Source: a virus. From it: DNA of 64,000 bases. This document shows, in pieces, positions 1 to 64,000 of this stretch; position 1 is the first letter of the stretch, and every line of letters begins with the position of its first letter. A model generated the notes under the pieces. The model was not told the origin of the DNA and did not search any database. It worked only from the letters and a program-made list of their open reading frames with translations. The position numbers and the translations under genes were made by a program. The DNA lies in the IMG/VR virus record IMGVR_UViG_3300021962_000046, positions 32,001-96,000 of that record, one strand, 5' to 3'.

Positions 1-1
1 A

Positions 2-925
2 AGTGGCAATGGACAAATTAGCGTAAATGCATCTGGAACTCTGGTTAACTATAACGAAAGAACTATTACACAATATGTGCCAAAAGTAGAAAACATACAA
101 TTTGCCAACATAACAACAGCATCTGGGACAGTTAGCTGGGGATCTTATGATTCTGTTGTTATAGCAAGCGGTTTAAACCAAGCAAATATTGCAAGTTTTG
201 GATCTGGAATAGAAGGTCAAAATTTACTTGTAACAAACAAATCAACAAGTTCATTTTCTCTATCTGACGATGGCAGTACTGGTGGAATACTAATTCCTGC
301 AAATCTTCCAAATATAGTCTTGCATCCAAATACTTCTATTGAATTTACTTATACAAATAACAAATGGAGAGCAAGCAATTTACCACCAAGAAAATCTTAC
401 TTAAAGATGGATTTAACTAATTTCACTCAAGCTACGGGTATTCCAACAAAAATTCAAAATCTGAACATTTCCGATGGTGGAACATTTGGAACAGGATTGT
501 CTTTTGATTCTGTAAATAACAGATTAATAAATGTTGCCGAAAAACCCTTGTCTTTTAAAACATGTTGGAATATGCGTTTTGGATATGGGTCACCAACTAC
601 TGCAACTTTGCCTTCAGCTGTAGCTGCTGAAAGAACTTGTTATGTTGCAATAAACGATAATGTTAATTCAGGAATGATCGCTGGTAGTTCTAAGTCTATG
701 TGCAAAAATAGATTCAACAATGACACAACACAAACTATGTGCAACACAGGTGCTGGTATATTTACTTTGAATAGTGGACAATATGTTTCATTGTATGCTA
801 TTGCTCCATATGATGGAGTTGGTCCAGCCAGCGGATTTTTGACAAGTAGAATAACACCGGGAGAAAATCTTCCTAATTCCTCCCGGTTTGCATCTTCAGC
901 TTGGTGTATTGAACTTTTAAGCTAA
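2..925 (+). CDS. C-terminal part of a putative tail fibre/structural protein (5'-truncated by window edge)
   Basis: Frame is open from position 2 (SGNGQISVNASG...) into the listed 77..925 ORF. S/G/T/N-rich beta-type composition resembling the fibre genes at the other end of the window. Confidence 0.5.
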   Translation, partial: SGNGQISVNASGTLVNYNERTITQYVPKVENIQFANITTASGTVSWGSYDSVVIASGLNQANIASFGSGIEGQNLLVTNKSTSSFSLSDDGSTGGILIPANLPNIVLHPNTSIEFTYTNNKWRASNLPPRKSYLKMDLTNFTQATGIPTKIQNLNISDGGTFGTGLSFDSVNNRLINVAEKPLSFKTCWNMRFGYGSPTTATLPSAVAAERTCYVAINDNVNSGMIAGSSKSMCKNRFNNDTTQTMCNTGAGIFTLNSGQYVSLYAIAPYDGVGPASGFLTSRITPGENLPNSSRFASSAWCIELLS

Positions 926-1579
926 GTTTTCAGAATACACTTTCATTTTATTGAAAATATCTTCGAAATCATTTCTGATAAAGAATGTTGTTCCAACACC
1001 ACTCTTTATTTCAACAGTTTTATAATTTGCTGGAACTACGATCTTATCGTAACTGCACATGCTGACTTCATTTGAATCATGAATGATTACAAAAGGAATG
1101 TTGTTAGCCAATGCTGTATTGGCCAAATCTCCGTTTATAAAAATTGCCGAATCTACGAAAACAACATCAGGATTTTCTGAAGAATATAATGCTTGTGCAT
1201 AACTCTGTAATTCAGAAAGATAAGAAGCATCTACTTTTTCTGGATCTTTCTTTTCAACAATCTGATATTTTACCGCTTCTGATATTGTGTCAGAAACCAC
1301 CCAAAGAACAGAATTCCAATTAGGCAATACTTGCAAAATATTCTTGAAAAAATCGTAATAACTTGGCTGCATGAAATTAGACAAAGCCTCAACGCTTACG
1401 ACTTTGCTGCATTTATCAGCGAAAAACTTAGTCGAATAACCTAGTCCCCATTCCAACAAATTGTTTGGAACATAGAATTTAAAAAATTCTGCCATATGGG
1501 GCAAATGATCTGTATAACGAGTGAATTTTATAATATTTTCATAAACAAAATCTTCTATTTTTTCGAGTTTATCAGTCAT
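917..1579 (-). CDS. Class I SAM-dependent methyltransferase-like protein
   Basis: Motif I-like LLEWGLGYSTKFF, VVSVE, DVVFVDS, IIHD; lies in a glycosyltransferase cluster. Confidence 0.6.
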   Translation of the reverse strand: MTDKLEKIEDFVYENIIKFTRYTDHLPHMAEFFKFYVPNNLLEWGLGYSTKFFADKCSKVVSVEALSNFMQPSYYDFFKNILQVLPNWNSVLWVVSDTISEAVKYQIVEKKDPEKVDASYLSELQSYAQALYSSENPDVVFVDSAIFINGDLANTALANNIPFVIIHDSNEVSMCSYDKIVVPANYKTVEIKSGVGTTFFIRNDFEDIFNKMKVYSENLA

Positions 1580-1593
1580 GTTTTCTCCAAATT

Positions 1594-1623
1594 AAAAAGG
1601 CGCACCCCCTATTGGATGCGCCT
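1594..1623 (-). terminator. Rho-independent terminator-like hairpin
   Basis: aggcgca...tgcgcct stem followed by a T-tract on the minus strand, just downstream of the GT gene. Confidence 0.55.
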
Positions 1624-1631
1624 AAAAATGA

Positions 1632-2510
1632 TTAATTAGACCAAACAGGCTCATCAGTTAGATGCTTGTATTTTTCAAAGCCATCTGGATGAACTTCCAA
1701 AAATCTAACTTTGGCTCTTTCTACAAAGTTTTCTGGCTGATTTCTCTTGAACCAGTTACAAACTGTGTTTGGATTCTTGCCAGTTTCATAATAAGCAACT
1801 AGATAATTATAAATCTTGTCAATAATATCAAGCCTGTAGGTGATTGGCTTGCTTCTTAGGAAGCGATGAATCCATCCCAAAGCAGAATGAAGCATCACCT
1901 TTCCACCATTTCTCCTAACAAGCTCATGGACATATCCTTCCTCACCAGCAAAGCCTGAGAAATTAGGACTAAATCCAGGCCAATATTCTTTTTTCATCAA
2001 GAACATTGCGGTTCCATGCATGGGAATTTCTGAAACTGCTGGTAGTGGCCTGCGTGTATCCCAAATGCCGTAGAAATCTCCACGCCACTTTGGTTCCATA
2101 TGAGTAGCAATGACATCTTTGTTTTCATTGAGCAACGGGCCACACCACATATCCTTGCCAATAAAATTACCATTAATTCCATTCATAATATAATCAATTG
2201 CACCAGGTTGCAAAATAACATGGCTATCAAGCAAAAGAACATATTCACCATCTGCATTTTCAAAAACGCTATTTTTGGCGTGTGCTGGACCTTTTTCTTT
2301 TGGACAATGAACATACTTTGATCCAGAAAGACCACAAAGTTGTTCCAAAGATTCTGTTTTCTTTGGAAGGTCATCACACATTAACAATTGAATTTCTGGC
2401 TTTTCTCTTGAATTTCCTGTATGATACATTCTGAGACAAGATGCTGTCCAAAAGGCACCTTCGATATCATCATGACAAGCCCAACCAATAGTTAATTTAT
2501 ATTTAGACAT
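1632..2510 (-). CDS. Glycosyltransferase family 2 (GT-A fold)
   Basis: LMCDD, GPAHAKN..FENADGEYVLLLDSH (DxH variant of DxD), GFAGEE. Confidence 0.8.
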   Translation of the reverse strand: MSKYKLTIGWACHDDIEGAFWTASCLRMYHTGNSREKPEIQLLMCDDLPKKTESLEQLCGLSGSKYVHCPKEKGPAHAKNSVFENADGEYVLLLDSHVILQPGAIDYIMNGINGNFIGKDMWCGPLLNENKDVIATHMEPKWRGDFYGIWDTRRPLPAVSEIPMHGTAMFLMKKEYWPGFSPNFSGFAGEEGYVHELVRRNGGKVMLHSALGWIHRFLRSKPITYRLDIIDKIYNYLVAYYETGKNPNTVCNWFKRNQPENFVERAKVRFLEVHPDGFEKYKHLTDEPVWSN

Positions 2511-2611
2511 TTGTTTCTCCTATATGTTGGTGTGACTATGCACACATTTTCTTTGAAAATATTATAGCGTCAAAACTATAATAAAAAAAAGACTTAATAG
2601 GAAATATTTAA

Positions 2612-3427
2612 ATGTCAAACTTGCCAACAACTGGATTTATACCCGCTCCTGTTTTTATAAAACCAGAAGAAAAATTTTCAGTATTAAAAAATACAGAAAA
2701 ACCAGCTGTTTCTTGTTATTGCAGCACTTATGGAAGACCTACAAGGCTTCTGGAAAGTTCTATTCAATGTTTTTTGAATCAAGATTATGATGGTCCCAAA
2801 GAGCTTGTTATACTAAATGATTTCAATCAACAAGAGTTGGTTTTTGATCATCCCGAAGTAAGGATTATAAATCATCCCGAAAGAATAAAGCCTCTAGGCA
2901 GAAAATTCAACGAAAATATCAAATTGTGCAAGTATGATATACTTGCCTGTTGGGAAGACGATGATATTTTTCTTCCAAATAGACTTTCTTACAGCATTGC
3001 AAACATGCGTAATGGAATATTCCATACTCATCATGCTTTCTTTGAACAAGCAGAAAAAAGTTTTATAAAATCACAAAATATTTTCCACAGCACACATGTT
3101 TTCACAAGGGAACTTTTTAACCAAGTTGGTGGGTATCCAGAAATAGACCAATGTAGTGTCGATATTTCAATAATGGATAGGTTTAGGCAAGCAGTTGGAA
3201 ATTACACACAAGATATAAATGATACAAAAGATTATGTTTATTGTTATGTTTGGGGTGGCGCACAATCATATCATGGTAGTGGATGGGGAGCCTCAAACAC
3301 AAATGTTTCTGATTCAGCTACAGACATAGTACAGATGCAAATTGGACAAGGCCATGTTCGTACAGGCGTAATAAATCTGGAACCGAAATTAAGATATAAT
3401 TTTTATGATTATCTACCAAGAGATTAA
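2612..3427 (+). CDS. Glycosyltransferase family 2
   Basis: VSCYCSTYGR, FLNQDY, ELVILND, LGRKFN, WEDDD, GGYP motifs. Confidence 0.85.
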   Translation: MSNLPTTGFIPAPVFIKPEEKFSVLKNTEKPAVSCYCSTYGRPTRLLESSIQCFLNQDYDGPKELVILNDFNQQELVFDHPEVRIINHPERIKPLGRKFNENIKLCKYDILACWEDDDIFLPNRLSYSIANMRNGIFHTHHAFFEQAEKSFIKSQNIFHSTHVFTRELFNQVGGYPEIDQCSVDISIMDRFRQAVGNYTQDINDTKDYVYCYVWGGAQSYHGSGWGASNTNVSDSATDIVQMQIGQGHVRTGVINLEPKLRYNFYDYLPRD

Positions 3428-3437
3428 AGGAGATTGA

Positions 3438-4313
3438 ATGTCTAAGTTAGATGAGATTTTTGAAAACAAAATAAACACACCGGGAGATATCTCGGAACAT
3501 CTTTTGACACTTAAAAAATATGCAGAAAGATGTGATGTTGTTGTCGAACTTGGTGTTCGCTGGTTGTGCAGCACCTATGCATTTCTTTCAGCAAGACCAA
3601 AGAAATTGTTGTCATTCGACACAGTACATTACAGGAGTCACGGAGCATCTGAAGAAGATTTAAATGAATCTGTTTCAGAATCGGGCACTAGCTTCGAATT
3701 CTTCCAAGAGAATGTCATCACAACAACAAACATTCCAGAATGTGATCTGTTGTTTATTGATACTCTTCATAGTTACAAACAATTAAAATTAGAACTATAT
3801 CTACATGCTACAAAAGCAAGAAAGTACATAATTTTACACGATGTTGTAACATATGGAAATCAAAACGAAGGAGAAGTTGTTTTGCCTGAAAGTTCTTCAG
3901 AAGAAACAAAAAATTATTTTAATTTATTGGTAGAAAGAAAAGGATTAATGCCAGCCGTAACTGAATTCCTCAATGAAAACAACGAATGGAAAATTTGTGA
4001 ATTTTTCGAAAACAACAATGGCTTATGCGTTTTAGAAAAAGTTCCTGTCAATACTGTAAATGGCTTGCCTGTTACTGTAAATGATGCAACCACAACATTT
4101 GTTGAAACACAAAACAAACCATTTGATACAAACACATGTGTCAAAGAAACGAATGTTGATAGTTCAGAAGTTGTTGCAGAACCAACTGTCACGAAAGAAA
4201 CATATCCAGAATTGCCAGATGTAAGACTTGAAATGCCAGAGAATAATCCAGAGCCACAACCAGAAAAGAAGAGTTTGCTGAAGCGAGTTCTTGGTTGGTT
4301 TGGCTGGAAGTAA
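3438..4313 (+). CDS. Class I SAM-dependent methyltransferase (Methyltransf_24-like) with acidic C-terminal tail
   Basis: VVELGVR..ST, DLLFIDTLHSY, IILHD, NNNGL. Confidence 0.75.
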   Translation: MSKLDEIFENKINTPGDISEHLLTLKKYAERCDVVVELGVRWLCSTYAFLSARPKKLLSFDTVHYRSHGASEEDLNESVSESGTSFEFFQENVITTTNIPECDLLFIDTLHSYKQLKLELYLHATKARKYIILHDVVTYGNQNEGEVVLPESSSEETKNYFNLLVERKGLMPAVTEFLNENNEWKICEFFENNNGLCVLEKVPVNTVNGLPVTVNDATTTFVETQNKPFDTNTCVKETNVDSSEVVAEPTVTKETYPELPDVRLEMPENNPEPQPEKKSLLKRVLGWFGWK

Positions 4314-6308
4314 TCAAGACTTCAAATTATTCAACAATGTTTCGGCCCGTATTCCAGCAATACGGGCTGCTTCATTTATATTTTCCATAATTTTATTTTT
4401 ATCAGTAAAGCCATTTTCATAAAGCTTCTCTGCTTTTATTTTCCCAACACCTTTAATGTCAATAATTTCAACCAGTCTTGCCGGAACACCATGCTGCATC
4501 CTTTTTCCCAGAAGTCTAAAAAAATCTTTCTTGTTCCACTTCTTTGACATTGAATCTATGGCATGTAAAACAGCAACAATCCTTGGAAAATCTTGTTGCA
4601 TATTCTTCATTATTGACGCATATTTCGCATCATATTGACCATACAAAACCTTGTTGTAAAGATAAGCTGTCTTCAATATGTTTTCTGGATAATCTTTTTT
4701 CGCAACACTCTTAACTTTTTTCAAAAAGGAAGACATGGCATATTTGTCATCTTTGTTCAAAGAACCAATAAGATTTTTTGATGTGTTGGATAATGCCAAA
4801 CATACTTCTACATCATCTATGGTTGGTTTTTTAAAAAGAACAGAAAAGTTTCTTGCCCAGCTGGCTATTTGAAGTGGCTCTGCATAGAAAAAAACAGAAA
4901 CTTTACCCAAGCCGGTCAAAACAAAATCCCCGGTAACATCATCTTTCAAAAGTATTCCTGTATTGCACAGTTTCTCAAATGTTATTTCTAGAATGTCTTT
5001 TTTCAATTTCTTGTTTTGGAAAAAAGCCAAAGTTCTTGAGAACCAAACTTCAGCATCTTGTATTGTCTTTATTGTTCCAGAATAAACTTCATAAAGAATA
5101 TGGAACGCAAGTTTTTCATAATCGCCAGCATTAGACAAATCCAACATTCTTGAATGTATTTCTTGCGGTGTCAAAACGATCTTTTGCAACTCCCTTCTTT
5201 TGCTGTTTGGAAAGAAAACATAAGCATCACCTTCGGGATCAAAAGCTGGCCTTCCTGCACGGCCAACCATCTGTAGGATGTCATAAGAAGCAACTATCTC
5301 ATTGCCTCTTGAAATACCCATAATTACAACTCTTCTTGCCGGGAGATTAACACCCCACGCCAAAGTACTTGTTGCAACAATAACACGCATATTTTTATCA
5401 TTCTTAAATGCGTTCTCCAAATTAGCTCTTTGTGTTTTATCCAGATTGGCATTATGAAATTCTGATTTTATTCCACGCCTCATCAATTCTTGTATGACCA
5501 ATTCGCCCATTTTTTTAGTATGAACAAAAACTAAAAATTTATCATTTATAAATCTTTGTATAACTTTGCAACCCTCATCAATTAATTCCAGATAAGGTGC
5601 CCTAATTGCTGATTCATCGTCATAAACACAAGAATGAATGTTTAATTTACATGGCCTGTAAGTACTTCTAAGTATGAAAGTTTCTTTTCCGTTTAAAATG
5701 TAACCCATCCATTTCGCTATATCATCAACATTTGGCATGGTTGCTGACAACAATATTATTCTTGTGGCTGGATTGATTTTGGTTATATTCATCAACGCAG
5801 ATTCAAGGTGATCTCCTCTGCCTTCGACAGTAAGCAAGTGAGATTCATCAACAACAATAACACCACACTCATCGATCCATTTTTTATTTTTCGAAGAAAC
5901 CCTCAATTTATGATTCAACATTTCTGATGTCATAATAATAACATCAGAATCATCAAAGTTAAGTTGTTCGAGATCGCCCTTGTAATCACCTGTAAGGATG
6001 CTTATTTTCAGATCAGAAAAATGATGTTTTTCTGCTGTCCAATCTTGGTACTTTTCGTTTGCCAAGGCTCTCAGAGGGCACAAGAAAATAAATTTCTTCT
6101 TCAATTGTCTTATTGCAAAGCTACCAAACATTTCTGATACAACAGTTTTGCCAGCACTTGTTGATGCTGCCACAAGACCATTGCAATTCTTGTCAACAAA
6201 AGAATAAAGAGAAGATTGAACTGGATTGAATTTTTCAAAAGGAAATTTGGCCCATTTAAATTCTGAAGTTGGGATTAATTCTTGTGCGTCAGTTATGTGA
6301 TTGATCAT
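4314..6308 (-). CDS. Ski2/Hel308-like SF2 DExH helicase
   Basis: Q-motif FNPVQ, TSAGKT, PLRALA, DESH, LSAT, ATSTLAWGVNLPA, QMVGRAGR; C-terminal HhH (IKGVGKIKAEKL). Confidence 0.92.
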   Translation of the reverse strand: MINHITDAQELIPTSEFKWAKFPFEKFNPVQSSLYSFVDKNCNGLVAASTSAGKTVVSEMFGSFAIRQLKKKFIFLCPLRALANEKYQDWTAEKHHFSDLKISILTGDYKGDLEQLNFDDSDVIIMTSEMLNHKLRVSSKNKKWIDECGVIVVDESHLLTVEGRGDHLESALMNITKINPATRIILLSATMPNVDDIAKWMGYILNGKETFILRSTYRPCKLNIHSCVYDDESAIRAPYLELIDEGCKVIQRFINDKFLVFVHTKKMGELVIQELMRRGIKSEFHNANLDKTQRANLENAFKNDKNMRVIVATSTLAWGVNLPARRVVIMGISRGNEIVASYDILQMVGRAGRPAFDPEGDAYVFFPNSKRRELQKIVLTPQEIHSRMLDLSNAGDYEKLAFHILYEVYSGTIKTIQDAEVWFSRTLAFFQNKKLKKDILEITFEKLCNTGILLKDDVTGDFVLTGLGKVSVFFYAEPLQIASWARNFSVLFKKPTIDDVEVCLALSNTSKNLIGSLNKDDKYAMSSFLKKVKSVAKKDYPENILKTAYLYNKVLYGQYDAKYASIMKNMQQDFPRIVAVLHAIDSMSKKWNKKDFFRLLGKRMQHGVPARLVEIIDIKGVGKIKAEKLYENGFTDKNKIMENINEAARIAGIRAETLLNNLKS

Positions 6309-6338
6309 AATTGTATTGTATCAAAAAAACAAAAAAAA

Positions 6339-6362
6339 CAAGCCGGATAAAAATCCGGCTTG
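6339..6362 (-). terminator. Rho-independent terminator
   Basis: Perfect 10-bp stem caagccggat/atccggcttg followed by a long T-tract on the minus strand. Confidence 0.75.
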
Positions 6363-6412
6363 CGATGATTGGATGAAATTGGAATCACCCCCTTAAAATA
6401 AAAAATATCCAA

Positions 6413-6712
6413 TCATGCTAATTGCTCCAGCTTACCACCTCTCTTCTCGTATTCCTTTACACAACACTTGGAAAGTAAATCAAGGCTCCTGTGGAAATCT
6501 TCACTCGTCCTAGATGTTGACAAAATCTTGTTCACATTAAAATCTTCAGAATCTTCATCGAATGTCATCTGCTCAAGGTTCAAAAAAACATCATATAAAT
6601 CATCCTGATATCTCCAATACAACCTACTAGTGATATCTTGCAATTCACTATCAGTCAAAGAATTACAAAAATTTTTAAAAATAACATCAACTTTCTTCTT
6701 GGCACCCTTCAT
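6413..6712 (-). CDS. Hypothetical protein
   Basis: ORF 6413..6784; start moved to MKGAKK (6712), which has GGAG upstream. Confidence 0.55.
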   Translation of the reverse strand: MKGAKKKVDVIFKNFCNSLTDSELQDITSRLYWRYQDDLYDVFLNLEQMTFDEDSEDFNVNKILSTSRTSEDFHRSLDLLSKCCVKEYEKRGGKLEQLA

Positions 6713-6810
6713 CACATACTCCAAGTAAAAATTAGTGTCATAAAGAGACACAAAGCTGAAACATAATAGTGTCATTTTTGACACAATTTATTATATTCAT
6801 AATATAAAAG

Positions 6811-7176
6811 ATGTTCAAATTATCTGACTCAACTGTTATAAATACTATGCAACCTTTTATTAAAAAGGATACTCCTATGAAAACAAATAAAATACAATCA
6901 ATGCTAATCAGTCACCTTATGAAATATGGGACTATTCAGCTAAAATTACCAGATAATGTTACATTAGAAATAGGAATTACAGCGGAGGACAAAGAAGGAA
7001 ATATTAAAAAAACTGAGGACTATTGTTGGGTTATAGCTGCCCAAGAAAACAGGGCTACCTGTTTAGACAGCTACAATATTGGAATTCGGTTTGATGATGA
7101 AAAGAAAGCAATTGTTTTAGATGACAGCTTTATAGACTGCGAGGGGAATCAAATAAGACAGCTAAATGTAGTTTGA
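6811..7176 (+). CDS. Hypothetical protein
   Basis: ORF fills the gap between its neighbours; start uncertain. Confidence 0.55.
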   Translation: MFKLSDSTVINTMQPFIKKDTPMKTNKIQSMLISHLMKYGTIQLKLPDNVTLEIGITAEDKEGNIKKTEDYCWVIAAQENRATCLDSYNIGIRFDDEKKAIVLDDSFIDCEGNQIRQLNVV

Positions 7177-7611
7177 TCATTCAAACAAACAGGCAAATTC
7201 GTAGTTTAGATATTTTTCTGTTCTTATTTCTTTATTGTATGAAAGTTTGTTCCCGTTCATGTCCATAAGACATGTCCAACAACAAACTTGACGACCATCT
7301 TTAAAGAAATTGAAGTATACTATTTTTTCTAAACCTAAAAATGCCGACCCTATCTTAAAGACAACATGAAAAGGCAATGATATCAAATGTTTTGAAAATA
7401 TTTGAACATTGCTGGCTATGTTTTCGTCTATCTCAAACTCTGTATAACTAATACAAACATCATAACCATCAATTTGAAACTCCCATGTCTTATAGGGAGT
7501 TATTTTTACTTCTACTTCAGGCGAAACTCTAGGATATGTAAAAGGACGCAATACCCTTCCAAATATCTTCAACAATCTCACACCGTCTTTAAAAGATTTT
7601 ACTTTAATCAT
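7177..7611 (-). CDS. Hypothetical protein
   Basis: ATGA overlap with the amidoligase stop codon (translational coupling). Confidence 0.6.
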   Translation of the reverse strand: MIKVKSFKDGVRLLKIFGRVLRPFTYPRVSPEVEVKITPYKTWEFQIDGYDVCISYTEFEIDENIASNVQIFSKHLISLPFHVVFKIGSAFLGLEKIVYFNFFKDGRQVCCWTCLMDMNGNKLSYNKEIRTEKYLNYEFACLFE

Positions 7612-8543
7612 TTTTGAACTTCCAAAATATTGATTGAATGATCTATATCATCTTTTGAAAACTCTATTATTTTTTCCCAAACAGGATTTTTCACCCCAAG
7701 TCCATCTGCTTTCTGTGCTAATTTCAATTTTTCAGCAATCCATCCACAAATGTTTTTATCATTGAAAAAACCATCAAAATCCATGAAGCTAATTGTTTCA
7801 GGAAAATTAGCATATGACATTGATTTAATCCATTTTTCCATACTAATGTCCTTTGCTCTTTCAACAAAGCAAATTAAAATTTTACACCAGTTTACAGCAT
7901 CAATAGAATTTATACAAGCATTGTTACCCATAATCCTAAATTCCATAGTTTTTTTTCTTTTTTTCTTATAATGATACAAATTAATTGCATAATACTTATA
8001 TTCACTCAGCCTTCTCAACATATTCGAATAAGTTAAAGCCTCATGTTTATCAAAAATTGCCGAAAAACCTATTGGCTGACAATAATGATTCAACCACCTG
8101 TCATTGTTAGTTAACAAATAAAAAAACAATTCATTTCTAACCCAATTTAAAAAAAGATTCCAAACTTGATTTTCAGACAAATCCTCAATTTCAACATGAA
8201 CATGAAAGCTGCAACGACCATCAGATCTGGCAAATTTACTATCATTTAAACCATCAACAACATCTTTTAATTGATGAATAGCCTCGCTGGCAACCATCGG
8301 TGGACTACATACTTCCAACCCACAACTAGAATCTGGTTTTACAACCCATGCATTGTTATTGTTTGTATATTGCCAACCATTAACATCAACGCTTTTGCCA
8401 ATTTTTTTAGCAATCGAATTTGAATATGAAAAAATACCAACGGGAAGATTGTTTTTATCTTTAGATCTTGAATTATTATCAAGAGCATTGTACTCAAGCT
8501 CCACACCAAATCTTCTATTACACCTATCAAATAAACTATGCAT
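7608..8543 (-). CDS. Putative amidoligase (COOH-NH2 ligase, Amidoligase_2-like)
   Basis: RRFGVELEY, KPDSSCGLEVCSPP, CSFHVHV, KYYAINL, TMEFR motifs. Confidence 0.85.
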   Translation of the reverse strand: MHSLFDRCNRRFGVELEYNALDNNSRSKDKNNLPVGIFSYSNSIAKKIGKSVDVNGWQYTNNNNAWVVKPDSSCGLEVCSPPMVASEAIHQLKDVVDGLNDSKFARSDGRCSFHVHVEIEDLSENQVWNLFLNWVRNELFFYLLTNNDRWLNHYCQPIGFSAIFDKHEALTYSNMLRRLSEYKYYAINLYHYKKKRKKTMEFRIMGNNACINSIDAVNWCKILICFVERAKDISMEKWIKSMSYANFPETISFMDFDGFFNDKNICGWIAEKLKLAQKADGLGVKNPVWEKIIEFSKDDIDHSINILEVQK

Positions 8544-8601
8544 AATTAGAACTCAATTTGCCTTGTTAATATCATTATAGTAGAATATTTAAGGGGCTTT
8601 T

Positions 8602-9078
8602 ATGGCAGATAAATTATGTTTAATGCTTCAATGCAATAATGATAAAAATATTTTTTTATCGAAAAAGTACCTGAAACAATTAATCGAATTCATAAAAGAA
8701 TTTGATATTAAAGCACATTACGCCAAAACAGACCAAAACAACATAATATCAATAGAAAAACTTCCCGAAGTTTTTTGTGACCAATCATATGCTGGTGCAA
8801 GGGAATATAAAATAATAAACAGAAACATTCTAAAAAAGAACAATAATCGTGGAAATATATTGATGAAAGCAAGCGAAATTAGAACAATAATAAAAGAAAC
8901 ACTTATAAAAAATAAAAAGATCTCATTCAAGGAAATCCAAAAACAATTTATTCAAGAAAATATTTCAACCAGCGCACTAAGCAATCATTTCAGCCAAGTA
9001 AGACAAGAATTAGTAAATCGTGGAATAAACATAATAAAAGTAAAAAATGGATTATATGAAATGGAGGAGGGATTTTAA
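8602..9078 (+). CDS. Hypothetical protein, possible C-terminal winged-helix domain
   Basis: C-terminus ISFKEIQKQF...STSALSNHFSQVRQEL..RGINIIKVKNGLY fits a wHTH pattern. Confidence 0.5.
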   Translation: MADKLCLMLQCNNDKNIFLSKKYLKQLIEFIKEFDIKAHYAKTDQNNIISIEKLPEVFCDQSYAGAREYKIINRNILKKNNNRGNILMKASEIRTIIKETLIKNKKISFKEIQKQFIQENISTSALSNHFSQVRQELVNRGINIIKVKNGLYEMEEGF

Positions 9079-9098
9079 TATCTCCCCTCCTCCATTTT
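9059..9098. terminator. Bidirectional terminator between convergent genes
   Basis: aaatggaggaggga...tcccctcctccatttt inverted repeat. Confidence 0.7.
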
Positions 9099-9104
9099 TA
9101 AAAA

Positions 9105-9356
9105 TCAATAAGCCAATTTCTGAGCATTCACATCTGCCAAAACCAAATCAACAAACTCAGAATATGTGATTTCTGGATTTTCTTTTATTTCTATTCTTCT
9201 GCTCGTATCTAATCTATTTTCTATTTCATAAACAACATCAATAAAATCTAAACTATCCATACCAATATCTTTTAAAGGTATGGACTTTTGATCTTGCTCG
9301 ATCTTCTTGCCCAAAACAGTCTCAAAGCAATCATCAATCACTTGTTCGTATTGCAT
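9105..9356 (-). CDS. acpP: Acyl carrier protein
   Basis: LKDIGMDSLDFIDVVYEIE phosphopantetheine-attachment motif; acidic 83-aa protein. True start MQYEQ at 9356 has a GGAGG SD. Confidence 0.8.
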   Translation of the reverse strand: MQYEQVIDDCFETVLGKKIEQDQKSIPLKDIGMDSLDFIDVVYEIENRLDTSRRIEIKENPEITYSEFVDLVLADVNAQKLAY

Positions 9357-9384
9357 ACATCCTCCATGATTTGAGTATACATTC

Positions 9385-9420
9385 AGCAAGCAGGCATAGT
9401 TTAAACCATGCCTGCTTGCT
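9385..9420. repeat. 36-bp near-perfect palindrome between recA and acp
   Basis: agcaagcaggcat-agtttaaacc-atgcctgcttgct (13-bp perfect arms). Confidence 0.8.
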
Positions 9421-9430
9421 TTGTCAAACA

Positions 9431-11737
9431 TTAACCAAGCATTTCATCAATTTCATCATCAGAATCACCAGCATCAAAAGCTTCTACATCTGGTGATTCC
9501 GTTGCATCTATGGCACTCATAAATGGTTCCAAATATGCAAGAACTTCTTCTTTTGTATTGGCATCAATCAATTTAGGACAATCAATCAATACCTGAATTG
9601 GAACATCATTTCTTTCAATAGAAGACTTAAATTTATATTCTTCTTCTGTTGATGCGTATTCTGGCTTGACTTTAAAGTTGCCAGCACCAGAGGCAATTAT
9701 TCTTTCAGCATCAAGCAAAGCACCCAGCAATCCTCCCAGAGGATTCATGCCTTTTTCAAAAAACAAAGGAATGTTTTCTATCTCAATAAATGGTCTCACA
9801 TTCCTGTTTTTCTTGTTGCTAATCTTTATGTTGATGCCGATGCTTTTCTTCTTAGCCAAACCCGGAACCTTCTGTTCAATCTTCTTTTGGGTTTGTGTTC
9901 GGAAGCGAAGAGACGCATAGAATGGAAGTGCATTTCCACCGCCTGCGGTTGTTTCTGGAGAATTATGAACAATTGCACCATCAACTACATAAGTGTGATT
10001 ATCCTCGATTGCAAGATCAAATTTAACCTTAGATTTAGTTGCTGGCTTCTCATGAATAGCAAGAACCATTGATTTTGCTACATCATAAAGCACAGAATCT
10101 TCATCCACTTCTTGAATTTCATAATTGAATTTACCATGAAAATCTGGATGAATCTTATATTGCATAGAATCTGGCACAAATTGAGCAATCATGCTATGCA
10201 ATTTATAAGTATTCTCAGCATCAAATATAAAACCTTTCTTGTCAATTTTAGCTTTCAAACCAAATTTCTTTTCAAAAATAGGAAGCATGTTTTTCATGTT
10301 TTTGAATTTTACACAACACAAACGAGCCTTGCCCTTGCCCCATTTTGCATAATTTCCACCATAAGTGCCATCATCCAAATACCAAATTGCAAGAGCAAGC
10401 AATCCAATCTTTTCAAATGCAATTTGTGGGATCACACAATCTCTGTTTTCCTGACCCCATTTATATTTTGATTTTCTAAAACCGAATTTGTTCAATTCAG
10501 GCATTGGGATTGTATCAAATCCAACTCTGCGCTCTTCAGAGTAAGAATAACCAACCCAAGGCGACAAAATAGATTCCTTCCATAGACAATATTCTGCTTG
10601 TTTTAACCCATGATTGATTCTTAATTGGGTTGCAGAATAGTTCTTTTTGCCAGTCCTTAGACTGCCATCTCCCAAAATTGAACCAATAACAACTTGTTCT
10701 TGTTCTTGAGTCAAATACTTAGGCTGAACTTGTGCCAGAGTATCACCGATTTTAATTTCACCGGCTGGTTTTTCAATAATTTTATCATCCTCCCACACAA
10801 ACATCATGTGGTTAGGTGTTGCTCCAAATTGTGATACACCATTTCCCCAAGGCTTTGTAGCAGTAAATTGCAAAAATTTCTGTCCTTCTTGCAAATTACC
10901 GTTATTGTGCCAAGCAATAACTTTCTTGGGTTCTACAACACCAGTTTTGGTATTATAAGATAATACTTCAACTGGAATCTTTTGATTGACAATTTTGCCA
11001 ATTTTCATGGTACTACCATCTGCCAACATTACCCTGCTTGAATAATGAAAGCACCCATACATAATTCCAATTTTTTCCCTAATTTGGTTCATAATAACAA
11101 CAGAAACATTATTTTCTTCCATTACTGTATTTAATTTACGAAGCTCTTTAGAACAGATCTTGGCTCTTTCTCCAGGTTGCTCATTGGCACCCACGATTTT
11201 TTTAAACTGTTCTTTGGTATATCCTTCAGGAAGATCAACTTCCCTGAACTCTCTGGAGCAAGGACTGACAGAGATAGAATCATAAACAATAACAATAGGC
11301 TTATCAGCATACTTTTTATTTGAACGAATATGCTCGATTGCCCTATACATCACATGAAAACATTTCTCCAAAGTTTCAGGTGTGTATCTGACGATCTTGT
11401 TCAAATCGGCATGGCTTGCTTTTTTAATAAAATCTTTATTAATAGCATTTTCACTATCAATAAGAATTGGAACACCACCAAGCTTTTGGCATCCAAACAG
11501 CAAGTTTGTTCCCAGTAAAGATTTAGAAGAAGCACTAGGCCCATAAATCTCAGTCAGCCTTCCACCCGGAACGCCACCATTTATGAATCTTCCTGAACAA
11601 CAATAATTAATAGCTAAATTTCCTGTATCAATAAAATACTTGCTTTCTTTTTCACCCTCTCCAACAACCTCACCGCCTGTTTCATTGGCTAAGGTTGAAA
11701 AAATATCATCATCAGTTTCTTTCTTTTGACGAGCCAT
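9431..11737 (-). CDS. uvsX: RecA/UvsX recombinase interrupted by an intein
   Basis: IDTGNLAIN, GGVPGGRLTEIYGPSASSKS, IDSE, YDSIS, NQIREKIG, PETTAGGGNALPFYASLR. Start likely MARQKK (11737). Confidence 0.92.
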   Translation of the reverse strand: MARQKKETDDDIFSTLANETGGEVVGEGEKESKYFIDTGNLAINYCCSGRFINGGVPGGRLTEIYGPSASSKSLLGTNLLFGCQKLGGVPILIDSENAINKDFIKKASHADLNKIVRYTPETLEKCFHVMYRAIEHIRSNKKYADKPIVIVYDSISVSPCSREFREVDLPEGYTKEQFKKIVGANEQPGERAKICSKELRKLNTVMEENNVSVVIMNQIREKIGIMYGCFHYSSRVMLADGSTMKIGKIVNQKIPVEVLSYNTKTGVVEPKKVIAWHNNGNLQEGQKFLQFTATKPWGNGVSQFGATPNHMMFVWEDDKIIEKPAGEIKIGDTLAQVQPKYLTQEQEQVVIGSILGDGSLRTGKKNYSATQLRINHGLKQAEYCLWKESILSPWVGYSYSEERRVGFDTIPMPELNKFGFRKSKYKWGQENRDCVIPQIAFEKIGLLALAIWYLDDGTYGGNYAKWGKGKARLCCVKFKNMKNMLPIFEKKFGLKAKIDKKGFIFDAENTYKLHSMIAQFVPDSMQYKIHPDFHGKFNYEIQEVDEDSVLYDVAKSMVLAIHEKPATKSKVKFDLAIEDNHTYVVDGAIVHNSPETTAGGGNALPFYASLRFRTQTQKKIEQKVPGLAKKKSIGINIKISNKKNRNVRPFIEIENIPLFFEKGMNPLGGLLGALLDAERIIASGAGNFKVKPEYASTEEEYKFKSSIERNDVPIQVLIDCPKLIDANTKEEVLAYLEPFMSAIDATESPDVEAFDAGDSDDEIDEMLG
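9962..11053 (-). mobile_element. Intein with LAGLIDADG homing endonuclease (364 aa) at the RecA-b site
   Basis: Junctions KIGIMYG|CFHYSSRV and GAIVHN|SPETT; block B ATPNH; LAGLIDADG-like blocks IGSILGDGS and LAIWYLDDG. Confidence 0.95.
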
Positions 11738-11795
11738 AAAACACCTCTTTTGATTTGCTTGCAACCCAAATTTATAACTTAAAAATGAACACGAA

Positions 11796-11829
11796 GAGAC
11801 ACCCCATACATTAATGCATAGGGTGTCTC
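11796..11829 (-). terminator. Stem-loop after the SSB gene (terminator or processing site)
   Basis: gagacaccc...gggtgtctc inverted repeat. Confidence 0.55.
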
Positions 11830-11840
11830 AATTGATTGGA

Positions 11841-12815
11841 TTAACCGTCTGCTATTCCTTCCAAAGCTTTTTGGAAGTCATCGTCGATAACATCATCTTC
11901 TTCGGTCAAAACCTTTTTGGGCTGTACTTTCACAACCTCTTCTTTGACAGCTGCTGCCTTTTGAGTTGGTGCGGAAGTTTTCTTTTCTTCCCAATCAGAA
12001 GTTGATTCTGACTGACCACCACTAAAGAAAACCTTAACGGCTTTCTTCACTTCAGTAACTGGCAGCAATGCTCTCAACGAATCAAGATCATGCATATTTT
12101 CAAGCCAAATCTTGATTTGCTCATCTGTTCCCAAAGGACTTGGATCTTCAAAAGATGATTGGTCATACTTGGGGTATTCCATGCCGGAAGTACCCTTCGT
12201 AATCTTCTTGACCAATCTGAAATCTCTTCCAGTTACTGGATGAGTGACATTGCCCAGCTTTTTACGACCAGTAAGCTCACTACCATTAATCGATTCAAGA
12301 ATAATGGCCTGAAGAGTCTTACCGCAGCTGAGAATCTTAGGGCCGACATTCTTTTCGACAGTACCAGTCTTGGTATTGACCTGTTGTCGGACAATCACAT
12401 TCCAGTAATACCTTTCTACAGGCTTAATGCTTCTAGCCTGAGACTCCATGCGAATTTTCTCTTCGCCATGAAGGTTATTACTGATCTTCCAAAGTCTGCT
12501 GTACTCTTGGCAAACAGGACAATCCAAATCATGATTATTGCTTGGATTAATCCATTGCAAACCTCTTGAAGGAATGTTTACTCTGCTGCGAAGGCAATGA
12601 TAGGTTTTGGAATTAGGATAAGTTCCTAATGTGTGGATTCTTGTTGAGCAGAAAAGAGACTTGCCTTTTTGAGGGGGCAAAAACCTTAATAAAACATACC
12701 CGTCTTTTTCGGGCATTTTGACATAGTTGTCCATCACATTATTTTCTTTTGCGATGGCAGAGGCTTCTAAGCCAATCTGTCCCATGTCAATATCTTCAAA
12801 CTCGTAACTTGCCAT
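11841..12815 (-). CDS. gp32-like single-stranded DNA-binding protein
   Basis: LLRFLPP, Zn-ligand-like H..C...CPVC, RYYWNVIVR, GRDFRL, YPKYDQSSF, acidic C-terminal tail; adjacent to uvsX. Confidence 0.85.
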   Translation of the reverse strand: MASYEFEDIDMGQIGLEASAIAKENNVMDNYVKMPEKDGYVLLRFLPPQKGKSLFCSTRIHTLGTYPNSKTYHCLRSRVNIPSRGLQWINPSNNHDLDCPVCQEYSRLWKISNNLHGEEKIRMESQARSIKPVERYYWNVIVRQQVNTKTGTVEKNVGPKILSCGKTLQAIILESINGSELTGRKKLGNVTHPVTGRDFRLVKKITKGTSGMEYPKYDQSSFEDPSPLGTDEQIKIWLENMHDLDSLRALLPVTEVKKAVKVFFSGGQSESTSDWEEKKTSAPTQKAAAVKEEVVKVQPKKVLTEEDDVIDDDFQKALEGIADG

Positions 12816-12951
12816 GATGTAACCTCGTTAAAAAAGTAAAAAAGTAAAAAATTGTAAACATTGTAAATGTGTTTTCACACAAAACAAAATTTTATTAGTC
12901 ATCACACACTTGTGCGACAACATAATTAATATACACACTCAAGAAAATTTT

Positions 12952-13356
12952 TCAAGCAGAATTTTCAGAATTATTTTCTTCTTCTTTTGCTAACTCTTCT
13001 GCTTTAACTACTTCTTCCATCTGTTTTGTCAGTTCACTAATATGTGTTACTGTTCCCGTCTTTCCTTCTTCAATTTGCTTGTGCGCTTCCTTTCTAACTT
13101 CATCCTCTTTTACATATTCCTCTTCTAGTGCTTCCAATATTTTCATATTGTTTTCTAATCTTTCTTTTATTTCCTCCTTGCTAAGTCCAAGATTTTGTTT
13201 TTGTGCAAACTCCTTTTCAAAAGCTTGCTCTCTTGTTTTTTCATCTTTTCTTTCTTGTCTCAATGCAGTCCTGCGCTCCAAAACCTTTTTGCGAACCAAC
13301 TTTTCTCTGGCTTTTCTTTTTTGAAATTTACTTTTGCTTTCACGCCTACCTGACAT
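12952..13356 (-). CDS. Hypothetical coiled-coil protein (basic N-terminus, acidic C-terminus)
   Basis: ORF; probable start MSGRRES at 13356. Confidence 0.6.
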   Translation of the reverse strand: MSGRRESKSKFQKRKAREKLVRKKVLERRTALRQERKDEKTREQAFEKEFAQKQNLGLSKEEIKERLENNMKILEALEEEYVKEDEVRKEAHKQIEEGKTGTVTHISELTKQMEEVVKAEELAKEEENNSENSA

Positions 13357-13370
13357 GATCAACCTCTCAT

Positions 13371-14189
13371 TCATCTTAGTTTTGGTACAGAATCTTTTAT
13401 AACACCCGACCAATTCAACCTGTCATCAACAAGACCGTTTCCACTTCTTGAATCCATTAGATCGCCACCAACCAAATTCTGATCAGCTGGGATAAAAAGC
13501 TCGTCAACAACTTTAACACGATTGTTTGTGTCATCAATCGTATCAATCATCATCCCAATGCCATTTGAAGAAAAGGTCTCATGAAAAACAGGATATTTTT
13601 TATTATATGTAAATTTATATGGAAATTTAACTCTGTCTTCTACTTTGCTTGGAGAAAACAAAACATACCTGAGTATTCTCTCTTGTTTTGCTTGTGGTCT
13701 ATTTCTTGGATCAACTAAATTAATATTCTGATTATGCTTCACAGGAACAAGATTTACAGCTGTAGGAGATGGCATAGGTGTATATTGACAAGTTGGTTCG
13801 CCAACAGGAATCATTGGCACACCATTGGATTCATCAATTTCCTCATCTGATTGAGGTAAATTTAAAATCCCAGTATTTGTAAATTTTTTATTCTTTATTA
13901 TAAAATCACTTTTATTTTGTTTAAAAGTAATTTTTTTCTTCTGGAACTCATAAATTTCAACATCAAATACAAATATATCTCTTCTTGCCATCTGTTGCAT
14001 GACGGCCTGTGCTAGATTTTCCAATGAAAAATCTTCATTTTGTTTACCGAAAGTTTTCTTAAGAATCTTCGGATTATCACGATCATAATCAAAAGAATCT
14101 TTCAATTTGTCGTAATAATGATATTGAACTTCAAATCCGATGGGACACCTCTTAAAACAATCAATAAAATAATTATAGTAAATTTTCAA
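13371..14189 (-). CDS. Hypothetical protein
   Basis: 272-aa ORF overlapping the dCMP deaminase stop, within the operon. Confidence 0.65.
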   Translation of the reverse strand: MKIYYNYFIDCFKRCPIGFEVQYHYYDKLKDSFDYDRDNPKILKKTFGKQNEDFSLENLAQAVMQQMARRDIFVFDVEIYEFQKKKITFKQNKSDFIIKNKKFTNTGILNLPQSDEEIDESNGVPMIPVGEPTCQYTPMPSPTAVNLVPVKHNQNINLVDPRNRPQAKQERILRYVLFSPSKVEDRVKFPYKFTYNKKYPVFHETFSSNGIGMMIDTIDDTNNRVKVVDELFIPADQNLVGGDLMDSRSGNGLVDDRLNWSGVIKDSVPKLR

Positions 14190-14764
14190 TCAAAATCAGA
14201 TTTATCAAGCTCAATTATTTCCACATTTGCCTTTTCAAACAAAAATCTACTACCTACCGAATAATCTTTTTCTTCTTTAAAACAATAAACTTTTTTGATA
14301 CCTGCATTAATCACAAGTTTTGTGCATTCAATACAAGGCACAGGACACCATGCAAACATAACACATCCATATAAATCAGTAGAAGCATTTATAATTGCAT
14401 TCGCTTCAGCATGAGCGCAACTACATAATTCCAATCTCTTTCCAGACCCTGCCTTAATCAATTTTCTGGGACAAACCTTACAATCTGTATATTTGTCCAA
14501 AAACTCACTTTGAGTCATAGGCTTCAATTCAATTAAAGAAACCTCGTTTTCAGTAAGTTGTGGCCACACTATCTTCTGAAGATGCTCCCTGCTATCACAA
14601 TGAGGAACATCTCTTGGTGGGCCATTGTAGCCCGTGCCAACTATCTTGTTGATTTTTTCATCAACAATCAATACACCTATTTTTCTTGAATAACATGGAT
14701 TGGATTCTTCTCCGAGAAGTTTTGCCAAACGCATGTATTTTTTAATAAATTTATCTTTAATCAT
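14186..14764 (-). CDS. dCMP deaminase
   Basis: TGYNGPP, HAEANA and PCIEC zinc motifs; start likely MIKDK. Confidence 0.92.
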   Translation of the reverse strand: MIKDKFIKKYMRLAKLLGEESNPCYSRKIGVLIVDEKINKIVGTGYNGPPRDVPHCDSREHLQKIVWPQLTENEVSLIELKPMTQSEFLDKYTDCKVCPRKLIKAGSGKRLELCSCAHAEANAIINASTDLYGCVMFAWCPVPCIECTKLVINAGIKKVYCFKEEKDYSVGSRFLFEKANVEIIELDKSDFD

Positions 14765-14765
14765 A

Positions 14766-15203
14766 TTAAAACTCACTAGGGAAATTTATATCAGAATTAA
14801 GCTTGCTCATTTCCTTGCGGATCATATGACCACGATTATGAGCATCCTCTCTAGCTGAATTAAGAGCATTTAAATGAGCATAAATCAAATCCTTGATGTA
14901 CTTTGCATCAAGATACTTTTGTTTCAAATCACATACCTCTGGATCTCCTTCGGCATACAAATCAGCTGTTTTGTCACTCTTACCATCCTCTTTATAAATT
15001 TTATATTTTTCAATATATTTTTGCTTGTGTTTCTGCTCCAATGAAGCAACCCATCTGATACACCTTGCATGACCTGCACCAACATAATCGATGATACCAG
15101 AAACCTTTTCAAAAAAAGGATTCAAGGTTGCATCCGAAAACTTGAGGTCATCGGTGTTCAATTCCCAATTCTCGTCATCAATAACAATCTTTTTAACTGG
15201 CAT
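14766..15203 (-). CDS. UvsY-like recombination mediator (putative)
   Basis: ~145-aa helical protein (ADLYAEGDPEVCDLKQKY...RGHMIR) in an operon with helicase, SSB and UvsX. Confidence 0.5.
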   Translation of the reverse strand: MPVKKIVIDDENWELNTDDLKFSDATLNPFFEKVSGIIDYVGAGHARCIRWVASLEQKHKQKYIEKYKIYKEDGKSDKTADLYAEGDPEVCDLKQKYLDAKYIKDLIYAHLNALNSAREDAHNRGHMIRKEMSKLNSDINFPSEF

Positions 15204-16704
15204 AATCTGACTCCTCATCAAACTCTGTGAAATCCGAATCCTTTTTAACTTTCCCGTCAACTGATACTTTGTCTGCCTTTGAGGCAGCTAAGTTATGCAT
15301 AGCCTTCCTGTATTCCTCTGCTGAACACTCTGTAATGTCAAGCGTTTGTTTGTTGTACTTGACGAAGAAACTAAATTTGCTACTGCCCGTTCTGTTTTTT
15401 GCCACATAAAATATACCATAACCCGCTTCAGTTTCATTGTCTTTCTGATTTATCGACCACATACCATCCAAAGTTTTGAATTGATCATAACTAGTACCGA
15501 TGACACCTTCATCTATCAGCTGATTTTCAGCAAGTTTTTTGGCTTCCTTGTTTGGCTGCATAGCTGTGAAGACACACATATTCTTCTCCCTAGCCATGCC
15601 ACGCAAATCACGCATGATTAAATATTTACTTTCATGAAGCGGTATTCCCGGCTTGTCTTTCATTTCACCCGGATAATCAACTATTAACAAGTCGGGAACG
15701 AAACCCGACAATTCTAACTGGGTCAAATAAGCTTTTATATCATCAATATCTGCCTGACCTGAAGGAAATTGCTTGATGATAAAACGACTTTTATCATCGT
15801 ATTCCTTGAGTATAGCATCTGTAGTTGATTGAATTATAGTCTTGTTATCCATGAGCGCATTGTGTTCAACCAGAGCAAACTGGCTGATAAAACGCTTGGC
15901 AACAGAAACCCAATCCATTTCAAGCGATATATAAACAGCCTTTTTGCCCATTTTTACATTTTCAACAGCACCTTTTGTAAGACATAAACTCTTGCCTTTA
16001 CCCGGCAATCCTATCCAAGCATAAATCTCACCACGCTTAGGCCCACCAGCAGCAATACTATTGTCAATTTTTGGAAAACCACTTGTGAATCTTTCCTCTG
16101 GGGAGACATCTTTTTGAAGCTCTTCAAACATTTGACTAATGTTGGGAAATAAATCAAAACCTAATTCAAAGTTTTTGTTTACATTCATTGCACCTTTGAA
16201 TTTTTCATAAACACGAGTCCACATTTCCTCATTTTCAGGATCTTTCTTCATCTCCTTTTGAAAATAATCAGCTGCAATACGCAAAGATTGCATTCTTGCG
16301 AAAACTAAAACCTTGTCCAAAAGAATCTTCCTTGATTCTGAATTCGGAACAAATGATTCATAAATGTTTTCAAGCTCAACTTTATAAAATGTTATTATTG
16401 ATTCTTGCCTGTCCTTAATCTTGTCCAGCATCAGTTTTTCAACAATAAACTTTTCTGGAATGCCGTTGTATTCTGCAAAATAATCATAAAGTATTTTTGC
16501 GATTACAACATGGCTTTCCATAGTGAAGTAATCTGGTTCAATCAAAGCTTTTGCTTGAACCAGAAAATGCTTGTCTGTCATCAATAAAGCAAGAATACGC
16601 CGTTGGAAATTTTCATCCCAACGGTATTTGAGTTTTTGTGTTTCGGCTGATGCTGGGGATAAGCTGTCGATGATCTTCTTTTGTTCTTCAGAAAGACCAG
16701 ACAT
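15193..16704 (-). CDS. DnaB/gp41-like replicative helicase
   Basis: TSGFPKID, GLPGKGKS, YISLEM, LLIVDY, FTAMQ, VAKNRTG. Confidence 0.92.
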   Translation of the reverse strand: MSGLSEEQKKIIDSLSPASAETQKLKYRWDENFQRRILALLMTDKHFLVQAKALIEPDYFTMESHVVIAKILYDYFAEYNGIPEKFIVEKLMLDKIKDRQESIITFYKVELENIYESFVPNSESRKILLDKVLVFARMQSLRIAADYFQKEMKKDPENEEMWTRVYEKFKGAMNVNKNFELGFDLFPNISQMFEELQKDVSPEERFTSGFPKIDNSIAAGGPKRGEIYAWIGLPGKGKSLCLTKGAVENVKMGKKAVYISLEMDWVSVAKRFISQFALVEHNALMDNKTIIQSTTDAILKEYDDKSRFIIKQFPSGQADIDDIKAYLTQLELSGFVPDLLIVDYPGEMKDKPGIPLHESKYLIMRDLRGMAREKNMCVFTAMQPNKEAKKLAENQLIDEGVIGTSYDQFKTLDGMWSINQKDNETEAGYGIFYVAKNRTGSSKFSFFVKYNKQTLDITECSAEEYRKAMHNLAASKADKVSVDGKVKKDSDFTEFDEESDYAS

Positions 16705-16707
16705 TTT

Positions 16708-17268
16708 TTATCCCCCATAAACCAAGTAATCGTGATCGGACAAACTAACTTGTCCACTTCTGACAGGTTTTTCTCTTGTTATCTTTTTACCAAGATTCCT
16801 CTGAGCATTCCAGATGATTTGTTTACAATATGTAAAAAATTTAGTGTCAAATATCAAACTCTTCGTTTTTTGGGGCAATTCATCTGGATTTAAATATATT
16901 AAACAAATCTTGCCCAACAAGTCTTCTTGATAATCACCAAACTTCTGCCTGTTTGCTCCATGTCGGGTTCTGTTGTGCCATAAATTTTGCAGTTCATCTA
17001 TTATCATTCTCACAACATGATTGATTTTTTTGTTTCTTAACTTCTCAAAACAAGAGTCTATGTAAACCTGCCTCTTGTAATAAGAGCCTGCACGAATAAC
17101 AGATACCATCAATTCCTGATTGAAATCATCCAGATCGAATTGATGATTGTTTGCCGAGTTCTTTCGGTTCAACTGCCAAGATGCGTAATAACACAATTGA
17201 CCAAACTTCTTATCCAACAAATTGTACTCATCTGCGTTTATTGGAAAATTCTTGTATATAGAACTCAA
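16708..17268 (-). CDS. Putative sigma-70 region-2-like protein
   Basis: DLDDFNQELMVSVIRA ... KFFTYCKQIIWN...RNL resembles sigma regions 2.2-2.4 with an insertion. Confidence 0.45.
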   Translation of the reverse strand: MSSIYKNFPINADEYNLLDKKFGQLCYYASWQLNRKNSANNHQFDLDDFNQELMVSVIRAGSYYKRQVYIDSCFEKLRNKKINHVVRMIIDELQNLWHNRTRHGANRQKFGDYQEDLLGKICLIYLNPDELPQKTKSLIFDTKFFTYCKQIIWNAQRNLGKKITREKPVRSGQVSLSDHDYLVYGG

Positions 17269-18581
17269 TTTTTCGCCTTTCTCTTTAGTTTCTGCATTTT
17301 GTCCAAACTTTTACCAGCCATAACCGATACGGAAAGTTTTAACTCAGGTATCAATTCTGTTTGTTTTTCCAAAATACTTCTGGCAGCCATATATGCGTCT
17401 TGCATATCTTTTTGCCTGACTGCCAGACAATAACCATCATGAACGCTGTAAACAATCTGATACAAATTGCTACTCTGCTTGTATAATTTTACCAAAGATT
17501 CCAAACAAATCAAAGCAGCAGGTGATTGAATTGCAAAATTCCTTGCCTTATAAGATTCTTTTGAATCAAAAAATCTTTTTCTACCAAATTTGTCTTTTAC
17601 AAATTCATTCTTGGATGCCAAATCTTGATGCCCCTCAACATAGTCAAAACTTTTACTAAAAGTTTTTCTTACTATATCAAAATAGATTTGTGCTTGATCG
17701 AATGATATTTCTAGATTTCTGGCAAGACCGGCTGCTGTTTGTCCATATATAATCGGCAAAAATGTTTTTTTTGCTATATCTTTTGCATTTTCGCTGGCTA
17801 CATTAAACACCTTTTGAAAAATAATCTCATAAACAGAATCAGAATTATTATTGATTATATCTTGCAACACCTCATCCTCTGCAAGACAGGCAAGAACACC
17901 TACTTCCATGCTTCGATAATCAAATTGAAAAAAGATATGATCTTGATTTAACAATCTAAAATTCGACTTGTAATCACCCAAAGAATGCGGGTTGTAACAA
18001 CGCTTCATCTCACAACTACATGACAACCTGCCGTTTTCTTGACCCTCAATGTGATAGTTCGGATAAACCAATTGACCTATATTATCATCTATCAAACAAT
18101 AACTCTCTATAGCTGGAATAACTTCGCAAATAATCGGCTGAAAAACCTTCTTGTAAATGCTTATCAACACCTTGTTGGTAACCCATTCCTTAAAATGCCT
18201 TTCTTGCCTTGAAATTTCGCTTATAGACGATTCTTTTGCCAAATATGACTCGTACCACAATAAATCAAAAACATTCTTTAAAACGATGTTTTTGCCAGTC
18301 AGGCGGGTAAAGAGGGTGAATATCTGTTTCCAGTCATGTCCAATCAGAGGAATGTTCTTCTTGGATACAAAAGCTTCAAATAATTTAAGGAATAAAAACA
18401 CATTTTCGGAATGAAGATTCATTTGAACCATTTTGCCAGAAATGGTTTCTATCTTGAATTTGACGAATATCTTGGATTTGCTGGTAGAATCTATTTTCTC
18501 TGGATTCCAAGAACAAAAAATGTAACTCTCTGATTTCAATAATTCATCCAAGGATCTGCTCAAATCTTCAAGGTTGGCCAT
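17265..18581 (-). CDS. Compact family A DNA polymerase (thumb-less, degenerate 3'-5' exonuclease)
   Basis: ENGRLS; motif A FDYRSMEVGVLA; motif B AKKTFLPIIYG; FGRKR; ARNFAIQS; motif C VHDG. Confidence 0.85.
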   Translation of the reverse strand: MANLEDLSRSLDELLKSESYIFCSWNPEKIDSTSKSKIFVKFKIETISGKMVQMNLHSENVFLFLKLFEAFVSKKNIPLIGHDWKQIFTLFTRLTGKNIVLKNVFDLLWYESYLAKESSISEISRQERHFKEWVTNKVLISIYKKVFQPIICEVIPAIESYCLIDDNIGQLVYPNYHIEGQENGRLSCSCEMKRCYNPHSLGDYKSNFRLLNQDHIFFQFDYRSMEVGVLACLAEDEVLQDIINNNSDSVYEIIFQKVFNVASENAKDIAKKTFLPIIYGQTAAGLARNLEISFDQAQIYFDIVRKTFSKSFDYVEGHQDLASKNEFVKDKFGRKRFFDSKESYKARNFAIQSPAALICLESLVKLYKQSSNLYQIVYSVHDGYCLAVRQKDMQDAYMAARSILEKQTELIPELKLSVSVMAGKSLDKMQKLKRKAKN

Positions 18582-18693
18582 CAGAAGTTCACCTCAGTTC
18601 TGTTTCCACTTAACCTAACATAGAAGCCCCAAAAAACACAAATAAGTACTGGAAATAATAATCTACAAAATTTATCTTTTATATGTCCATACC

Positions 18694-19110
18694 GGGGGGC
18701 GGGTCTAAGGTGGTGAAGAAAAAAAATATAATAATGACTTTTTATCATTATTATGGGTTTTTTTTCGATACCACTCTAGATTTGAGATCAGTATTGCTAG
18801 TGATGTGCATCATTTGATGATATCCTTAGCTTTACTGAATTGTGTGTTTGGGTAACACACAGTTAACTTGTCGGTTTGAGAATCCTAACCGTACATCATG
18901 TCTCAACTTGAAAAGTTTAATTTTCAATTTGAGAACAGCCCGCCTTAATTTGGCTGATGTAGGCTCACCTAGTCTCATGCCGGTTCATTAGGTTCCCGTA
19001 TTACCTAATGGGTCTAGCAGGGTGTACCGCCCCAGCAAGGTTTATATTGCTCAAATCTCACGAATTGAACTCAGTAACTTTTCAGGCCGACAATTCGCCT
19101 TACTAGGTTA
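18694..19110. ncRNA. Candidate large structured non-coding RNA (or structured ssDNA origin); strand unresolved
   Basis: At least eight hairpins plus long-range complementary segments in an ORF-free intergenic region (see findings). Confidence 0.5.
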
Positions 19111-19220
19111 CAAACAAAATAATAACAATTATAAAAATAAAAATCAAACTAATTGGCGAAAAGTCATAACTACCTGTATGATTTCTTTTGAGAAACATAA
19201 ACTCAAAGGAAGTAAACTAA

Positions 19221-19931
19221 ATGGAAATATTCATGAAATATGAACCAGAAATAGCGATCAATTTGAATATGACCGAAGAAGAAAGCATGGCTTACTACCT
19301 GCTCTGTTTCTACATCAATAAAACCAGAGAACTTATTCCAAATTATCGCCATCCAAGAATCACAACAAAAATAGAAAAACTTAAAACTAGCCTCGCATTT
19401 AAACACATGATGAAATTTGTTCGTGAAAAAAGAAAAAAATTCAAAGATCCAAAGTATTTGGAAATTTACATACTTGCACAAATAGTCATTATGAAAAAAC
19501 AACACGAAATGGGAAACAACGCATTAGTTGATTTTCAAATGCTACATGGTGAAGGGGCAAACAGAAGGTGGGAAATCTGGAAGAAGATGTACAGAGATAA
19601 AAATATGGTTAGTGATATTAACTATACATTCACAAAAACAAATATAGAGAATGAATTTAACAAAACCATAAATACACTCAATAAAATACTAGGTGATGAT
19701 AAAAGTTTAGAAAATTATGTTACTCATGCAAACGAAATACTAACAAACATAATTATAAAAAGAATAAGTCATATGTATGTCTACTTTTCAAAGTGGATTA
19801 AGAAACTTCCAGAAGAAATACGAGGCGAGATAAAAGACATAATCAACACAGATGCCTTGAAAACTTTTGACTTATCAGCTGTAAAAAAATGCTATGAGAA
19901 AAATTTTGAATATGAAATTAATATGTCATGA
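19221..19931 (+). CDS. Hypothetical protein
   Basis: 236-aa ORF divergent from the replication operon, with an AAGGA SD-like sequence. Confidence 0.7.
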   Translation: MEIFMKYEPEIAINLNMTEEESMAYYLLCFYINKTRELIPNYRHPRITTKIEKLKTSLAFKHMMKFVREKRKKFKDPKYLEIYILAQIVIMKKQHEMGNNALVDFQMLHGEGANRRWEIWKKMYRDKNMVSDINYTFTKTNIENEFNKTINTLNKILGDDKSLENYVTHANEILTNIIIKRISHMYVYFSKWIKKLPEEIRGEIKDIINTDALKTFDLSAVKKCYEKNFEYEINMS

Positions 19932-20733
19932 ATATTTTCATCAAACAGTCAATTATCTCTTCAGGCTTTTGTCTAGGACTAAAAAGCTCATCCCATTCAC
20001 TTGGGGTAGACATATAAAGCCTTGTTCTAGAAGGACTTGTGACTTCACACCCCCACGAATGTATTAATCCTTTATTCGGTTTGTATTGCATGTATATGTT
20101 AAACGATTCTGCTTTTTGGTTATTTGGTACTCCATTTCCAAAACCTCTATAGTTCATGTATATTAAATAAACATTTTCTTGAAGCTTAATTATTCCACCA
20201 TATGTCATGATTGATGGGTGTTCCAACCTAATTCTCTGTGCTAATCTTAATGTCAAATCTTCAAGACCTTTGTAATTATTGTCTACTGGATCTATCGGTT
20301 CTTTTTCTATTTCAACAAGTTTTTTATACAAGTCATCAGCAAGTATTTCTTCAGATGGATCGTTGTCACCCTTGTGATCATAGTCATTAAGCAAAGGAAT
20401 AACAGATTTACATACTGGAATTAAGTTGCCACCTTCATTTTTGATGAATTTTCTAATTATTATCTTATAAGATCCTAAAGGACTTACACTTACATGCAAA
20501 CCACCAGCTTCATTGCCATATTCGACAATATTAGGCCAATTTTTTACTGGAACTTTGTTGCCTATCATGCCCAAATGGAATAAATCGTCTAGAACTAAAG
20601 TACTTCTAAGGTTTTCTATTGGTTGTTCTTCATAGAATGGAGTCTTTTTCTCAATTTTATGTTGAGGAGCAAAACCAAAAATATCTTCTGGTCTTTTTGC
20701 AAGCCATTCTTTAAACAAACTTATTTTTTTCAT
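19918..20733 (-). CDS. Hypothetical protein (candidate internal head protein)
   Basis: Start MKKISLFKEWL at 20733. Confidence 0.65.
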   Translation of the reverse strand: MKKISLFKEWLAKRPEDIFGFAPQHKIEKKTPFYEEQPIENLRSTLVLDDLFHLGMIGNKVPVKNWPNIVEYGNEAGGLHVSVSPLGSYKIIIRKFIKNEGGNLIPVCKSVIPLLNDYDHKGDNDPSEEILADDLYKKLVEIEKEPIDPVDNNYKGLEDLTLRLAQRIRLEHPSIMTYGGIIKLQENVYLIYMNYRGFGNGVPNNQKAESFNIYMQYKPNKGLIHSWGCEVTSPSRTRLYMSTPSEWDELFSPRQKPEEIIDCLMKIFMTY

Positions 20734-20776
20734 TTTCCCCACTAAATATATGATAATTCTATATATTGGAACATAC

Positions 20777-21061
20777 ATGAATAAATTTTCAATTTGGCTG
20801 GAAGAGCGTGATAATACAATTCAAGATGTTCACACAACTACCTTGAAGAATTTTTTGGGTCTAAGTCCCCTTAAAGATTCTAGTTTCATGCAAATCCAAT
20901 TAAGTGATTTTGAAAAAATGCAGGAAATCCATACAAAAATAACACATTGGAATTTCTTCACGGACAAGCTTTCTGAAGTTTCAAAAAACAAAATATACGA
21001 ACTTTTAAAGAACGAAAACACAAGGATGATAGATCTTATTGAAAATATGGAAGTCAATTAG
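20777..21061 (+). CDS. Hypothetical protein (candidate internal head protein)
   Basis: Start MNKFSIWLEE at 20777. Confidence 0.55.
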   Translation: MNKFSIWLEERDNTIQDVHTTTLKNFLGLSPLKDSSFMQIQLSDFEKMQEIHTKITHWNFFTDKLSEVSKNKIYELLKNENTRMIDLIENMEVN

Positions 21062-22473
21062 TCCTCAACTATTTTTATTTCATGACCTTGCTGCTTGAGG
21101 ATTTTTATTCTCTTCATGCTGTGCTTGTATAAATACGGATTCATTTCAAACACAAAATCAATATAATTAAGACCATCTTTATCTTTTGCTGTTCTTAAGC
21201 CACGACCCATTCTTTGGATGATGAGATGATCTGCCTGACCACCAGCAGCATTTATGAGGTTGTGGACAAAAACATTGATTCCGGTGTTGAAAATACCTTG
21301 TGTTGCTATGGCAATACATTCCTTGTCCTTTTGCAACTTCTCAATGACATACTTTCTTGTTTCATCATTATCCTTGCCTTGCACCCACAAAGCATGAGGT
21401 ATCAACGCTTGCAATGCGTCACCATGAGCCAATCTGTCAACCAATATAAGTGTTCTACCCTTAAGTTCAGTTGTTAAGCTTATAACTTTTTGATGAAAAG
21501 CATCATTCTCGACTAATCCCTTGGTGACAGCGTCAATATAAATCTCAAAATCAAGTTCGGGTTCTTTTATTTTATAAAAAGTACAATGACTCTTAGAAAG
21601 CCTACCTCTCTTTTGTAGTTCTTTTGTCGTAACAACTCCAGTTTCAGTTGATTTAATCTTGAACGGAGGGCCAAAAAAACCTTTGACATAGTATTTCTGT
21701 ATTTTATCTGTTTCACCGAATTTGAACGGAGTAGCACTTACAGCAATTCTTACGCTGCAATTTTTAAGTCTTCTATAAACACTTTTTGGTGCTGCACTCA
21801 TCATGTCATGAATTTCATCAACTAAAAGTACTTTGACTTCTGGCAAAAGATCTTCTGCTTTAGATATAGATTGAACAGTAGACACAGTAATGTCATTGGG
21901 TTCATTACTGCCACCCCATATGCGTCCCACATTGTGTAATCCCCATTTAACATACTCTTCATAGTTTTGAATAGCTAATGTTTTTCTATTCTGAAGGACT
22001 AATGTTTTTGTGCCAGATGGCAAACATTTAAGTATGGAAAGCATGGTTAAAGATTTTCCAGCCGAAGTTGGCGCAAATATAACACCTCTTTTATTTTTAA
22101 TAGCTGCATTTACAAGATCTACTTGGTAATCTTCCAAAGTAATTGGTTGTGATTCTTTTGGCGTACAAGAATGAAGAAATGTAGAATTTATTTCTTTTAT
22201 TGAAAATTCAAAAGGCAATCGTTTATCAATAATTTCAACTTCTTCATTGAAAGCCTTGCATGAAGCAAGTATCTCAGGAAGAAGTCCTGTCAAAAATTTT
22301 CCATTTTTGTCATTAAAAAAATTAGTGTAACCATCCCATAAACGCTGTCTATATCTTGGGTTATGAAAATATCCACGATCACGGAATCTCAAATTATCAA
22401 ATATAAATTTGATTAATTTGGTATTCGCAGTCTGCATTATTGAAATGTCATTTTGTAGAAGTATTCTTGTCAT
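21058..22473 (-). CDS. uvsW: UvsW-like SF2 helicase
   Basis: LWDGY..FF, LEDYQ, APTSAGKS, VDEIH, SAT, FNTGIN, QRMGRGLR. Confidence 0.88.
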   Translation of the reverse strand: MTRILLQNDISIMQTANTKLIKFIFDNLRFRDRGYFHNPRYRQRLWDGYTNFFNDKNGKFLTGLLPEILASCKAFNEEVEIIDKRLPFEFSIKEINSTFLHSCTPKESQPITLEDYQVDLVNAAIKNKRGVIFAPTSAGKSLTMLSILKCLPSGTKTLVLQNRKTLAIQNYEEYVKWGLHNVGRIWGGSNEPNDITVSTVQSISKAEDLLPEVKVLLVDEIHDMMSAAPKSVYRRLKNCSVRIAVSATPFKFGETDKIQKYYVKGFFGPPFKIKSTETGVVTTKELQKRGRLSKSHCTFYKIKEPELDFEIYIDAVTKGLVENDAFHQKVISLTTELKGRTLILVDRLAHGDALQALIPHALWVQGKDNDETRKYVIEKLQKDKECIAIATQGIFNTGINVFVHNLINAAGGQADHLIIQRMGRGLRTAKDKDGLNYIDFVFEMNPYLYKHSMKRIKILKQQGHEIKIVED

Positions 22474-22510
22474 GATTAATCCTTGGGCAACAAATAATTA
22501 ATATACATTA

Positions 22511-23563
22511 TTAGACTGCCCAATACAACATTTCTTTTGCTCTGCTTGCTGCTGTGTATGCCCATCTTTCATGACTCCACAAATCACACTTTTCTTCATA
22601 AACAAGAACTTTATCCCATTCATCACCTTGGGCTTTATGGGTTGTGATCGCATAAGAATAATCAAAAAAACCAGTTTCTCTGTCTGAGTTAGCAGCTTCA
22701 AGCAGTTTTTCTTGATTGAATTGTTTTTGATCAATTGGTATTTCGCAAAAACCATTGTCGGTTTGTATTTTCACCTTGTTCTTCTTGATGGTTTTAACCG
22801 TGCCTTGCATGCCGTTAAAAATATTAAGGGTCTTGTTGTTTTTAAGACATATAATTCTCTCGCCTTTTACCAACACATCTTCATATCCAAGATGCTCTCT
22901 AATTCGTTTATTGAAGCTGATTCTGGTTCTGTTAAAACCACAAATAATCTGGTCAACATCAGCAAGTAGTTCATTTTTCAATGTTTTCTTTGCAACAAGT
23001 TTGACTCTGTCATCTGAAGAATATTCAATCGCAGAATTTCCTTTTCTCAAAAAGTCAGCAAACTTTGCAATGCTATTGGCATTTCGGTGAATGGTTTCCA
23101 GTTTGTAATGAGGCTTCTTCATCAGATTGAAGGACGAGCCTACTGGTTCTAATTGACCATGATCACCGAAGAAGACAACTGGCAAATCAAAAGACATAAT
23201 GTCAGAAAATAATTCCTCGCTTATCATACTTGCTTCATCTATAAAAAATCCTCTGAAATCTATCTTGTTTTTAGGTTTCAAATAAAATTTAGGATTTCCT
23301 TTATAATCTTCTTCAACATGATATATTGTTGAATGGATTGTAGCTGCGTCACCTATGCCTTTTTTACGCAAAACATTTGCAGCTTTGCCTGTGAATGCAC
23401 AAACGGCAAAGTTTGGGTATGCGTTAGTAAGTTCGGAAAGACAAGTACTTTTACCAGAACCAGCGTATCCACCGATACAAATAAACTGCTTGTTTTGTAT
23501 TTCTTTTTTGATTGATGACAATAAGTGATTTTGTTCTTCGGTAAGAATTGGTTTCTTTTCCAT
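22511..23563 (-). CDS. dda: Dda/RecD2-like SF1B helicase
   Basis: LTEEQ, GYAGSGKS, AFTGKAA, TIHS, IDEASM, GDHGQL, YAITTHKAQG, YTAASRA. True start MEKKP at 23563 with GGAG. Confidence 0.88.
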   Translation of the reverse strand: MEKKPILTEEQNHLLSSIKKEIQNKQFICIGGYAGSGKSTCLSELTNAYPNFAVCAFTGKAANVLRKKGIGDAATIHSTIYHVEEDYKGNPKFYLKPKNKIDFRGFFIDEASMISEELFSDIMSFDLPVVFFGDHGQLEPVGSSFNLMKKPHYKLETIHRNANSIAKFADFLRKGNSAIEYSSDDRVKLVAKKTLKNELLADVDQIICGFNRTRISFNKRIREHLGYEDVLVKGERIICLKNNKTLNIFNGMQGTVKTIKKNKVKIQTDNGFCEIPIDQKQFNQEKLLEAANSDRETGFFDYSYAITTHKAQGDEWDKVLVYEEKCDLWSHERWAYTAASRAKEMLYWAV

Positions 23564-23822
23564 ACAAATGTATCTCCAAAAAGTGTTCAGCCTATGTAAA
23601 TAATGTTGTTCGGATGTGATTAAACCACATTTGGGGGTACAAGCAAATGTTAAATGAAGAATTGGCAGAAGTAGTTCGAATGGTAACGGTACTAGACGAT
23701 AAAGTAGATAATCTAACCAACAGGCAAAAAGATCTTTTCGAAAAATTAAATAGATCAATTTATAGAACGGAAAGATTTTTAGAAAAAACGGAAACTCCAA
23801 AAGATATAGCAGCTACAAAAAA

Positions 23823-24269
23823 CTAATTCTTTCCTCGTTTTTTAGCCTGTAGATAGAATATAAAGCTATTCCTGTTTCCGGGGACAAAGCTTTTTGGTGA
23901 TTGCCTATAAGCAACCATCAATTTTGTTTCTGGGTTTTCATAAGAAATAAAATCTTTTAATCTACTTAAAACAGTTGTGATAAATTCCTTACTACCAGTA
24001 ATTCTGATGCCATCTTCTTGAATTGTTGAGCCTTTGTGATCATATTCTATTGGTTTGAAATTCAAAGGTATACTCGGTTGTACACCCTTCCAAAAAGACA
24101 TAATATCTTCTTTGCCAGCTTTCCAAGGTTTTATTTTTAACTTTGGAGATTTTGGTTTTTCCGGTTGTGCTGTTTGTGGTGATGCTGGGCTGGAAACAAC
24201 CGGATTGGTTGTTGGAACAACAGGAGCATCAACTTCATTTAATTTTTTCCATTCAGCAAAGTTTTTCAT
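23823..24269 (-). CDS. Hypothetical protein (candidate internal head protein)
   Basis: MKNFAEWKKLNE N-terminus followed by a Pro-rich linker. Confidence 0.65.
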   Translation of the reverse strand: MKNFAEWKKLNEVDAPVVPTTNPVVSSPASPQTAQPEKPKSPKLKIKPWKAGKEDIMSFWKGVQPSIPLNFKPIEYDHKGSTIQEDGIRITGSKEFITTVLSRLKDFISYENPETKLMVAYRQSPKSFVPGNRNSFIFYLQAKKRGKN

Positions 24270-24317
24270 GTAAATATTTATTCGTTTGATTGATAAATAT
24301 TATGGGAGAATAAAAAA

Positions 24318-24632
24318 TTGATTACATTTCAAAAGTTTTTAGAAACCTACATTTTGAACGAGGTAGATGCACCACCAGCTGGTGCTGCGCCTCCACCTGA
24401 CGCAGCAGCTGGTGCTGGTGCTGCGCCTCCACCTGATCTGGGAGGAGGCTTAGGTGGAGCATTGGGAGGCGCACCACCCGGAGGGGCACCTGACTTAGGA
24501 GGTGGCTTGGGTGGAGCAGTAGGTGCTGGTGATGCTGGTGGTCAACCAAATACAAATGTCAAGATTTATAATTTCTGGGATGCCACAAAAGCACATTTTG
24601 ACAAATTCAAACCAGAGAATCAAAAAAAATAA
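24318..24632 (+). CDS. Gly/Ala/Pro-rich protein (candidate internal head protein)
   Basis: TTG start with GGAG; MITFQKFLE..LNE; internal GAAPPPD and PDLGGGLGGA repeats. Confidence 0.6.
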   Translation: MITFQKFLETYILNEVDAPPAGAAPPPDAAAGAGAAPPPDLGGGLGGALGGAPPGGAPDLGGGLGGAVGAGDAGGQPNTNVKIYNFWDATKAHFDKFKPENQKK

Positions 24633-24667
24633 TTGAAAAAAATTTAAAGTTTTATATGATTTAATCT

Positions 24668-25183
24668 ATGGAAGAAATCATATTTAACAGAAAATTTTGT
24701 ATGCCATCTCCTTACACATTTGAGATGCGTCCAGTCGCAGATTTAATTCAAAAGTACATAAAAAAAGATTGGATTGTAGTTGATCCATTTGCAGGCAAAA
24801 GCGAAATAGCAACATATAGAAACGATTTGGCACATAGTGGCAAACATGCGGTAGAGTGGTTGTCAGATTTGGTTAACAATAATGTACATGCTGATGCCGT
24901 TTTGCTAGACCCACCTTATAGTCCAAGACAAATAGCGGAAGTTTATAAATCGGTTGGATTGAAGGTTTCAGGAACTGATACACAAAATGCAAAGTTGTAT
25001 AGCGATTGCAGACTTTTACTTGATAAAATTTTGAAACCAAATGGCATAGCCATGTCTTTTGGTTGGAGTTCAAATGGATTTGGAAAGAAGTACAATTACA
25101 GGATGTTGGAAATACTTTTGGTTCCGCATGGTGGCGCACACAACGATACAATTTGCATCGTTGAGAAAAAAGTGAGGGATTAA
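24668..25183 (+). CDS. Small N6-adenine/N4-cytosine DNA methyltransferase-like protein
   Basis: VVDPFAG (SAM binding) and LDPPY (catalytic motif IV). Confidence 0.8.
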   Translation: MEEIIFNRKFCMPSPYTFEMRPVADLIQKYIKKDWIVVDPFAGKSEIATYRNDLAHSGKHAVEWLSDLVNNNVHADAVLLDPPYSPRQIAEVYKSVGLKVSGTDTQNAKLYSDCRLLLDKILKPNGIAMSFGWSSNGFGKKYNYRMLEILLVPHGGAHNDTICIVEKKVRD

Positions 25184-26268
25184 TGTCAAAGTTCCTTTTG
25201 TTTTCTGATATTCATGTGCATCCCCACAAGAGAAGTCAAAACAGACTTTTTGATTGTTTGAAAGCACTTGATTGGTGTTTGGAAAAAGCAGTTGAAAATT
25301 CAGTTGATGCTGTGATGTTTGGTGGCGATCTTCTGCATGATAGGCAGAAGATTGATAGTCAAACTTATGTTGAGGTGTTCAAGGTCTTAGAAAAGTATCA
25401 AAAAGAAAAATTTAAAGTTTACTTATTGGTTGGCAACCATGACATGTGGTTTGCCAGCGCATGGTCTGTAGCAAGCGTTTATCCATTCAAATCTTTGAGC
25501 AATTTTGAAGTAATAGACAAAACAACTTCATTTGATGTTTGTGGTGTTGAATGGCATTTCATGCCTTACACACATCATCCAATAGAAGAGCTTGAAAAAT
25601 TACCTCAGTCAAACATCAAAAACAGCTACTTATTGGGACATCTTTCCATCGATGGAGCGAAGTTGAATTCTGCTGGATCAATTGCTGATGTTGTAATAGA
25701 ACATGATGGAGAAATGGTTAAGGTAAACAGAAATTTGTTTACCAAATACAAACATGTTTTTCTCGGGCATTATCACAGCTCTCAAAAACTTACTCCGACA
25801 ATTGAGTACATCGGAAGTCCTCTTCAATTGTCGTATGGTGAAGCTGGAGAGAAAAAACACATCATCATCCTTGATTCAGACACAAACGAAAGAACTTATA
25901 TAGAGAATGATTTTAGCCCAAGGCACTATTACATCGAACAAAGCCGTGTCGATGACATCAATGAGATTGTTGGCGAAAAGCATTTGAAAGATGCTTTCAT
26001 AACTGTTTTGGCTGACGATTTAACAGACAAAAATATCAAAAAGGAAATAGAAACTTTAGTTGAATCACATGGATTGCAAGGTGTTCAAATCAAGCAAAAA
26101 AAATCAAAAGATGATGAGCATGTCATTTTAGATGCCAAGGAAATATTGATAGATGAAGACAAGATGCTTGAAAAATATGTTGATCAAGTGAATATGGACA
26201 AGCTAGAAAAAAAATTATTACTTGATATTGGACATCAAATTATAAATTTCAGTAAATCAGAAGAATAA
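25183..26268 (+). CDS. gp47/Mre11/SbcD-like nuclease
   Basis: SDIH, GGDLLH, VGNHD, GH, LGHYH, YIGSP metallophosphoesterase motifs. Confidence 0.92.
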   Translation: MSKFLLFSDIHVHPHKRSQNRLFDCLKALDWCLEKAVENSVDAVMFGGDLLHDRQKIDSQTYVEVFKVLEKYQKEKFKVYLLVGNHDMWFASAWSVASVYPFKSLSNFEVIDKTTSFDVCGVEWHFMPYTHHPIEELEKLPQSNIKNSYLLGHLSIDGAKLNSAGSIADVVIEHDGEMVKVNRNLFTKYKHVFLGHYHSSQKLTPTIEYIGSPLQLSYGEAGEKKHIIILDSDTNERTYIENDFSPRHYYIEQSRVDDINEIVGEKHLKDAFITVLADDLTDKNIKKEIETLVESHGLQGVQIKQKKSKDDEHVILDAKEILIDEDKMLEKYVDQVNMDKLEKKLLLDIGHQIINFSKSEE

Positions 26269-26271
26269 TAT

Positions 26272-26299
26272 TTGATTTTTTGTGTGTTGTGTGTAGAAT
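26272..26299 (+). promoter_or_regulatory. Sigma70-like promoter for the inserted secreted-protein gene
   Basis: TTGATT-16 nt-TAGAAT. Confidence 0.5.
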
Positions 26300-26377
26300 C
26301 ATCCTGTCTGCAAGTCAGACCTTGGCGCATCGGAAGTACCGATGCATATCACGGAAGATTGGGGTTGTGAAATGAAT

Positions 26378-26743
26378 ATGAAGAATCTTGTTGCTGTTGC
26401 TGTTGTTGCTGTTTTAGCTGCACAATCTTTTGCTGGGCCTTTCGGGCTATTCAGCAGAAAAAGCTATAACAACAATAGTGGCAACACAACGAATAATCAG
26501 ACATACTATTATGACAACTCTGAGTTGTATTCTGCCCAAGGAGTTGCGAACAGAATGGCCCGTTTGCTTCGGATGCAGCATCTGGGAAACCCAACAGGAG
26601 GCTATGAGGGTGTGGGCATGAGCGCACATTCCCCCCAAGCTGCAATCCAAAATTGCTGCTATTATGGCCGAAGGCCTCTCCGTGACAGCGGTGTAGCGCA
26701 GGGCGCAAACGGCATGTGGTATGCATGTTGCCGATACAACTAA
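26378..26743 (+). CDS. Secreted protein with a minimal CAP/SCP-like domain
   Basis: Signal peptide MKNLVAVAVVAVLAAQSFA; AQ..A.RMA....MQH, YEGVG, G.A.G.NG.WYAC pattern. Confidence 0.6.
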   Translation: MKNLVAVAVVAVLAAQSFAGPFGLFSRKSYNNNSGNTTNNQTYYYDNSELYSAQGVANRMARLLRMQHLGNPTGGYEGVGMSAHSPQAAIQNCCYYGRRPLRDSGVAQGANGMWYACCRYN

Positions 26744-26764
26744 GATAAAGTAAAAATTAAATTT

Positions 26765-26803
26765 GAACAAAACCCCGTTGTAAAAGACGGGGTTTTGTTT
26801 TTT
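26765..26803 (+). terminator. Rho-independent terminator
   Basis: aacaaaaccccgt...acggggttttgtt followed by a T-tract. Confidence 0.85.
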
Positions 26804-26853
26804 AAACATTTTATGTTATTCTTCTTAAATCAGTTTTGTATAGGAGTTCAAAC

Positions 26854-28887
26854 ATGAAAAAGATTGATTTCAAAAAGATCAAAGCAGAAAATTTTGTTTG
26901 TTTTGGCGACAAGGGAATTGAAATAAATTTTCAAAAGTATGGCAATATAGTTTTGATAAAAGGGAAAAATCTGGATACCGCACTTAGTGAATCAACTAGT
27001 GAAGCGAAAATATCAAGTAATGGTTGTGGCAAATCAAGTATTCCAGAAATACTTGTTTATGGCTTGTTTGGCAAAACCATCAAAAAACCCAAGAAGATAT
27101 CTCATAAAGACTTGCTGAATCACACTACTGGCAAAAAGATGCGTGTTGAAATTGAATGGGATCAATACAAAGTTTTGAGAACACGAAAACCAGATGGATT
27201 GCGTTTATGGAAAAGTGCCGAAGGAATTTGGGACGATACAACAGAAATCACCTTGGGCACTATGGCTTCAACTCAAAAGAGCATTGAAGATATCCTAGGT
27301 CTTTCTTATGAGACATTTGTCAACATAGTCATTTTTACCGATGATAATAGTTCTTCCTTTTTAGAATGCGATGCAGCTGAGAAAAGACAGATAGTAGAAA
27401 ATTTATTATCGCTTGAAAAATACAGAACTTACAATGAATCAGCCAAGAAACTTCTTAAAGAACACAAGGATAAAATAAAATCCTTGGACAAGGATATTGA
27501 ACATGAAACAAGATTGCTACAAGAAATAAACAATCAATCCGTCAGATATGCATCCTCAAAAACAGAATGGGAAAAAAATAAGAAACAAGAAATAAAAAAC
27601 ACAGAACTTTTGATCGAACAACTAAAAAGCAAAATTGAAAATTATAAAGTTGATAATAAACCACTTATAGAATATGAAAATTCTCAAAAATTAATTCCCG
27701 AAATAGAACAAAAACTTCTCAAATTGGAAGAAGTTTTAAAGACAACCAATGATGTGATAGCAGAACAAGAATCCAAAATTTCCGAGATTGTTGATGAACA
27801 ATCAAAAATAAAAGCTGATGTTTTATCTTTTGAAAATGAAAAGAAAAATCTGTTGGAACAAGGAAAGAAACTGGCTGCTGTTGTTGAAAAAATAAAAAAG
27901 TTGGAACCCGGAGTAACTTGTGATCATTGTTTTTCAATTGTTGATTCATCCAACTATGCAAAAATAGAGGAACAACATCAGCACGAACTTAAAAATTGTC
28001 GTGAAGCATATAAAGCGGTCGAATCACAATTAAAAGATAAAAAAGATAGTCTTAATACTTTGACAGAACAAGCAACAAAACTGCAAACGGAAAAATTGGA
28101 TAAGAAGACAAAGGTGTCCGAATTAATTAAAACAGATGGTATTTTGAGGAAAAAATTGAATCAAATATTGGCTATGGAGAAGCCAATATTAAATGATGAG
28201 CATACTGCCCTTTTGATATCATTGGAAACCCTTCAAAAACAGCTTTTAACGAAGGAAGAGGAGGCTAGAGGCTCTTCGCCCTACGATGATCTAATTGTTG
28301 AAAATATGACCAAAAAAGAGGCCCAAAATGAGGTCTTGAAAACGAAGACAGAAGAGGTCAAGAAACTGAATGATTTGACAAAATATTATGATTATTGGAC
28401 GGTGGCGTTTGGTGATGCTGGTATTCGTCGTTACATAATTGACGAAATTATTCCAGCATTGAATAAGAATATTGAATATTGGCTGCAATTTTTGATTGAC
28501 AACAAGTTATCGATTACTTTCAACAATGAATTGGAGGAGCATATTGAAAAATATCCTTCTGATGGAAATCCCTACATTTACGAGGTTTTAAGCAATGGTC
28601 AAAGAAGAAGGATTAATTTGGCATTAAGTCAGGCTTTTGCTCATGTGATGAGTTTGAATACTGGTAAATTTCCAAGCCTTGTATTTTTGGACGAGGTTAC
28701 TACTAATATCGATCAAATAGGTGTTCAAGGAATTTATAAAATGATTTGTGAAATTTCTAAAGAAAAACAAGTTTTTGTTACAACCCATGATCAAGATTTA
28801 CTAGAATTACTTAACGGCTGTGAAAACATAGGACTTACGATGAAAAATGGAATATCTACACTTGATTTTTTTGAGTATAAATTATAA
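26854..28887 (+). CDS. gp46/Rad50/SbcC-like ATPase
   Basis: NGCGKSS Walker A, coiled coil with CDHC zinc hook, LSNGQ signature, FLDE, TTH. Confidence 0.92.
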   Translation: MKKIDFKKIKAENFVCFGDKGIEINFQKYGNIVLIKGKNLDTALSESTSEAKISSNGCGKSSIPEILVYGLFGKTIKKPKKISHKDLLNHTTGKKMRVEIEWDQYKVLRTRKPDGLRLWKSAEGIWDDTTEITLGTMASTQKSIEDILGLSYETFVNIVIFTDDNSSSFLECDAAEKRQIVENLLSLEKYRTYNESAKKLLKEHKDKIKSLDKDIEHETRLLQEINNQSVRYASSKTEWEKNKKQEIKNTELLIEQLKSKIENYKVDNKPLIEYENSQKLIPEIEQKLLKLEEVLKTTNDVIAEQESKISEIVDEQSKIKADVLSFENEKKNLLEQGKKLAAVVEKIKKLEPGVTCDHCFSIVDSSNYAKIEEQHQHELKNCREAYKAVESQLKDKKDSLNTLTEQATKLQTEKLDKKTKVSELIKTDGILRKKLNQILAMEKPILNDEHTALLISLETLQKQLLTKEEEARGSSPYDDLIVENMTKKEAQNEVLKTKTEEVKKLNDLTKYYDYWTVAFGDAGIRRYIIDEIIPALNKNIEYWLQFLIDNKLSITFNNELEEHIEKYPSDGNPYIYEVLSNGQRRRINLALSQAFAHVMSLNTGKFPSLVFLDEVTTNIDQIGVQGIYKMICEISKEKQVFVTTHDQDLLELLNGCENIGLTMKNGISTLDFFEYKL

Positions 28888-28950
28888 AATTTCCTCACAT
28901 CCAAGTAGATAAGTTTTTTAAAGAAACCAAAATCAGAAAGAGGCTAACAG

Positions 28951-31407
28951 ATGTTCAGTTATGAGTCTGCGTTCAATGCTTGTGTTGAATATTTTGAAGG
29001 TGATGAATTAGCTGCCAAAGTTTTTTTGGACAAGTATGCTTTGAAAGATGTTAATGGAAACTTATTAGAGAAAACACCTGTTGATATGCATCACAGGATT
29101 GCCAAGGAATTCGCAAGAATTGAAAGCAAGAAATTCAAGAATCCTCTGACAGAAGAAGAGGTTTTTGGGCTTCTGGATCATTTCAAATATGTTGTGCCTC
29201 AAGGTTCACCGATGTTTGGAATCGGTAACAACCATCAGATTATCAGCTTGTCAAATTGTTATGTTGTGGAATCTCCTGTTGACAGCTATGCGGGAATCAT
29301 GCGAGTTGATGAGACACTCGCACAGATCAGCAAGAGAAGAGGTGGTGTGGGTGTAGACATTTCAAATCTAAGACCAGCTAATGCACCAGTAAAAAATGCT
29401 GCCAGAAGCAGTACTGGCATTACTTCTTGGATGGAAAGGTACTCCAATACCATTCGTGAAGTAGGTCAAAGTGGTCGCCGTGGCGCATTGATGTTGTCCA
29501 TCAATGTTGCACACAAAGATGTTGAGAATTTTATTACTGTTAAAAATGATGACACCAAAGTCACAGGAGCAAATGTTTCTGTGCTATTGAGTGACGAGTT
29601 TTTAAAAGCCGTCGAGAATGACGAAGATTTTCGTCTTCGTTTTCCCGTTGATGCTCCACCTAGTGACAATGATAAAGTTGTCAAGGCAAGAGATTTGTGG
29701 AAGAAGATTATCCATAATGCATGGTTGAGAGCAGAGCCCGGATTGTTGTTCTGGGATAAAGTAACCAAGTACAATGCAGTAGACTGCTATGCAGAAGAGG
29801 GTTATAAAACTATATCAACCAACCCTTGTTCGGAATTGCCATTGTGCAGCTACGATAGCTGCCGTTTGATGGTATTGAATTTGTTTAGTTATGTTGTCAA
29901 TCCATTTACCAAGGATGCATATTTTGATTATGATCTTTTCTCAAAACATGGAGAAATTCTACAGAGATTGATGGATGATATGATTGACATGGAACTTGAA
30001 AAAGTTCATCAAATCATAGAGAAAATCAAAAAAGACCCAGAAGATAAAATTATCAAACAGCGTGAGCTTGAACTGTGGAAAACTGTTTATGATAAATGCG
30101 AAAATGGCAGAAGAACAGGAACTGGTATTACAGCATTGGGTGATACTTTAGCTGCCTTGAATGTTGGATATGGAACCAAGGAAAGTATTGAAATTACTGG
30201 CAAAATAATGAGTACATTATGCTTGTCAAGCTTCAGGGCAAGTTGTGATATGGCCAAGGAAATTGGAGCATTCCCAATATGGAAATGGGAAAAAGAAAAG
30301 GATTCCGAATTTCTTTTGATGATTAAAGAAAAAGATCCACAACTTTATTCAGATATTTCAAAATATGGTCGTAGAAATATCGCTAACTTAACGATTGCTC
30401 CTACGGGTAGTGTGTCGATCATGACACAAACTACTTCTGGTATTGAACCATTGTTTATGCTTAATCCATACACAAGAAGGAAGAAGGTTAATCCTACTGA
30501 CAAGAATGTGCGAGTTGACTTCAAAGACCAGAATGGTGATTGTTGGCAAGAGTTTGAGGTTATTCACCCTAAAGTTGCCATGTGGAGAACAGTTAGTGGC
30601 AACACTAATCTCCAAGAATCACCTTGGCATGGGTATTGTGCAGAGGACATAGATTGGGTTGCAGCAGTTGAACTTCAAGCTGAAGCTCAGAAATATATTG
30701 ACCATGCTATATCAAAGACAGTAAATCTGCCAGAAGATGTAACTGAAGAACAAGTTGCCAAAATATATGAGGCTGCTTGGAAATTTGGTTGCAAAGGTAT
30801 GACAGTATATCGAAAGAATTGTCGCACAGGTGTGCTAGTAGAAAAACCTAAAAAAGAAGAAAAGAAAGATAATCATAAGATCCAGAAAAATGACGCACCA
30901 AAGCGTCCTTCTAGCATTGAAGCTGAGGTTTACTTCCCGATCATCAAGGGAGAACCTTATTATGTTATTGTGGGACTTTTTGGCAACGATCCTTATGAAG
31001 TTTTTGCAGGCTTGAATTCTCAAGATGGAAACGCCATCATCAAGAAAACACACACAAGAGGAAAACTTCAAAAGAAAGCTAGAGGCAAGTATGTTTTTGT
31101 TGCTGATGGAGAAGTATCTTGTGATTTAACCAACATCAATAACCATGAAAATGGTGATGCCTTATGCAGAATGTTAAGTACTGCTTTGAGGCATGGTGCT
31201 GATATTAGTTTTGTTGTTCATCAACTTGAAAAAACTGAAGGTGATTTGGCATCGCTAGGAAAAGTTCTTGCCAGAACACTCAAGAAATATATTAAAGATG
31301 GCACCAAGGTTCATGGCGAGGAATGTCCAGAATGCAAAGGAACAAACATACAAAGAGATGATGGATGTGTTGTATGTAGAGATTGCGGTTGGACAAAGTG
31401 TGGTTAA
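28951..31407 (+). CDS. nrdJ: Class II (adenosylcobalamin-dependent) ribonucleotide reductase
   Basis: SLSNC, RRGALM, TNPCSE, IAPTGS, TSGIEP, ISKTVN; C-terminal domain ending in a CPEC..C..C zinc ribbon; no beta-subunit gene adjacent. Confidence 0.9.
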   Translation: MFSYESAFNACVEYFEGDELAAKVFLDKYALKDVNGNLLEKTPVDMHHRIAKEFARIESKKFKNPLTEEEVFGLLDHFKYVVPQGSPMFGIGNNHQIISLSNCYVVESPVDSYAGIMRVDETLAQISKRRGGVGVDISNLRPANAPVKNAARSSTGITSWMERYSNTIREVGQSGRRGALMLSINVAHKDVENFITVKNDDTKVTGANVSVLLSDEFLKAVENDEDFRLRFPVDAPPSDNDKVVKARDLWKKIIHNAWLRAEPGLLFWDKVTKYNAVDCYAEEGYKTISTNPCSELPLCSYDSCRLMVLNLFSYVVNPFTKDAYFDYDLFSKHGEILQRLMDDMIDMELEKVHQIIEKIKKDPEDKIIKQRELELWKTVYDKCENGRRTGTGITALGDTLAALNVGYGTKESIEITGKIMSTLCLSSFRASCDMAKEIGAFPIWKWEKEKDSEFLLMIKEKDPQLYSDISKYGRRNIANLTIAPTGSVSIMTQTTSGIEPLFMLNPYTRRKKVNPTDKNVRVDFKDQNGDCWQEFEVIHPKVAMWRTVSGNTNLQESPWHGYCAEDIDWVAAVELQAEAQKYIDHAISKTVNLPEDVTEEQVAKIYEAAWKFGCKGMTVYRKNCRTGVLVEKPKKEEKKDNHKIQKNDAPKRPSSIEAEVYFPIIKGEPYYVIVGLFGNDPYEVFAGLNSQDGNAIIKKTHTRGKLQKKARGKYVFVADGEVSCDLTNINNHENGDALCRMLSTALRHGADISFVVHQLEKTEGDLASLGKVLARTLKKYIKDGTKVHGEECPECKGTNIQRDDGCVVCRDCGWTKCG

Positions 31408-31417
31408 AAACAAAAAG

Positions 31418-31449
31418 AAAACCCCGCCACTTGGCGGGGTTTTCTTTTT
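31418..31449 (+). terminator. Rho-independent terminator
   Basis: aaaaccccgcca-ct-tggcggggtttt followed by a T-tract. Confidence 0.85.
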
Positions 31450-31502
31450 ACAAAACCATAAATACACTATAATTAAATGCTGTCATAATGACACGGGGTT
31501 TT

Positions 31503-32006
31503 ATGGGTTACATTAAAAACTTTAGTTTCAAAAATTTTTTTCTCAGAGAAGATGCCAACTTCTTCAAAGAACAAATTGCAGAAATAATGCAAACACTTCA
31601 AAATATGTTAGATGGCATGAAAAGCATGGGTGCTGAGGAATTTGTTGAAGATGCAAAAACCGTAACCAGCAAGATCAGAGGGATTATTCAAGGTAGCTGG
31701 GTGGGACAAAAAGAAAACATAGAAAAACTTCAAAGGATAGGAGTTTATCTATGCAAAGCTTTGGATGAGAATGATGATTTGGAAATGGCTGTTAGAAGTT
31801 CTTTGGAATCAATAAAAAATGAAATAATCAAAACTCTAGCTGGTCCTGTGAATCAACTTGGTGTTGATTCTGAAGAGCAGCAAGCTGAAGAACCCGTGGA
31901 GGAACCAGTATCAGAACCTGAAGTACAAGGCAAACCATCTGCTGTTTCAGGTTTTTCAAATGCTGGCGCACCACCTTTGGGTATGCCTCCGAATCAATCG
32001 ATTTAA
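31503..32006 (+). CDS. Hypothetical protein (candidate internal head protein)
   Basis: FSFKNFFLRED near the N-terminus; CATAAATA upstream at 31457-31464; start uncertain (31488 or 31503). Confidence 0.6.
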   Translation: MGYIKNFSFKNFFLREDANFFKEQIAEIMQTLQNMLDGMKSMGAEEFVEDAKTVTSKIRGIIQGSWVGQKENIEKLQRIGVYLCKALDENDDLEMAVRSSLESIKNEIIKTLAGPVNQLGVDSEEQQAEEPVEEPVSEPEVQGKPSAVSGFSNAGAPPLGMPPNQSI

Positions 32007-32007
32007 T

Positions 32008-32916
32008 ATGTGTGGAATACTTGGGTTTATAGGTGAAAGTAAATATCCTGAGATCACGGAAGCTTTGATAACAAAGTTATTCGTAAATACACGAATCCGT
32101 GGTACTGATGCAAGTGGTTATTATTGTGTCACAAATTTTAAAGAAAAAAACATTTTTTACTACAAACAACCAATTTCATCTAATTTGTTTGTCAATAAAG
32201 AAGAATATAAAAATATATGGAACAATAAGATTAATTTAGGCATATTCCATTGCAGAGCAGCATCAAGTGGTGTGGGAATTCCAGCTGAAAATGTAAATAA
32301 TCATCCATTCATAAGTACTGATTTCAAAACTGCTTTGATACACAATGGTCTTATTGCCAAAGAAGATTATGAAAATCTACTTGGTTCTTACGAGGTTGAA
32401 AGCAAATGTGATTCTGAAATAGTTTTGCGACTGCTGGAACAAAAGAAAGATAAAATTGACTGTGTAAGAGATTTTTTATCTTATTCTGAAAAAAGTTATT
32501 TCGCTATCGCAGCAGCATTTGTAACAGACAGTACAAGAAGTTTGATATTGGGTAGAAATATTCATAGACCTTTGATAATAATAGATTTGAGAAAAACACT
32601 AGGTCAAATTATATTTGCATCTACTATTGATTTGTTTGTGAAAACAGTTGACGAGTTGTCTGCTGAATACCAATCTTACTTTATGCCTTTGATGATTTAT
32701 GAATTAAAAAAAGATTTTATCTATAAACTAGATTTAGAAAAAGATAACAACATTATTTTCTCAGAATACAAATCCAAGAAGCAAAATGTTGAAAAGAAAA
32801 AACCTGTTGTGTTTAAAAACATAGAAAATATGGAATCTGATTTTAAATTAATATCTTCACTAATTCCTTATGAAAATTTATTTGTAAAAAATCAAGCATT
32901 TGAATCTTCTGTTTGA
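32008..32916 (+). CDS. Class II glutamine amidotransferase (Ntn hydrolase)
   Basis: True start MCGILG at 32008 (N-terminal Cys); RGTDASG, HCRAAS, NNHPF, HNG, CDSE. Confidence 0.9.
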   Translation: MCGILGFIGESKYPEITEALITKLFVNTRIRGTDASGYYCVTNFKEKNIFYYKQPISSNLFVNKEEYKNIWNNKINLGIFHCRAASSGVGIPAENVNNHPFISTDFKTALIHNGLIAKEDYENLLGSYEVESKCDSEIVLRLLEQKKDKIDCVRDFLSYSEKSYFAIAAAFVTDSTRSLILGRNIHRPLIIIDLRKTLGQIIFASTIDLFVKTVDELSAEYQSYFMPLMIYELKKDFIYKLDLEKDNNIIFSEYKSKKQNVEKKKPVVFKNIENMESDFKLISSLIPYENLFVKNQAFESSV

Positions 32917-33449
32917 AGGAAAAAAGAATCTTCTAGCTCCAACAGGTATTCAAGTGCAACGCCTGTCCATTGTTTGTAAATGATTTTGTATTTGAACTCT
33001 CTTCCAGATAATTCTTCTGAAAATACGAAAGCCATCCAGGGTTTTCTGGATCTTTTCCAACAAAGCATAGGTTTTCTGCCACATCTTTTGGCATCATCCA
33101 ATGCTTGTTCAAAGAAAGTCTCAAGATCTCTAGAACCAGTAACAAAAACTGCGCCAAGGTCGATATTGTCGTAACCACCCTTGCTTTCGATGGCAAATTT
33201 AAAGTTCTTTGGAACAACAATATCACCAGAAAATACTTCGGCAGCATGTTTTGGAAGATTAGCTTGACTCCATCTGGCACCAGAACCAACTGTTCTACTG
33301 AAACTTTTCTTAAACCTATCGGTAAGAATCTTAGTTAATTCAAGTTCGGTGCGATTGCCCTTTTTCTTGCCATTAATTTTTTTCTTAGGTTTATTTTTAG
33401 AGATATCATCAATGTGATAATCTTCATCTAAATCATCATAATTATCCAT
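32892..33449 (-). CDS. Holliday junction resolvase (Hjc-like PD-(D/E)XK)
   Basis: KKGNRTELEL, SGA, GDIV, IESK, QALDDA, PMLCWK. Confidence 0.8.
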   Translation of the reverse strand: MDNYDDLDEDYHIDDISKNKPKKKINGKKKGNRTELELTKILTDRFKKSFSRTVGSGARWSQANLPKHAAEVFSGDIVVPKNFKFAIESKGGYDNIDLGAVFVTGSRDLETFFEQALDDAKRCGRKPMLCWKRSRKPWMAFVFSEELSGREFKYKIIYKQWTGVALEYLLELEDSFFLQTEDSNA

Positions 33450-33467
33450 GTAGTAATATAGTGTGTA

Positions 33468-34808
33468 TCAAATAAAGTCACTTAAAATAAAAATATTGGA
33501 GTTTTCTGGTAAGTAGTTCTTTTTGATGTTTTCGATAGTCATTTTATTGGCATCAACAAACCAATACCAATTTTCAGGTTTTTTAGGAGATACAAGATCT
33601 CCATAACCATCAGTCATGACAAAAACGGTTGGGTATTTTTTGTAATTTGTTTTTTCTATGTCATCGTTTATTATTTTAAAACTTGTACCACCACCTCCAT
33701 ACAATTGTCTTGATTTAATTGTTGTGCCATAAATTTCTGTGTCAAAGCAAAATAAATTAACATTGAATCGTCTTTTAGGCAGCGATTCAGCAGCAGCAAA
33801 AAAACGATCTGCCAAGTGACTGCAAGATGCACTAGTGTCCAAATAAAAATAGACATCTATTTTTGTTTCATTTAAAGACCAATTTTCAACATCCATTTCG
33901 CTAGGTAAAAACATATTTTCACAATCAATTAAAGTAAATCTTCTATGCTTTCTTGCCCATTGATCGTAAGGTGAATCATCACAACTCATTTGTTTGGATG
34001 TCCATTTTTTTATTACTGTTTCCCATTTTTTCTTTTGTTTGATGATTGTTTTTTGTGGGAAAATAAGCTTTCCACCAGCACCCTTGCCAGCTTGCAATCC
34101 ATTTTCAATTTCTTTTTGATGTTTTTTGTATAGTTTTTCTATACCTTCTTTTTCTTCATCTGTCAGCAAGTCATTCAATTCATTTACAGCGTTAGAAAAA
34201 TCATTGGATTCATCCATGTGTGAATGGTCATCGAGAGTTTTAGGCGTACTTTTTTCTGAGGATTTACCGTCAGAACCTTCACCATTTTTGTTTTTTTGAG
34301 ATTCATTTTTTGCTTGTCTAAGAATTAAATTATAATAATATTCAGCTGTTTGATCGTTACTAATTGGAAATCCATTTACCTTTTGTTCTTTGAAAACAGT
34401 ATCGACCCAACAAAGTTCTTCTGCACCTTCTATATTATCTCTTATGAAGCCAAATTGATTTATCAACATGTGATTTACAGTAACATCCATAGCCATGTTA
34501 GAGATAAGTTTGTTTTCGCAATCTTTAAATCTAAATCCATGATTGAATAGAACATGGAGAGCTTCATGGCTTATGACAAATAATTTTTTATAATCGCTGC
34601 ACTTTTGCCAAAAAACAGGATTGAAATAAAAGCCAACATAATTTCCAGTTTTATTAAAAATAACACAGGCTGTTTCGATGGAATTAGTGAAAAAAGGCTT
34701 GCCTAACTGCCATATCTTATAAAAAAGAGAATGATGATCTTCTAGTAAAAAGCAAATGGATTCCCATTCCTTTTTACCCATAGCTTCAGCAGACTTAAAA
34801 GCTTCCAT
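33468..34808 (-). CDS. Metallopeptidase-vWA protein (DUF2201-like)
   Basis: HEALH, NMAMD..VN; MIDAS LDTSAS, GGGGTSF, TDGY. Confidence 0.85.
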   Translation of the reverse strand: MEAFKSAEAMGKKEWESICFLLEDHHSLFYKIWQLGKPFFTNSIETACVIFNKTGNYVGFYFNPVFWQKCSDYKKLFVISHEALHVLFNHGFRFKDCENKLISNMAMDVTVNHMLINQFGFIRDNIEGAEELCWVDTVFKEQKVNGFPISNDQTAEYYYNLILRQAKNESQKNKNGEGSDGKSSEKSTPKTLDDHSHMDESNDFSNAVNELNDLLTDEEKEGIEKLYKKHQKEIENGLQAGKGAGGKLIFPQKTIIKQKKKWETVIKKWTSKQMSCDDSPYDQWARKHRRFTLIDCENMFLPSEMDVENWSLNETKIDVYFYLDTSASCSHLADRFFAAAESLPKRRFNVNLFCFDTEIYGTTIKSRQLYGGGGTSFKIINDDIEKTNYKKYPTVFVMTDGYGDLVSPKKPENWYWFVDANKMTIENIKKNYLPENSNIFILSDFI

Positions 34809-36280
34809 CAGACTCTCACTATCTTTTTATAGATTTCTGACTGTGCTAATTTTGCAAACATGTTTGAATACTCAGAAGACCTCTTTATCAATTCTTCTAT
34901 GATTGATTTTGATCCTTGTGGTTTGTTTCTGTTTAAAACATGTAGGCAATAATTAATCATGCCTGCAAGTTTATCGAATTTTGGCTGTACAATAGTGCTT
35001 GCCCAAGAGCAATTTACAAACATACAGACAATATCCAGAGCTAATGATGCATCTTTGTCACTCATGTCGTTAGAAAACACAGATTTCAATTTGTTAAAAA
35101 CTGACTCTCTTTTGGAAGGATTATTGTATTCAGTAGCACTCATAGATGAATGCAATGTTTTGATAGTGTTGCTGGTGTCTAGATCAACTGAACTCTTGTT
35201 GTGAAAAAAGGATTGTTCTGCTTTTTCCAAGGGTATTTCATTTATATTCTCAACGCTGGAACTATTCTCATTAAATGCTCTTCTTATCTTCTTAACCAAC
35301 TTGGTATTAGAACCAGCAGATAAAATGTCACGCATGATTTGTTTAAACTCATCATTCTCTTTATGTTTGTTAAATACAAATCTTGATATCTTGTCGTTTT
35401 CTGACATCAAAGTCACAAGCTTTTCTTTTGGAATTAATGGTACAAAAAATTCCATAATATCACTTTTTTCAATAATATATTTTATTGAAGAATTGTAGTT
35501 ATTATCATTTGCTATGAATAATTTAGCAGAAGCCACATCACCACTCTTCATTAAATCACGCAGTTTAATATCAATTGGCCCGTTTCTCAAAGCCATCATC
35601 AGCTTTGAGATGTTTGAAGATTTGGGAAGAATATCTTCTGGATGACCACCAGAGGCGTATTCCTCAAGAGCATATTCCAATCTTCTGGGGGAAACTTTAT
35701 CTTTCTCTTCATCTGGCAAGCCATCCCACCATTCGATGCCAGCCATGCCGATTTCTGGTTCAAATCTTTTGACAAACCATTCTCTGTTTGGCTTGTATGG
35801 AATCTGTGCGTGAATATGAAAACGATCCTTTTGAGCAGGGTCGAGCTTTTCTACATCATAAGTATCATCGTCATCTGGATTGATTGCTGCCCATATGACT
35901 TTTAAATTAGGAAAAACCAAACCATTAATTGATTTAAATTGCAGCAGTTCCATAACTGCATTTCTTACTTTTTTGGGACTTCTGTTAAATTCGTCGAAAA
36001 ATATTGCTTCTACTTTTCCAGATGCAAGGCTCTTAGGTCTTACCAATTCCAAAAATGTGTTGCCATTTTCATCTCTTGTTTCTTTGGGAACACCTATTAA
36101 ATCAACCCACGGATCAAGTGTTGAAGTGCTGAAATACAAGAATGTTTTGTTTAATTCCAAACCATTTCTTTCAAAACAAGACTTGATTTGAGCAGTCTTA
36201 CCAACACCAGCTTTACCTATAAACAGAACATTTCTTCTGTTCTTGAACCATTTGTCCAATTTATCATCATTGATTTGCAT
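34808..36280 (-). CDS. MoxR-family AAA+ ATPase
   Basis: GKAGVGKT, DLIGVP, FFDEFNR, AAINP, LDPAQKDRF, SPRR; coupled to the vWA gene. Confidence 0.88.
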   Translation of the reverse strand: MQINDDKLDKWFKNRRNVLFIGKAGVGKTAQIKSCFERNGLELNKTFLYFSTSTLDPWVDLIGVPKETRDENGNTFLELVRPKSLASGKVEAIFFDEFNRSPKKVRNAVMELLQFKSINGLVFPNLKVIWAAINPDDDDTYDVEKLDPAQKDRFHIHAQIPYKPNREWFVKRFEPEIGMAGIEWWDGLPDEEKDKVSPRRLEYALEEYASGGHPEDILPKSSNISKLMMALRNGPIDIKLRDLMKSGDVASAKLFIANDNNYNSSIKYIIEKSDIMEFFVPLIPKEKLVTLMSENDKISRFVFNKHKENDEFKQIMRDILSAGSNTKLVKKIRRAFNENSSSVENINEIPLEKAEQSFFHNKSSVDLDTSNTIKTLHSSMSATEYNNPSKRESVFNKLKSVFSNDMSDKDASLALDIVCMFVNCSWASTIVQPKFDKLAGMINYCLHVLNRNKPQGSKSIIEELIKRSSEYSNMFAKLAQSEIYKKIVRV

Positions 36281-36365
36281 GGAAAAACCCAGCTAGTATT
36301 TTTGTGAGTGTAATTGCACACACAATTTCTCAAGCATTAAAATATAACACTTTTTCTGCTGTTTA

Positions 36366-37112
36366 TCAAGCGAAGATTTGCAGTTGGTTTCTTTCCGAGA
36401 TGTAAATATTATCGCCTAGATCCAATTCAAACCAGACATCATAAATTCCAACTTCTAGTTCATTTGTATCAAGCATGTAATAACCAAATTTCATTTCACG
36501 AAGTTCAACGGTTGCCTTATCAACGATTAGTCTCAAGTCTTCTTCTGGGGGCAAACATTTTCCACATCTTTGTTCAATAGAAATTTTCAAATTACCAACG
36601 ATAGCAAGGTTCTCGTAGTATCTTTGAAGATCAGTTCCCTTGGGAACATTTGGGGTTACTTCAATAATTAAATAACGCTTGCTGCCTTTTCTGAGTCTGG
36701 ATGGACGAAAAACAAAATTAAAGTCATATACCACAGGAATCGGTGTGGCATACCAAAGATCTGGATAAAGCTTGAACAAATTGGCAATTTGGCTTGTTTC
36801 TTGATAAACATCTTCAAAATCACAATACCAAATATCTGTATAGTTTCCTATAGTGAAAACATTTTCTTCAGTCTGCAAATCAACATAGTATTTACCAGTA
36901 CCATCTTGTACTATTTGTGTTGGTGAAATTGTAGTTATCAGAGTTCTTCCATTAACATCAGTTGGCTTGGCACCATCATTTAATTTATAAATTTCAATCT
37001 TCTGAATTGAATTTACATTGGCAAAATTATTGCTGTTGTAAAAGAAAAGTCGTAGTCTAACAATGTCACCAACTACTGGATTTTGATATCTTTCTTTTAA
37101 TACAGCTGCCAT
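36366..37112 (-). CDS. Putative virion structural protein (two beta-sandwich-like domains)
   Basis: Beta-rich, with repeated GxY..D......GxY.DxW motifs; downstream of the baseplate chaperone. Confidence 0.45.
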   Translation of the reverse strand: MAAVLKERYQNPVVGDIVRLRLFFYNSNNFANVNSIQKIEIYKLNDGAKPTDVNGRTLITTISPTQIVQDGTGKYYVDLQTEENVFTIGNYTDIWYCDFEDVYQETSQIANLFKLYPDLWYATPIPVVYDFNFVFRPSRLRKGSKRYLIIEVTPNVPKGTDLQRYYENLAIVGNLKISIEQRCGKCLPPEEDLRLIVDKATVELREMKFGYYMLDTNELEVGIYDVWFELDLGDNIYISERNQLQIFA

Positions 37113-37115
37113 TTT

Positions 37116-37355
37116 TTACCTTCTTTTTGCTGATGCCTTGCGTTTTTCTTTTTCCATTTCTTCGTGTTCTTTGTTCTTCTGCTCAATGAACCTTTCAATA
37201 AGAAACTTTCTTTCATGTATTTGCAGGCGCATGCAATCAAAGCGATTCATATGCATATGATACTGGAAAAAGAAAATCTCTTCAGCCAAGTTTTTCCACA
37301 GAATTAAACTTGGCTCTTCTCCTTCCTTTTGCGCCGTGGGAAGAAAAAATTTGCT
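37116..37355 (-). CDS. gp51-like ORF in the -1 frame of the gp26-like gene (not in the ORF track)
   Basis: 80-codon open frame SKFFLPTAQ...LWKNLAEEIFFFQYHMHMNRFDCMRLQIHERKFLIERFIEQKNKE...RR*, starting exactly at a slippery site. Confidence 0.7.
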   Translation of the reverse strand, partial: SKFFLPTAQKEGEEPSLILWKNLAEEIFFFQYHMHMNRFDCMRLQIHERKFLIERFIEQKNKEHEEMEKEKRKASAKRR

Positions 37356-38356
37356 TCAAGAGGAAGTTCGATTTCAAATTCTTCACTAGACATAGGAGAA
37401 ACAATTGTAACCTTGGTATCGACACCAAAAGGAGGATCATTAACAACGCTTCTAATGTAAGAAAGGTCTTGGATTGGAAGACTTCTAAGAATGGTTTGAA
37501 TTTCATTTTTTGCTGTGATGTTACCAATTGATTCAACTAACTGACTGGTTCTGAAAATCAAAGTGTCATCACTTGCTTGATCTCCGAATTGACGAAGTCT
37601 TCTTTCACGATATTCTTGAAGTTCAGTTTCATCCCTGCCCTTGGACAATCTGTAGGTAAATTTCAGATTGCTTTTTGGCAAAACATCCGTCATGTCACTT
37701 AATGAAAAATCATCTGGGCAAACATCCACAGGAAGACTGTTCAAGTCAATAGTGGTGCTGAACTTACGATCATTTTCTGGATCTTTTACTTCTACTTCAT
37801 AATCTGGGCCATAAGAAATACCACGAAGATAAATCAAAAGATAAGTTCTATCAGCAGACAATAAGTTTTCTGGCTTGAAGTTTTCTTTTATACATCTACT
37901 AAAAATCATATTGATTGCTTGACCCTTCTTAACAAATCTTGGTGTAGCCAAAATTTGTTCCTCTTCACCAGTCATAGGTCTAATGTGAATTTTTCCATCA
38001 GCAGGGCCGTCAGACCCATCATAAAACTTACCCATAGAAGGAAGCGTGATTTCCTCGTAAACCTCCGAATGACCTTTAAGGCTATCGAGAATAGATTGCA
38101 ATTCAGATGAGTTGGAATTGCCGGGATTCATTTTGTTGAAAGGTAAATTAGGATTGCCCATCATAGGATTGGGCATGGGAGGAGGAGGTGCAAAACCGGG
38201 AGGAGCTTGTGGTTGCACAGGAGGCATGCCACCATTTTGTTGTTGAAGCTTTTCGAGGAATTCTTTTGGAACATTTCCTGAAAACTTGATGGGTGTTTCG
38301 CCCCCCGCTCCGGGGATGCCTTCAGGTCTTTGTGGCTTAAAAACATCGTCGCTCAT
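37304..38356 (-). CDS. gp26-like baseplate hub/tail assembly chaperone
   Basis: ITLPSMGKFY, IRPMTGEEEQIL, DRTYLLIYLRGISYG.DY, C-terminal LPLEANFFFP. Confidence 0.75.
   Translation of the reverse strand: MSDDVFKPQRPEGIPGAGGETPIKFSGNVPKEFLEKLQQQNGGMPPVQPQAPPGFAPPPPMPNPMMGNPNLPFNKMNPGNSNSSELQSILDSLKGHSEVYEEITLPSMGKFYDGSDGPADGKIHIRPMTGEEEQILATPRFVKKGQAINMIFSRCIKENFKPENLLSADRTYLLIYLRGISYGPDYEVEVKDPENDRKFSTTIDLNSLPVDVCPDDFSLSDMTDVLPKSNLKFTYRLSKGRDETELQEYRERRLRQFGDQASDDTLIFRTSQLVESIGNITAKNEIQTILRSLPIQDLSYIRSVVNDPPFGVDTKVTIVSPMSSEEFEIELPLEANFFFPRRKRKEKSQV
37343..37352 (-). promoter_or_regulatory. -1 ribosomal frameshift slippery site
   Basis: In-frame A AAT TTT and T TTT TTC heptamers (X XXY YYZ). 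Confidence 0.65.
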
Positions 38357-38391
38357 ATTTTTCTCCCTTTAATTCAGCATTATAATAGTAT

Positions 38392-38760
38392 ATGATTTTA
38401 ATTTTAACCATCAACAATGTAGAAAAAATAATTTTTAATGATAAAAAAATTTTTGATGTAATACCAAGCTATCGTTACATCTATGAAACATGGTTGATGT
38501 CTGTAAGAGTTCCTTTTTTGAAAAACATGGGTCAAAAAGCTTTGTATGATTTCATAATGACCATCAATGATGATGACATTGAAAAGATAAGCTTATACCT
38601 AGGAAAGGAGATTAAAGTAATCCGTGGTGATCTAAAAAAAGTAAATTATTTCGATACCACTATAAATTCATTTGAATTTGATATAAAAGAAGACTTTAAT
38701 TTTACAGACATTTGTATTTATAGGCGTGGTGAAAATATTAAGGTGCTTTCATGGAAATAA
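38392..38760 (+). CDS. Hypothetical protein
   Basis: ORF with TATAAT 5 nt upstream of the ATG. Confidence 0.6.
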   Translation: MILILTINNVEKIIFNDKKIFDVIPSYRYIYETWLMSVRVPFLKNMGQKALYDFIMTINDDDIEKISLYLGKEIKVIRGDLKKVNYFDTTINSFEFDIKEDFNFTDICIYRRGENIKVLSWK

Positions 38761-39086
38761 ATTGGTTTTTAAATTCATTGATCTGGGTTTTTGGCTGTAT
38801 CGGTATGACGCAGATTATAGTTGAAGGTGCCATTTTCATTCCTGTAAAAGAATTTCTAAAGAAGTTCATGCCGTCTTTTTTCATGAAAATGATGGATTGC
38901 TATCAATGTTGTGGTTTTTGGTGTGGCGTATTTATGACAAGCATTTATATTCTGCCTAATTTTGAAAATTACTACGAGTTGGCCAAGATTTTTGTTGGAG
39001 GGTGTGCTTCATCTTTTCTTTCCTCTTTTGTTTCTGTTTTACTAGTTTATTTAGAAGCTAATACCCTTTTGAGAAATGGAGATTAA
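38751..39086 (+). CDS. Membrane protein with CxxC motif (DUF1360-like)
   Basis: Three hydrophobic segments; CYQCCGFWCG. Confidence 0.6.
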   Translation: MEINWFLNSLIWVFGCIGMTQIIVEGAIFIPVKEFLKKFMPSFFMKMMDCYQCCGFWCGVFMTSIYILPNFENYYELAKIFVGGCASSFLSSFVSVLLVYLEANTLLRNGD

Positions 39087-39089
39087 AAT

Positions 39090-39467
39090 ATGGCTAAAAT
39101 TAATCTTTTAGATATAAAAAATGCTTTAAAAGATCCTAATTTTAGGGAAACACTACCGCCTTCCTTGAAACCAGACCTTGACAAGGTCATGGCAAATCCA
39201 AATTGTTCATGCAACATGAAGTTGTATCAAAAGATTATGCAAGAAGCACCAGATGCGGTAAAAGCCTTTTTTCCTCAAAAAGAGTATGAAGCACCTGCTG
39301 AGGAAGTAAAGCAAATAATGCAAAATAACTGGACAGTAATCAATTGTAGTATTGGTGAACTTGAAGGCAGGTTGAAGTCATTGACACCGGGAAGAAAACA
39401 AGTTGCAATGTCCAGATGGGAAGATCAAGTAACAGTAATTGTCAATGATTTGGATGTAGTTTTTTAG
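39090..39467 (+). CDS. Hypothetical protein
   Basis: 125-aa ORF in operon, GGAG SD. Confidence 0.65.
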   Translation: MAKINLLDIKNALKDPNFRETLPPSLKPDLDKVMANPNCSCNMKLYQKIMQEAPDAVKAFFPQKEYEAPAEEVKQIMQNNWTVINCSIGELEGRLKSLTPGRKQVAMSRWEDQVTVIVNDLDVVF

Positions 39468-39488
39468 TAAAATTTAAATATATAATTC

Positions 39489-40340
39489 ATGGAAATTAAT
39501 TTTCGTGAATTCTTTTTGGGTTCTTACAAAAAAGATTTAAATGTTTTAAAAATAGATAGCTTTCTGAAGGCAATTCAGAAAGCTAAAAATCTTTTGTTGA
39601 AAAGTCTTCATCTTTATGAAAATATAAATGAAGATGTTTGGGACATGATAGACAATTTTGAAAACAACATACTGAGAAACAAAAGATTTCAACAGTACAT
39701 GTTGGATAATTATCAAGCAAAAATAATCAAAGATACAATTGAAGAACCAGATGGATTCAAGCGTTCCAAGGGTGGTGAGAGTGTAGGCTATTTCTTTAAA
39801 AACAATATAGTTGTTAAGTTTTTATATTCTGGCGACTACATGGATGAGATGAATATAGCCAATACAATTGCTGGCAAAGTAGAAACAGTACCAGTTCTGG
39901 ATGTTATGTTTGCAAAGAATTCTGTCACGCAAGAAGAATTTCCAATTATTATCATGAAGAAATTGGAGACATCACCAATTGAAAGAAGTGGCACTATCAA
40001 GGTGGCATCCTCAATAATATCAGATTGGTGTCTAAATGTTCAGCAAAAAATAATTGAAAAACCAGAAATCGAGATAGAAGAAATAAAAGATCTATTAAGT
40101 TTTGAAAAAATAGTGGAAATAAAAAAACCTTCAAAAACATTGCAGCAAGCCATGCAAGACATCCTCACCATAGTTAATGATGTTTACAACGAAACAGGCT
40201 ATGTTATAGGTGGAGATTATTCACAAGGACAAAATCTTGGGGTTGCTGCAAAGTCTAAAAAAATTCAAACATTTGATTTAGGCAGAGGAATAAAACATAG
40301 ATCTCAAGAAACTAAGTCAATAAAGACAATTACTTTTTAA
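39489..40340 (+). CDS. Protein-kinase-like fold protein
   Basis: SKGGESVGY (Gly loop), IVVKF, DEMN (helix C Glu), IIMKKL, GDYSQGQNLG (catalytic loop), TFDLG (DFG-like). Confidence 0.55.
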   Translation: MEINFREFFLGSYKKDLNVLKIDSFLKAIQKAKNLLLKSLHLYENINEDVWDMIDNFENNILRNKRFQQYMLDNYQAKIIKDTIEEPDGFKRSKGGESVGYFFKNNIVVKFLYSGDYMDEMNIANTIAGKVETVPVLDVMFAKNSVTQEEFPIIIMKKLETSPIERSGTIKVASSIISDWCLNVQQKIIEKPEIEIEEIKDLLSFEKIVEIKKPSKTLQQAMQDILTIVNDVYNETGYVIGGDYSQGQNLGVAAKSKKIQTFDLGRGIKHRSQETKSIKTITF

Positions 40341-41082
40341 CTTCTGCCATACGCATATTGTTCATAATATTGTTTATTTTATCAATCATACTTTCTGGAT
40401 ATTCTTTATATTTTTTAATCCACATAGGATATTCATCATATATGTCCCGTTTTTGACCAGCATATAACGCATTTTTATAAATTTTCAAAGCATCCATATA
40501 CTTTTTCATGTCAAGAAGCATATCTCCCCACAAACACCAAAGCTCAGACATTTCAGGTTTATATGCCAAGCAAACAGTTAAATGCTCTATTGCTTTTGAA
40601 CTGTTTTTCATTTTGAAATAATAAGTCAAAGCAAGATAGTATTTTATAAATACAAAATCTGGACTTAAAACACTATTATAGAAAATCCATTTTTCTGCCT
40701 CTAATAAAAACTTCTCCCATTCTTGTTTCTGAAAAAAACTAGAAACTTTTTTGTTAATGACAGGTTGTTTTATATTGGTTTTTGTTTTCAATATAGTTGG
40801 AGAATTGCCATAACCATCGCTCGATACAAAATCATTTCTTTTAATTATCCACTCAGAGTCTGTTACTGACACTATGTTTGATGCAGTCTTGAAATCCAAA
40901 AATCTTATCTCTTCATCGCCATTTAAAAATAACATTTTTGATACATTGTTTTCTATCATAATCTGACTTATTTTTTGTTCTTCTTGTTCTATATTTTCAA
41001 AAATATAGTCAGCAAATTTTTCATAATATTCTTTATTATCAGCTATTTTTAGTACTATTGCTGTTTTGTAAATCTGAGACAT
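40330..41082 (-). CDS. TPR-repeat protein
   Basis: YYLALTYY...AIEHL..CL...PEMSELWCLWGD......Y.DALKIYKNAL. Confidence 0.7.
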   Translation of the reverse strand: MSQIYKTAIVLKIADNKEYYEKFADYIFENIEQEEQKISQIMIENNVSKMLFLNGDEEIRFLDFKTASNIVSVTDSEWIIKRNDFVSSDGYGNSPTILKTKTNIKQPVINKKVSSFFQKQEWEKFLLEAEKWIFYNSVLSPDFVFIKYYLALTYYFKMKNSSKAIEHLTVCLAYKPEMSELWCLWGDMLLDMKKYMDALKIYKNALYAGQKRDIYDEYPMWIKKYKEYPESMIDKINNIMNNMRMAEVKK

Positions 41083-41232
41083 GTGAAAATACTTCTGATT
41101 GAAATTTTAAATTTTGCTTAGATAATTCTATACTAATATCGTTGAGCAAATAAAATTTTTCTGGATTAAGTAAATATTCCAATAAAAAGTTTATTACTTG
41201 TTTCATATATTGAATTTAGTTTTTGGAGGAAA

Positions 41233-41772
41233 ATGTCTACAGAGTACCTTAACAATAAAGCTTTCGAGACAATTATAATTAAGTTTCAGGAATCAAAAAG
41301 AAACAGACAAAAATATAAAATACTTAAAAAAGACCATGATATACAAAGCGCAGTATTCGCATTAAACAAAATGTCTTTAAAAACACCAGATTGGCTCACC
41401 AAAGAGAATCATGTAAAAATTGAAGAGGAATACTTGGAAGCACAATCAATCCTTGCAGAAGCTTTTTATACTCTATCACAAAATATTGTTAGATATGCAA
41501 AATTTTCTAATATTGATGAAGATGATGCTGTTCAAGAAGGTGTGCTGATTTGTTTTGAAAGAGCAGAGAAATTTGACCCAGAAAAGGGCAAGGCATTCAA
41601 TTACATGACTACCTGTATACTTAATCATTTTAGACAACTATGGAGAACTGCCAAAAACTATAATGAATTGAAAAAGAAATATAAAGAAATATTCCAAGCA
41701 ACTATTGACTCAGCCATGCTTCCAAGAAGAAAAGAAAAGAAAGTAAATTATAATCCAAATAATTTAAGATAA
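41233..41772 (+). CDS. gp55-like late sigma factor (region 2 only)
   Basis: YLNNKAF N-terminus; DDAVQEG...CFERAEKFDPEKGKAFNYMT.CI.N.F. Confidence 0.8.
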   Translation: MSTEYLNNKAFETIIIKFQESKRNRQKYKILKKDHDIQSAVFALNKMSLKTPDWLTKENHVKIEEEYLEAQSILAEAFYTLSQNIVRYAKFSNIDEDDAVQEGVLICFERAEKFDPEKGKAFNYMTTCILNHFRQLWRTAKNYNELKKKYKEIFQATIDSAMLPRRKEKKVNYNPNNLR

Positions 41773-41809
41773 ATTTGATATTTTAAATTAAAAACATATA
41801 ATATAACAT

Positions 41810-42049
41810 ATGAAAAAGAATTTTTTAGAAATATTAGAAAAGCAAGAAATAATTGAATTGCTTGAAAAAAGAGGTTTTGCAAAAGCAATAGATGCATTGC
41901 TGACAAATGAAAACAAGGTCTACACTAAAAAAGGTAGGCTTAATAAAAGTGGTGCATGTAGGGTTCTTGGATTGAAGCCCAAAGAACTAGATGAATTCTT
42001 GGCAAAATGCAGAGAAGCTATATCAGCACATGAATTCTTGGAAAATTAA
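41810..42049 (+). CDS. Small HTH protein (sigma region-4-like)
   Basis: LNKSGACRVLGLKPKELDEFLAKCRE. Confidence 0.55.
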   Translation: MKKNFLEILEKQEIIELLEKRGFAKAIDALLTNENKVYTKKGRLNKSGACRVLGLKPKELDEFLAKCREAISAHEFLEN

Positions 42050-42561
42050 CAGTTGCTTTCTTGTATCAAATAAGCTCTGTCGAATCTAAGAGTTAGATCT
42101 ATTTTCATTATGTCGTTTGTTCCCATGTCTACTTCGCCAAAATTGACTTCCTGTGGCCAAGCATTCTCATAAGTCCAACTTTCCAAAGCAACACCACACC
42201 CATCATACATGGTTATTGTTGCATTCTTTTTAAATCCACCAGTAGAAGACCTATAAATTCCTGTTTTAGGATTATAAAACTGCAAAATCCAATTGTAAAC
42301 AGGATTTAAAATAGGTTCATTTTTGTATGTATCGTCATACAAAGTGACAGACATGGATTTGTAATCGATTTTACCCGGAAAATATATTTGTTCACTCAGA
42401 TGTTGAACATCCAATTCTTTAAAACTGTAGCTAGGCCTTGCAGCTTTCTGTGGTAATTTTGCCCTTACACCAGTACCAACAATACCATCTATGAAAAAAA
42501 GAAATCTAAATGTACTTTTGTAGGTTGCATCAAAATTTGGAAAACTCATGTTTATTGGCAT
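42046..42561 (-). CDS. Tail tube protein (gp19-like), copy 2
   Basis: RFLF, AARPS, YFPGK, VTLYD, W.YENAWPQEVNFGEVD, LTLRFD. Confidence 0.88.
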   Translation of the reverse strand: MPINMSFPNFDATYKSTFRFLFFIDGIVGTGVRAKLPQKAARPSYSFKELDVQHLSEQIYFPGKIDYKSMSVTLYDDTYKNEPILNPVYNWILQFYNPKTGIYRSSTGGFKKNATITMYDGCGVALESWTYENAWPQEVNFGEVDMGTNDIMKIDLTLRFDRAYLIQESNC

Positions 42562-42583
42562 GATTACATCCTATGAATGTTTT

Positions 42584-42591
42584 TATTTATA
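42584..42591 (-). promoter_or_regulatory. T4-type late promoter TATAAATA
   Basis: Exact T4 late consensus 22 nt upstream of the tail-tube ATG. Confidence 0.55.
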
Positions 42592-42597
42592 TATGCG

Positions 42598-42629
42598 ACA
42601 AGGGGGATAGTTGTTGCTATCCCCCTTGT
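42598..42629. terminator. Stem-loop between the two tail tube genes
   Basis: acaagggggatag...ctatcccccttgt, 13-bp stem. Confidence 0.7.
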
Positions 42630-42654
42630 AAAATAGTTTTTAGAAAATATTTTA

Positions 42655-43260
42655 TTAGGCCAATGCGCCGATAGAAACACCATCGCATTGTCTGTTGCAG
42701 TAAGGTGTAACCTTCGCACCGCAAACTGGATTGGCTTCCCATCTTGCGAACTGATAACGCAAGGTAACTTCGATGGTGGATTCCTCATTGTTGGTGTAAT
42801 CCAAGTCACCAAAGTTAACGCTTTGTGGCCAGCATTGGATTAAATACCAGTTTTCCAACCAATCACCGCAACCATCATACAATGTAAGAACACCAGTAGC
42901 TGTGTAGTCAATAGTTCTAGTATTCATCGTTGGGTTGTTACGAGAATTTGGTGTGAAGAAGTTGTAAACACTAGCAATCCAGTTGTAAACATTTAGTGTT
43001 GTGTCTGTTCTTGTTGGTGTTACATCAATCCAAGTAACAGTAATTGTTTCAAATGTGGCCTTGCCGGGAATAAACATTTTACCATGTAAAAAGTTTAGTT
43101 CTGTTTCTTCGATAGTCACATTTGGTCTTGCGGCTACTTTGACGAAATCAGGTGGAATTACAGAACCGCCAGCACCGATGACGCTGAATGTCCACCTAAA
43201 CTTCCTCTTAAAGCCGATATCGGGATTACCAAGTCTCCCTATACCCATTTGTATTGGCAT
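42655..43260 (-). CDS. Tail tube protein (gp19-like), copy 1
   Basis: KRKFRW, AARPN, IPGKATF..ITVT, CWPQSVNFGDLDY, VTLRYQ. Confidence 0.9.
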   Translation of the reverse strand: MPIQMGIGRLGNPDIGFKRKFRWTFSVIGAGGSVIPPDFVKVAARPNVTIEETELNFLHGKMFIPGKATFETITVTWIDVTPTRTDTTLNVYNWIASVYNFFTPNSRNNPTMNTRTIDYTATGVLTLYDGCGDWLENWYLIQCWPQSVNFGDLDYTNNEESTIEVTLRYQFARWEANPVCGAKVTPYCNRQCDGVSIGALA

Positions 43261-43290
43261 ATTATTTCTCCTTCTATTTAAAAATATCTA

Positions 43291-45666
43291 TTAAGCAAGT
43301 ACCTCGGTATTTTCATTGAATGTTCCTGTACGATGCAAGGAGAATTCAATGAAGATGAATTCGGCTGCACGGACTGGTTGGACACCAATTCTGGCTCTCA
43401 TTTCATTTCTGTCAATCACATCTGGTGGATTCAAGTCTTCATCGCACTTGATGATGTAGTCATAAATTCCTTGATTTATCTTAACTGGATCAATAATTCT
43501 TTGAGCCAAAGTTACAAATCTTTCTCTTAGTTGAGCGGTGTGTGGCTCAAACAATAGAGATTGGGACACATTCTTGACAGCCTTTTCAATATAGAACAAC
43601 ATTCTTCTAACATTGATTCTGTCTAGAGCGGTTGGTCTTCTCTGCAAAGTCTTCTGACCCCAAATTACAAAGTTGGAAGAACCAGCATAAGAAATAATTG
43701 GATTGATGGCATTGCCGTTGCCATACATCTGGTCTTTTTCCAAAGCTGTTGGTTTGTCTTGTACACCAAGAACACCGGGGCAAACACCACGGGTCAAACC
43801 AGCTGGAGCAAACCAAGGGAAAGCAATGCTGTCAGAACGAGCGATTGTGGCAAGAACAGAACCACTAGGTGGAGCAAAGACATTTAAGCCGTTGTAACCA
43901 TCTCTAATGGCAACCCAAGGCCAGTAAAGAGCAGCGAAATCGCTGTCTAGCTTCCTGTTGTTTAGTGGGTGAACACCATTCTGCCATTGAATGATTTCTT
44001 TTGGTGAGAAATTAGATGGTGGATCAATAATAGCCAAGCAATCTTGGCGATACTGTTCGCAAACAATAATCATATTTTCGATGACTCTTGTAGCAGAACG
44101 ACCGGGAGCAGCCAACAAGTCAATGTTTAACTGGTCTGGTTCGCTGAATGCATATAGTCCTGTATAAGCTACTGGACTACCGATGATTAAATCATCTTGT
44201 GCATCTGGATCTTCTGGCAAACCATCGGAGCCACCAGCAAGAAGAACAGGAGCGTCTAGTGGTGCAGGAGGTGCTGAAACATTAGTATTATCAACGGCTC
44301 TAATCCAATCGCTTACCAAGTTAATATAAGTTACAAAATAGTATCTTGAAGCTGGATCTTTAGTTAGATCACCCCATTGTTCGACAGGATTGCCTTCGTT
44401 GTATACTAAAATATTGAAAGTACCACCAACATTTTCAGTAACTTGAATTGATGTCACATTACCTTCAATGCCAGCACTATCTGCCGTTATTGTCATGCTT
44501 ATGTCACCAGCTGTGTTAGCTGTGCCGGTGACTACACCAAGGCTGGCAGTTGTGCCACTTGATGATCCTTTAGGGGAATCACCAGTAACAAAATTGTAAG
44601 TACTGTTATTCGTTAATCCTAGAGCAATTACACCTGTGCTTGCTTTCTTGACTGAAAGTCTCGCACCTTTACCAGCATCAATTGTCTTAATGTCAACAAA
44701 GTCACCGTTTGCAACAAACTCGAAACCACCAACTGGAATGGCATTGTTTAGAGCAGTTATAAGGGCTGCTGTGTTAACCTGTGCTGCTTTCAAGCCATCC
44801 AAATCCAGAGTTTGAACTATTCCATCGATAGATGTGTTTTCTGTACCATCTACAACAACTTGTAGATTCAAAGGACCGCTAAAAGCTGTAAAGTCCCAGT
44901 CACCAGCAGCGTGGTAAGCATCAACAGGATAGTAATCCTTATCACCTGACAATAAGGCTGGTGTCATTCCTGTACCAAGACCAACAACTGAGTTTGGTCC
45001 CATTAGATTGTTGTTTACAGATACATATTCAATAGTTGACTGAGTGCCATAAGCCCAAACAGATTCAACAGCAAGATATTCATCAGAAGCTGTGTCAATG
45101 TAAACTGAGAATTTAATACCATCAACAGAAAAATCTAGTTGTTCGTTTAATTCTGCAACAAGTTCAGAGGCCGATTTGGTAACTGAAGTAGCTGGAGATA
45201 CTGGGCCTAAAACAGTCAATGTTTTTGAAGCTTCAACACCATTTAACTTCCATTTGAAGAACTGGTCTTCAGAAAATGTAAATGGTCCAGCTTCATCACC
45301 AATTGCTTTAATCAAACCACCGGCAGCCAATAAGTCAACACTAGCAACTTGTGCTGCATCTGGACTTAGTTGGTCAACATCACCAACACGAACAACATAG
45401 ACTGAGTTACTTGTAATCAAAGCCTGTTGTGCAGCATAGATTAGGTAAGGATCAGTTGTTGCTGGATGAGGATTGCCAAACTTGAGGGCAAGCTCAGGAA
45501 GTGTGGAAACAAGGGTGGGTGTATTGAATGGTCCCTTGGAAGCAAATCCAACTAGTCCTATGTTTTGCAAAGTTGGAGTAGTAGCTGTATATGTTAAGTC
45601 CCTTTCAGTTATTCTGACTGAGGGGCTTATTGTGTTGGAAGGTGGGAAACCTTTTAATATTGCCAT
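43291..45666 (-). CDS. Contractile tail sheath protein (gp18-like)
   Basis: SPSVRITERD, VGFASKGP, ALYWPW, PPSG, PWFAPAGLTRG, INPI, WGQKTLQ, LDRINVRR, PVRAAEFI. Confidence 0.95.
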   Translation of the reverse strand: MAILKGFPPSNTISPSVRITERDLTYTATTPTLQNIGLVGFASKGPFNTPTLVSTLPELALKFGNPHPATTDPYLIYAAQQALITSNSVYVVRVGDVDQLSPDAAQVASVDLLAAGGLIKAIGDEAGPFTFSEDQFFKWKLNGVEASKTLTVLGPVSPATSVTKSASELVAELNEQLDFSVDGIKFSVYIDTASDEYLAVESVWAYGTQSTIEYVSVNNNLMGPNSVVGLGTGMTPALLSGDKDYYPVDAYHAAGDWDFTAFSGPLNLQVVVDGTENTSIDGIVQTLDLDGLKAAQVNTAALITALNNAIPVGGFEFVANGDFVDIKTIDAGKGARLSVKKASTGVIALGLTNNSTYNFVTGDSPKGSSSGTTASLGVVTGTANTAGDISMTITADSAGIEGNVTSIQVTENVGGTFNILVYNEGNPVEQWGDLTKDPASRYYFVTYINLVSDWIRAVDNTNVSAPPAPLDAPVLLAGGSDGLPEDPDAQDDLIIGSPVAYTGLYAFSEPDQLNIDLLAAPGRSATRVIENMIIVCEQYRQDCLAIIDPPSNFSPKEIIQWQNGVHPLNNRKLDSDFAALYWPWVAIRDGYNGLNVFAPPSGSVLATIARSDSIAFPWFAPAGLTRGVCPGVLGVQDKPTALEKDQMYGNGNAINPIISYAGSSNFVIWGQKTLQRRPTALDRINVRRMLFYIEKAVKNVSQSLLFEPHTAQLRERFVTLAQRIIDPVKINQGIYDYIIKCDEDLNPPDVIDRNEMRARIGVQPVRAAEFIFIEFSLHRTGTFNENTEVLA

Positions 45667-45683
45667 ATTCTATCTCCTGTGAC

Positions 45684-45890
45684 TTAAATATTAGTTACTT
45701 CCCTAGTCGATATAAGACCAGATCGTTCTGCTTGCTCTATATATATTGTTACTCTCTCATCTTCTAAAAGAAATTTATTTTTTTTATTTCCAATAGCTGG
45801 AAGATTTAGTGTTGTGAATGTTTTTGGTGCGAGTTTAGACTTGATTACAAGCTGTACTGGATATTTTTGTAAATTTGTAATCTCAATCAT
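45684..45890 (-). CDS. Hypothetical protein
   Basis: 68-aa ORF coupled (ATGA) to the upstream gene and preceding the sheath gene. Confidence 0.6.
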   Translation of the reverse strand: MIEITNLQKYPVQLVIKSKLAPKTFTTLNLPAIGNKKNKFLLEDERVTIYIEQAERSGLISTREVTNI

Positions 45891-46882
45891 TTTAGTTCCT
45901 CTACCGCTGTTTCCAATCTGGAAAGTACTTCGCTTACTTTCAGGTCATCAACATCATTCACAATTTCTGTCTTGGTTTTCAGGACAGCCTTGCTTCTGAC
46001 TATGGGTTGTGCAACATATGATTCGGCAGTCATTCCAAATTGAAATTTGATAACCCTTAATGCAGCATCACCGGGTTCTACTTCCAAATTGTTTGCTACA
46101 GAATCAAGTCGGACTGCAACTTCCCACAATGACCCTCTCACCTTTATATATGCAAGAGTGCTAAATTTAGTGACAACTTGCTCAACTATTTGGTTCATGT
46201 CCTCTAAATTCATAGTCCATGCATAAAGTGTGTATCCAACATCAACTGGAATGCCTCTGGCAACACCAAAAACCGTGTCTCTTTCGTATTTTTCATTTGA
46301 AGTGAAAGATGGCTTGCCATTTTTTAAATCTCTAATGTAGTGCAAAGCCTTGTGATAGGTGTATCTTGCCGTGTTTATCGAATATTCAGTACTACTAATG
46401 GCAAGCATCGGAAGTCTTATTCTGTCAACAACAAGTGTCTCATCTTTTCTCACATTATCTTGTACAACAGCTGCCACCGCTCTCTCTTGAGTGGCCCAAA
46501 TTATAGGAACTTGATGTGCTTTTCCATCTTCATCAATAATAACAATATCACGAAATAAATCCATTACAGCTTCATCGGTTGAGCGTAATGATTTTGAATA
46601 ACGATAAATTGTGTTTCTGTTTGGATTTTGCAAATCATTTACAATGCTGCCTTTTTGCATTGGATCGCAATTGTTGGCACTACCCAAATTTATTTTTTTT
46701 GTCAGTATGTCATCCATCCAACTTGTCGCAGCATCAACATGCATATTGTTCTGATTGTCCGGTGGTTGCTCACACATTCCGGGTGGTGGATCAATATTCT
46801 CAGACCTGCCCAAAATACTTTGATCTGGACATGTGTTTAAGTTTTTTTCGTAACCGTTTGGATTTGGGCCTATTGGAAGCAT
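45887..46882 (-). CDS. gp15-like tail terminator/sheath stabiliser
   Basis: LFRDIVI, VPIIWA..E, RLPMLAI, PVDVGYTL..W....EDMNQIVEQ; position upstream of the sheath. Start MLPIG at 46882. Confidence 0.75.
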   Translation of the reverse strand: MLPIGPNPNGYEKNLNTCPDQSILGRSENIDPPPGMCEQPPDNQNNMHVDAATSWMDDILTKKINLGSANNCDPMQKGSIVNDLQNPNRNTIYRYSKSLRSTDEAVMDLFRDIVIIDEDGKAHQVPIIWATQERAVAAVVQDNVRKDETLVVDRIRLPMLAISSTEYSINTARYTYHKALHYIRDLKNGKPSFTSNEKYERDTVFGVARGIPVDVGYTLYAWTMNLEDMNQIVEQVVTKFSTLAYIKVRGSLWEVAVRLDSVANNLEVEPGDAALRVIKFQFGMTAESYVAQPIVRSKAVLKTKTEIVNDVDDLKVSEVLSRLETAVEELK

Positions 46883-46914
46883 ATAAGTATAATACTCTAC
46901 TGGAGTTAATTTTT

Positions 46915-47694
46915 GTGGAAAAACATGAAATAAGCTACAGAAGTACATCTCATGTTCATACTTTGGAAAAAATTAAATTACAAATACCCGGATGGGCTGG
47001 AAATTCTAAGGAATATGGTGAAGGAAAAAAATCACAACCGTGGCATTGCAAGCCTTTTGTTGACGCATCAACATATGGTTTGGAACTTGTGTATCCATTT
47101 AAAACCAAAGCCATAATTAAAAATGAAAATGGCAAAATAATAATTGATGCTGATTGGAAATCAGAAGGGATAGATAAAAGTCCTATAGGAGTATTTTCAG
47201 ATGGTTTTTACGGCATGTCCAGCTGTATGGATATTAAAGTCCAAGAAGACATGGTAATCAGAATCGAACCACATCCCAAATATTATACAGATGAATCTTA
47301 TACAACTCCATTGCCTGTGCCGGGACATTTGCAAACAAACTGGTGGTCTAGTTTATTTTTCGTGGTATTCAAAATACCAGAAGTTGGAAAATGTCATGTT
47401 TTTAAATTTGGAGAACCTTATGCACAAATATTGATTTTGCCGAAAAGCACTTCATATGAAATTAAAAAAATGTCAATTTGTGAAATAGAACAAAGAAAAA
47501 AACAAAGTGAAAATATTGATCTTTTAAGAAATAAAATTTGCAAAAAATACAAAAATGAAAATGGAGATATATTTGATGACAGATATAAGAAAATAGCAAA
47601 CAGTAAAAAAGAGCTATCTAAAATAATTGACGATGAATTGAAAATTAAAAAAATAAAATTAGTGTATGTAAAAAAACGCTGCCCAAAACAATGA
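46915..47694 (+). CDS. DUF6065-like protein
   Basis: GTG start with GGAG; WHCKPF..ASTYGLELVYP, PG.L.T.WW, F..GEP.AQI..LP. Confidence 0.5.
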   Translation: MEKHEISYRSTSHVHTLEKIKLQIPGWAGNSKEYGEGKKSQPWHCKPFVDASTYGLELVYPFKTKAIIKNENGKIIIDADWKSEGIDKSPIGVFSDGFYGMSSCMDIKVQEDMVIRIEPHPKYYTDESYTTPLPVPGHLQTNWWSSLFFVVFKIPEVGKCHVFKFGEPYAQILILPKSTSYEIKKMSICEIEQRKKQSENIDLLRNKICKKYKNENGDIFDDRYKKIANSKKELSKIIDDELKIKKIKLVYVKKRCPKQ

Positions 47695-47708
47695 GCAGCG
47701 TTTTTTTT
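47671..47708. terminator. Bidirectional terminator
   Basis: aaaaaacgctgc...gcagcgtttttt between convergent genes. Confidence 0.75.
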
Positions 47709-47717
47709 GTTTGTTAA

Positions 47718-48269
47718 TTAAGCTAATGGGGCGGGTGCTGGAGGTGCAGCACCACCAGCTTGAGCAGCGTTTTCAGCATCGTTAGCAGCTTGCATTCCTT
47801 CAAGGCCGCCAACCAAACCTTGACCTTGAGGCATAGCTGGAGGTGCGCCCATTTCGTCGCTCATACCCTCTTCACCTTGCTCTGGCTCCATATCTTGACG
47901 ACCAGAAATCTTGTTAACCAAGCTGGAAACTTGATTAATGGCATCAGCTAATTGACTGGAATCTTCTTGTCCTTCTGATTGATCCATGCTTGAAAGATTA
48001 GGAAGCATCTTGCGAATGGATTCCAAAGCGGAATCAACCATAGAAAGATCAAGTTCTCCTTCGCTGGCAGAAAGATTAGACATACTGTCGCCAGAAGGTT
48101 GAGGAGCAGGGGCTGCTGGTGCCATAGGAGCAGCTGGTGCAGCTGGAGCAACAGCGGGTGGTTGTGGAGGCGCAGCAGCTGCTGGGGCTGGAGGAACAAC
48201 TCCAGTCATATCTTCCTCAAGAAGTTGCTTCGCTTTTAATTTTTGGTAAAATTCAAAAAAGTTTTTCAT
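47718..48269 (-). CDS. Pro/Ala-rich acidic protein (candidate internal head/scaffold protein)
   Basis: MKNFFEFY...LLEE N-terminus; low-complexity body. Confidence 0.65.
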   Translation of the reverse strand: MKNFFEFYQKLKAKQLLEEDMTGVVPPAPAAAAPPQPPAVAPAAPAAPMAPAAPAPQPSGDSMSNLSASEGELDLSMVDSALESIRKMLPNLSSMDQSEGQEDSSQLADAINQVSSLVNKISGRQDMEPEQGEEGMSDEMGAPPAMPQGQGLVGGLEGMQAANDAENAAQAGGAAPPAPAPLA

Positions 48270-48278
48270 AAAACACCT

Positions 48279-48812
48279 TTAAACAATTTTATAATCAACA
48301 TCTTGAGATTTGTTAATAGAAGTGCCTCCCACAGCATCTTCTTGGAATCTCTGACATATTAATTGTATGCGAACTACGCCATACATTTTCATCTCGCCAG
48401 TCTTCCTCTCAATTATTACCCAATTTTCTTTCAAGAAAGGAGTGAACAATCTTGAACCAATTTTTGGAACATGACCTAAATCACGCAAAACAGCACGATA
48501 ATTCAATTCAAATATCATCTCATCTGGCGAATCTATTCCAAAAGCTGTTTGCATGTTTTGACTTGGAACAGGCTCATAAAAGCAGTAAAGTTGAACAGGA
48601 TGAGGACTGTACATCTTCGTTCTGCTTTCAAGATAAATCGGGTCTACATTATTTGTGTCTATGAAAAGCTCATAATAAAAAATCGGTGATCCACCAATTT
48701 TTATTGCTTCTTCGTCCCATATGTGAAACAAATCATGTTCTGGCAAGCCATCGTCAAATTGCTGCCTAGACCCAGTTACTGCATAAGGTCGCCCATTTAA
48801 GCCATATATCAT
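48279..48812 (-). CDS. gp14-like neck/head-closure protein
   Basis: EEAIKIGG....YY, DPIYLE, FGID..DE..F, PKIG..L..P. Start MIYGL at 48812. Confidence 0.7.
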   Translation of the reverse strand: MIYGLNGRPYAVTGSRQQFDDGLPEHDLFHIWDEEAIKIGGSPIFYYELFIDTNNVDPIYLESRTKMYSPHPVQLYCFYEPVPSQNMQTAFGIDSPDEMIFELNYRAVLRDLGHVPKIGSRLFTPFLKENWVIIERKTGEMKMYGVVRIQLICQRFQEDAVGGTSINKSQDVDYKIV

Positions 48813-48826
48813 ATGATATTTATGTT

Positions 48827-50215
48827 TTAAACACATTTATTTTTAGACATAAGTTCAGCAACATCTGGCAAATAAGAACTTAGTGTTTTAAATTCCTCGA
48901 CACATTCAGCAGATTGCAAAGTTAATGCTCTGCATAAAAGAACATTATAAGATTCCATTTTATTGTAAAATCTCGCATTCGGGAATTCAAAATTAACAAA
49001 TTTATCAATCAGATTTTCTGCTTTTTCCTCGTCAGATGAACCAGCAATCATGAAAACATCGCTTCTCTCGCATCTTCTGCCACCAGCTAATAAAAGTTCT
49101 GCGTATGATTTGTTGGCAAAGTCTTTTAGACCGTGTTTGGTTGGCATCATGTTGACTATGGAGGCCTTATCCATCCCACACTTCACAAGTTTTTCAATGC
49201 ACATATGTGCCATAGTTTTTAGAACAACAGTCGCAAAAGTTTCTCCCATACCAACCTGTGACCTTATATAATTCTGTAACTTTGAATCACCTTTCTTCAA
49301 TCTTGTTTCAAAGAAAACCCTTAATAAATCACTCGTCTTCAATACAGGATTTTTTGTTCCACCAACTGTCTTGCCTTTTGATAATTCATCAATAAGTTTT
49401 TTTTGCAAAGGACCGAATTCAGTATTGAGATTTTCCATCAAGAATTTTGACATGTAATAGACCAAAAGATCTATCTTCATTTGCTCAGAATCCAAAGATT
49501 CTTCGCCTATTTTTCTAAGATTAGAACTAATGTTTTGCTCAGATATCTCTTTTTGTTTCTTAAATATTTTAAAAACACAACTAGTGATAGCATTTTGCAA
49601 CGGGCCAGAAGCTATATCCGTAAACTCAGATCTGTGTTTTATCTCACTTGCTGCTATTCCTAAACCAGCTTCCAATGGTGAGTCATCCATCTCAGGCGTT
49701 TGGAAACCAGTTGCCATCGAACTTTCTTGTCTCTTGATGTTTCTAATAATTCCATTCATTTTAGATATAAAAATATATTTTATCATGCTCCATAAATCAT
49801 TGATTACACCACCATAGGTGTCTCTTTTTTGTGAATCCAAATATTCTAAATAGTCATTGAATTTTTTGTATTCATCAAAAACCCATTTATCTCCATTTTT
49901 TACAAGATCTCTCCACGCTTTTTCTTCAAATTTAGATAAAGCTTGTGTTGTATACTTGTTTCCAAAACTTGTGGTAAGCTCTACATCTTTGAAGTGATTA
50001 TAGAAAGATTCAGGCATTTCAGTATGACCAGCCAAGCTTAGGATTTCAGCTTTTTGTGGCTTAGTCAAAAATTTGGGTTCATTGTTGGATTTTTCAATAA
50101 TACCATTCAACATAGGTTTCAAATAATTATCATAAACCTTGTCAAGGTTTTCCTTAAGCATTCCTTTTGCTTCTTTTAGCAAAACCCATTCTCTGAAAGT
50201 ATTATTTGATGTCAT
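48827..50215 (-). CDS. Hypothetical protein (candidate internal head protein)
   Basis: TFREWVLLKEA N-terminus; 462 aa, helical. Confidence 0.65.
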   Translation of the reverse strand: MTSNNTFREWVLLKEAKGMLKENLDKVYDNYLKPMLNGIIEKSNNEPKFLTKPQKAEILSLAGHTEMPESFYNHFKDVELTTSFGNKYTTQALSKFEEKAWRDLVKNGDKWVFDEYKKFNDYLEYLDSQKRDTYGGVINDLWSMIKYIFISKMNGIIRNIKRQESSMATGFQTPEMDDSPLEAGLGIAASEIKHRSEFTDIASGPLQNAITSCVFKIFKKQKEISEQNISSNLRKIGEESLDSEQMKIDLLVYYMSKFLMENLNTEFGPLQKKLIDELSKGKTVGGTKNPVLKTSDLLRVFFETRLKKGDSKLQNYIRSQVGMGETFATVVLKTMAHMCIEKLVKCGMDKASIVNMMPTKHGLKDFANKSYAELLLAGGRRCERSDVFMIAGSSDEEKAENLIDKFVNFEFPNARFYNKMESYNVLLCRALTLQSAECVEEFKTLSSYLPDVAELMSKNKCV

Positions 50216-50232
50216 ATTGTTGGAACCTAATA

Positions 50233-50637
50233 TTAACCTAAATTAATTGTTGGCAAAATAGCAATTGTTCCACCGCTTGATGGCAGATTGTAAGGAGCAT
50301 TTGTGAATCTTTCTATCCACAAAAGTTCTCCATTCGCAAGAGATGTAACATAATAGCCACAAACTACAGCAGTTGTGGTAAAAGAGAATGTTTGTTCTGC
50401 ATATGCTGCCTGTGAAACACCGCTAGTTTCACCAATACTCCATGAGCTACTTGCAAGTGTTGCAGGGGCATAACCTGTACTGGTAGCAACTTCTGTTATA
50501 TTAGCCAAAGTTGTATTTGGCCCCGGTGTTAGATTCAAGTCACTAAAAAGTCTCAAAACAGTATTGCTAGAAGATTGTGTGCCTAATAATCTCTGCAATT
50601 GAGAAATTTCTGCTACTGTTGGTACTACTAAAGCCAT
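50233..50637 (-). CDS. Putative virion structural protein
   Basis: LRLF, E....GYA...L....W, YAEQTFSF, GYYV, LLWIERF pattern common in phage tail-associated proteins; GGAGG SD. Confidence 0.6.
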   Translation of the reverse strand: MALVVPTVAEISQLQRLLGTQSSSNTVLRLFSDLNLTPGPNTTLANITEVATSTGYAPATLASSSWSIGETSGVSQAAYAEQTFSFTTTAVVCGYYVTSLANGELLWIERFTNAPYNLPSSGGTIAILPTINLG

Positions 50638-50710
50638 TTTTCCTCCAAATTATTGGAACATTATGTTCCTATGGACATTCAATCAGGTTTACACTATATA
50701 TAATAATATT

Positions 50711-51358
50711 GTGGTAATTAAAAATAAAAACGGCACAGAATACAAACTCAGAAGCCCAAACCCTATCATGATTCAACAAGATTTGTGGGAAAATTTTGAA
50801 ATTCATAATATGGATTTCAAATCAGAAATATACGAAGCAAGCAACTCTCAACAACAAAAACGCAAATCGCCCAAAATAAGTTTGGGTCAAACTCACACAG
50901 CAGAAGATGAGCAAACACCAGAAATAATAAAAACAGTTGTTGCACCAAAAAAAGAAATAGAAATAAAAACAACTACGCCAGAACCAAAAATAGAAAAAAC
51001 AAATGAAGAAGAAAATGTTATTAGACCAACAAAAATAAATGCAAAACTACAGAACTATCCTAAAACAATTCTTCATTGTTTGCCTTCGATAACCAAGGTT
51101 TTTGTTGACGAGCTTTATCAAGATAAAACAATAAAAATAAGTTATGGAGAAAAATTCACATTAGAAGCGATATTGATCGAAGAATCTGATATGAATCTTG
51201 TTTTTTGGACTCATCTTGAAAATATATCAAAACAATCAATAGTTTATCCAAAAAATCGTGATAAAAGATGGTGGCGTGTTCAAGAAGTTAAAAAAGCACC
51301 AGAAGGTTATTTCCTGAATTGCATGCCGTCAGAGACACATCCAAGTTTTGTCGAATGA
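50711..51358 (+). CDS. Hypothetical protein
   Basis: Likely GTG start at 50711, 6 nt after TATAAT. Confidence 0.6.
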   Translation: MVIKNKNGTEYKLRSPNPIMIQQDLWENFEIHNMDFKSEIYEASNSQQQKRKSPKISLGQTHTAEDEQTPEIIKTVVAPKKEIEIKTTTPEPKIEKTNEEENVIRPTKINAKLQNYPKTILHCLPSITKVFVDELYQDKTIKISYGEKFTLEAILIEESDMNLVFWTHLENISKQSIVYPKNRDKRWWRVQEVKKAPEGYFLNCMPSETHPSFVE

Positions 51359-51362
51359 CTGA

Positions 51363-51611
51363 TCAGTCTGGTATTTCAATATCTGTAACCAAACCATGCT
51401 GTTTCAAAGCTTCTTTGTGATCGCTTGCGGATTTAAGATATCCTTTTTTAAAGACCTCTGCCAAGAAAAAATTAAATATTTCAAGTTCTTTTTCGTTTGA
51501 TAACGCAAAACTTAATTTAAAAAAAAGTGGTTGATACAAATTTGCTCTGTCACCAAGAAAATTTTTTGCAAATTCAATAATCTTTTGTGTTTTCAAATTC
51601 TCTTCACTCAT
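51363..51611 (-). CDS. Hypothetical protein
   Basis: ATGA-coupled to the 905-aa gene. Confidence 0.6.
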   Translation of the reverse strand: MSEENLKTQKIIEFAKNFLGDRANLYQPLFFKLSFALSNEKELEIFNFFLAEVFKKGYLKSASDHKEALKQHGLVTDIEIPD

Positions 51612-54325
51612 GGTGTCGTCAACCCCCTCTTAGAAATTTCACCATTTAATTTTTCCATGTTATTGGTATATGATTGAAACACTCTAGGACTGAAACGCTT
51701 TTTGTTCTCATCGAAAGTATCCATGATATCCTTGATTATTTTATGCAGTTCCAAAAGTTTTTTGTCATCGAGATAATCAATCAAAAGCAGTCCTGTCTCT
51801 ACTCTCTTGAAAATTTCTCCAATAGCTCCTTTTTCGCCTTTTTTGATTCTTTTGTGAATCTCATTAGCTTCTTTTACAAAAGGATCATGTTTGGCCCTAA
51901 TCGCAACAACATCTGTTTTGAATTTCTCTTTTTCAGCAGCACCAGATATGCTGTTTTGCAAATCGGTAAAAAGTTTTAAACTATGGATAGCTCTGGGATT
52001 TTTATCAATTTCAGCATTAAATTTGGCAAGGGTGTCTTTGTATTGTGTCTGTGACATAGTTGGCATTTCCAATACACCACCAGCCCTTTTTAATTTTGCA
52101 CCATCTGGTGGACTAGAAGCGTGTGCAGCCTGTCTGCTAACATTTCGAGTATTAATTGCAGCATTAAAATCAAGTTTGCCTTTGTTGTATAATTCTTGCG
52201 CCCCTGTTGTCAATTCATCAACACCGATCTTGATTTTCGCCTTTTTAATCTGGTTCAAAATACTTGTTGCTTCATTTTGCAACAGTTGAACAAAAGCTGC
52301 ATTGTCTAAATGCGAATTATCTCTAACCAATCTGTGCAAAAGTGCATCTGATTGAGAAAGTATATCAGCTGGCGATGCGGTTTTGTTTGTATGCTGATTG
52401 TAAATCACATAAAGCTTTTTGATGATTTCAAAAATGTTCAATAAGTCTTGTGACATATTGTAAACATTTTTTCTCAAAGCCTGCAAAGTACCTTTGGCAG
52501 CAGTAGTGCCTACCGCTTCACTAGCGTGTAGATTATTGATGTAATCATCAATCACGGTGTTTAGATCATATTCATATGAGCAAACACCAGCATCACCACG
52601 ATGTCTTTGAACACAATGGCTAAATTCATCGGAAAATGCGAATTCAGAACGCATTCTTCTTGAGCCAGCTATTATGTGTTGGTCAACAAATCTATCCAAC
52701 TCCTTGACTAGAAGAATATCCAAAACATTCAAATTTACACCAGTTTTTGTGAATAAATTTGGTTGATCCAAATTATCAAGAATTTTAATTTTACACAATT
52801 TATGCAATGAATCCTTGCTTCTTAATAAAACTAATTTTGGTGTTAATGTAGACTTTTTGTCTTTTATACTTTCTGTTGTCAAAAATCTCGTTATGTATTT
52901 GTCGATGTAATCATCTAGGTTGAATTTCTTGGAATTGAATAAAGTATTGAACCTATTTGTGAATCTTGGATCATCGACATGTAAGAAATTAGTCTCTGGA
53001 CTCATTCTTGTACCTTCAAAACTACCAGAAGTTCTTACATTGCTTCCCTGACGGACAACATCACCCGGAGCAGGTATCCTGTACATCTTGCGATTGATAT
53101 GCAATTCTGGGTCATAGTACTCCCTTCCTCTAAGATCAGGATGACCTGCACCCATACTCAAATATTCTTGACCATCAACATATCGATATCTGTTTGTGCT
53201 TAAAAGAACGGGATTTTCGACCTCAGTTGGAGTTTCAACTCCATCAACAATTTTTCTGATTGTTTGTTTTTTATGCTTCATCAACAAAGGTGATTTGTTG
53301 TTTATTGTGTATCTTGTGAAAACACCCTTGGAGTCTGCGACCAATGATATCTCAGGACGATCACCAGATAAATCTGTAATATAACCTCTGTTTATTGCAT
53401 CTCGCAAATCCTCAAGGGCTCGGCTTCTTGCAATTGATCTTACTTCATCAGTTGAATAACCAGCACCTAAATCAGCATCACGGAGATGAGTCTTTGTGGC
53501 AACTTCAATAAAAGGTTCTGGAGAGAATTCATCTTTGAATTTACCAGCGGGAGCTATCACTCCAGCATCATATTCTTTCTTTTCAGTTGCATTAGGCTCA
53601 ACTAAACCATGAGCAATATTTGAAAGATGACTCTTTAAACGCTCACGAATAGTACCACTTGTCGGAAAAGTAAGACCATCTGTAACAAGAATATTTTCTT
53701 TCTTCTCATTTCCAGCAGCATCACGGCTTGTTTTCTGAATCAACTGAGGATTAGACAGATCAAAACCGTCATTCCGTCCGGGTGTTCCTTCAAGCCTTCT
53801 TGCAAGTTGAGCAACCATAGGATTGGCTCTTACAATGGTAACATTCCTACCAGATTTTGAAGGTCGGCCAGCACCTATAAATTCAAAATCAACATCTTTG
53901 TTGAATCTTTCAAGTTTTTCTGTATCTGGAGGCACTTCTCTTTCAGCTTGCATCTTGGCTTTGCCATAAGCAGCTTTTCTTGAGAAGTGTTCAATCTCTT
54001 CTTGAGAAAGGTTGGGGTTTGTTTTTATCTTGTTTTTTATTTCATTATAAAATTTCTTGTAGTCTCTTCTGACTATAGGAGAACGCTTTTCATCAAGACC
54101 AATAAGATACTCATAAAGATATTTGTTATATCTTTGATATAATGCTTGAATCCAGTCTTTGCTGTCGAATTGATTCAAAAACCGAATATCTTCAGGTGTC
54201 ATTTCAACAACACCCTTGTAAACAGAGTTAAATGAAGCTTCATTCAAAATATTTTGTTCTGAATTATTCTCTGTTTCTATCAATAAATTAAGGAATTTTG
54301 TATGCAAAGATTTTAATCCTGTCAT
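51608..54325 (-). CDS. Large hypothetical protein (candidate internal/ejected virion protein)
   Basis: 905-aa ORF; N-terminal LLIE and ILNE possible protease sites; no family recognised. Confidence 0.7.
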   Translation of the reverse strand: MTGLKSLHTKFLNLLIETENNSEQNILNEASFNSVYKGVVEMTPEDIRFLNQFDSKDWIQALYQRYNKYLYEYLIGLDEKRSPIVRRDYKKFYNEIKNKIKTNPNLSQEEIEHFSRKAAYGKAKMQAEREVPPDTEKLERFNKDVDFEFIGAGRPSKSGRNVTIVRANPMVAQLARRLEGTPGRNDGFDLSNPQLIQKTSRDAAGNEKKENILVTDGLTFPTSGTIRERLKSHLSNIAHGLVEPNATEKKEYDAGVIAPAGKFKDEFSPEPFIEVATKTHLRDADLGAGYSTDEVRSIARSRALEDLRDAINRGYITDLSGDRPEISLVADSKGVFTRYTINNKSPLLMKHKKQTIRKIVDGVETPTEVENPVLLSTNRYRYVDGQEYLSMGAGHPDLRGREYYDPELHINRKMYRIPAPGDVVRQGSNVRTSGSFEGTRMSPETNFLHVDDPRFTNRFNTLFNSKKFNLDDYIDKYITRFLTTESIKDKKSTLTPKLVLLRSKDSLHKLCKIKILDNLDQPNLFTKTGVNLNVLDILLVKELDRFVDQHIIAGSRRMRSEFAFSDEFSHCVQRHRGDAGVCSYEYDLNTVIDDYINNLHASEAVGTTAAKGTLQALRKNVYNMSQDLLNIFEIIKKLYVIYNQHTNKTASPADILSQSDALLHRLVRDNSHLDNAAFVQLLQNEATSILNQIKKAKIKIGVDELTTGAQELYNKGKLDFNAAINTRNVSRQAAHASSPPDGAKLKRAGGVLEMPTMSQTQYKDTLAKFNAEIDKNPRAIHSLKLFTDLQNSISGAAEKEKFKTDVVAIRAKHDPFVKEANEIHKRIKKGEKGAIGEIFKRVETGLLLIDYLDDKKLLELHKIIKDIMDTFDENKKRFSPRVFQSYTNNMEKLNGEISKRGLTTP

Positions 54326-54378
54326 GTTATCTCCGTTTTTATTATATAGAATAATATTGAGTAATTAATACATAGGGT

Positions 54379-55248
54379 ATGTCAGATTATTTATACTTGA
54401 AAAGACCAACTAGAGAAGTTGCGAATTGTGAAAAGGGATACAACCTTGGTGTTTCAGATCCCTTGGACATTTCCAAACTAGGGCCAAGACCAAATCGTGG
54501 CAAAATCAGAGGACAGCTTAAAGACTATGTTCTTTTGATGCTTGGGGCTCCTGTAGTTCAAATTGAACTAGATGAACAACAACTTGATGCTGCCGTAGAT
54601 CTTTCTTTGCAAATTTTAGAAGAATGGGCACCTAGAGAATATTTTCAATATTATGTGTTCAACACTATTCCCGGCCAAAGCATCTATTCAATGCCACCCG
54701 ACATTGGTTACATAAGAAATGTTTTCTATAAGGAAACAGGAACCTTCGCATTTCAATCAAGTGATTTAGGAGGTGCAATACCTGTAGAATACTTTTATCC
54801 AGGTGGTTCTTATGCGAGCATACAAGGTGGACTAATCGATCCAGTACAACCAATATGGGGTCGTGGAGGAGAGTGGAGTTTATATAAGGGGTACGAGCAA
54901 ATGTACTCCAGATTAGCTTCAAATCTTGGTGGATGGGAATTTTATGGTGGTTATCAAAATATAAAAATTTATCCAATACCCTATAGAGTTCACAGAGTCG
55001 TTGTTCATTACATTCAAAAAAATAATGATTGGGGAAGAGTTCAACAGGTAATGCAAGAAGGAGCTTTGGCCTTTGCAAAAATTATGTTGGGAAGAATTAG
55101 AAGTAAGATTAAGAACCCACCGGGGCCAAATGGTGGTGTACAGCTTGATGGTGATACTTTGCTTCAAGAGGGCATACAGGAAAAGAAAGATTGGGAAGAA
55201 AGATTAATTACTAGATATGGTGATGTACTTGGGCCTACCCTTGATTGA
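54379..55248 (+). CDS. gp13-like neck/head-tail adaptor protein
   Basis: LKDYVLLMLGAPVVQIELDEQQL, ALAFAKIMLGRIRSK, PGPNGGVQLDGDTL..EG. Confidence 0.85.
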   Translation: MSDYLYLKRPTREVANCEKGYNLGVSDPLDISKLGPRPNRGKIRGQLKDYVLLMLGAPVVQIELDEQQLDAAVDLSLQILEEWAPREYFQYYVFNTIPGQSIYSMPPDIGYIRNVFYKETGTFAFQSSDLGGAIPVEYFYPGGSYASIQGGLIDPVQPIWGRGGEWSLYKGYEQMYSRLASNLGGWEFYGGYQNIKIYPIPYRVHRVVVHYIQKNNDWGRVQQVMQEGALAFAKIMLGRIRSKIKNPPGPNGGVQLDGDTLLQEGIQEKKDWEERLITRYGDVLGPTLD

Positions 55249-55299
55249 TAAATATATTTTTTGTATAAATTAAATTTTTAACATCAAAAAGAGGCTTTC

Positions 55300-55497
55300 A
55301 TGAAATTTTTAGAATACATTGAAAGAAGAGAAAAAATACTATTAGAGAGAAAAAAGAAAAAGAAATGGATTCAAAAGGCTATCAAACATCCCGGCAGATG
55401 TGCAGACATGGGTAGTGCAGACTGCCCAGAAGGAAGTCCGCAATATAATTTAGCTATGAGATTCAAGTCTGGCGAATTCAGCAAAAAGTCTAATTAA
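55300..55497 (+). CDS. Small basic protein (candidate internal head protein)
   Basis: MKFLEYIE..E; KKWIQKAIKHPG; GAGG SD. Confidence 0.6.
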   Translation: MKFLEYIERREKILLERKKKKKWIQKAIKHPGRCADMGSADCPEGSPQYNLAMRFKSGEFSKKSN

Positions 55498-55519
55498 TTT
55501 TCAAATTAGTCCTTGTATC

Positions 55520-55527
55520 TATAAATA
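55520..55527 (+). promoter_or_regulatory. T4-type late promoter TATAAATA
   Basis: Exact consensus upstream of the fibre operon. Confidence 0.55.
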
Positions 55528-55567
55528 GATTTATATCTATATTAGGCTATTTAATAAAGGTGTTTGA

Positions 55568-56014
55568 ATGGCTGATTTAAACAAGGGCTTGCCCATAGTT
55601 GTATCTGATGAAAATCTCAGTAACTTTGCTGAGATTTCAAGTATTGTGCCATTGCCTACTGCTGTAGGCTTAGTAGTCAGAGATGCAACACAAGGCAGTA
55701 AGACTAGTGCTGAAAGCAGACCAGTAGTAATAGCATCTGATCAACAAGTTGCAAGAAATACTGTAACAATAAATCAAGCAAGTGTAACAAGCACACCAAC
55801 CGCTCTTCCAAATACAGCAATTCAGTTGTCTTGCACTATAAAAGCACACAATAGCAATACAGAATCTGTTTATATAGGTTTGGGAAATACCTTAAGTGCA
55901 ACAAATGGTTTTGAACTTGGGCCTGGAGAAAGCCTTACGATACCAGCAAGCAATTTGAATTTAATTTATCATTTTGCTAATGGCACTCAAAGAATCTCTT
56001 ATATTGGTGTTTAA
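55568..56014 (+). CDS. Putative structural (decoration/fibre-associated) protein
   Basis: PVVIASDQ; C-terminal beta domain IKA...NT..VYIG....GFELGPGESL. Confidence 0.55.
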   Translation: MADLNKGLPIVVSDENLSNFAEISSIVPLPTAVGLVVRDATQGSKTSAESRPVVIASDQQVARNTVTINQASVTSTPTALPNTAIQLSCTIKAHNSNTESVYIGLGNTLSATNGFELGPGESLTIPASNLNLIYHFANGTQRISYIGV

Positions 56015-56016
56015 AG

Positions 56017-59000
56017 ATGATAATAGGACAAACAAACCACAATCCAGGTTTAACACAAGCTGTAGCAGATAAAAGATATTTTTCAATATCTTCTGGAGTG
56101 ATATTATCTGGTGAATTGATAGCTGGTTCTGGATTATTTTTTAATAGTGGAAATTATGATGGTCTTTTAGATACAGTCATTTCAATATCAAGCGGTGGCA
56201 TATTAGGTTACATGCTGAATAATAATTCTATTCAAGCAGGCAACAGTAATATAACTATTGCCAGAAATTCTTCTGGAAATGTTTTAATAAGTGCGGTTGT
56301 TAGTGGAATAGGCGGTGTAAGCCAACCTTTATCTGCTTTTAACGGTTTGTCTTTTGCAAGTGGAAATTTTTATGACGGATTTTCAGGAAATTTAATTGGT
56401 TTACAGTCAGGAGGTATTGGCAGCGGACTTATTGCTAGTGGAAGTATATTAAATTATCATCTAGGATCTGGTGTAATAGTAATAAATTCTGGCAAGATAG
56501 TTTCTGGAGCCACTTTTGAATTAACTGTTGGTAGTGGACTGGCATTTGTTAATGGAAATGTTTATAACCCAAGTGTTGGCACCAATTTCATCGGAATTGC
56601 TTCTGGATTTAAATTAGTTGGATCTGGCACTATTGCTAGTGGAAATTTTGTTTCAGGTTTTGACCAAATAACAATAAACAATACCACAATAAAACTAGGT
56701 GGTTCTGGAACTATTTCTGCTTTAACACCAAATTCATTGAGTAATGGTTCAGGAATTGCTTCATTTACCTTCAATGGATCATCTGGTGCTACCGTTTCCA
56801 TAGCCTCTGGTGGCATATTAGATACCATGATAGGTTCTGGTGCTGTTACTAGCGGTCGTGTAGGAATTGGTGCTGTAAATAATTTTAATATATCTAGTGG
56901 TACTATTGCAAATGATAAACTTGCAAACTCTTCAATAACAATCAATGGATCTCAAACTGCACTTGGTGGAGCTTATAACAACGCAACATTAACATTTGGT
57001 TCTGGTCTTACTGGTGGTTCTTACAATGGTTCTGGTGCTGTTACTATTAATATTGGTTCTGGTGGTATTGTTTCTGGAATGCTTGGCAATCAAGTTGTCA
57101 ATGTAAACAACATCAATAACAATACTTTGATCAACAACCATGTTGCTAGTGGTTTATCATTCTTTGGCTCTGGTGTCGTAAATTCAGGCAGCATAGCTAG
57201 TGGGTTTAGTCTAGTTAGTTCTGGTAGTATTACTAGTGGTTCAATAGCCTCTGGTGCTACCTTTGGATTGTCTGTTGGAAGTGGATTGGCTTTTGCTAGT
57301 GGAGATATTTACAATCCAACTGCTGGAACTAATTTTATTGGAATTGCCTCTGGATTTAAACTAGTCGGTTCTGGTACTGTTACTAGTGGTTCAATAGCTT
57401 CCGGCAGCATTTCAAGTGGCTTGTTGGCTTCTGGTTTCAATCAAATCACAATTAACAACACAACAATATTATTGGGTGGTTCTGGGACTATTTCTGCTTC
57501 AACACCAAATTCATTGAGTAATGGCGTTGGAATTGAGCCATTTACTTTCAATGGATCATCTGGTGCTACTGTGGCAATAGCTTCTGGTGGTGTTACTAGT
57601 GGACTTGTTGCTTCAGGTCAAATTGGAATAAATCATCTTGCTTCTGGTGTTGTTCAAAACTTTATTAGTGGTGGCATAACAATAAATGGTGCAATTACAC
57701 CTATTGGTAGTTCTTACAATAATGCAACATTAACTATTGGTACTGGTCTTACTGGTGGCTCCTACAATGGTTCTGGAGCAGTTACAATAGCAGTTGGTTC
57801 TGGAGCTATTGTTTCTGGATTGCTTGGTAATCAAGTAGTCAATGTAAATAACATAACTAACAACACTTTGATCAACAACCATGTTGCTAGTGGTTTGACA
57901 TTTGTTGGTTCTGGGAGTGTAGTTAGTGGAAGCGTAGCTTCTGGAACAATCACAATAAACGAATTGGGATCTGGTCTTTCTCAATCAAATGCTCTTAGTT
58001 TTTCAAACTCATTTAATTTCAGTATTTCGGGAACTGCTAGTTATAATCCTCGTATTGCTTCAGGAACTTTATCGATAGCTTCTGGTGGCATAGTTTCTGG
58101 AATGCTTGGAGACAATAGTGTAATTAGTGGCAGCATAGCTTCTGGTCAAATTGGTGGTTTTCACATACTAAGTGGTCTTGTAAAAGCAGGTAGTAATGTT
58201 ACCGTTGCAGTTGACGCAACAAACACTTATACAATAAGTGCTACTGTAAGTGGTGGTTTAGCAGTAGAAGCATTAACTGTAAATAGTGGTCTTGTTTTAG
58301 CTAGTGGTACTTCTTTTAATGGTTCGATTGCAAATACTATTGGTATTGCTTCTGGTGGTGTAATATCCAATTTAATAGCCGATAATGCAATTACAACTAG
58401 CAAGGTAGCCTCTGGTGCTATTGGAACCAACGAAATAGCTAGTGGTTCAGTAACAGCAAATCATATTGCTTCAGGCGCAATTATCTCTGTTGACATTGCT
58501 GACAATGCTGTTGTAAGTGGAAAAATAGCATCTTTTGCAATAATAAACGATAACATTTCTAGTGGAACAATTGCTAATGACAAATTAGTAAATTCTTCAA
58601 TAACAATCAATGGTGCTTCAACTGCACTAGGTGCTGCTTATAACAACGCAACACTAACAATTGGCACAGGTTTAACTGGTGGATCTTATAATGGTTCTGG
58701 TGCTGTAACTATAGCCATTGGTTCTGGTGGTGTTACTAGTGGTCTTATTGCTTCAGGTCAAATTGGAATAAATCATCTTGCCTCTGGTGTTGTTCAAAAC
58801 TTCATTAGTGGTGGAATCACAATCAATGGTGCAGTAACACCTATTGGCAGTTCCTATAACAATTCAACATTAACAATCGGTACTGGTCTTACTGGTGGTT
58901 CATATAATGGTTCAGGTGCTGTAACCATCGCTATTGGTTCTGGTGCCATCGTAAGTGGATTGCTTGGAAGTGGATCAGTCGTAGTTAACAATATAGGTTC

Positions 59001-60840
59001 TGGTCAATTAATTAACGATCACATTGCGAGTGGTTTGACATTTGTTGGTTCTGGTAGTGTAGTTAGTGGAAGCGTGGCTTCTGGAACAATCACAATATAC
59101 AATATAGGTTCTGGTCTTACACTAGTTGGTTCTGGAAGTATATTATCTGGAACACTTGCTCCTGGTGCTACTTTTGAATTAAGTGTTGGTAGCGGATTAG
59201 CTTTTGGTAGTGGAAATGTTTTCAATCCTAGTGTTGGAAATAACTTTATTGGTATTTCTTCTGGTGGTATTGTACCAAACCATATAGGTTCTGGATTTGC
59301 ACTAGTTGGTTCTGGCACGATAGTAATCAACAACATATCGTCTGGGTTCACACTTGTTGGTTCAGGTAGTGTAATTAGTGGAAGCGTGGCTTCTGGAACA
59401 ATCACGATAAATGAGTTGGGATCTGGTCTTTATCAATTAAATGATCTTAGTTTTTCAAACTCATTTAATTTCAGTATATCTGGATCTACTAGTTATAATC
59501 CTCGTAGTGCTTCAGGGACTTTATCTATAGCTTCTGGGGGTATTACTTCAGGAATGCTTGGAGATAATGTTGTAAATGTAAACAATATAGGTTCTGGTCA
59601 AGTAATAAACAATCATATTGCTAGTGGATTGAAATTCGTCGGTTCTGGCTCCGTAATAAGTGGAAGTATTGCTTCTGGAACAGTAACAATAAATGAAATA
59701 GCTTCTGGTGCTGTGCTTGCAAACAATCTAAGTTTCTCCAGCAGTTTTCAATTTGCAACTGTTTCTGGCACTATTGGCTACAATCCGTTGGCTGCTTCTG
59801 GAAGTCTTGCGATTGCAACTGCTGGTATTACTAGTGGTTTAATCGGTAGCGATGCTGTTTTGAGTGGAAATGTTGGTTCTGGGCAGATTGTTGGTTGGCA
59901 TATTGCTAGTGGTCTTGTAAAAGCTGGTAGTAATGTTACTGTTTCTGTTGATGGAAATAATACATACACAATAGATGCCACTATAAGCGGTGGTGTTGCC
60001 ATAGCAAGGCTAAATGTAAATAGTGGTCTTGTTTTAGCTAGCGGTACTTTTTTTAATGGGAATTCAGAAAATACGATAGGACTCGCTTCTGGTGGTGTCG
60101 TATTAAACAATATTGCTAGTGGTTTTACCCTAGTTGGTTCTGGTTCAGTAATTAGTGGTAGCATCGCTTCTGGTACGATCACAATAAATGAATTAGTTTC
60201 TGGAACACTATTTAATGTTCGTGATGCAGCAAGCGGAAGACTTATAACGAGTTTACAATCTGGAACCAATAATGCACAAGCCCATTCCGGCTTAACATAT
60301 GATGGGCAATTATTAAAACTTATATCTACTAGTGGTGGTGCAAATGTAATACAGGTCGAAGGCGTAAATGGCAATCTACTAACAATAACAGACAATCCTA
60401 CTGGGAGTATTTTATCTGTAGAGGATATTAGCAACAATCCTATATTTGTGGTCAATTCAGAAGGTGATAGGGGTTACACAAGTACTTTTTCTGCTTTTAA
60501 AACAGGCATTACTGGAAGTGGTGAAATATTCAAAGTGCCTACCTCTGCTGGCAATGCAATTTATTATGATTATTATTTGATTAGTACAACAGGATCTCAG
60601 AGAGCAGGTAGTGTTGTTGCAACATGGATTTATAATGTAGTTTCTGGTGCTTTGACAGCATCAGGAATAGTGTATACAGATACAAGTACTGTTGATTTAA
60701 ATGGCGATACATCTTCAATAAATTTGAATCCTTTATTTACAAATTATTCTGGAAACATAAATTCTGGTTATATTTCTCTTTTTGCAAACATTGTTGATGC
60801 AACGACTTGGACAATAAAAATTGGAGCAAGAGTGATCTAA
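56017..60840 (+). CDS. Large Ser/Gly-rich repeat fibre protein
   Basis: 1607 aa built of IASG/VxSG pentapeptide-like repeats, LANSSITING and GLTGGSYNGSGAVTI modules. Confidence 0.75.
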   Translation: MIIGQTNHNPGLTQAVADKRYFSISSGVILSGELIAGSGLFFNSGNYDGLLDTVISISSGGILGYMLNNNSIQAGNSNITIARNSSGNVLISAVVSGIGGVSQPLSAFNGLSFASGNFYDGFSGNLIGLQSGGIGSGLIASGSILNYHLGSGVIVINSGKIVSGATFELTVGSGLAFVNGNVYNPSVGTNFIGIASGFKLVGSGTIASGNFVSGFDQITINNTTIKLGGSGTISALTPNSLSNGSGIASFTFNGSSGATVSIASGGILDTMIGSGAVTSGRVGIGAVNNFNISSGTIANDKLANSSITINGSQTALGGAYNNATLTFGSGLTGGSYNGSGAVTINIGSGGIVSGMLGNQVVNVNNINNNTLINNHVASGLSFFGSGVVNSGSIASGFSLVSSGSITSGSIASGATFGLSVGSGLAFASGDIYNPTAGTNFIGIASGFKLVGSGTVTSGSIASGSISSGLLASGFNQITINNTTILLGGSGTISASTPNSLSNGVGIEPFTFNGSSGATVAIASGGVTSGLVASGQIGINHLASGVVQNFISGGITINGAITPIGSSYNNATLTIGTGLTGGSYNGSGAVTIAVGSGAIVSGLLGNQVVNVNNITNNTLINNHVASGLTFVGSGSVVSGSVASGTITINELGSGLSQSNALSFSNSFNFSISGTASYNPRIASGTLSIASGGIVSGMLGDNSVISGSIASGQIGGFHILSGLVKAGSNVTVAVDATNTYTISATVSGGLAVEALTVNSGLVLASGTSFNGSIANTIGIASGGVISNLIADNAITTSKVASGAIGTNEIASGSVTANHIASGAIISVDIADNAVVSGKIASFAIINDNISSGTIANDKLVNSSITINGASTALGAAYNNATLTIGTGLTGGSYNGSGAVTIAIGSGGVTSGLIASGQIGINHLASGVVQNFISGGITINGAVTPIGSSYNNSTLTIGTGLTGGSYNGSGAVTIAIGSGAIVSGLLGSGSVVVNNIGSGQLINDHIASGLTFVGSGSVVSGSVASGTITIYNIGSGLTLVGSGSILSGTLAPGATFELSVGSGLAFGSGNVFNPSVGNNFIGISSGGIVPNHIGSGFALVGSGTIVINNISSGFTLVGSGSVISGSVASGTITINELGSGLYQLNDLSFSNSFNFSISGSTSYNPRSASGTLSIASGGITSGMLGDNVVNVNNIGSGQVINNHIASGLKFVGSGSVISGSIASGTVTINEIASGAVLANNLSFSSSFQFATVSGTIGYNPLAASGSLAIATAGITSGLIGSDAVLSGNVGSGQIVGWHIASGLVKAGSNVTVSVDGNNTYTIDATISGGVAIARLNVNSGLVLASGTFFNGNSENTIGLASGGVVLNNIASGFTLVGSGSVISGSIASGTITINELVSGTLFNVRDAASGRLITSLQSGTNNAQAHSGLTYDGQLLKLISTSGGANVIQVEGVNGNLLTITDNPTGSILSVEDISNNPIFVVNSEGDRGYTSTFSAFKTGITGSGEIFKVPTSAGNAIYYDYYLISTTGSQRAGSVVATWIYNVVSGALTASGIVYTDTSTVDLNGDTSSINLNPLFTNYSGNINSGYISLFANIVDATTWTIKIGARVI

Positions 60841-62603
60841 TGGTTGTTACAGTACGGGGCAGAGGTGTATTTAGAGGAAATCACACAATTACACCAATAC
60901 TTCCTCCATTTATTCCAACTAGTACAACAACTACATCTACAACGACTAGTACTACAACACCCACACCTACAACAACAACTACTACTACTAGCACATCAAC
61001 AACGACAACTACTAGTACTAGTACCACTACATCTACAACGACTAGTACTACAACACCCACACCTACTACGACAACAACTACTAGTACAAGCACATCAACA
61101 ACTACTAGTACAAGCACATCAACAACTACTAGTACAAGCACAACAACGACAGGTGCGCCTTCTCCTGTAGATCCTACTCTGCAAATCTGGTATGATGGAT
61201 CAGATGTAAATCAATTCGTTCCTTCGCCAACAAATGGTTCAACTATTACGCAATGGAAAGACAAGTCTGCTGCTGCTCACAATGCAAATTCATCCGGGGG
61301 TGCTTCAACAAGGCCGATATATAACACAAACATACAAAACAGTTTGTCAGCGGTAAATTTTGATGGTGTGGCCAGAAAAGCTACTATAAATCCTTTTAAT
61401 GATTTGCGAAATTTATCACAAGCAACATTAATATGGGTTGGAAAAACGACAAATGCCTCTGCAACACAGCAAATGGCTCAGATGGGCATAGGAAGCACGA
61501 TTGTAAATGACTTCGGTTTAAGCACTTCAGCAAATAAATTTAATATTTCAATGGCTGGTGGTTTAGCTGTATCAGATTATACTACAAACACGACTTTCCA
61601 TATTCACACAGTTTTATATGATGGAACACAATCTACAAATGCAGAAAAATTAATCTATAGAATTGATGGTGTACAAAGAACACTAACATTCAGTTCAAAT
61701 ATTGGAACGCTAACTTCATCCTCAACAGATATTATGTATCTTGGATGTACTGCTTCAGAAACCAACTTCTTTACTGGATATATGGGCGAAGTTTTGATTT
61801 ACACAACAAAACTTACAAGCCAACAAATATTCAGTACTGAGGGATGGTTGGCAACAAAATGGAATATAAGCACTACCACCACTACGACAACTACCACAAC
61901 TACCACTACTACCACTACGACAACTACACCATCACCAGTCTCAACAAATTTAGTGTTGTACTATGATCCAAGCAATAGTTCTAGCTATCCTGGTTCTGGA
62001 ACAACCATAAATGATTTATCAGGAAATAATTTGAATGGAACCTTGTCTAATATTACATTCACAAATCCCTATTTTTCATTAAATGGTTCTTCTTCACAAG
62101 TCGGTAGAGCAGATAGTGCCTTGCTTGAACCGGGTACAGGCGATTGGACTATGGAAGCATGGGCATATTTTAATAACTTTGCTACGAGTACTGTTGTTGT
62201 GGGTAAATTCAATCCGGGGGGTGTTAGTGCCAATGTTTCTTATTCTATTCGCACAACCACATCTGGTGGTTTGTTTGCCCAATATGGAAATGGAATTACA
62301 ATTGTAAATTCTGTTAATTATACGCTTTCTACAAATCAATGGTATCATATTGTTTTTGTTTGGACTAATATTGCTGAAAACACTATTAAATTGTATATTA
62401 ATGGTGTTTATCAATCTCAAGCTACACATACTTTTACAAGTTTATTAAACACTACGACAGGACTTTATTTAGGGTCATACAATAATGGTGAATACGCACA
62501 ATATTTAAATGGAAGACTAGGAATAGTAAGATTGTACAACATAGCACTATCAGCTAGCGAAGTTACACAGAATTATCAGAGTTCTTACTTAAAATATACA
62601 TAA
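60840..62603 (+). CDS. Fibre/adhesin with mucin-like Thr tracts and two LamG/ConA-like lectin domains
   Basis: TAATG overlap start; LQIWYDGSD...WKDKS and LVLYYDP..SSYPGSG...WTMEAW...WYHIV...LYING...RLYNIALS domains. Confidence 0.8.
   Translation: MVVTVRGRGVFRGNHTITPILPPFIPTSTTTTSTTTSTTTPTPTTTTTTTSTSTTTTTSTSTTTSTTTSTTTPTPTTTTTTSTSTSTTTSTSTSTTTSTSTTTTGAPSPVDPTLQIWYDGSDVNQFVPSPTNGSTITQWKDKSAAAHNANSSGGASTRPIYNTNIQNSLSAVNFDGVARKATINPFNDLRNLSQATLIWVGKTTNASATQQMAQMGIGSTIVNDFGLSTSANKFNISMAGGLAVSDYTTNTTFHIHTVLYDGTQSTNAEKLIYRIDGVQRTLTFSSNIGTLTSSSTDIMYLGCTASETNFFTGYMGEVLIYTTKLTSQQIFSTEGWLATKWNISTTTTTTTTTTTTTTTTTTTPSPVSTNLVLYYDPSNSSSYPGSGTTINDLSGNNLNGTLSNITFTNPYFSLNGSSSQVGRADSALLEPGTGDWTMEAWAYFNNFATSTVVVGKFNPGGVSANVSYSIRTTTSGGLFAQYGNGITIVNSVNYTLSTNQWYHIVFVWTNIAENTIKLYINGVYQSQATHTFTSLLNTTTGLYLGSYNNGEYAQYLNGRLGIVRLYNIALSASEVTQNYQSSYLKYT
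60919..61150 (+). repeat. Thr/Ser-coding tandem and direct repeats
   Basis: 41-bp direct repeat at 60930-60970 and 61026-61066; 24-bp tandem unit actagtacaagcacatcaacaact from 61080. Confidence 0.85.
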
Positions 62604-62683
62604 TTTTTTAATGAGGAAGTAAAAAATAGAATGTTTTAATAAAAGATTCGACAAAATAAGATAAATATTGAAAAGGTGATAGC

Positions 62684-64000
62684 ATGGCACATGAATTTGT
62701 ATCAAGAAATGGTATAGTAATAGAAAATAATGGATTATTAAAATTTACTACATCTGGTAGTGTTAATACAGTAAATTTACAAGCACCAGAAGGTGCTGCG
62801 AGTGGTAATTATACACTAATACTTCCTAGTTTCTTAGGTGGAAGTGGACAAACTTTAAAATTACAGAATGGGGTATTGAATTTTTCTAGTGTGCTATCTT
62901 CTGGAGATGTTAGTTCAGGATACATTGGAAACAATGCAGTATTAAGTGGCAGCATTGCATCCGGGCAGATTACTGGTTTTCATATTGTTAGTGGTTTTAT
63001 AACCGCTGGTTCAAACACCTCCGTAACTTATGCTAATGGTAATTACACAATAAATGCTACAGTAAGTGGTGGTGTAGCAGTAGAAGCATTAACTGTAACT
63101 AGTGGTCTTGTTCTGGCTAGTGGTACTTCTTTTAATGGTTCGATTGCAAACACTATCGGAATAGCATCTGGTGGAGTAATATCGAATTTAATAGCCGATA
63201 ATGCTGTTGTGTCTGGCAAGGTAGCTTCCGGTTCTATCGGAACCAATGAAATAGCCAGCGGTTCAGTAACAGCAAATCATATTGCTTCAGGCGCAATCAT
63301 TGCTGTTGACATCGCTGACAATGCTGTTGTAAGCGGAAAAATAGCAAATTTTGCAATAATAAACGATAATATTACTAGTGGAACTATTGCTAATGATAAA
63401 TTAGCAAACTCTTCAATATCAATCAATGGTGCTAGTACTGCACTAGGCGCATCTTATAACAACGCAGCACTAACCATTGGTGCTGGTCTTACTGGTGGGT
63501 CTTACAACGGTTCTGGTGCTGTTACTATAGCTCTTGCTTCTGGTGGTGTTGTACCAAACAACATAGGTTCAGGATTTGCTCTAGTTGGTTCTGGAACAAT
63601 TGTAATTAACAATATAGCATCTGGTTTTACACTTGTTGGTTCTGGTTCAGTAGTTAGTGGAAGTATAGCATCTGGCTCAATTACAATCAATGAATTAGTA
63701 TCTGGAACAGTATTTACTGTTTTAAATGCAGCAAGTGGCAGAGTAATAACCAGTCTTGTGTCCGGTAGTAATACTGCTCAAGCACAGTCAAATATTACAT
63801 ATGATGGCTCAAATTTTAGTATCAATTCAACTACCAGCGGGGCTTTAGCTTTTAGTGTAAACACATCATCTGGTTCTATACCAACAGTATTTGCTGTATC
63901 AACAGAAGGATATATAAAAACTAATTCAGCTTTATATTCAGGACAAACTACTACATTTAACCCTATTTTACTCAGAAAAACAGCTGGGGATTCTGCTTTC
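62684..64000 (+). CDS. Second Ser/Gly-rich repeat fibre protein (3'-truncated; not in the ORF track)
   Basis: ATG at 62684 (MAHEFVSRNG...) with AAGGTG SD; reads as coding towards the window end and shares repeat modules with 56017..60840. Confidence 0.8.
   Translation, partial: MAHEFVSRNGIVIENNGLLKFTTSGSVNTVNLQAPEGAASGNYTLILPSFLGGSGQTLKLQNGVLNFSSVLSSGDVSSGYIGNNAVLSGSIASGQITGFHIVSGFITAGSNTSVTYANGNYTINATVSGGVAVEALTVTSGLVLASGTSFNGSIANTIGIASGGVISNLIADNAVVSGKVASGSIGTNEIASGSVTANHIASGAIIAVDIADNAVVSGKIANFAIINDNITSGTIANDKLANSSISINGASTALGASYNNAALTIGAGLTGGSYNGSGAVTIALASGGVVPNNIGSGFALVGSGTIVINNIASGFTLVGSGSVVSGSIASGSITINELVSGTVFTVLNAASGRVITSLVSGSNTAQAQSNITYDGSNFSINSTTSGALAFSVNTSSGSIPTVFAVSTEGYIKTNSALYSGQTTTFNPILLRKTAGDSAF

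Follow-up and report, generated by a model that had tools for sequence, protein, structure and literature searches.

The thumb of family A DNA polymerases is regarded as the grip on the primer-template duplex, setting processivity and frameshift fidelity. The thumb-tip mutant of Klenow is reportedly an engineered deletion of 24 residues. This mutant (Minnick, Astatke, Joyce and Kunkel, 1996, as cited in PMC2441791) is reported to keep its activity with lower DNA affinity, processivity and frameshift fidelity, and it shares with the phage polymerase presented below (mini-PolA) the character of a family A polymerase from which thumb residues have been removed. The two differ in that the mutant has lost the tip by engineering, whereas mini-PolA is a natural enzyme that lacks the entire subdomain and whose family has had time to adjust to the loss. 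A natural counterpart of the same architecture, divPolA1, was described by Yutin et al. (2024; PMC11348598), who found it always accompanied by a regular polymerase and argued from genomic context for a role as main replicase. By structure the best whole-chain match is KlenTaq, the Stoffel fragment of Thermus aquaticus DNA polymerase I (e.g. PDB 3lwm), which resembles mini-PolA in its vestigial, catalytically dead 3'-5' exo domain and its Pol I-type palm and fingers, but its thumb is complete (~100 residues), its F762-equivalent residue is Phe and its motif C reads HDE, and it belongs to a protein that also bears a 5'-3' nuclease domain.

The window analyzed here (64,000 nucleotides) comes from a 106-kb source record that is ~21% complete; contigs related to this record reach 532 and 595 kb, and the window is a fragment of a huge phage. 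Mini-PolA (P0001, 438 aa) is encoded on the minus strand at 17265..18581, and its identity as a mini family A DNA polymerase is drawn from the PF00476 match, the AF2 model, the match to KlenTaq and the conserved family to which it belongs. The preliminary description, made from the letters alone, had placed the ORF and its 438-aa length correctly, and all of the motifs that it quoted are present, including LIGHDWK and FDLLWYESYL. Pfam PF00476 (DNA_pol_A) matches the protein with 100.8 bits (cut-off 34.3; E 1e-28), and the NCBIfam models of bacterial DNA polymerase I (PRK05755 / TIGR00593) give 84.6 bits, where the cut-off is 720. The 5'-3' nuclease domain of bacterial DNA polymerase I is absent from the 438 residues.

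The polymerase motifs were located in alignment A1 and by hhalign to E. coli Klenow. Motif A (FDYRSME, aa 217-227; 17901..17933, minus strand) contributes the catalytic D221, equivalent to D705, and the steric-gate residue E226, equivalent to E710. Motif B, the O-helix (AKKTFLPIIYG, aa 267-280; 17742..17783, minus strand), contains K267, K271, L275, Y279 and G280, with K271, L275 and Y279 aligned to K758, F762 and Y766, while in motif C (SVHDGY, aa 379-384; 17430..17447, minus strand) H381-D382-G383 falls on H881-D882-E883. Thus the Leu at the F762 position and the HDG motif C noted in the preliminary description both hold in the Klenow alignment. Position K267 is Arg in most family members, while D221, E226, K271, Y279, H381, D382, Q352 and R185 (carried by the GRLS motif) vary little or not at all across hundreds of clusters, and the equivalents of the Klenow minor-groove sensor residues R668, Q849 and H881 are invariant. 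The HDG in place of HDE is likewise invariant throughout the mini-PolA family; this family-wide change of the motif C Glu to Gly is a point that we count against the accessory role proposed below.

The AF2 model of mini-PolA (pLDDT 94.1, pTM 0.93) aligns end to end with KlenTaq residues 297-832 (Z 32.2 over 389 aligned residues), and with motifs A, B and C kept, the palm and fingers are intact, as had been described. Of the right-hand fold of family A it has the palm and the fingers but no thumb. The missing-thumb site (aa 161-170; 18072..18101, minus strand) is formed by two palm strands and a short variable turn (DNIG): by DSSP, strands 163-165 and 170-174 come after helix 137-160 and are connected by a four-residue turn, and the model contains no helical hairpin at this site, where a thumb of ~100 residues would be expected. 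The spacing between the pre-thumb 'IE' Glu and the 'GRLS' Arg is 26 residues in mini-PolA compared with 127 in E. coli Pol I, and the MAFFT columns spanning E. coli 528-675 hold 48 residues of mini-PolA, 148 of E. coli and 222 of T7 gp5, a gap of about 100 residues. The Pfam match pairs aa 172-426 with profile positions 107-379 of 381 and, since it begins at position 107, leaves the thumb part of the profile unmatched. The superposition that the preliminary description had proposed as a check, run here against KlenTaq, therefore returns no normal thumb, and the loss first read from the sequence is borne out by model, spacing and alignment alike. The short spacing is a property of the family, with 25 residues at the thumb site in 217 of 244 members. 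A search of BFVD gave no viral model of like size and shape (best TM by target <=0.62).

The N-terminal domain (aa 1-136; 18174..18581, minus strand) adopts a vestigial 3'-5' exonuclease fold, its structural alignment running from model residue 4-9 and KlenTaq residue 294-297 onward. A scan of its conserved acids returned D31 and D106 only, and none of these falls on the ExoI, ExoII or ExoIII positions of the DEDD carboxylates. The earlier view of the enzyme as proofreading-dead agrees with this result, and mini-PolA, judged from its residues, is without a working proofreading site.

The thumbless architecture is not a product of chance, because the family comprises more than 200 clusters (201 at 50% identity, with E<1e-30), nearly all of them 420-455 aa long. 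Full-length homologues number 145, at 30-52% identity, and no fused or longer forms were found, the longer matches being bacterial Pol I only (E around 1e-6). With dN/dS values of 0.09-0.2, mini-PolA constitutes a large, purifying-selected family that is confined to huge (~0.2-0.6 Mb) T4-like phages. Decay to a pseudogene, which the preliminary description had raised as the outcome that would overturn it, is countered by the conserved full-length homologues and the purifying selection, and this candidate was rejected on the invariant motifs, the number of clusters and the dN/dS. The invariant motifs and steric gate, together with the same dN/dS range, argue instead that mini-PolA is an active-looking DNA polymerase with a near-canonical dNTP site. 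A role in primer synthesis or RNA making, also suggested earlier, fits poorly with the invariance of E226 and with a Toprim primase-like ORF in 4 of 7 related records (a weak match, below the Pfam cut-off). A single-subunit RNA polymerase or primase-like PolA derivative was rejected on these grounds, namely the unvarying Glu aligned to E710 and the Toprim primase candidate encoded elsewhere. A natural family that dispenses with the thumb while keeping the dNTP site offers a natural experiment on thumb function, and mini-PolA may also serve as a compact, ~50 kDa exo-minus scaffold for enzymology.

This design is already known from divPolA1, and on sequence mini-PolA forms a family distinct from it. 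The comparison covered the immuto prototype; the other published representatives are CAB4155247 and QDP51333, and the other published divPolA1 genomes are LR796625, MK892584, MK892766, LR796420, LR797270 and MK892784. Both enzymes are ~440 aa long, retain the catalytic Asp residues in a palm and fingers of family A type, and have a thumb truncated at the same place and an exo-like N-domain in which the catalytic aspartates are replaced; in both cases the gene opens a replication module with SSB, recombinase and DnaB in a large phage. A regular polymerase is encoded beside divPolA1; for mini-PolA such an enzyme, Pol III alpha, occurs in 12 of 19 related records, and none is encoded in the window's own ~21%-complete source record. 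They differ in the steric gate (Glu in mini-PolA, His in the prototype), in motif C (HDG compared with YDA) and in the thumb remnant, of which ~16 residues are left in the prototype and nothing in mini-PolA. The downstream neighbors are also unrelated, with no homology detected by hhalign between the 186-aa protein encoded next to mini-PolA and the products of the two genes after immuto divPolA1, and the divPolA1 genomes measure 155-190 kb whereas mini-PolA occurs in 0.2-0.6 Mb phages with a DnaE-type Pol III alpha. BLASTP finds no similarity between mini-PolA and the divPolA1 prototype. By hhalign the two families match with E 1.2e-4 (prob 54%), and against Klenow the mini-PolA family gives 1.8e-17 and the divPolA1 prototype 2.9e-6, so that mini-PolA is closer to Klenow than to the immuto-type prototype. 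In a tree of the palm and fingers mini-PolA and divPolA1 join with 95/92 support, a grouping that may reflect long-branch attraction, and each analyzed alone attaches to the same branch. Should the two groups prove not to be sisters, this pared-down form of PolA would have arisen independently of divPolA1. Taken with divPolA1, mini-PolA suggests a recurrent arrangement in large and huge phages, a reduced second PolA heading the replication module in addition to a regular replicase.

The surroundings of the gene were compared across IMG/VR loci (n=80). The module begins with polA, followed by the gene for the 186-aa, sigma-like protein and then by DnaB; dnaB lies downstream of polA in 76 of the 80 loci, and SSB and a UvsX-like recombinase follow further downstream in many. 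In the window, where all of these genes are on the minus strand, the array comprises a DnaB-like replicative helicase (503 aa; 15193..16704; PHROG 19 at 1.4e-54, Pfam DnaB_C), a dCMP deaminase (14186..14776; Pfam 7e-17, PHROG 174), a T4 gp32-like single-strand DNA binding protein (11841..12815; Pfam gp32 2.8e-15, PHROG 1192) and a UvsX/RecA-like recombinase split by a LAGLIDADG intein (9431..11764; Pfam RecA, Intein_splicing and LAGLIDADG_2; PHROG 97), while an SF2 DNA helicase (471 aa; PHROG 16, 1e-66) and a Dda-like SF1 helicase (429 aa; PHROG 325, 1e-79) are encoded upstream of polA (21058..23800). Mini-PolA thus heads the proposed replication operon, standing first in an array with DnaB, gp32 and UvsX neighbors. 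This position at the head of a helicase and SSB module could equally mean a core role in the replisome, and we count it against an accessory one.

The preliminary description had recommended searching the rest of the genome for another replicase; among 19 related and mostly fragmentary records, 12 encode a DnaE-type Pol III alpha, frequently divided into two parts. The gene sits 35-65 kb downstream of polA, and in several of the records without it the contig runs on from polA for <20 kb in that direction. PolB was found neither in the six relatives' records searched nor in the window's own 106-kb, ~21%-complete fragment, and since this fragment encodes no second DNA polymerase, the co-occurrence of mini-PolA with Pol III alpha is inferred from the relatives. 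One related record of 532 kb (CheckV 100% complete) yielded neither Pol III alpha nor PolB, which we explain by the short distance, 19 kb, between its polA and the end of the contig. A search of 7 records for a Pol I-type 5'-3' exonuclease (FEN) found none, leaving a classical role in Okazaki maturation without a partner nuclease in evidence, and Pfam likewise gave no beta-clamp in 7 records. The earlier judgment that mini-PolA is unlikely to be a processive replicase on its own gains support from the DnaE-type Pol III alpha of the relatives.

The gene for the 186-aa protein (16708..17268, minus strand), defined here by synteny, alignment A2, an AF2 model and matches to sigma2, overlaps the polA stop with its start. 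In 80 of 80 loci it is the next gene downstream of polA, its start codon often overlapping the polA stop codon, and it stays beside polA even where <=9 kb have been inserted before dnaB. The protein is more conserved than the polymerase, with 47-75% identity across loci compared with 29-51% for polA. Its AF2 model (pLDDT 86) is helical, and its disordered C-terminal tail is conserved, with the pattern VSLS-x-x-DYL and with S175, S177 and L182 invariant. As a single sequence it matches nothing in Pfam, NCBIfam or PHROG, nor by sequence in the PDB, and Foldseek of the model against the PDB returned nothing. In a VIA-wide comparison of the model the top matches are mostly sigma2 with Z of 6.3-7.5 (SigB, SigE, sigma70 and sigma28 at 6.9-7.5), within the noise range for helical proteins; Atlas neighbors of the protein carry sigma70_r2 (PF04542), and matches to PHROG 351 are weak. 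The late sigma factor gp55 of T4 is similar in length (185 aa), in a putative sigma domain-2-like helical core and in its acidic and aromatic C-terminal tail (SLDFLY in T4, SLSEFDYL as the consensus here), but hhalign sees no sequence homology between the families (probability 0.1%) and the structural Z falls in the grey zone. The 186-aa protein would seem, on these comparisons, to be a sigma domain-2 type of protein ending in a gp55-like tail rather than a thumb. Clear sigma70_r2 proteins are encoded elsewhere in related phage genomes. The strict coupling of polA to a small sigma-like gene gives a concrete lead for a partner of mini-PolA.

The presence of Pol III alpha in the relatives and the lack of any PolB in the records searched lead us to read mini-PolA as an accessory, distributive polymerase: on balance it is probably a competent, dNTP-selective family A enzyme that acts as a short-patch helper beside Pol III alpha, the likely processive replicase of these phages. 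The palm and fingers would carry out DNA-templated synthesis next to an inactive exo-like domain, and the enzyme, its thumb excised to a four-residue turn and its proofreading gone, would bind duplex DNA weakly and add few nucleotides per encounter. Within the T4-like replication and recombination module it may extend primers or D-loops or fill gaps, at forks or at recombination intermediates, and a protein partner probably recruits it there. That mini-PolA and the 186-aa protein form an obligate two-subunit polymerase, with the smaller subunit gripping the duplex or tethering the enzyme to a clamp or other partner through its tail and so standing in for the thumb in trans, as the preliminary description had proposed for the coupled gene, is unlikely but deserves consideration in view of the unbroken adjacency of the two genes, the stronger conservation of the 186-aa protein and an invariant disordered tail that resembles a short docking motif such as the SLDFLY end of T4 gp55; three independent methods nevertheless indicate a sigma-factor domain-2 fold (with Z in the noise range), and a beta-clamp to which such a tail might dock was not found by Pfam in the 7 records. 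It is likewise unlikely that a helical, sigma-2-like partner with a gp55-type docking tail replaces the thumb or tethers PolA in a novel two-subunit enzyme, perhaps linking replication physically to late transcription. A role for mini-PolA as main replicase, made processive by DnaB, SSB or an unrecognised clamp and with Pol III alpha as the accessory enzyme, appears rather improbable: the conserved helicase and SSB module that it heads, the context argument made for divPolA1 (PMC11348598) and the large record without another polymerase speak for it, but an enzyme without thumb and proofreading is a poor fit for copying a ~500 kb genome, the clade as a whole conserves Pol III alpha (in 12 of 19 mostly fragmentary records) and the exceptional record stops 19 kb past polA. 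Least credible of all is a decaying or non-catalytic relic, a pseudoenzyme, for although thumb, exo site and the motif C Glu are gone, the catalytic residues are near-invariant, the length is conserved, selection is purifying (dN/dS 0.09-0.2) and the protein is modelled with high confidence.

The accessory reading is also to be set against one in which mini-PolA works with an adjacent RNA of ~400 nt, as an RNA-assisted or RNA-templated enzyme or through autoregulation by a leader RNA, which we consider very unlikely. A structured non-coding element (18690..19110, minus strand), recognized by fold z-score, conservation and covariation, lies directly upstream of polA. It folds with a z-score of -4.87, retains up to 86% nucleotide identity among close relatives where the PolA protein is only 44-51% identical, and shows compensatory changes in 9 of 32 consensus pairs, including the long-range closing helices; it corresponds to no Rfam family at gathering or E-value thresholds. 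A covariance model, narrow in being built from six close relatives, finds the element in 9 of 82 sources, each time upstream of polA, which favors a connection with the enzyme. These 9 sources belong to the closest subclade only, however, and the polymerase family reaches far beyond that subclade with its architecture unchanged; an internal terminator-like hairpin and a 110-nt gap before the polA start codon would suit either a leader or an RNA of its own, and nothing physically links the element to the enzyme. The element is a real structured RNA-like element and a separate finding, tied to polA by position only.

The 438-residue ORF at 17265-18581 on the minus strand (polA) encodes a mini family A DNA polymerase, P0001, that is thumbless in its predicted structure. 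The AlphaFold2 model (pLDDT 94.1, pTM 0.93), made from an alignment of 57 homologue sequences (A1), fits the Klenow, Bst and Taq large fragments along its whole length (Foldseek TM by query 0.80). VIA-align places model residues 9-431 on residues 297-832 of the KlenTaq chain 3lwm (Z 32.2; 389 residues aligned of 538 in the target), and by this match the N-terminal 136 residues are the predicted counterpart of the vestigial 3'-5' exo domain, with palm and fingers forming the remainder. DSSP places the conserved Y143...P156-x-x-E159 motif on helix 137-160, followed by strands 163-165 and 170-174 with a four-residue turn between them and by no helical hairpin, which excludes a normal thumb. The Hhalign alignment with E. 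coli Klenow (E 1.8e-17) begins at P0001 residue 164, facing the post-thumb 'INPKTGRVHTSY...TGRLSS', and the pre-thumb 'IE' Glu lies 26 residues from the 'GRL' Arg versus 127 in E. coli Pol I. In the MAFFT columns of E. coli 528-675, the polA family has 48 residues, the prototype of the published phage polymerase divPolA1 64, E. coli 148 and T7 gp5 222. Of 244 family members, 217 have a thumb-site spacing of 25 residues (range over the family 19-26), so that thumb loss is a trait of the family. P0001 residues 172-426 match positions 107-379 of the 381-position Pfam DNA_pol_A profile (E 1e-28), while the first 106 positions, the part of the profile for the thumb, have no match in P0001.

The polymerase site is predicted to be close to canonical and dNTP-selecting, as indicated by residues that are invariant or nearly so in A1: D221 and E226 (the steric-gate Glu, E710 in Klenow by Hhalign) of motif A, K271, L275, Y279 and G280 of motif B, H381-D382-G383 of motif C, and R185, N348 and Q352, which align with Klenow R668, N845 and Q849. 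It has two departures: Leu occupies the F762 position, as already known from several PolA subfamilies (PMC10201439), and the motif C Glu is replaced by Gly. In the exo-like domain the only conserved acidic residues are D31 and D106, the latter part of a structural 'FD-L...ESY' strand that the preliminary description had singled out. The expected ExoI, ExoII and ExoIII positions carry no conserved carboxylate in the family, which argues that P0001 would be proofreading dead, as is KlenTaq. The structural reading in the preliminary description, of a thumbless, proofreading-dead enzyme with recognizable motifs A, B and C, Leu at the F762 position and HDG, agrees with the A1 and Klenow alignments and with the model superposed on KlenTaq; its functional suggestions hold in part.

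The gene, at the position and length first described, belongs to a sizeable family. A word-indexed search matched 145 proteins, ~120 of them full length (30-52% identity, 430-455 aa), and an exhaustive search found 201 clusters (50% identity) at E<1e-30. The full-length homologues, together with a dN/dS of 0.09-0.2 in pairs with measurable dS, exclude the decayed pseudogene that had been considered at the outset. No longer or fused form of the family was found, only bacterial Pol I at E ~1e-6, and P0001 falls far under the cut-offs of the NCBIfam Pol I equivalogs.

This family is a new, sequence-distinct version of a recently published polymerase type. DivPolA1 (Yutin et al. 2024) is a PolA in which the palm residues are conserved, the thumb is truncated and the exo domain inactivated; it is encoded first in the replication gene array of phages of 155-190 kb, which carry a regular polymerase as well (PMC11348598). 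BLASTP finds no similarity between P0001 and the prototype (immuto_3-5A gene 1, 441 aa); in profile-profile comparison the two families match at E 1.2e-4, and the prototype family matches Klenow at 2.9e-6 versus 1.8e-17 for the P0001 family. In the prototype the steric gate is His, motif C reads YDA and ~16 residues of the thumb remain, whereas the P0001 family has Glu and HDG, and the genes 3' of the prototype are unrelated to the 186-aa gene that follows polA. In a tree of palm and fingers the two families group together (95/92), with long-branch attraction flagged, and each analysed alone falls on the same branch, beside a Herelleviridae PolA; the thumb may have been lost once or twice. No viral model in BFVD resembles P0001 in size and shape.

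The window covers positions 32001-96000 of an IMG/VR viral record 106.6 kb long; CheckV puts its completeness at 21%, and the record is therefore a piece of a ~0.5 Mb phage. On the minus strand polA is preceded by genes for a Dda-like and an SF2 helicase, a 286-aa gene and a ~1.3 kb region with a structured element, and is followed by the 186-aa gene, DnaB, a 164-aa gene, dCMP deaminase, 272- and 153-aa genes, a gp32-like SSB and an intein-containing UvsX/RecA, an order that constitutes a T4-like module for replication and recombination. In 80 IMG/VR loci that carry a member of the family, on contigs as long as 532 kb, the 186-aa gene lies immediately 3' of polA in all 80 and DnaB follows in 76. 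The 272-aa (13371-14189), 153-aa (12952-13413), 164-aa (14766-15260) and 286-aa (19918-20778) genes, all on the minus strand and without a family match, are conserved and syntenic in 18-62 of the 80 loci, and may provide the loader, mediator, clamp or nuclease that the module otherwise lacks. An intein carrying a LAGLIDADG homing endonuclease interrupts the UvsX/RecA-like recombinase (777 aa, 9431-11764, minus), and the module ends with an acyl-carrier-protein-like 108-aa gene (9105-9431, minus) and an amidoligase-family gene (7608-8543, minus).

The preliminary description had proposed looking for a separate replicase and a primase. The window's own record fragment contains no PolB, Pol III alpha or PolA exo domain. 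The sole phage-collection record with a full-length homologue, the 595-kb genome LR756511, has a Pol III alpha ORF of 1183 aa and no PolB. Pol III alpha is present in 12 of 19 related records, 35-65 kb downstream of polA; the records without it mostly stop <20 kb past polA on that side and include one 532-kb record rated 100% complete. PolB was absent from the six relatives' records searched, and across seven records there was no Pol I-type 5'-3' nuclease or (by Pfam) beta-clamp; four of the seven contain, at weak scores, a ~340-aa Toprim ORF that is a candidate primase. On balance, the most likely mechanism is that P0001 would carry out distributive, non-proofreading, short-patch DNA synthesis inside the T4-like module, alongside a DnaE-type replicase. 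In the huge-phage relatives the DnaE-type Pol III alpha is itself split at one same point (TIGR00594 position ~393/398) into an N-terminal ORF of ~455-490 aa and a C-terminal ORF of ~907-932 aa, 4-14 kb apart (G002, G003, G007, G009, G011 and G014; loci L090-L093; G013 at 80348-86317). In one relative both parts lie within a single 2269-aa ORF, which together with the shared break suggests that an intein or split intein inserts there.

The structured non-coding element upstream of polA (18690-19110, minus; ~400 nt, fold z = -4.87) is a genuine RNA-like element. Its conservation extends to 5-8 close relatives, with nucleotide identity reaching 86% and compensatory changes in 9 of 32 consensus pairs, among them long-range closing helices in which a 'GGCRGGC / CTGGGG' block pairs with a 'GCCYGCCCCCCGG' block further downstream. 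Rfam holds no family for it. A covariance model from its 5' half detects it in 9 of 82 sources, each time 5' of polA and always in the closest subclade, and its tie to the polymerase is by position only.

The 186-aa gene (16708-17268, minus), which often overlaps the polA stop codon, encodes a protein better conserved than polA itself (mean column identity 63%). It may be an accessory subunit of the polymerase; a sigma-like factor is the probable reading. The AlphaFold2 model (pLDDT 86) is helical, with a C-terminal tail that is disordered yet invariant, and Foldseek finds nothing for it in the PDB. In an exhaustive VIA search the best matches are sigma-factor domain-2 structures (Z of 7.5 for SigB, 7.3 for SigE, 7.2 for sigma70 and 6.9 for sigma28, with many ECF sigmas). 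In the ESM Atlas, comparison by features (0.95) and comparison by structure both lead to sigma70_r2 clusters, and three family members weakly match PHROG 351, a sigma factor family. All these scores are borderline for helical proteins, yet they point the same way. The tail (16708-16770) resembles that of the 185-aa T4 gp55 (VSLSEFDYL versus SLDFLY-EAND), whereas Hhalign detects no homology between the two. This strictly coupled, sigma-like gene is the main lead onward. A 179-aa ORF at 41233-41772 on the plus strand clearly matches Sigma70_r2 (E 9e-9) and is kept in all seven related records searched, so that the phage encodes at least one recognizable sigma factor besides the 186-aa gene.

What the first reader, a model, noticed from the sequence alone, without database searches (positions are those of the whole stretch)
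18694..19110. ~400-nt multi-hairpin non-coding element directly upstream of the compact PolA operon
Seen: the 640-bp gap between polA and the divergent gene is the largest non-coding gap in a tightly packed window, and it is almost entirely self-complementary. Local stems: a ~77-nt hairpin 18704-18780 (ataataatga/tcattattat inside gaaaaaaaa/ttttttttc inside gtggt/accac); tcagta/tactga (18788/18833); tgtgtgtt/aacacaca (18841/18854); cggtt/aaccg (18872/18887); tacatca/tgatgta (18892/18955), which encloses a 14-bp hairpin 18901-18934 and agcc/ggct as a 3-way junction; cattaggt/acctaatg (18986/19003); cgaattg/caattcg (19061/19091). Long-range pairs: agatttgag/ctcaaatct (18778/19050), ggggcgg/ccgcccc (18696/19027), ttgtcgg/ccgacaa (18868/19087), acctagt/actaggt (18967/19102); some cross each other (pseudoknot or alternative folds). 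G-U wobbles mostly favour the + strand, but a minus-strand TATAAT at 19133-19128 could drive it as a polA leader. I do not recognise tmRNA, RNase P or intron signatures. Inference: an undescribed large ncRNA or structured ssDNA origin, possibly a partner (template, primer or scaffold) of the neighbouring atypical polymerase.
Basis: partly seen in the sequence, partly recalled or inferred. Interest (0 to 1): 0.82.

Follow-up and report, generated by a model that had tools for sequence, protein, structure and literature searches.

The report
Large knotted RNA before phage polymerase
The gap upstream of a large freshwater phage's DNA polymerase gene encodes a previously undescribed RNA of about 420 bases, folded with three pseudoknots and kept in the same place in dozens of distantly related phages, whose job, probably control or start-up of the replication genes, is still unknown.

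Summary
Window 18582-19220 is the largest ORF-free stretch in the window. It folds far better than shuffled sequence (z -7.4 and -7.9) and matches no Rfam family, tRNA or tmRNA.

The element is conserved upstream of polA in at least 35 metagenomic phage loci, where polA is only 30-52% identical.

Comparative analysis gives ten conserved helices, three of them pseudoknots:
- 35 of 50 pairs show compensatory changes.
- No shuffle out of 500 reached the observed values.

Several of its long-range pairs occur only in this window or are contradicted by covariation.

The RNA most likely lies on the minus strand, sense to polA (about 85%). A sigma-70-like promoter, conserved in the close clade, sits 18 nt before the first hairpin. 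The fold z-score is lower on that strand in 12 of 13 sequences, and that strand is purine-rich.

The RNA runs from about 19112 to 18689, roughly 424 nt, and ends about 100 nt before the polA start. It stays beside polA even where other genes intervene.

My best reading is a new class of large structured RNA serving the replication operon, probably in cis as a leader. A trans-acting or priming role is not excluded. The function is inferred, not shown.

The parts
19142..19147 (-). -35 box TTGATT of the promoter that drives the RNA
   Evidence: The promoter scan gives TTGATT, 17 nt, TATTAT with TG before the -10. Homologs carry TTGnnn 15-18 nt before their -10.
19119..19124 (-). -10 box TATTAT with an extended TG at 19126-27
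   Evidence: All 15 close homologs have TAnAAT or TAnAcT about 18 nt before P9. The nearly invariant T, A, A, T columns 10-15 of alignment A9 show the same box.
18689..19112 (-). the structured RNA, about 424 nt, from the inferred start (about 19112) to the last conserved helix strand (P1, 18689)
   Evidence: Fold z-scores, conservation and covariation. The ends are inferred from the promoter and the conserved helices, not measured.
19084..19100 (-). P9 hairpin (AGGC/GCCT as written on the + strand); its loop carries one strand of PK2
   Evidence: 100% paired, 2 of 4 pairs covary.
18868..18873 (-). PK2 partner strand (TTGTCG on the + strand), pairs with the P9 loop at 19088-19093
   Evidence: 98.8% paired, 3 of 5 pairs covary: GTGTC/GACAC, TTGAC/GTCAA, TTAAC/GTTAA.
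19039..19043 (-). P1 strand (GGTTT on the + strand), pairs with 18689-18693
   Evidence: AAACC/GGTTT in most homologs. Weak: 62% paired by column because of register shifts.
18978..19037 (-). three-way junction: H7 (18978-83 with 19032-37) enclosing hairpins P8 (18986-19010) and P10 (19011-19031)
   Evidence: This is the core of covariance models R1 and R2. 15 of 16 pairs have compensatory changes and no shuffle out of 500 matched. H7 has internal U.G pairs only when read on the - strand (alignment).
18994..18998 (-). P8 loop strand of PK1, pairs with 18693-18697
   Evidence: CGGG/CCCG changes to CGAG/CTCG in other clades, including distant ones.
18877..18977 (-). H6 (18877-81 with 18973-77) and P5 (18889-98 with 18955-63), flanking a conserved purine-rich internal loop (GAGGUGAGCC and GGUUAGGA on the RNA) and enclosing P4
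   Evidence: H6 is 100% paired and 4 of 4 pairs covary. In P5, 3 of 5 pairs covary. The loop letters are invariant.
18901..18934 (-). P4 hairpin, variable in sequence and length
   Evidence: A hairpin is present at this place in every homolog inspected.
18938..18944 (-). H1 strand (GCCCGCC on the + strand), pairs with 18698-18704; a pseudoknot across P5/H6
   Evidence: 92% paired, 5 of 7 pairs covary: GGCGGG, GGCAGG, GGCTGG, CAGGGG, GGCTGA, each with its complement.
18704..18780 (-). P2 long hairpin. In the AT-rich clade the apical hairpin is followed on the RNA by a run of 5-9 U.
   Evidence: The base helix covaries: TCAAGGAG/CTCTTTGA, CCAAG/CTTGG, TCTTAAAGA/TCTTTAAGA. The U-run is absent in GC-richer clades.
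18786..18862 (-). P3 region: two hairpins specific to this window; other members have one, different hairpin or none
17265..18581 (-). compact family A DNA polymerase gene, first gene after the RNA
   Evidence: Pfam DNA_pol_A, E 1e-28. 145 homologs.
19221..19931 (+). divergent conserved all-alpha protein (true start probably 19233) with its own promoter-like site at 19153-19182
   Evidence: Alignment A4, promoter scan, AF2 model with pLDDT 85 and no clear fold match.

Best explanation
The gap encodes a new, large structured RNA of about 424 nt on the minus strand, the same sense as polA.

Shown:
- A fold of ten conserved helices: hairpins P9, P8, P10, P4 and P2; helices P1, H7, H6 and P5; and three pseudoknots, namely H1, PK1 (P8 loop to the 3' tail) and PK2 (P9 loop to a central joining strand).
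- This fold is maintained by compensatory changes across a wide clade of large phages.
- In the close clade it always sits directly downstream of a sigma-70-like promoter.
- It always lies about 100 nt or less upstream of the polymerase gene.

Inferred: host RNA polymerase starts about 11 nt before P9 and transcribes the RNA toward polA. The RNA then acts in cis as the leader of the replication operon (polA, a 186-aa gene, a DnaB-like helicase and further genes). Whether the compact pseudoknotted fold forms would decide how much full-length, translatable message is made. The conserved purine-rich internal loop and the three-way junction are the likely site where a ligand or a phage protein is sensed.
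For: Structure is real:
- z -7.4 and -7.9 in the window.
- On a MAFFT alignment that was not fitted to the structure, 35 of 50 pairs have changes on both sides against 20.8 in shuffles. 86.5% of cells are paired, against 71.6% in shuffles and 32-47% with slid partners. No shuffle out of 500 reached the observed values.
- In the core, 15 of 16 pairs are compensatory.

Conservation:
- nhmmer and blastn find the element at the same place in the close clade.
- Models R1 and R2 find it, always polA-sense and 300-500 nt before polA, in clades whose polA is only 30-37% identical. These include members not used for training (30-42 bits).
- PK1 and H1 covary there too.

Strand:
- A -10 box is conserved in all 15 close homologs, and most also have a -35 box, 18 nt before P9 on the minus strand.
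- The z-score is lower on the polA-sense strand in 12 of 13 sequences.
- The polA-sense strand is purine-rich.
- H7 carries internal U.G pairs only on that strand.
- The divergent ORF has its own promoter-like site outside the element.

Linkage to polA: the RNA stays next to polA where other genes separate it from the 230-aa ORF, as in L018 and L024. It is present as a single copy per record.

Not coding.
Against: - No transcript data could be obtained, so strand, ends and expression are all inferred.
- Wobble counts in the conserved helices do not decide the strand: 15 G-U against 22 A-C, and 26 against 13 in the model-fitted core.
- Promoter-like sites also lie between the RNA and polA, most consistently in one subclade. 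Such a promoter would bypass a leader-based control and fits a separate RNA gene better.
- There is no conserved intrinsic terminator, no conserved leader peptide, and no visible pairing with the polA ribosome site, so no expression platform has been identified.
- At about 420 nt with three pseudoknots, it is larger than any known protein-binding operator and larger than most riboswitches.
Confidence: 0.45

Rival explanations
1. It is a stand-alone, trans-acting RNA made from its own promoter that works with the replication machinery. It could be an origin or primer transcript extended by the adjacent family A polymerase, in the manner of ColE1 RNA II. Alternatively it could be an RNA subunit or scaffold of the compact polymerase.
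For: - It has its own conserved promoter.
- Promoter-like sites between the RNA and polA suggest separate units.
- Its size and tertiary complexity are typical of ribozymes and RNP RNAs rather than operators.
- Synteny with a polymerase of the family that extends RNA II is strict.
- The neighbouring all-alpha protein gives weak fold matches (Z 4.2-6.4) to AAA+ lid domains, including those of clamp-loader and initiator proteins, and to a phage helicase-loader protein.
Against: - No terminator or defined 3' end was found.
- GC skew follows gene orientation and shows no turn at the element.
- A 595-kb phage with a related polymerase lacks the RNA, so the enzyme family does not need it.
- Nothing tested here bears on binding or priming.
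Confidence: 0.25
2. The RNA is on the plus strand, and is the long 5' leader or partner RNA of the divergent 236-aa protein.
For: - The ORF follows the element within 35-130 nt in the close clade.
- The window's own MFE is lower on the + strand.
- A few G.U pairs appear only on the + strand, in the P2 base and in H1 of L039.
Against: - No conserved -10 box lies at the left edge of the element, while a conserved one faces the other way.
- The ORF has its own promoter-like site downstream of the element.
- z-scores favour the other strand in 12 of 13 sequences.
- The + strand is pyrimidine-rich.
- In L018 and L024 the ORF is separated from the RNA by other genes, while the RNA remains at polA.
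Confidence: 0.1
3. It acts as folded single-stranded DNA, for example a single-strand initiation signal or origin, rather than as RNA.
For: - The helices are almost purely Watson-Crick on both strands: about 2% G-T or A-C among 946 pairs.
- It lies inside the replication module.
Against: - Three long-range pseudoknots with covariation and a conserved promoter aimed into the element fit a transcript better.
- There is no skew turn.
- No rolling-circle initiator gene turned up among the neighbouring genes whose families were scanned.
Confidence: 0.05

Closest known systems
Large structured bacterial and phage RNAs of unknown function (GOLLD, ROOL, OLE, HEARO, raiA)
   Same: It is several hundred nucleotides long, has many helices with covariation and pseudoknots, was found in environmental and phage sequence, and its biochemical role is not evident from sequence.
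   Different: It matches none of their Rfam models, even at E up to 10 in the window and E up to 1 in eight homolog loci. It is tied to one gene context, directly upstream of a family A polymerase, rather than to tRNA clusters or IscB/IsrB genes.
Structured 5' leaders and riboswitches with pseudoknotted aptamers (glmS ribozyme, cobalamin and lysine riboswitches, T-box leaders)
   Same: It is promoter-proximal, sense to the downstream gene, compact in fold with tertiary pairings, and has a conserved internal loop that could be a binding pocket.
   Different: It is two to four times larger. No conserved terminator, anti-terminator or ribosome-site sequestering helix was found. Promoter-like sites lie between it and the gene.
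ColE1 RNA II primer
   Same: It is a folded transcript of about 400-550 nt from a sigma-70 promoter, and it is functionally linked to a family A DNA polymerase.
   Different: There is no sequence relation. No evidence was found for an R-loop, RNase H processing or an origin here, and the skew gives no support.
T4/RB69 gp43 translational operator and the gp32 leader pseudoknot
   Same: It is a phage replication gene preceded by structured RNA.
   Different: From my own knowledge, those operators are 40-100 nt with a single hairpin or pseudoknot. This element is about 424 nt with ten helices, and it ends about 100 nt before the start codon.

Membership tests
Any Rfam 15 family (including tmRNA, RNase P, group I/II introns, GOLLD, ROOL, HEARO, OLE, raiA, T-box, known riboswitches) | A score at or above the family's gathering threshold against its covariance model | tested here: not met
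   No match at gathering score anywhere in the 64-kb window. The best sub-threshold matches were miRNA and snoRNA noise on the AT-rich hairpin. Eight homolog loci gave nothing on the element either.
tRNA / tmRNA | A tRNA-like acceptor/T-arm and a tag reading frame detectable by ARAGORN | tested here: not met
   ARAGORN found no genes in the window.
Transcription-attenuating riboswitch or leader | A conserved intrinsic terminator (GC-rich stem plus U-tract) downstream of the sensing domain, with a competing anti-terminator | tested here: inconclusive
   In the AT-rich clade the apical hairpin of P2 is always followed by 5-9 U on the polA-sense strand (alignment). But the stems are AT-rich, the scan calls no terminator, the U-run is missing in GC-richer clades, and three conserved helix strands lie after it.
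Leader-peptide attenuator | A conserved short ORF in the leader | tested here: not met
   No ORF is conserved in position or length upstream of polA across 15 homologs.
ColE1 RNA II-type primer / R-loop origin | A persistent RNA-DNA hybrid at a defined origin, RNase H processing, and extension by the polymerase | not testable with these tools
   Only indirect data are available: GC skew follows gene orientation with no turn at the element.
Single-stranded DNA origin (sso or G4-type) | Function as ssDNA in a rolling-circle or ssDNA replicon | tested here: inconclusive
   The helices are nearly all Watson-Crick, which is compatible. However, the conserved promoter and pseudoknots favour RNA, and the replicon is a large dsDNA phage.
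Guide or omega-type RNA of a neighbouring nuclease, or retron/DRT template RNA | An adjacent IscB/TnpB/IS110/RT-type protein | tested here: not met
   The neighbours are a family A polymerase and an all-alpha 236-aa protein with no Pfam hit, only a marginal hit (E 0.0018) to a PHROG of unknown function, and no nuclease or RT fold.

The most novel reading that the evidence does not exclude
The RNA is a functional partner of the unusually compact family A polymerase encoded right behind it. It could be a dedicated origin or primer RNA, or an RNA subunit that supplies what the small enzyme lacks. That would make this an RNA-dependent start-up of DNA replication in a clade of very large phages.
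Probability: 0.12. Interest if true: 0.92.

Novelty: categorically new. Interest (0 to 1): 0.78.

Why it matters
Natural RNAs of more than 400 nt with intricate, covariation-supported tertiary folds are rare. From my own knowledge, only about a dozen classes are known. Each one studied so far has turned out to be a ribozyme, an RNP core, an unusual regulator or an RNA-only assembly.

This one is well defined: ten helices, three pseudoknots and invariant loops. It is anchored to one clear biological context, the start of the replication operon of large freshwater phages. That makes it directly testable.

- If it is a sensor, it would show what signal a large phage reads before it commits to replication.
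- If it works with the polymerase, it would be a new way to start or organise DNA synthesis.

It also gives a ready covariance model for annotating a gap that gene callers leave empty or fill with spurious ORFs.

Tried and rejected
Tools that gave nothing or were unavailable:
- blastn against cultured and GenBank phages found no match to the element.
- The first protein-pattern scan with the single polA sequence found nothing. The alignment-based scans worked.
A shorter core model was used instead.

Hypotheses and leads rejected:
- Recoded coding region: rejected.
- Leader peptide: rejected.
- The 9-bp long-range pair agatttgag/ctcaaatct is not conserved.
- ggggcgg/ccgcccc is contradicted by the covarying H1 and PK1.
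- RNAalifold run on whole MAFFT alignments recovered only 3 helices, because variable hairpins break the alignment. The helices were therefore derived by column-pair scans and by inspection of each sequence.
- Of the 19 genome contigs matches to the P9 motif, 18 were chance.

Neighbouring 236-aa protein:
- Foldseek against the PDB gave no match.
- The wide structural search gave only Z 6.4 or lower to AAA+ lid domains, which is within noise for helical proteins.
- The protein atlas gave no usable hit.

Literature:
- The large IMG/VR survey of candidate phage RNAs never mentions a polymerase in its text, and its supplementary files are not held, so I could not check whether it lists this motif.
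- A 2026 preprint on mining non-coding elements does not cover this RNA.

Full report
**What is there**

The window is part of a 106.6-kb IMG/VR virus record that CheckV rates 21% complete.

The finding lies in the gap between two genes:
- a compact family A DNA polymerase gene (17265-18581, minus strand; Pfam DNA_pol_A, E 1e-28)
- a divergent 236-aa ORF (19221-19931, plus strand)

This gap is the largest ORF-free stretch in the window: 621 nt against 319 nt for the next largest. Every frame on both strands carries at least two kinds of stop codon, so no single-codon recoding makes it coding.

The 426-nt core folds much better than dinucleotide shuffles on both strands: z -7.39 on the + strand and -7.94 on the - strand, with no shuffle out of 100 as good.

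ARAGORN finds no tRNA or tmRNA. Rfam 15 gives no match at gathering score anywhere in the window, and only noise at E up to 10 in the region.

**Conservation**

The polymerase has 145 homologs in the protein collection, none of them informatively named. Scans with an alignment of these proteins fetched 27 viral and 34 metagenome loci. Judging by their contig names these look like lake and other freshwater samples; that habitat is my reading, not a tool result.

Nearly all of the viral loci with sequence upstream of polA show a gap of 430-630 nt there.

- blastn finds blocks of 75-86% nucleotide identity at the same place in loci whose polymerases are only 44-51% identical as proteins.
- nhmmer profiles recover the element in all members of this close clade.
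- A degenerate pattern for the P9 hairpin finds only these contigs in IMG/VR, once each.
- The window's own record has a single copy.

A covariance model of the core (R1: 87 positions covering H7, P10 and P8) scores the close clade at 50-96 bits. It also finds full-length, polA-sense matches 300-450 nt upstream of polA in clades with 30-37% polymerase identity.

A second model that includes those matches (R2) finds six further loci it had not seen, at 30-42 bits, again in the same place and on the same strand.

Four more loci (L014, L026, L053, L055) each share one or more short motifs (a GUACUCCC hairpin, an ACGGG loop, GGUUUAAGA) but do not score.

One copy lies on a 271-kb contig binned with an Acidimicrobiaceae MAG. 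It has the same gene order and 33% local GC. That may be a host clue or a binning artefact.

A 595-kb uncultured huge phage (LR756511.1) has a 29%-identical polymerase, but the sequence upstream reads as coding and there is no RNA.

**The fold**

RNAalifold on whole alignments recovered little, because variable hairpins break the alignment. I therefore scanned all column pairs for stacked complementary columns. I then inspected each sequence between conserved anchors and searched each helix without gaps, scoring G-U and A-C alike.

The architecture below is written 5' to 3' on the polA-sense RNA, with window coordinates:

- P9 hairpin: 19100-19084
- a variable hairpin region
- P1: 19043-39 with 18693-89
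- a three-way junction of H7 (19037-32 with 18983-78), P10 (19031-11) and P8 (19010-18986)
- H6: 18977-73 with 18881-77
- a conserved purine-rich internal loop (GAGGUGAGCC opposite GGUUAGGA)
- P5: 18963-55 with 18898-89
- P4 hairpin: 18934-01
- the variable P3 region: 18862-18786
- the long P2 hairpin: 18780-04

Three pseudoknots tie it together:

| Pseudoknot | Strand 1 | Strand 2 |
|---|---|---|
| H1 | 18944-38 | 18704-18698 |
| PK1 | P8 loop, 18998-94 | 18697-93 |
| PK2 | P9 loop, 19093-88 | 18873-68 |

These ten helices were counted on a MAFFT alignment of 16 sequences that was not fitted to the structure:

| Measure | Observed | Shuffled | Slid partners |
|---|---|---|---|
| Cells paired | 86.5% | 71.6% | 32-47% |
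| Pairs changed on both sides (of 50) | 35 | 20.8 | 12-19 |
| Shuffles (of 500) reaching the observed value, any measure | 0 | – | – |

- H6 is 100% paired, and all four of its pairs covary.
- H1 is 92% paired, and five of its seven pairs covary.
- PK2 is 98.8% paired.

In the model-fitted core of 25 sequences, 15 of 16 pairs are compensatory.

Covariation extends to the distant clades. The P8 loop ACGGGA goes with a CCCCG tail and ACGAGA goes with CCTCG. H1 becomes GGCTGA/TCAGCC.

**Which strand**

Wobble counts in the conserved helices do not decide. They gave 15 G-U against 22 A-C among 946 pairs, and 26 against 13 in favour of the minus strand in the model-fitted core.

Four other lines agree on the minus, polA-sense strand:

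1. **Promoter.**
   - Every close homolog has a TAnAAT-type -10 box on that strand, about 18 nt before P9. Most also have TTGnnn 15-18 nt further upstream.
   - In the window this is TTGATT (19147-42), then 17 nt, then TATTAT (19124-19) with an extended TG.
   - The reverse complement of this box does not fit a -10.
   - Its distance to P9 is fixed, whereas its distance to the divergent ORF varies.
2. **Fold z-score.** It is lower on the polA-sense strand in 12 of 13 sequences tested, drawn from close and distant clades.
3. **Composition.** That strand is purine-rich in most members tested (G>C in 17 of 20 sequences, A>U in 19 of 20), as structured RNAs usually are.
4. **H7 wobbles.** H7 has one or two internal U.G pairs on that strand in the window, L032, L059 and L003. 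On the other strand these would be C-A mismatches.

In addition, the 236-aa ORF has its own promoter-like site (TTGGCG 19153 ... TATGAT 19182), back to back with the RNA promoter.

I put the minus strand at about 85%.

**Context and function**

The RNA stays next to polA even where other genes separate polA from the 230-aa ORF, as in L018 and L024. The link is therefore to the polymerase operon: polA, a 186-aa gene, a DnaB-like helicase, then a dCMP deaminase-like gene and others, all on the minus strand.

- No leader peptide is conserved.
- In the AT-rich clade the apical hairpin of P2 is always followed by 5-9 U on the RNA, which looks like a weak intrinsic terminator.
  - However, the stems are AT-rich.
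  - The scan calls no terminator.
  - The U-run is absent in GC-richer clades.
  - Three conserved helix strands lie downstream of it. I therefore do not rely on it.
- Promoter-like sites occur between the RNA and polA, most consistently 31-45 nt after the RNA in one subclade. This leaves open that the RNA is a separate gene.
- GC skew tracks gene orientation and turns near 24 kb, not at the element.
- No family B polymerase is present in the record.
- The 236-aa neighbour is a confident all-alpha model (pLDDT 85) with no convincing fold match.

**Verdict**

The element is a real, conserved, pseudoknotted RNA that belongs to no described family. I found no description of it in two searches of the paper library. 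The large IMG/VR survey of candidate phage RNAs never mentions a polymerase in its text, and its tables were not available.

My estimates:
- A cis-acting leader of the replication operon, made from its own early-type promoter: 0.45.
- A trans-acting or priming RNA that works with the polymerase: 0.25.
- A plus-strand RNA: 0.1.
- A single-stranded DNA signal: 0.05.

Strand, transcript ends and function are inferences. The structure and its conservation are shown.

Noticed in passing
window 17265-18581 (polA); alignment A1: The compact 438-aa polymerase family keeps motif A (D221, E226) and motif B (K271, Y279, G280). It has an invariant H381-D382-G383 where, from my own knowledge, Pol I enzymes have HDE. 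Pfam matches only profile positions 107-379, so the region corresponding to the first 106 profile positions and the N-terminal 170 residues are unexplained.
   Followed up: partly
L081 (contig CAYVOK010000001.1, 271 kb, Acidimicrobiaceae MAG), 1335-6707: This contig carries the whole module (helicase, 186-aa gene, polA, RNA, 236-aa ORF, 286-aa gene) at 33% GC. It is either a large phage genome binned with its host or a mis-binned contig, and it may be a host clue.
   Followed up: partly
L091 = LR756511.1 391426-397649: A 595-kb uncultured huge phage encodes the nearest GenBank relative of this polymerase (29% identity over 93% of the query). The sequence upstream of its polA reads as coding, and there is no RNA element.
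   Followed up: yes
window 18962-18972 and 18592-18598: On the RNA, the conserved internal loop reads GAGGUGA. In this window that is the same heptamer as polA's own Shine-Dalgarno sequence (GAGGTGA, 8 nt before the ATG). No start codon follows the loop copy, and whether it mimics a ribosome-binding site is untested.
   Followed up: no
window 19221-19931 (+) and homologs in 38 loci: The divergent ORF is a conserved all-alpha protein of unknown function, and its true start is probably the MKYEP at 19233. It sits as a single plus-strand gene inside a minus-strand replication module and overlaps the end of the next gene by 14 nt.
   Followed up: partly
L003 4942-5015 (-): In one relative, a tRNA gene (70 bits) lies just downstream of the polA and 186-aa gene pair. 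The window itself has no tRNA.
   Followed up: no
L024 2470-2778 (+), L018 2395-2742 (-): ORFs of 102-115 aa that a mechanical ORF list places in this gap overlap the RNA hits in relatives. They are probably spurious.
   Followed up: partly
window 18660-18689 (-): There is a second promoter-like site, TGGACA, 18 nt, TAGATT, directly after the RNA's last helix. Relatives have similar sites, for example L007 with TTGGTT, 16 nt, TATAAT, and one subclade has them 31-45 nt after the RNA.
   Followed up: partly
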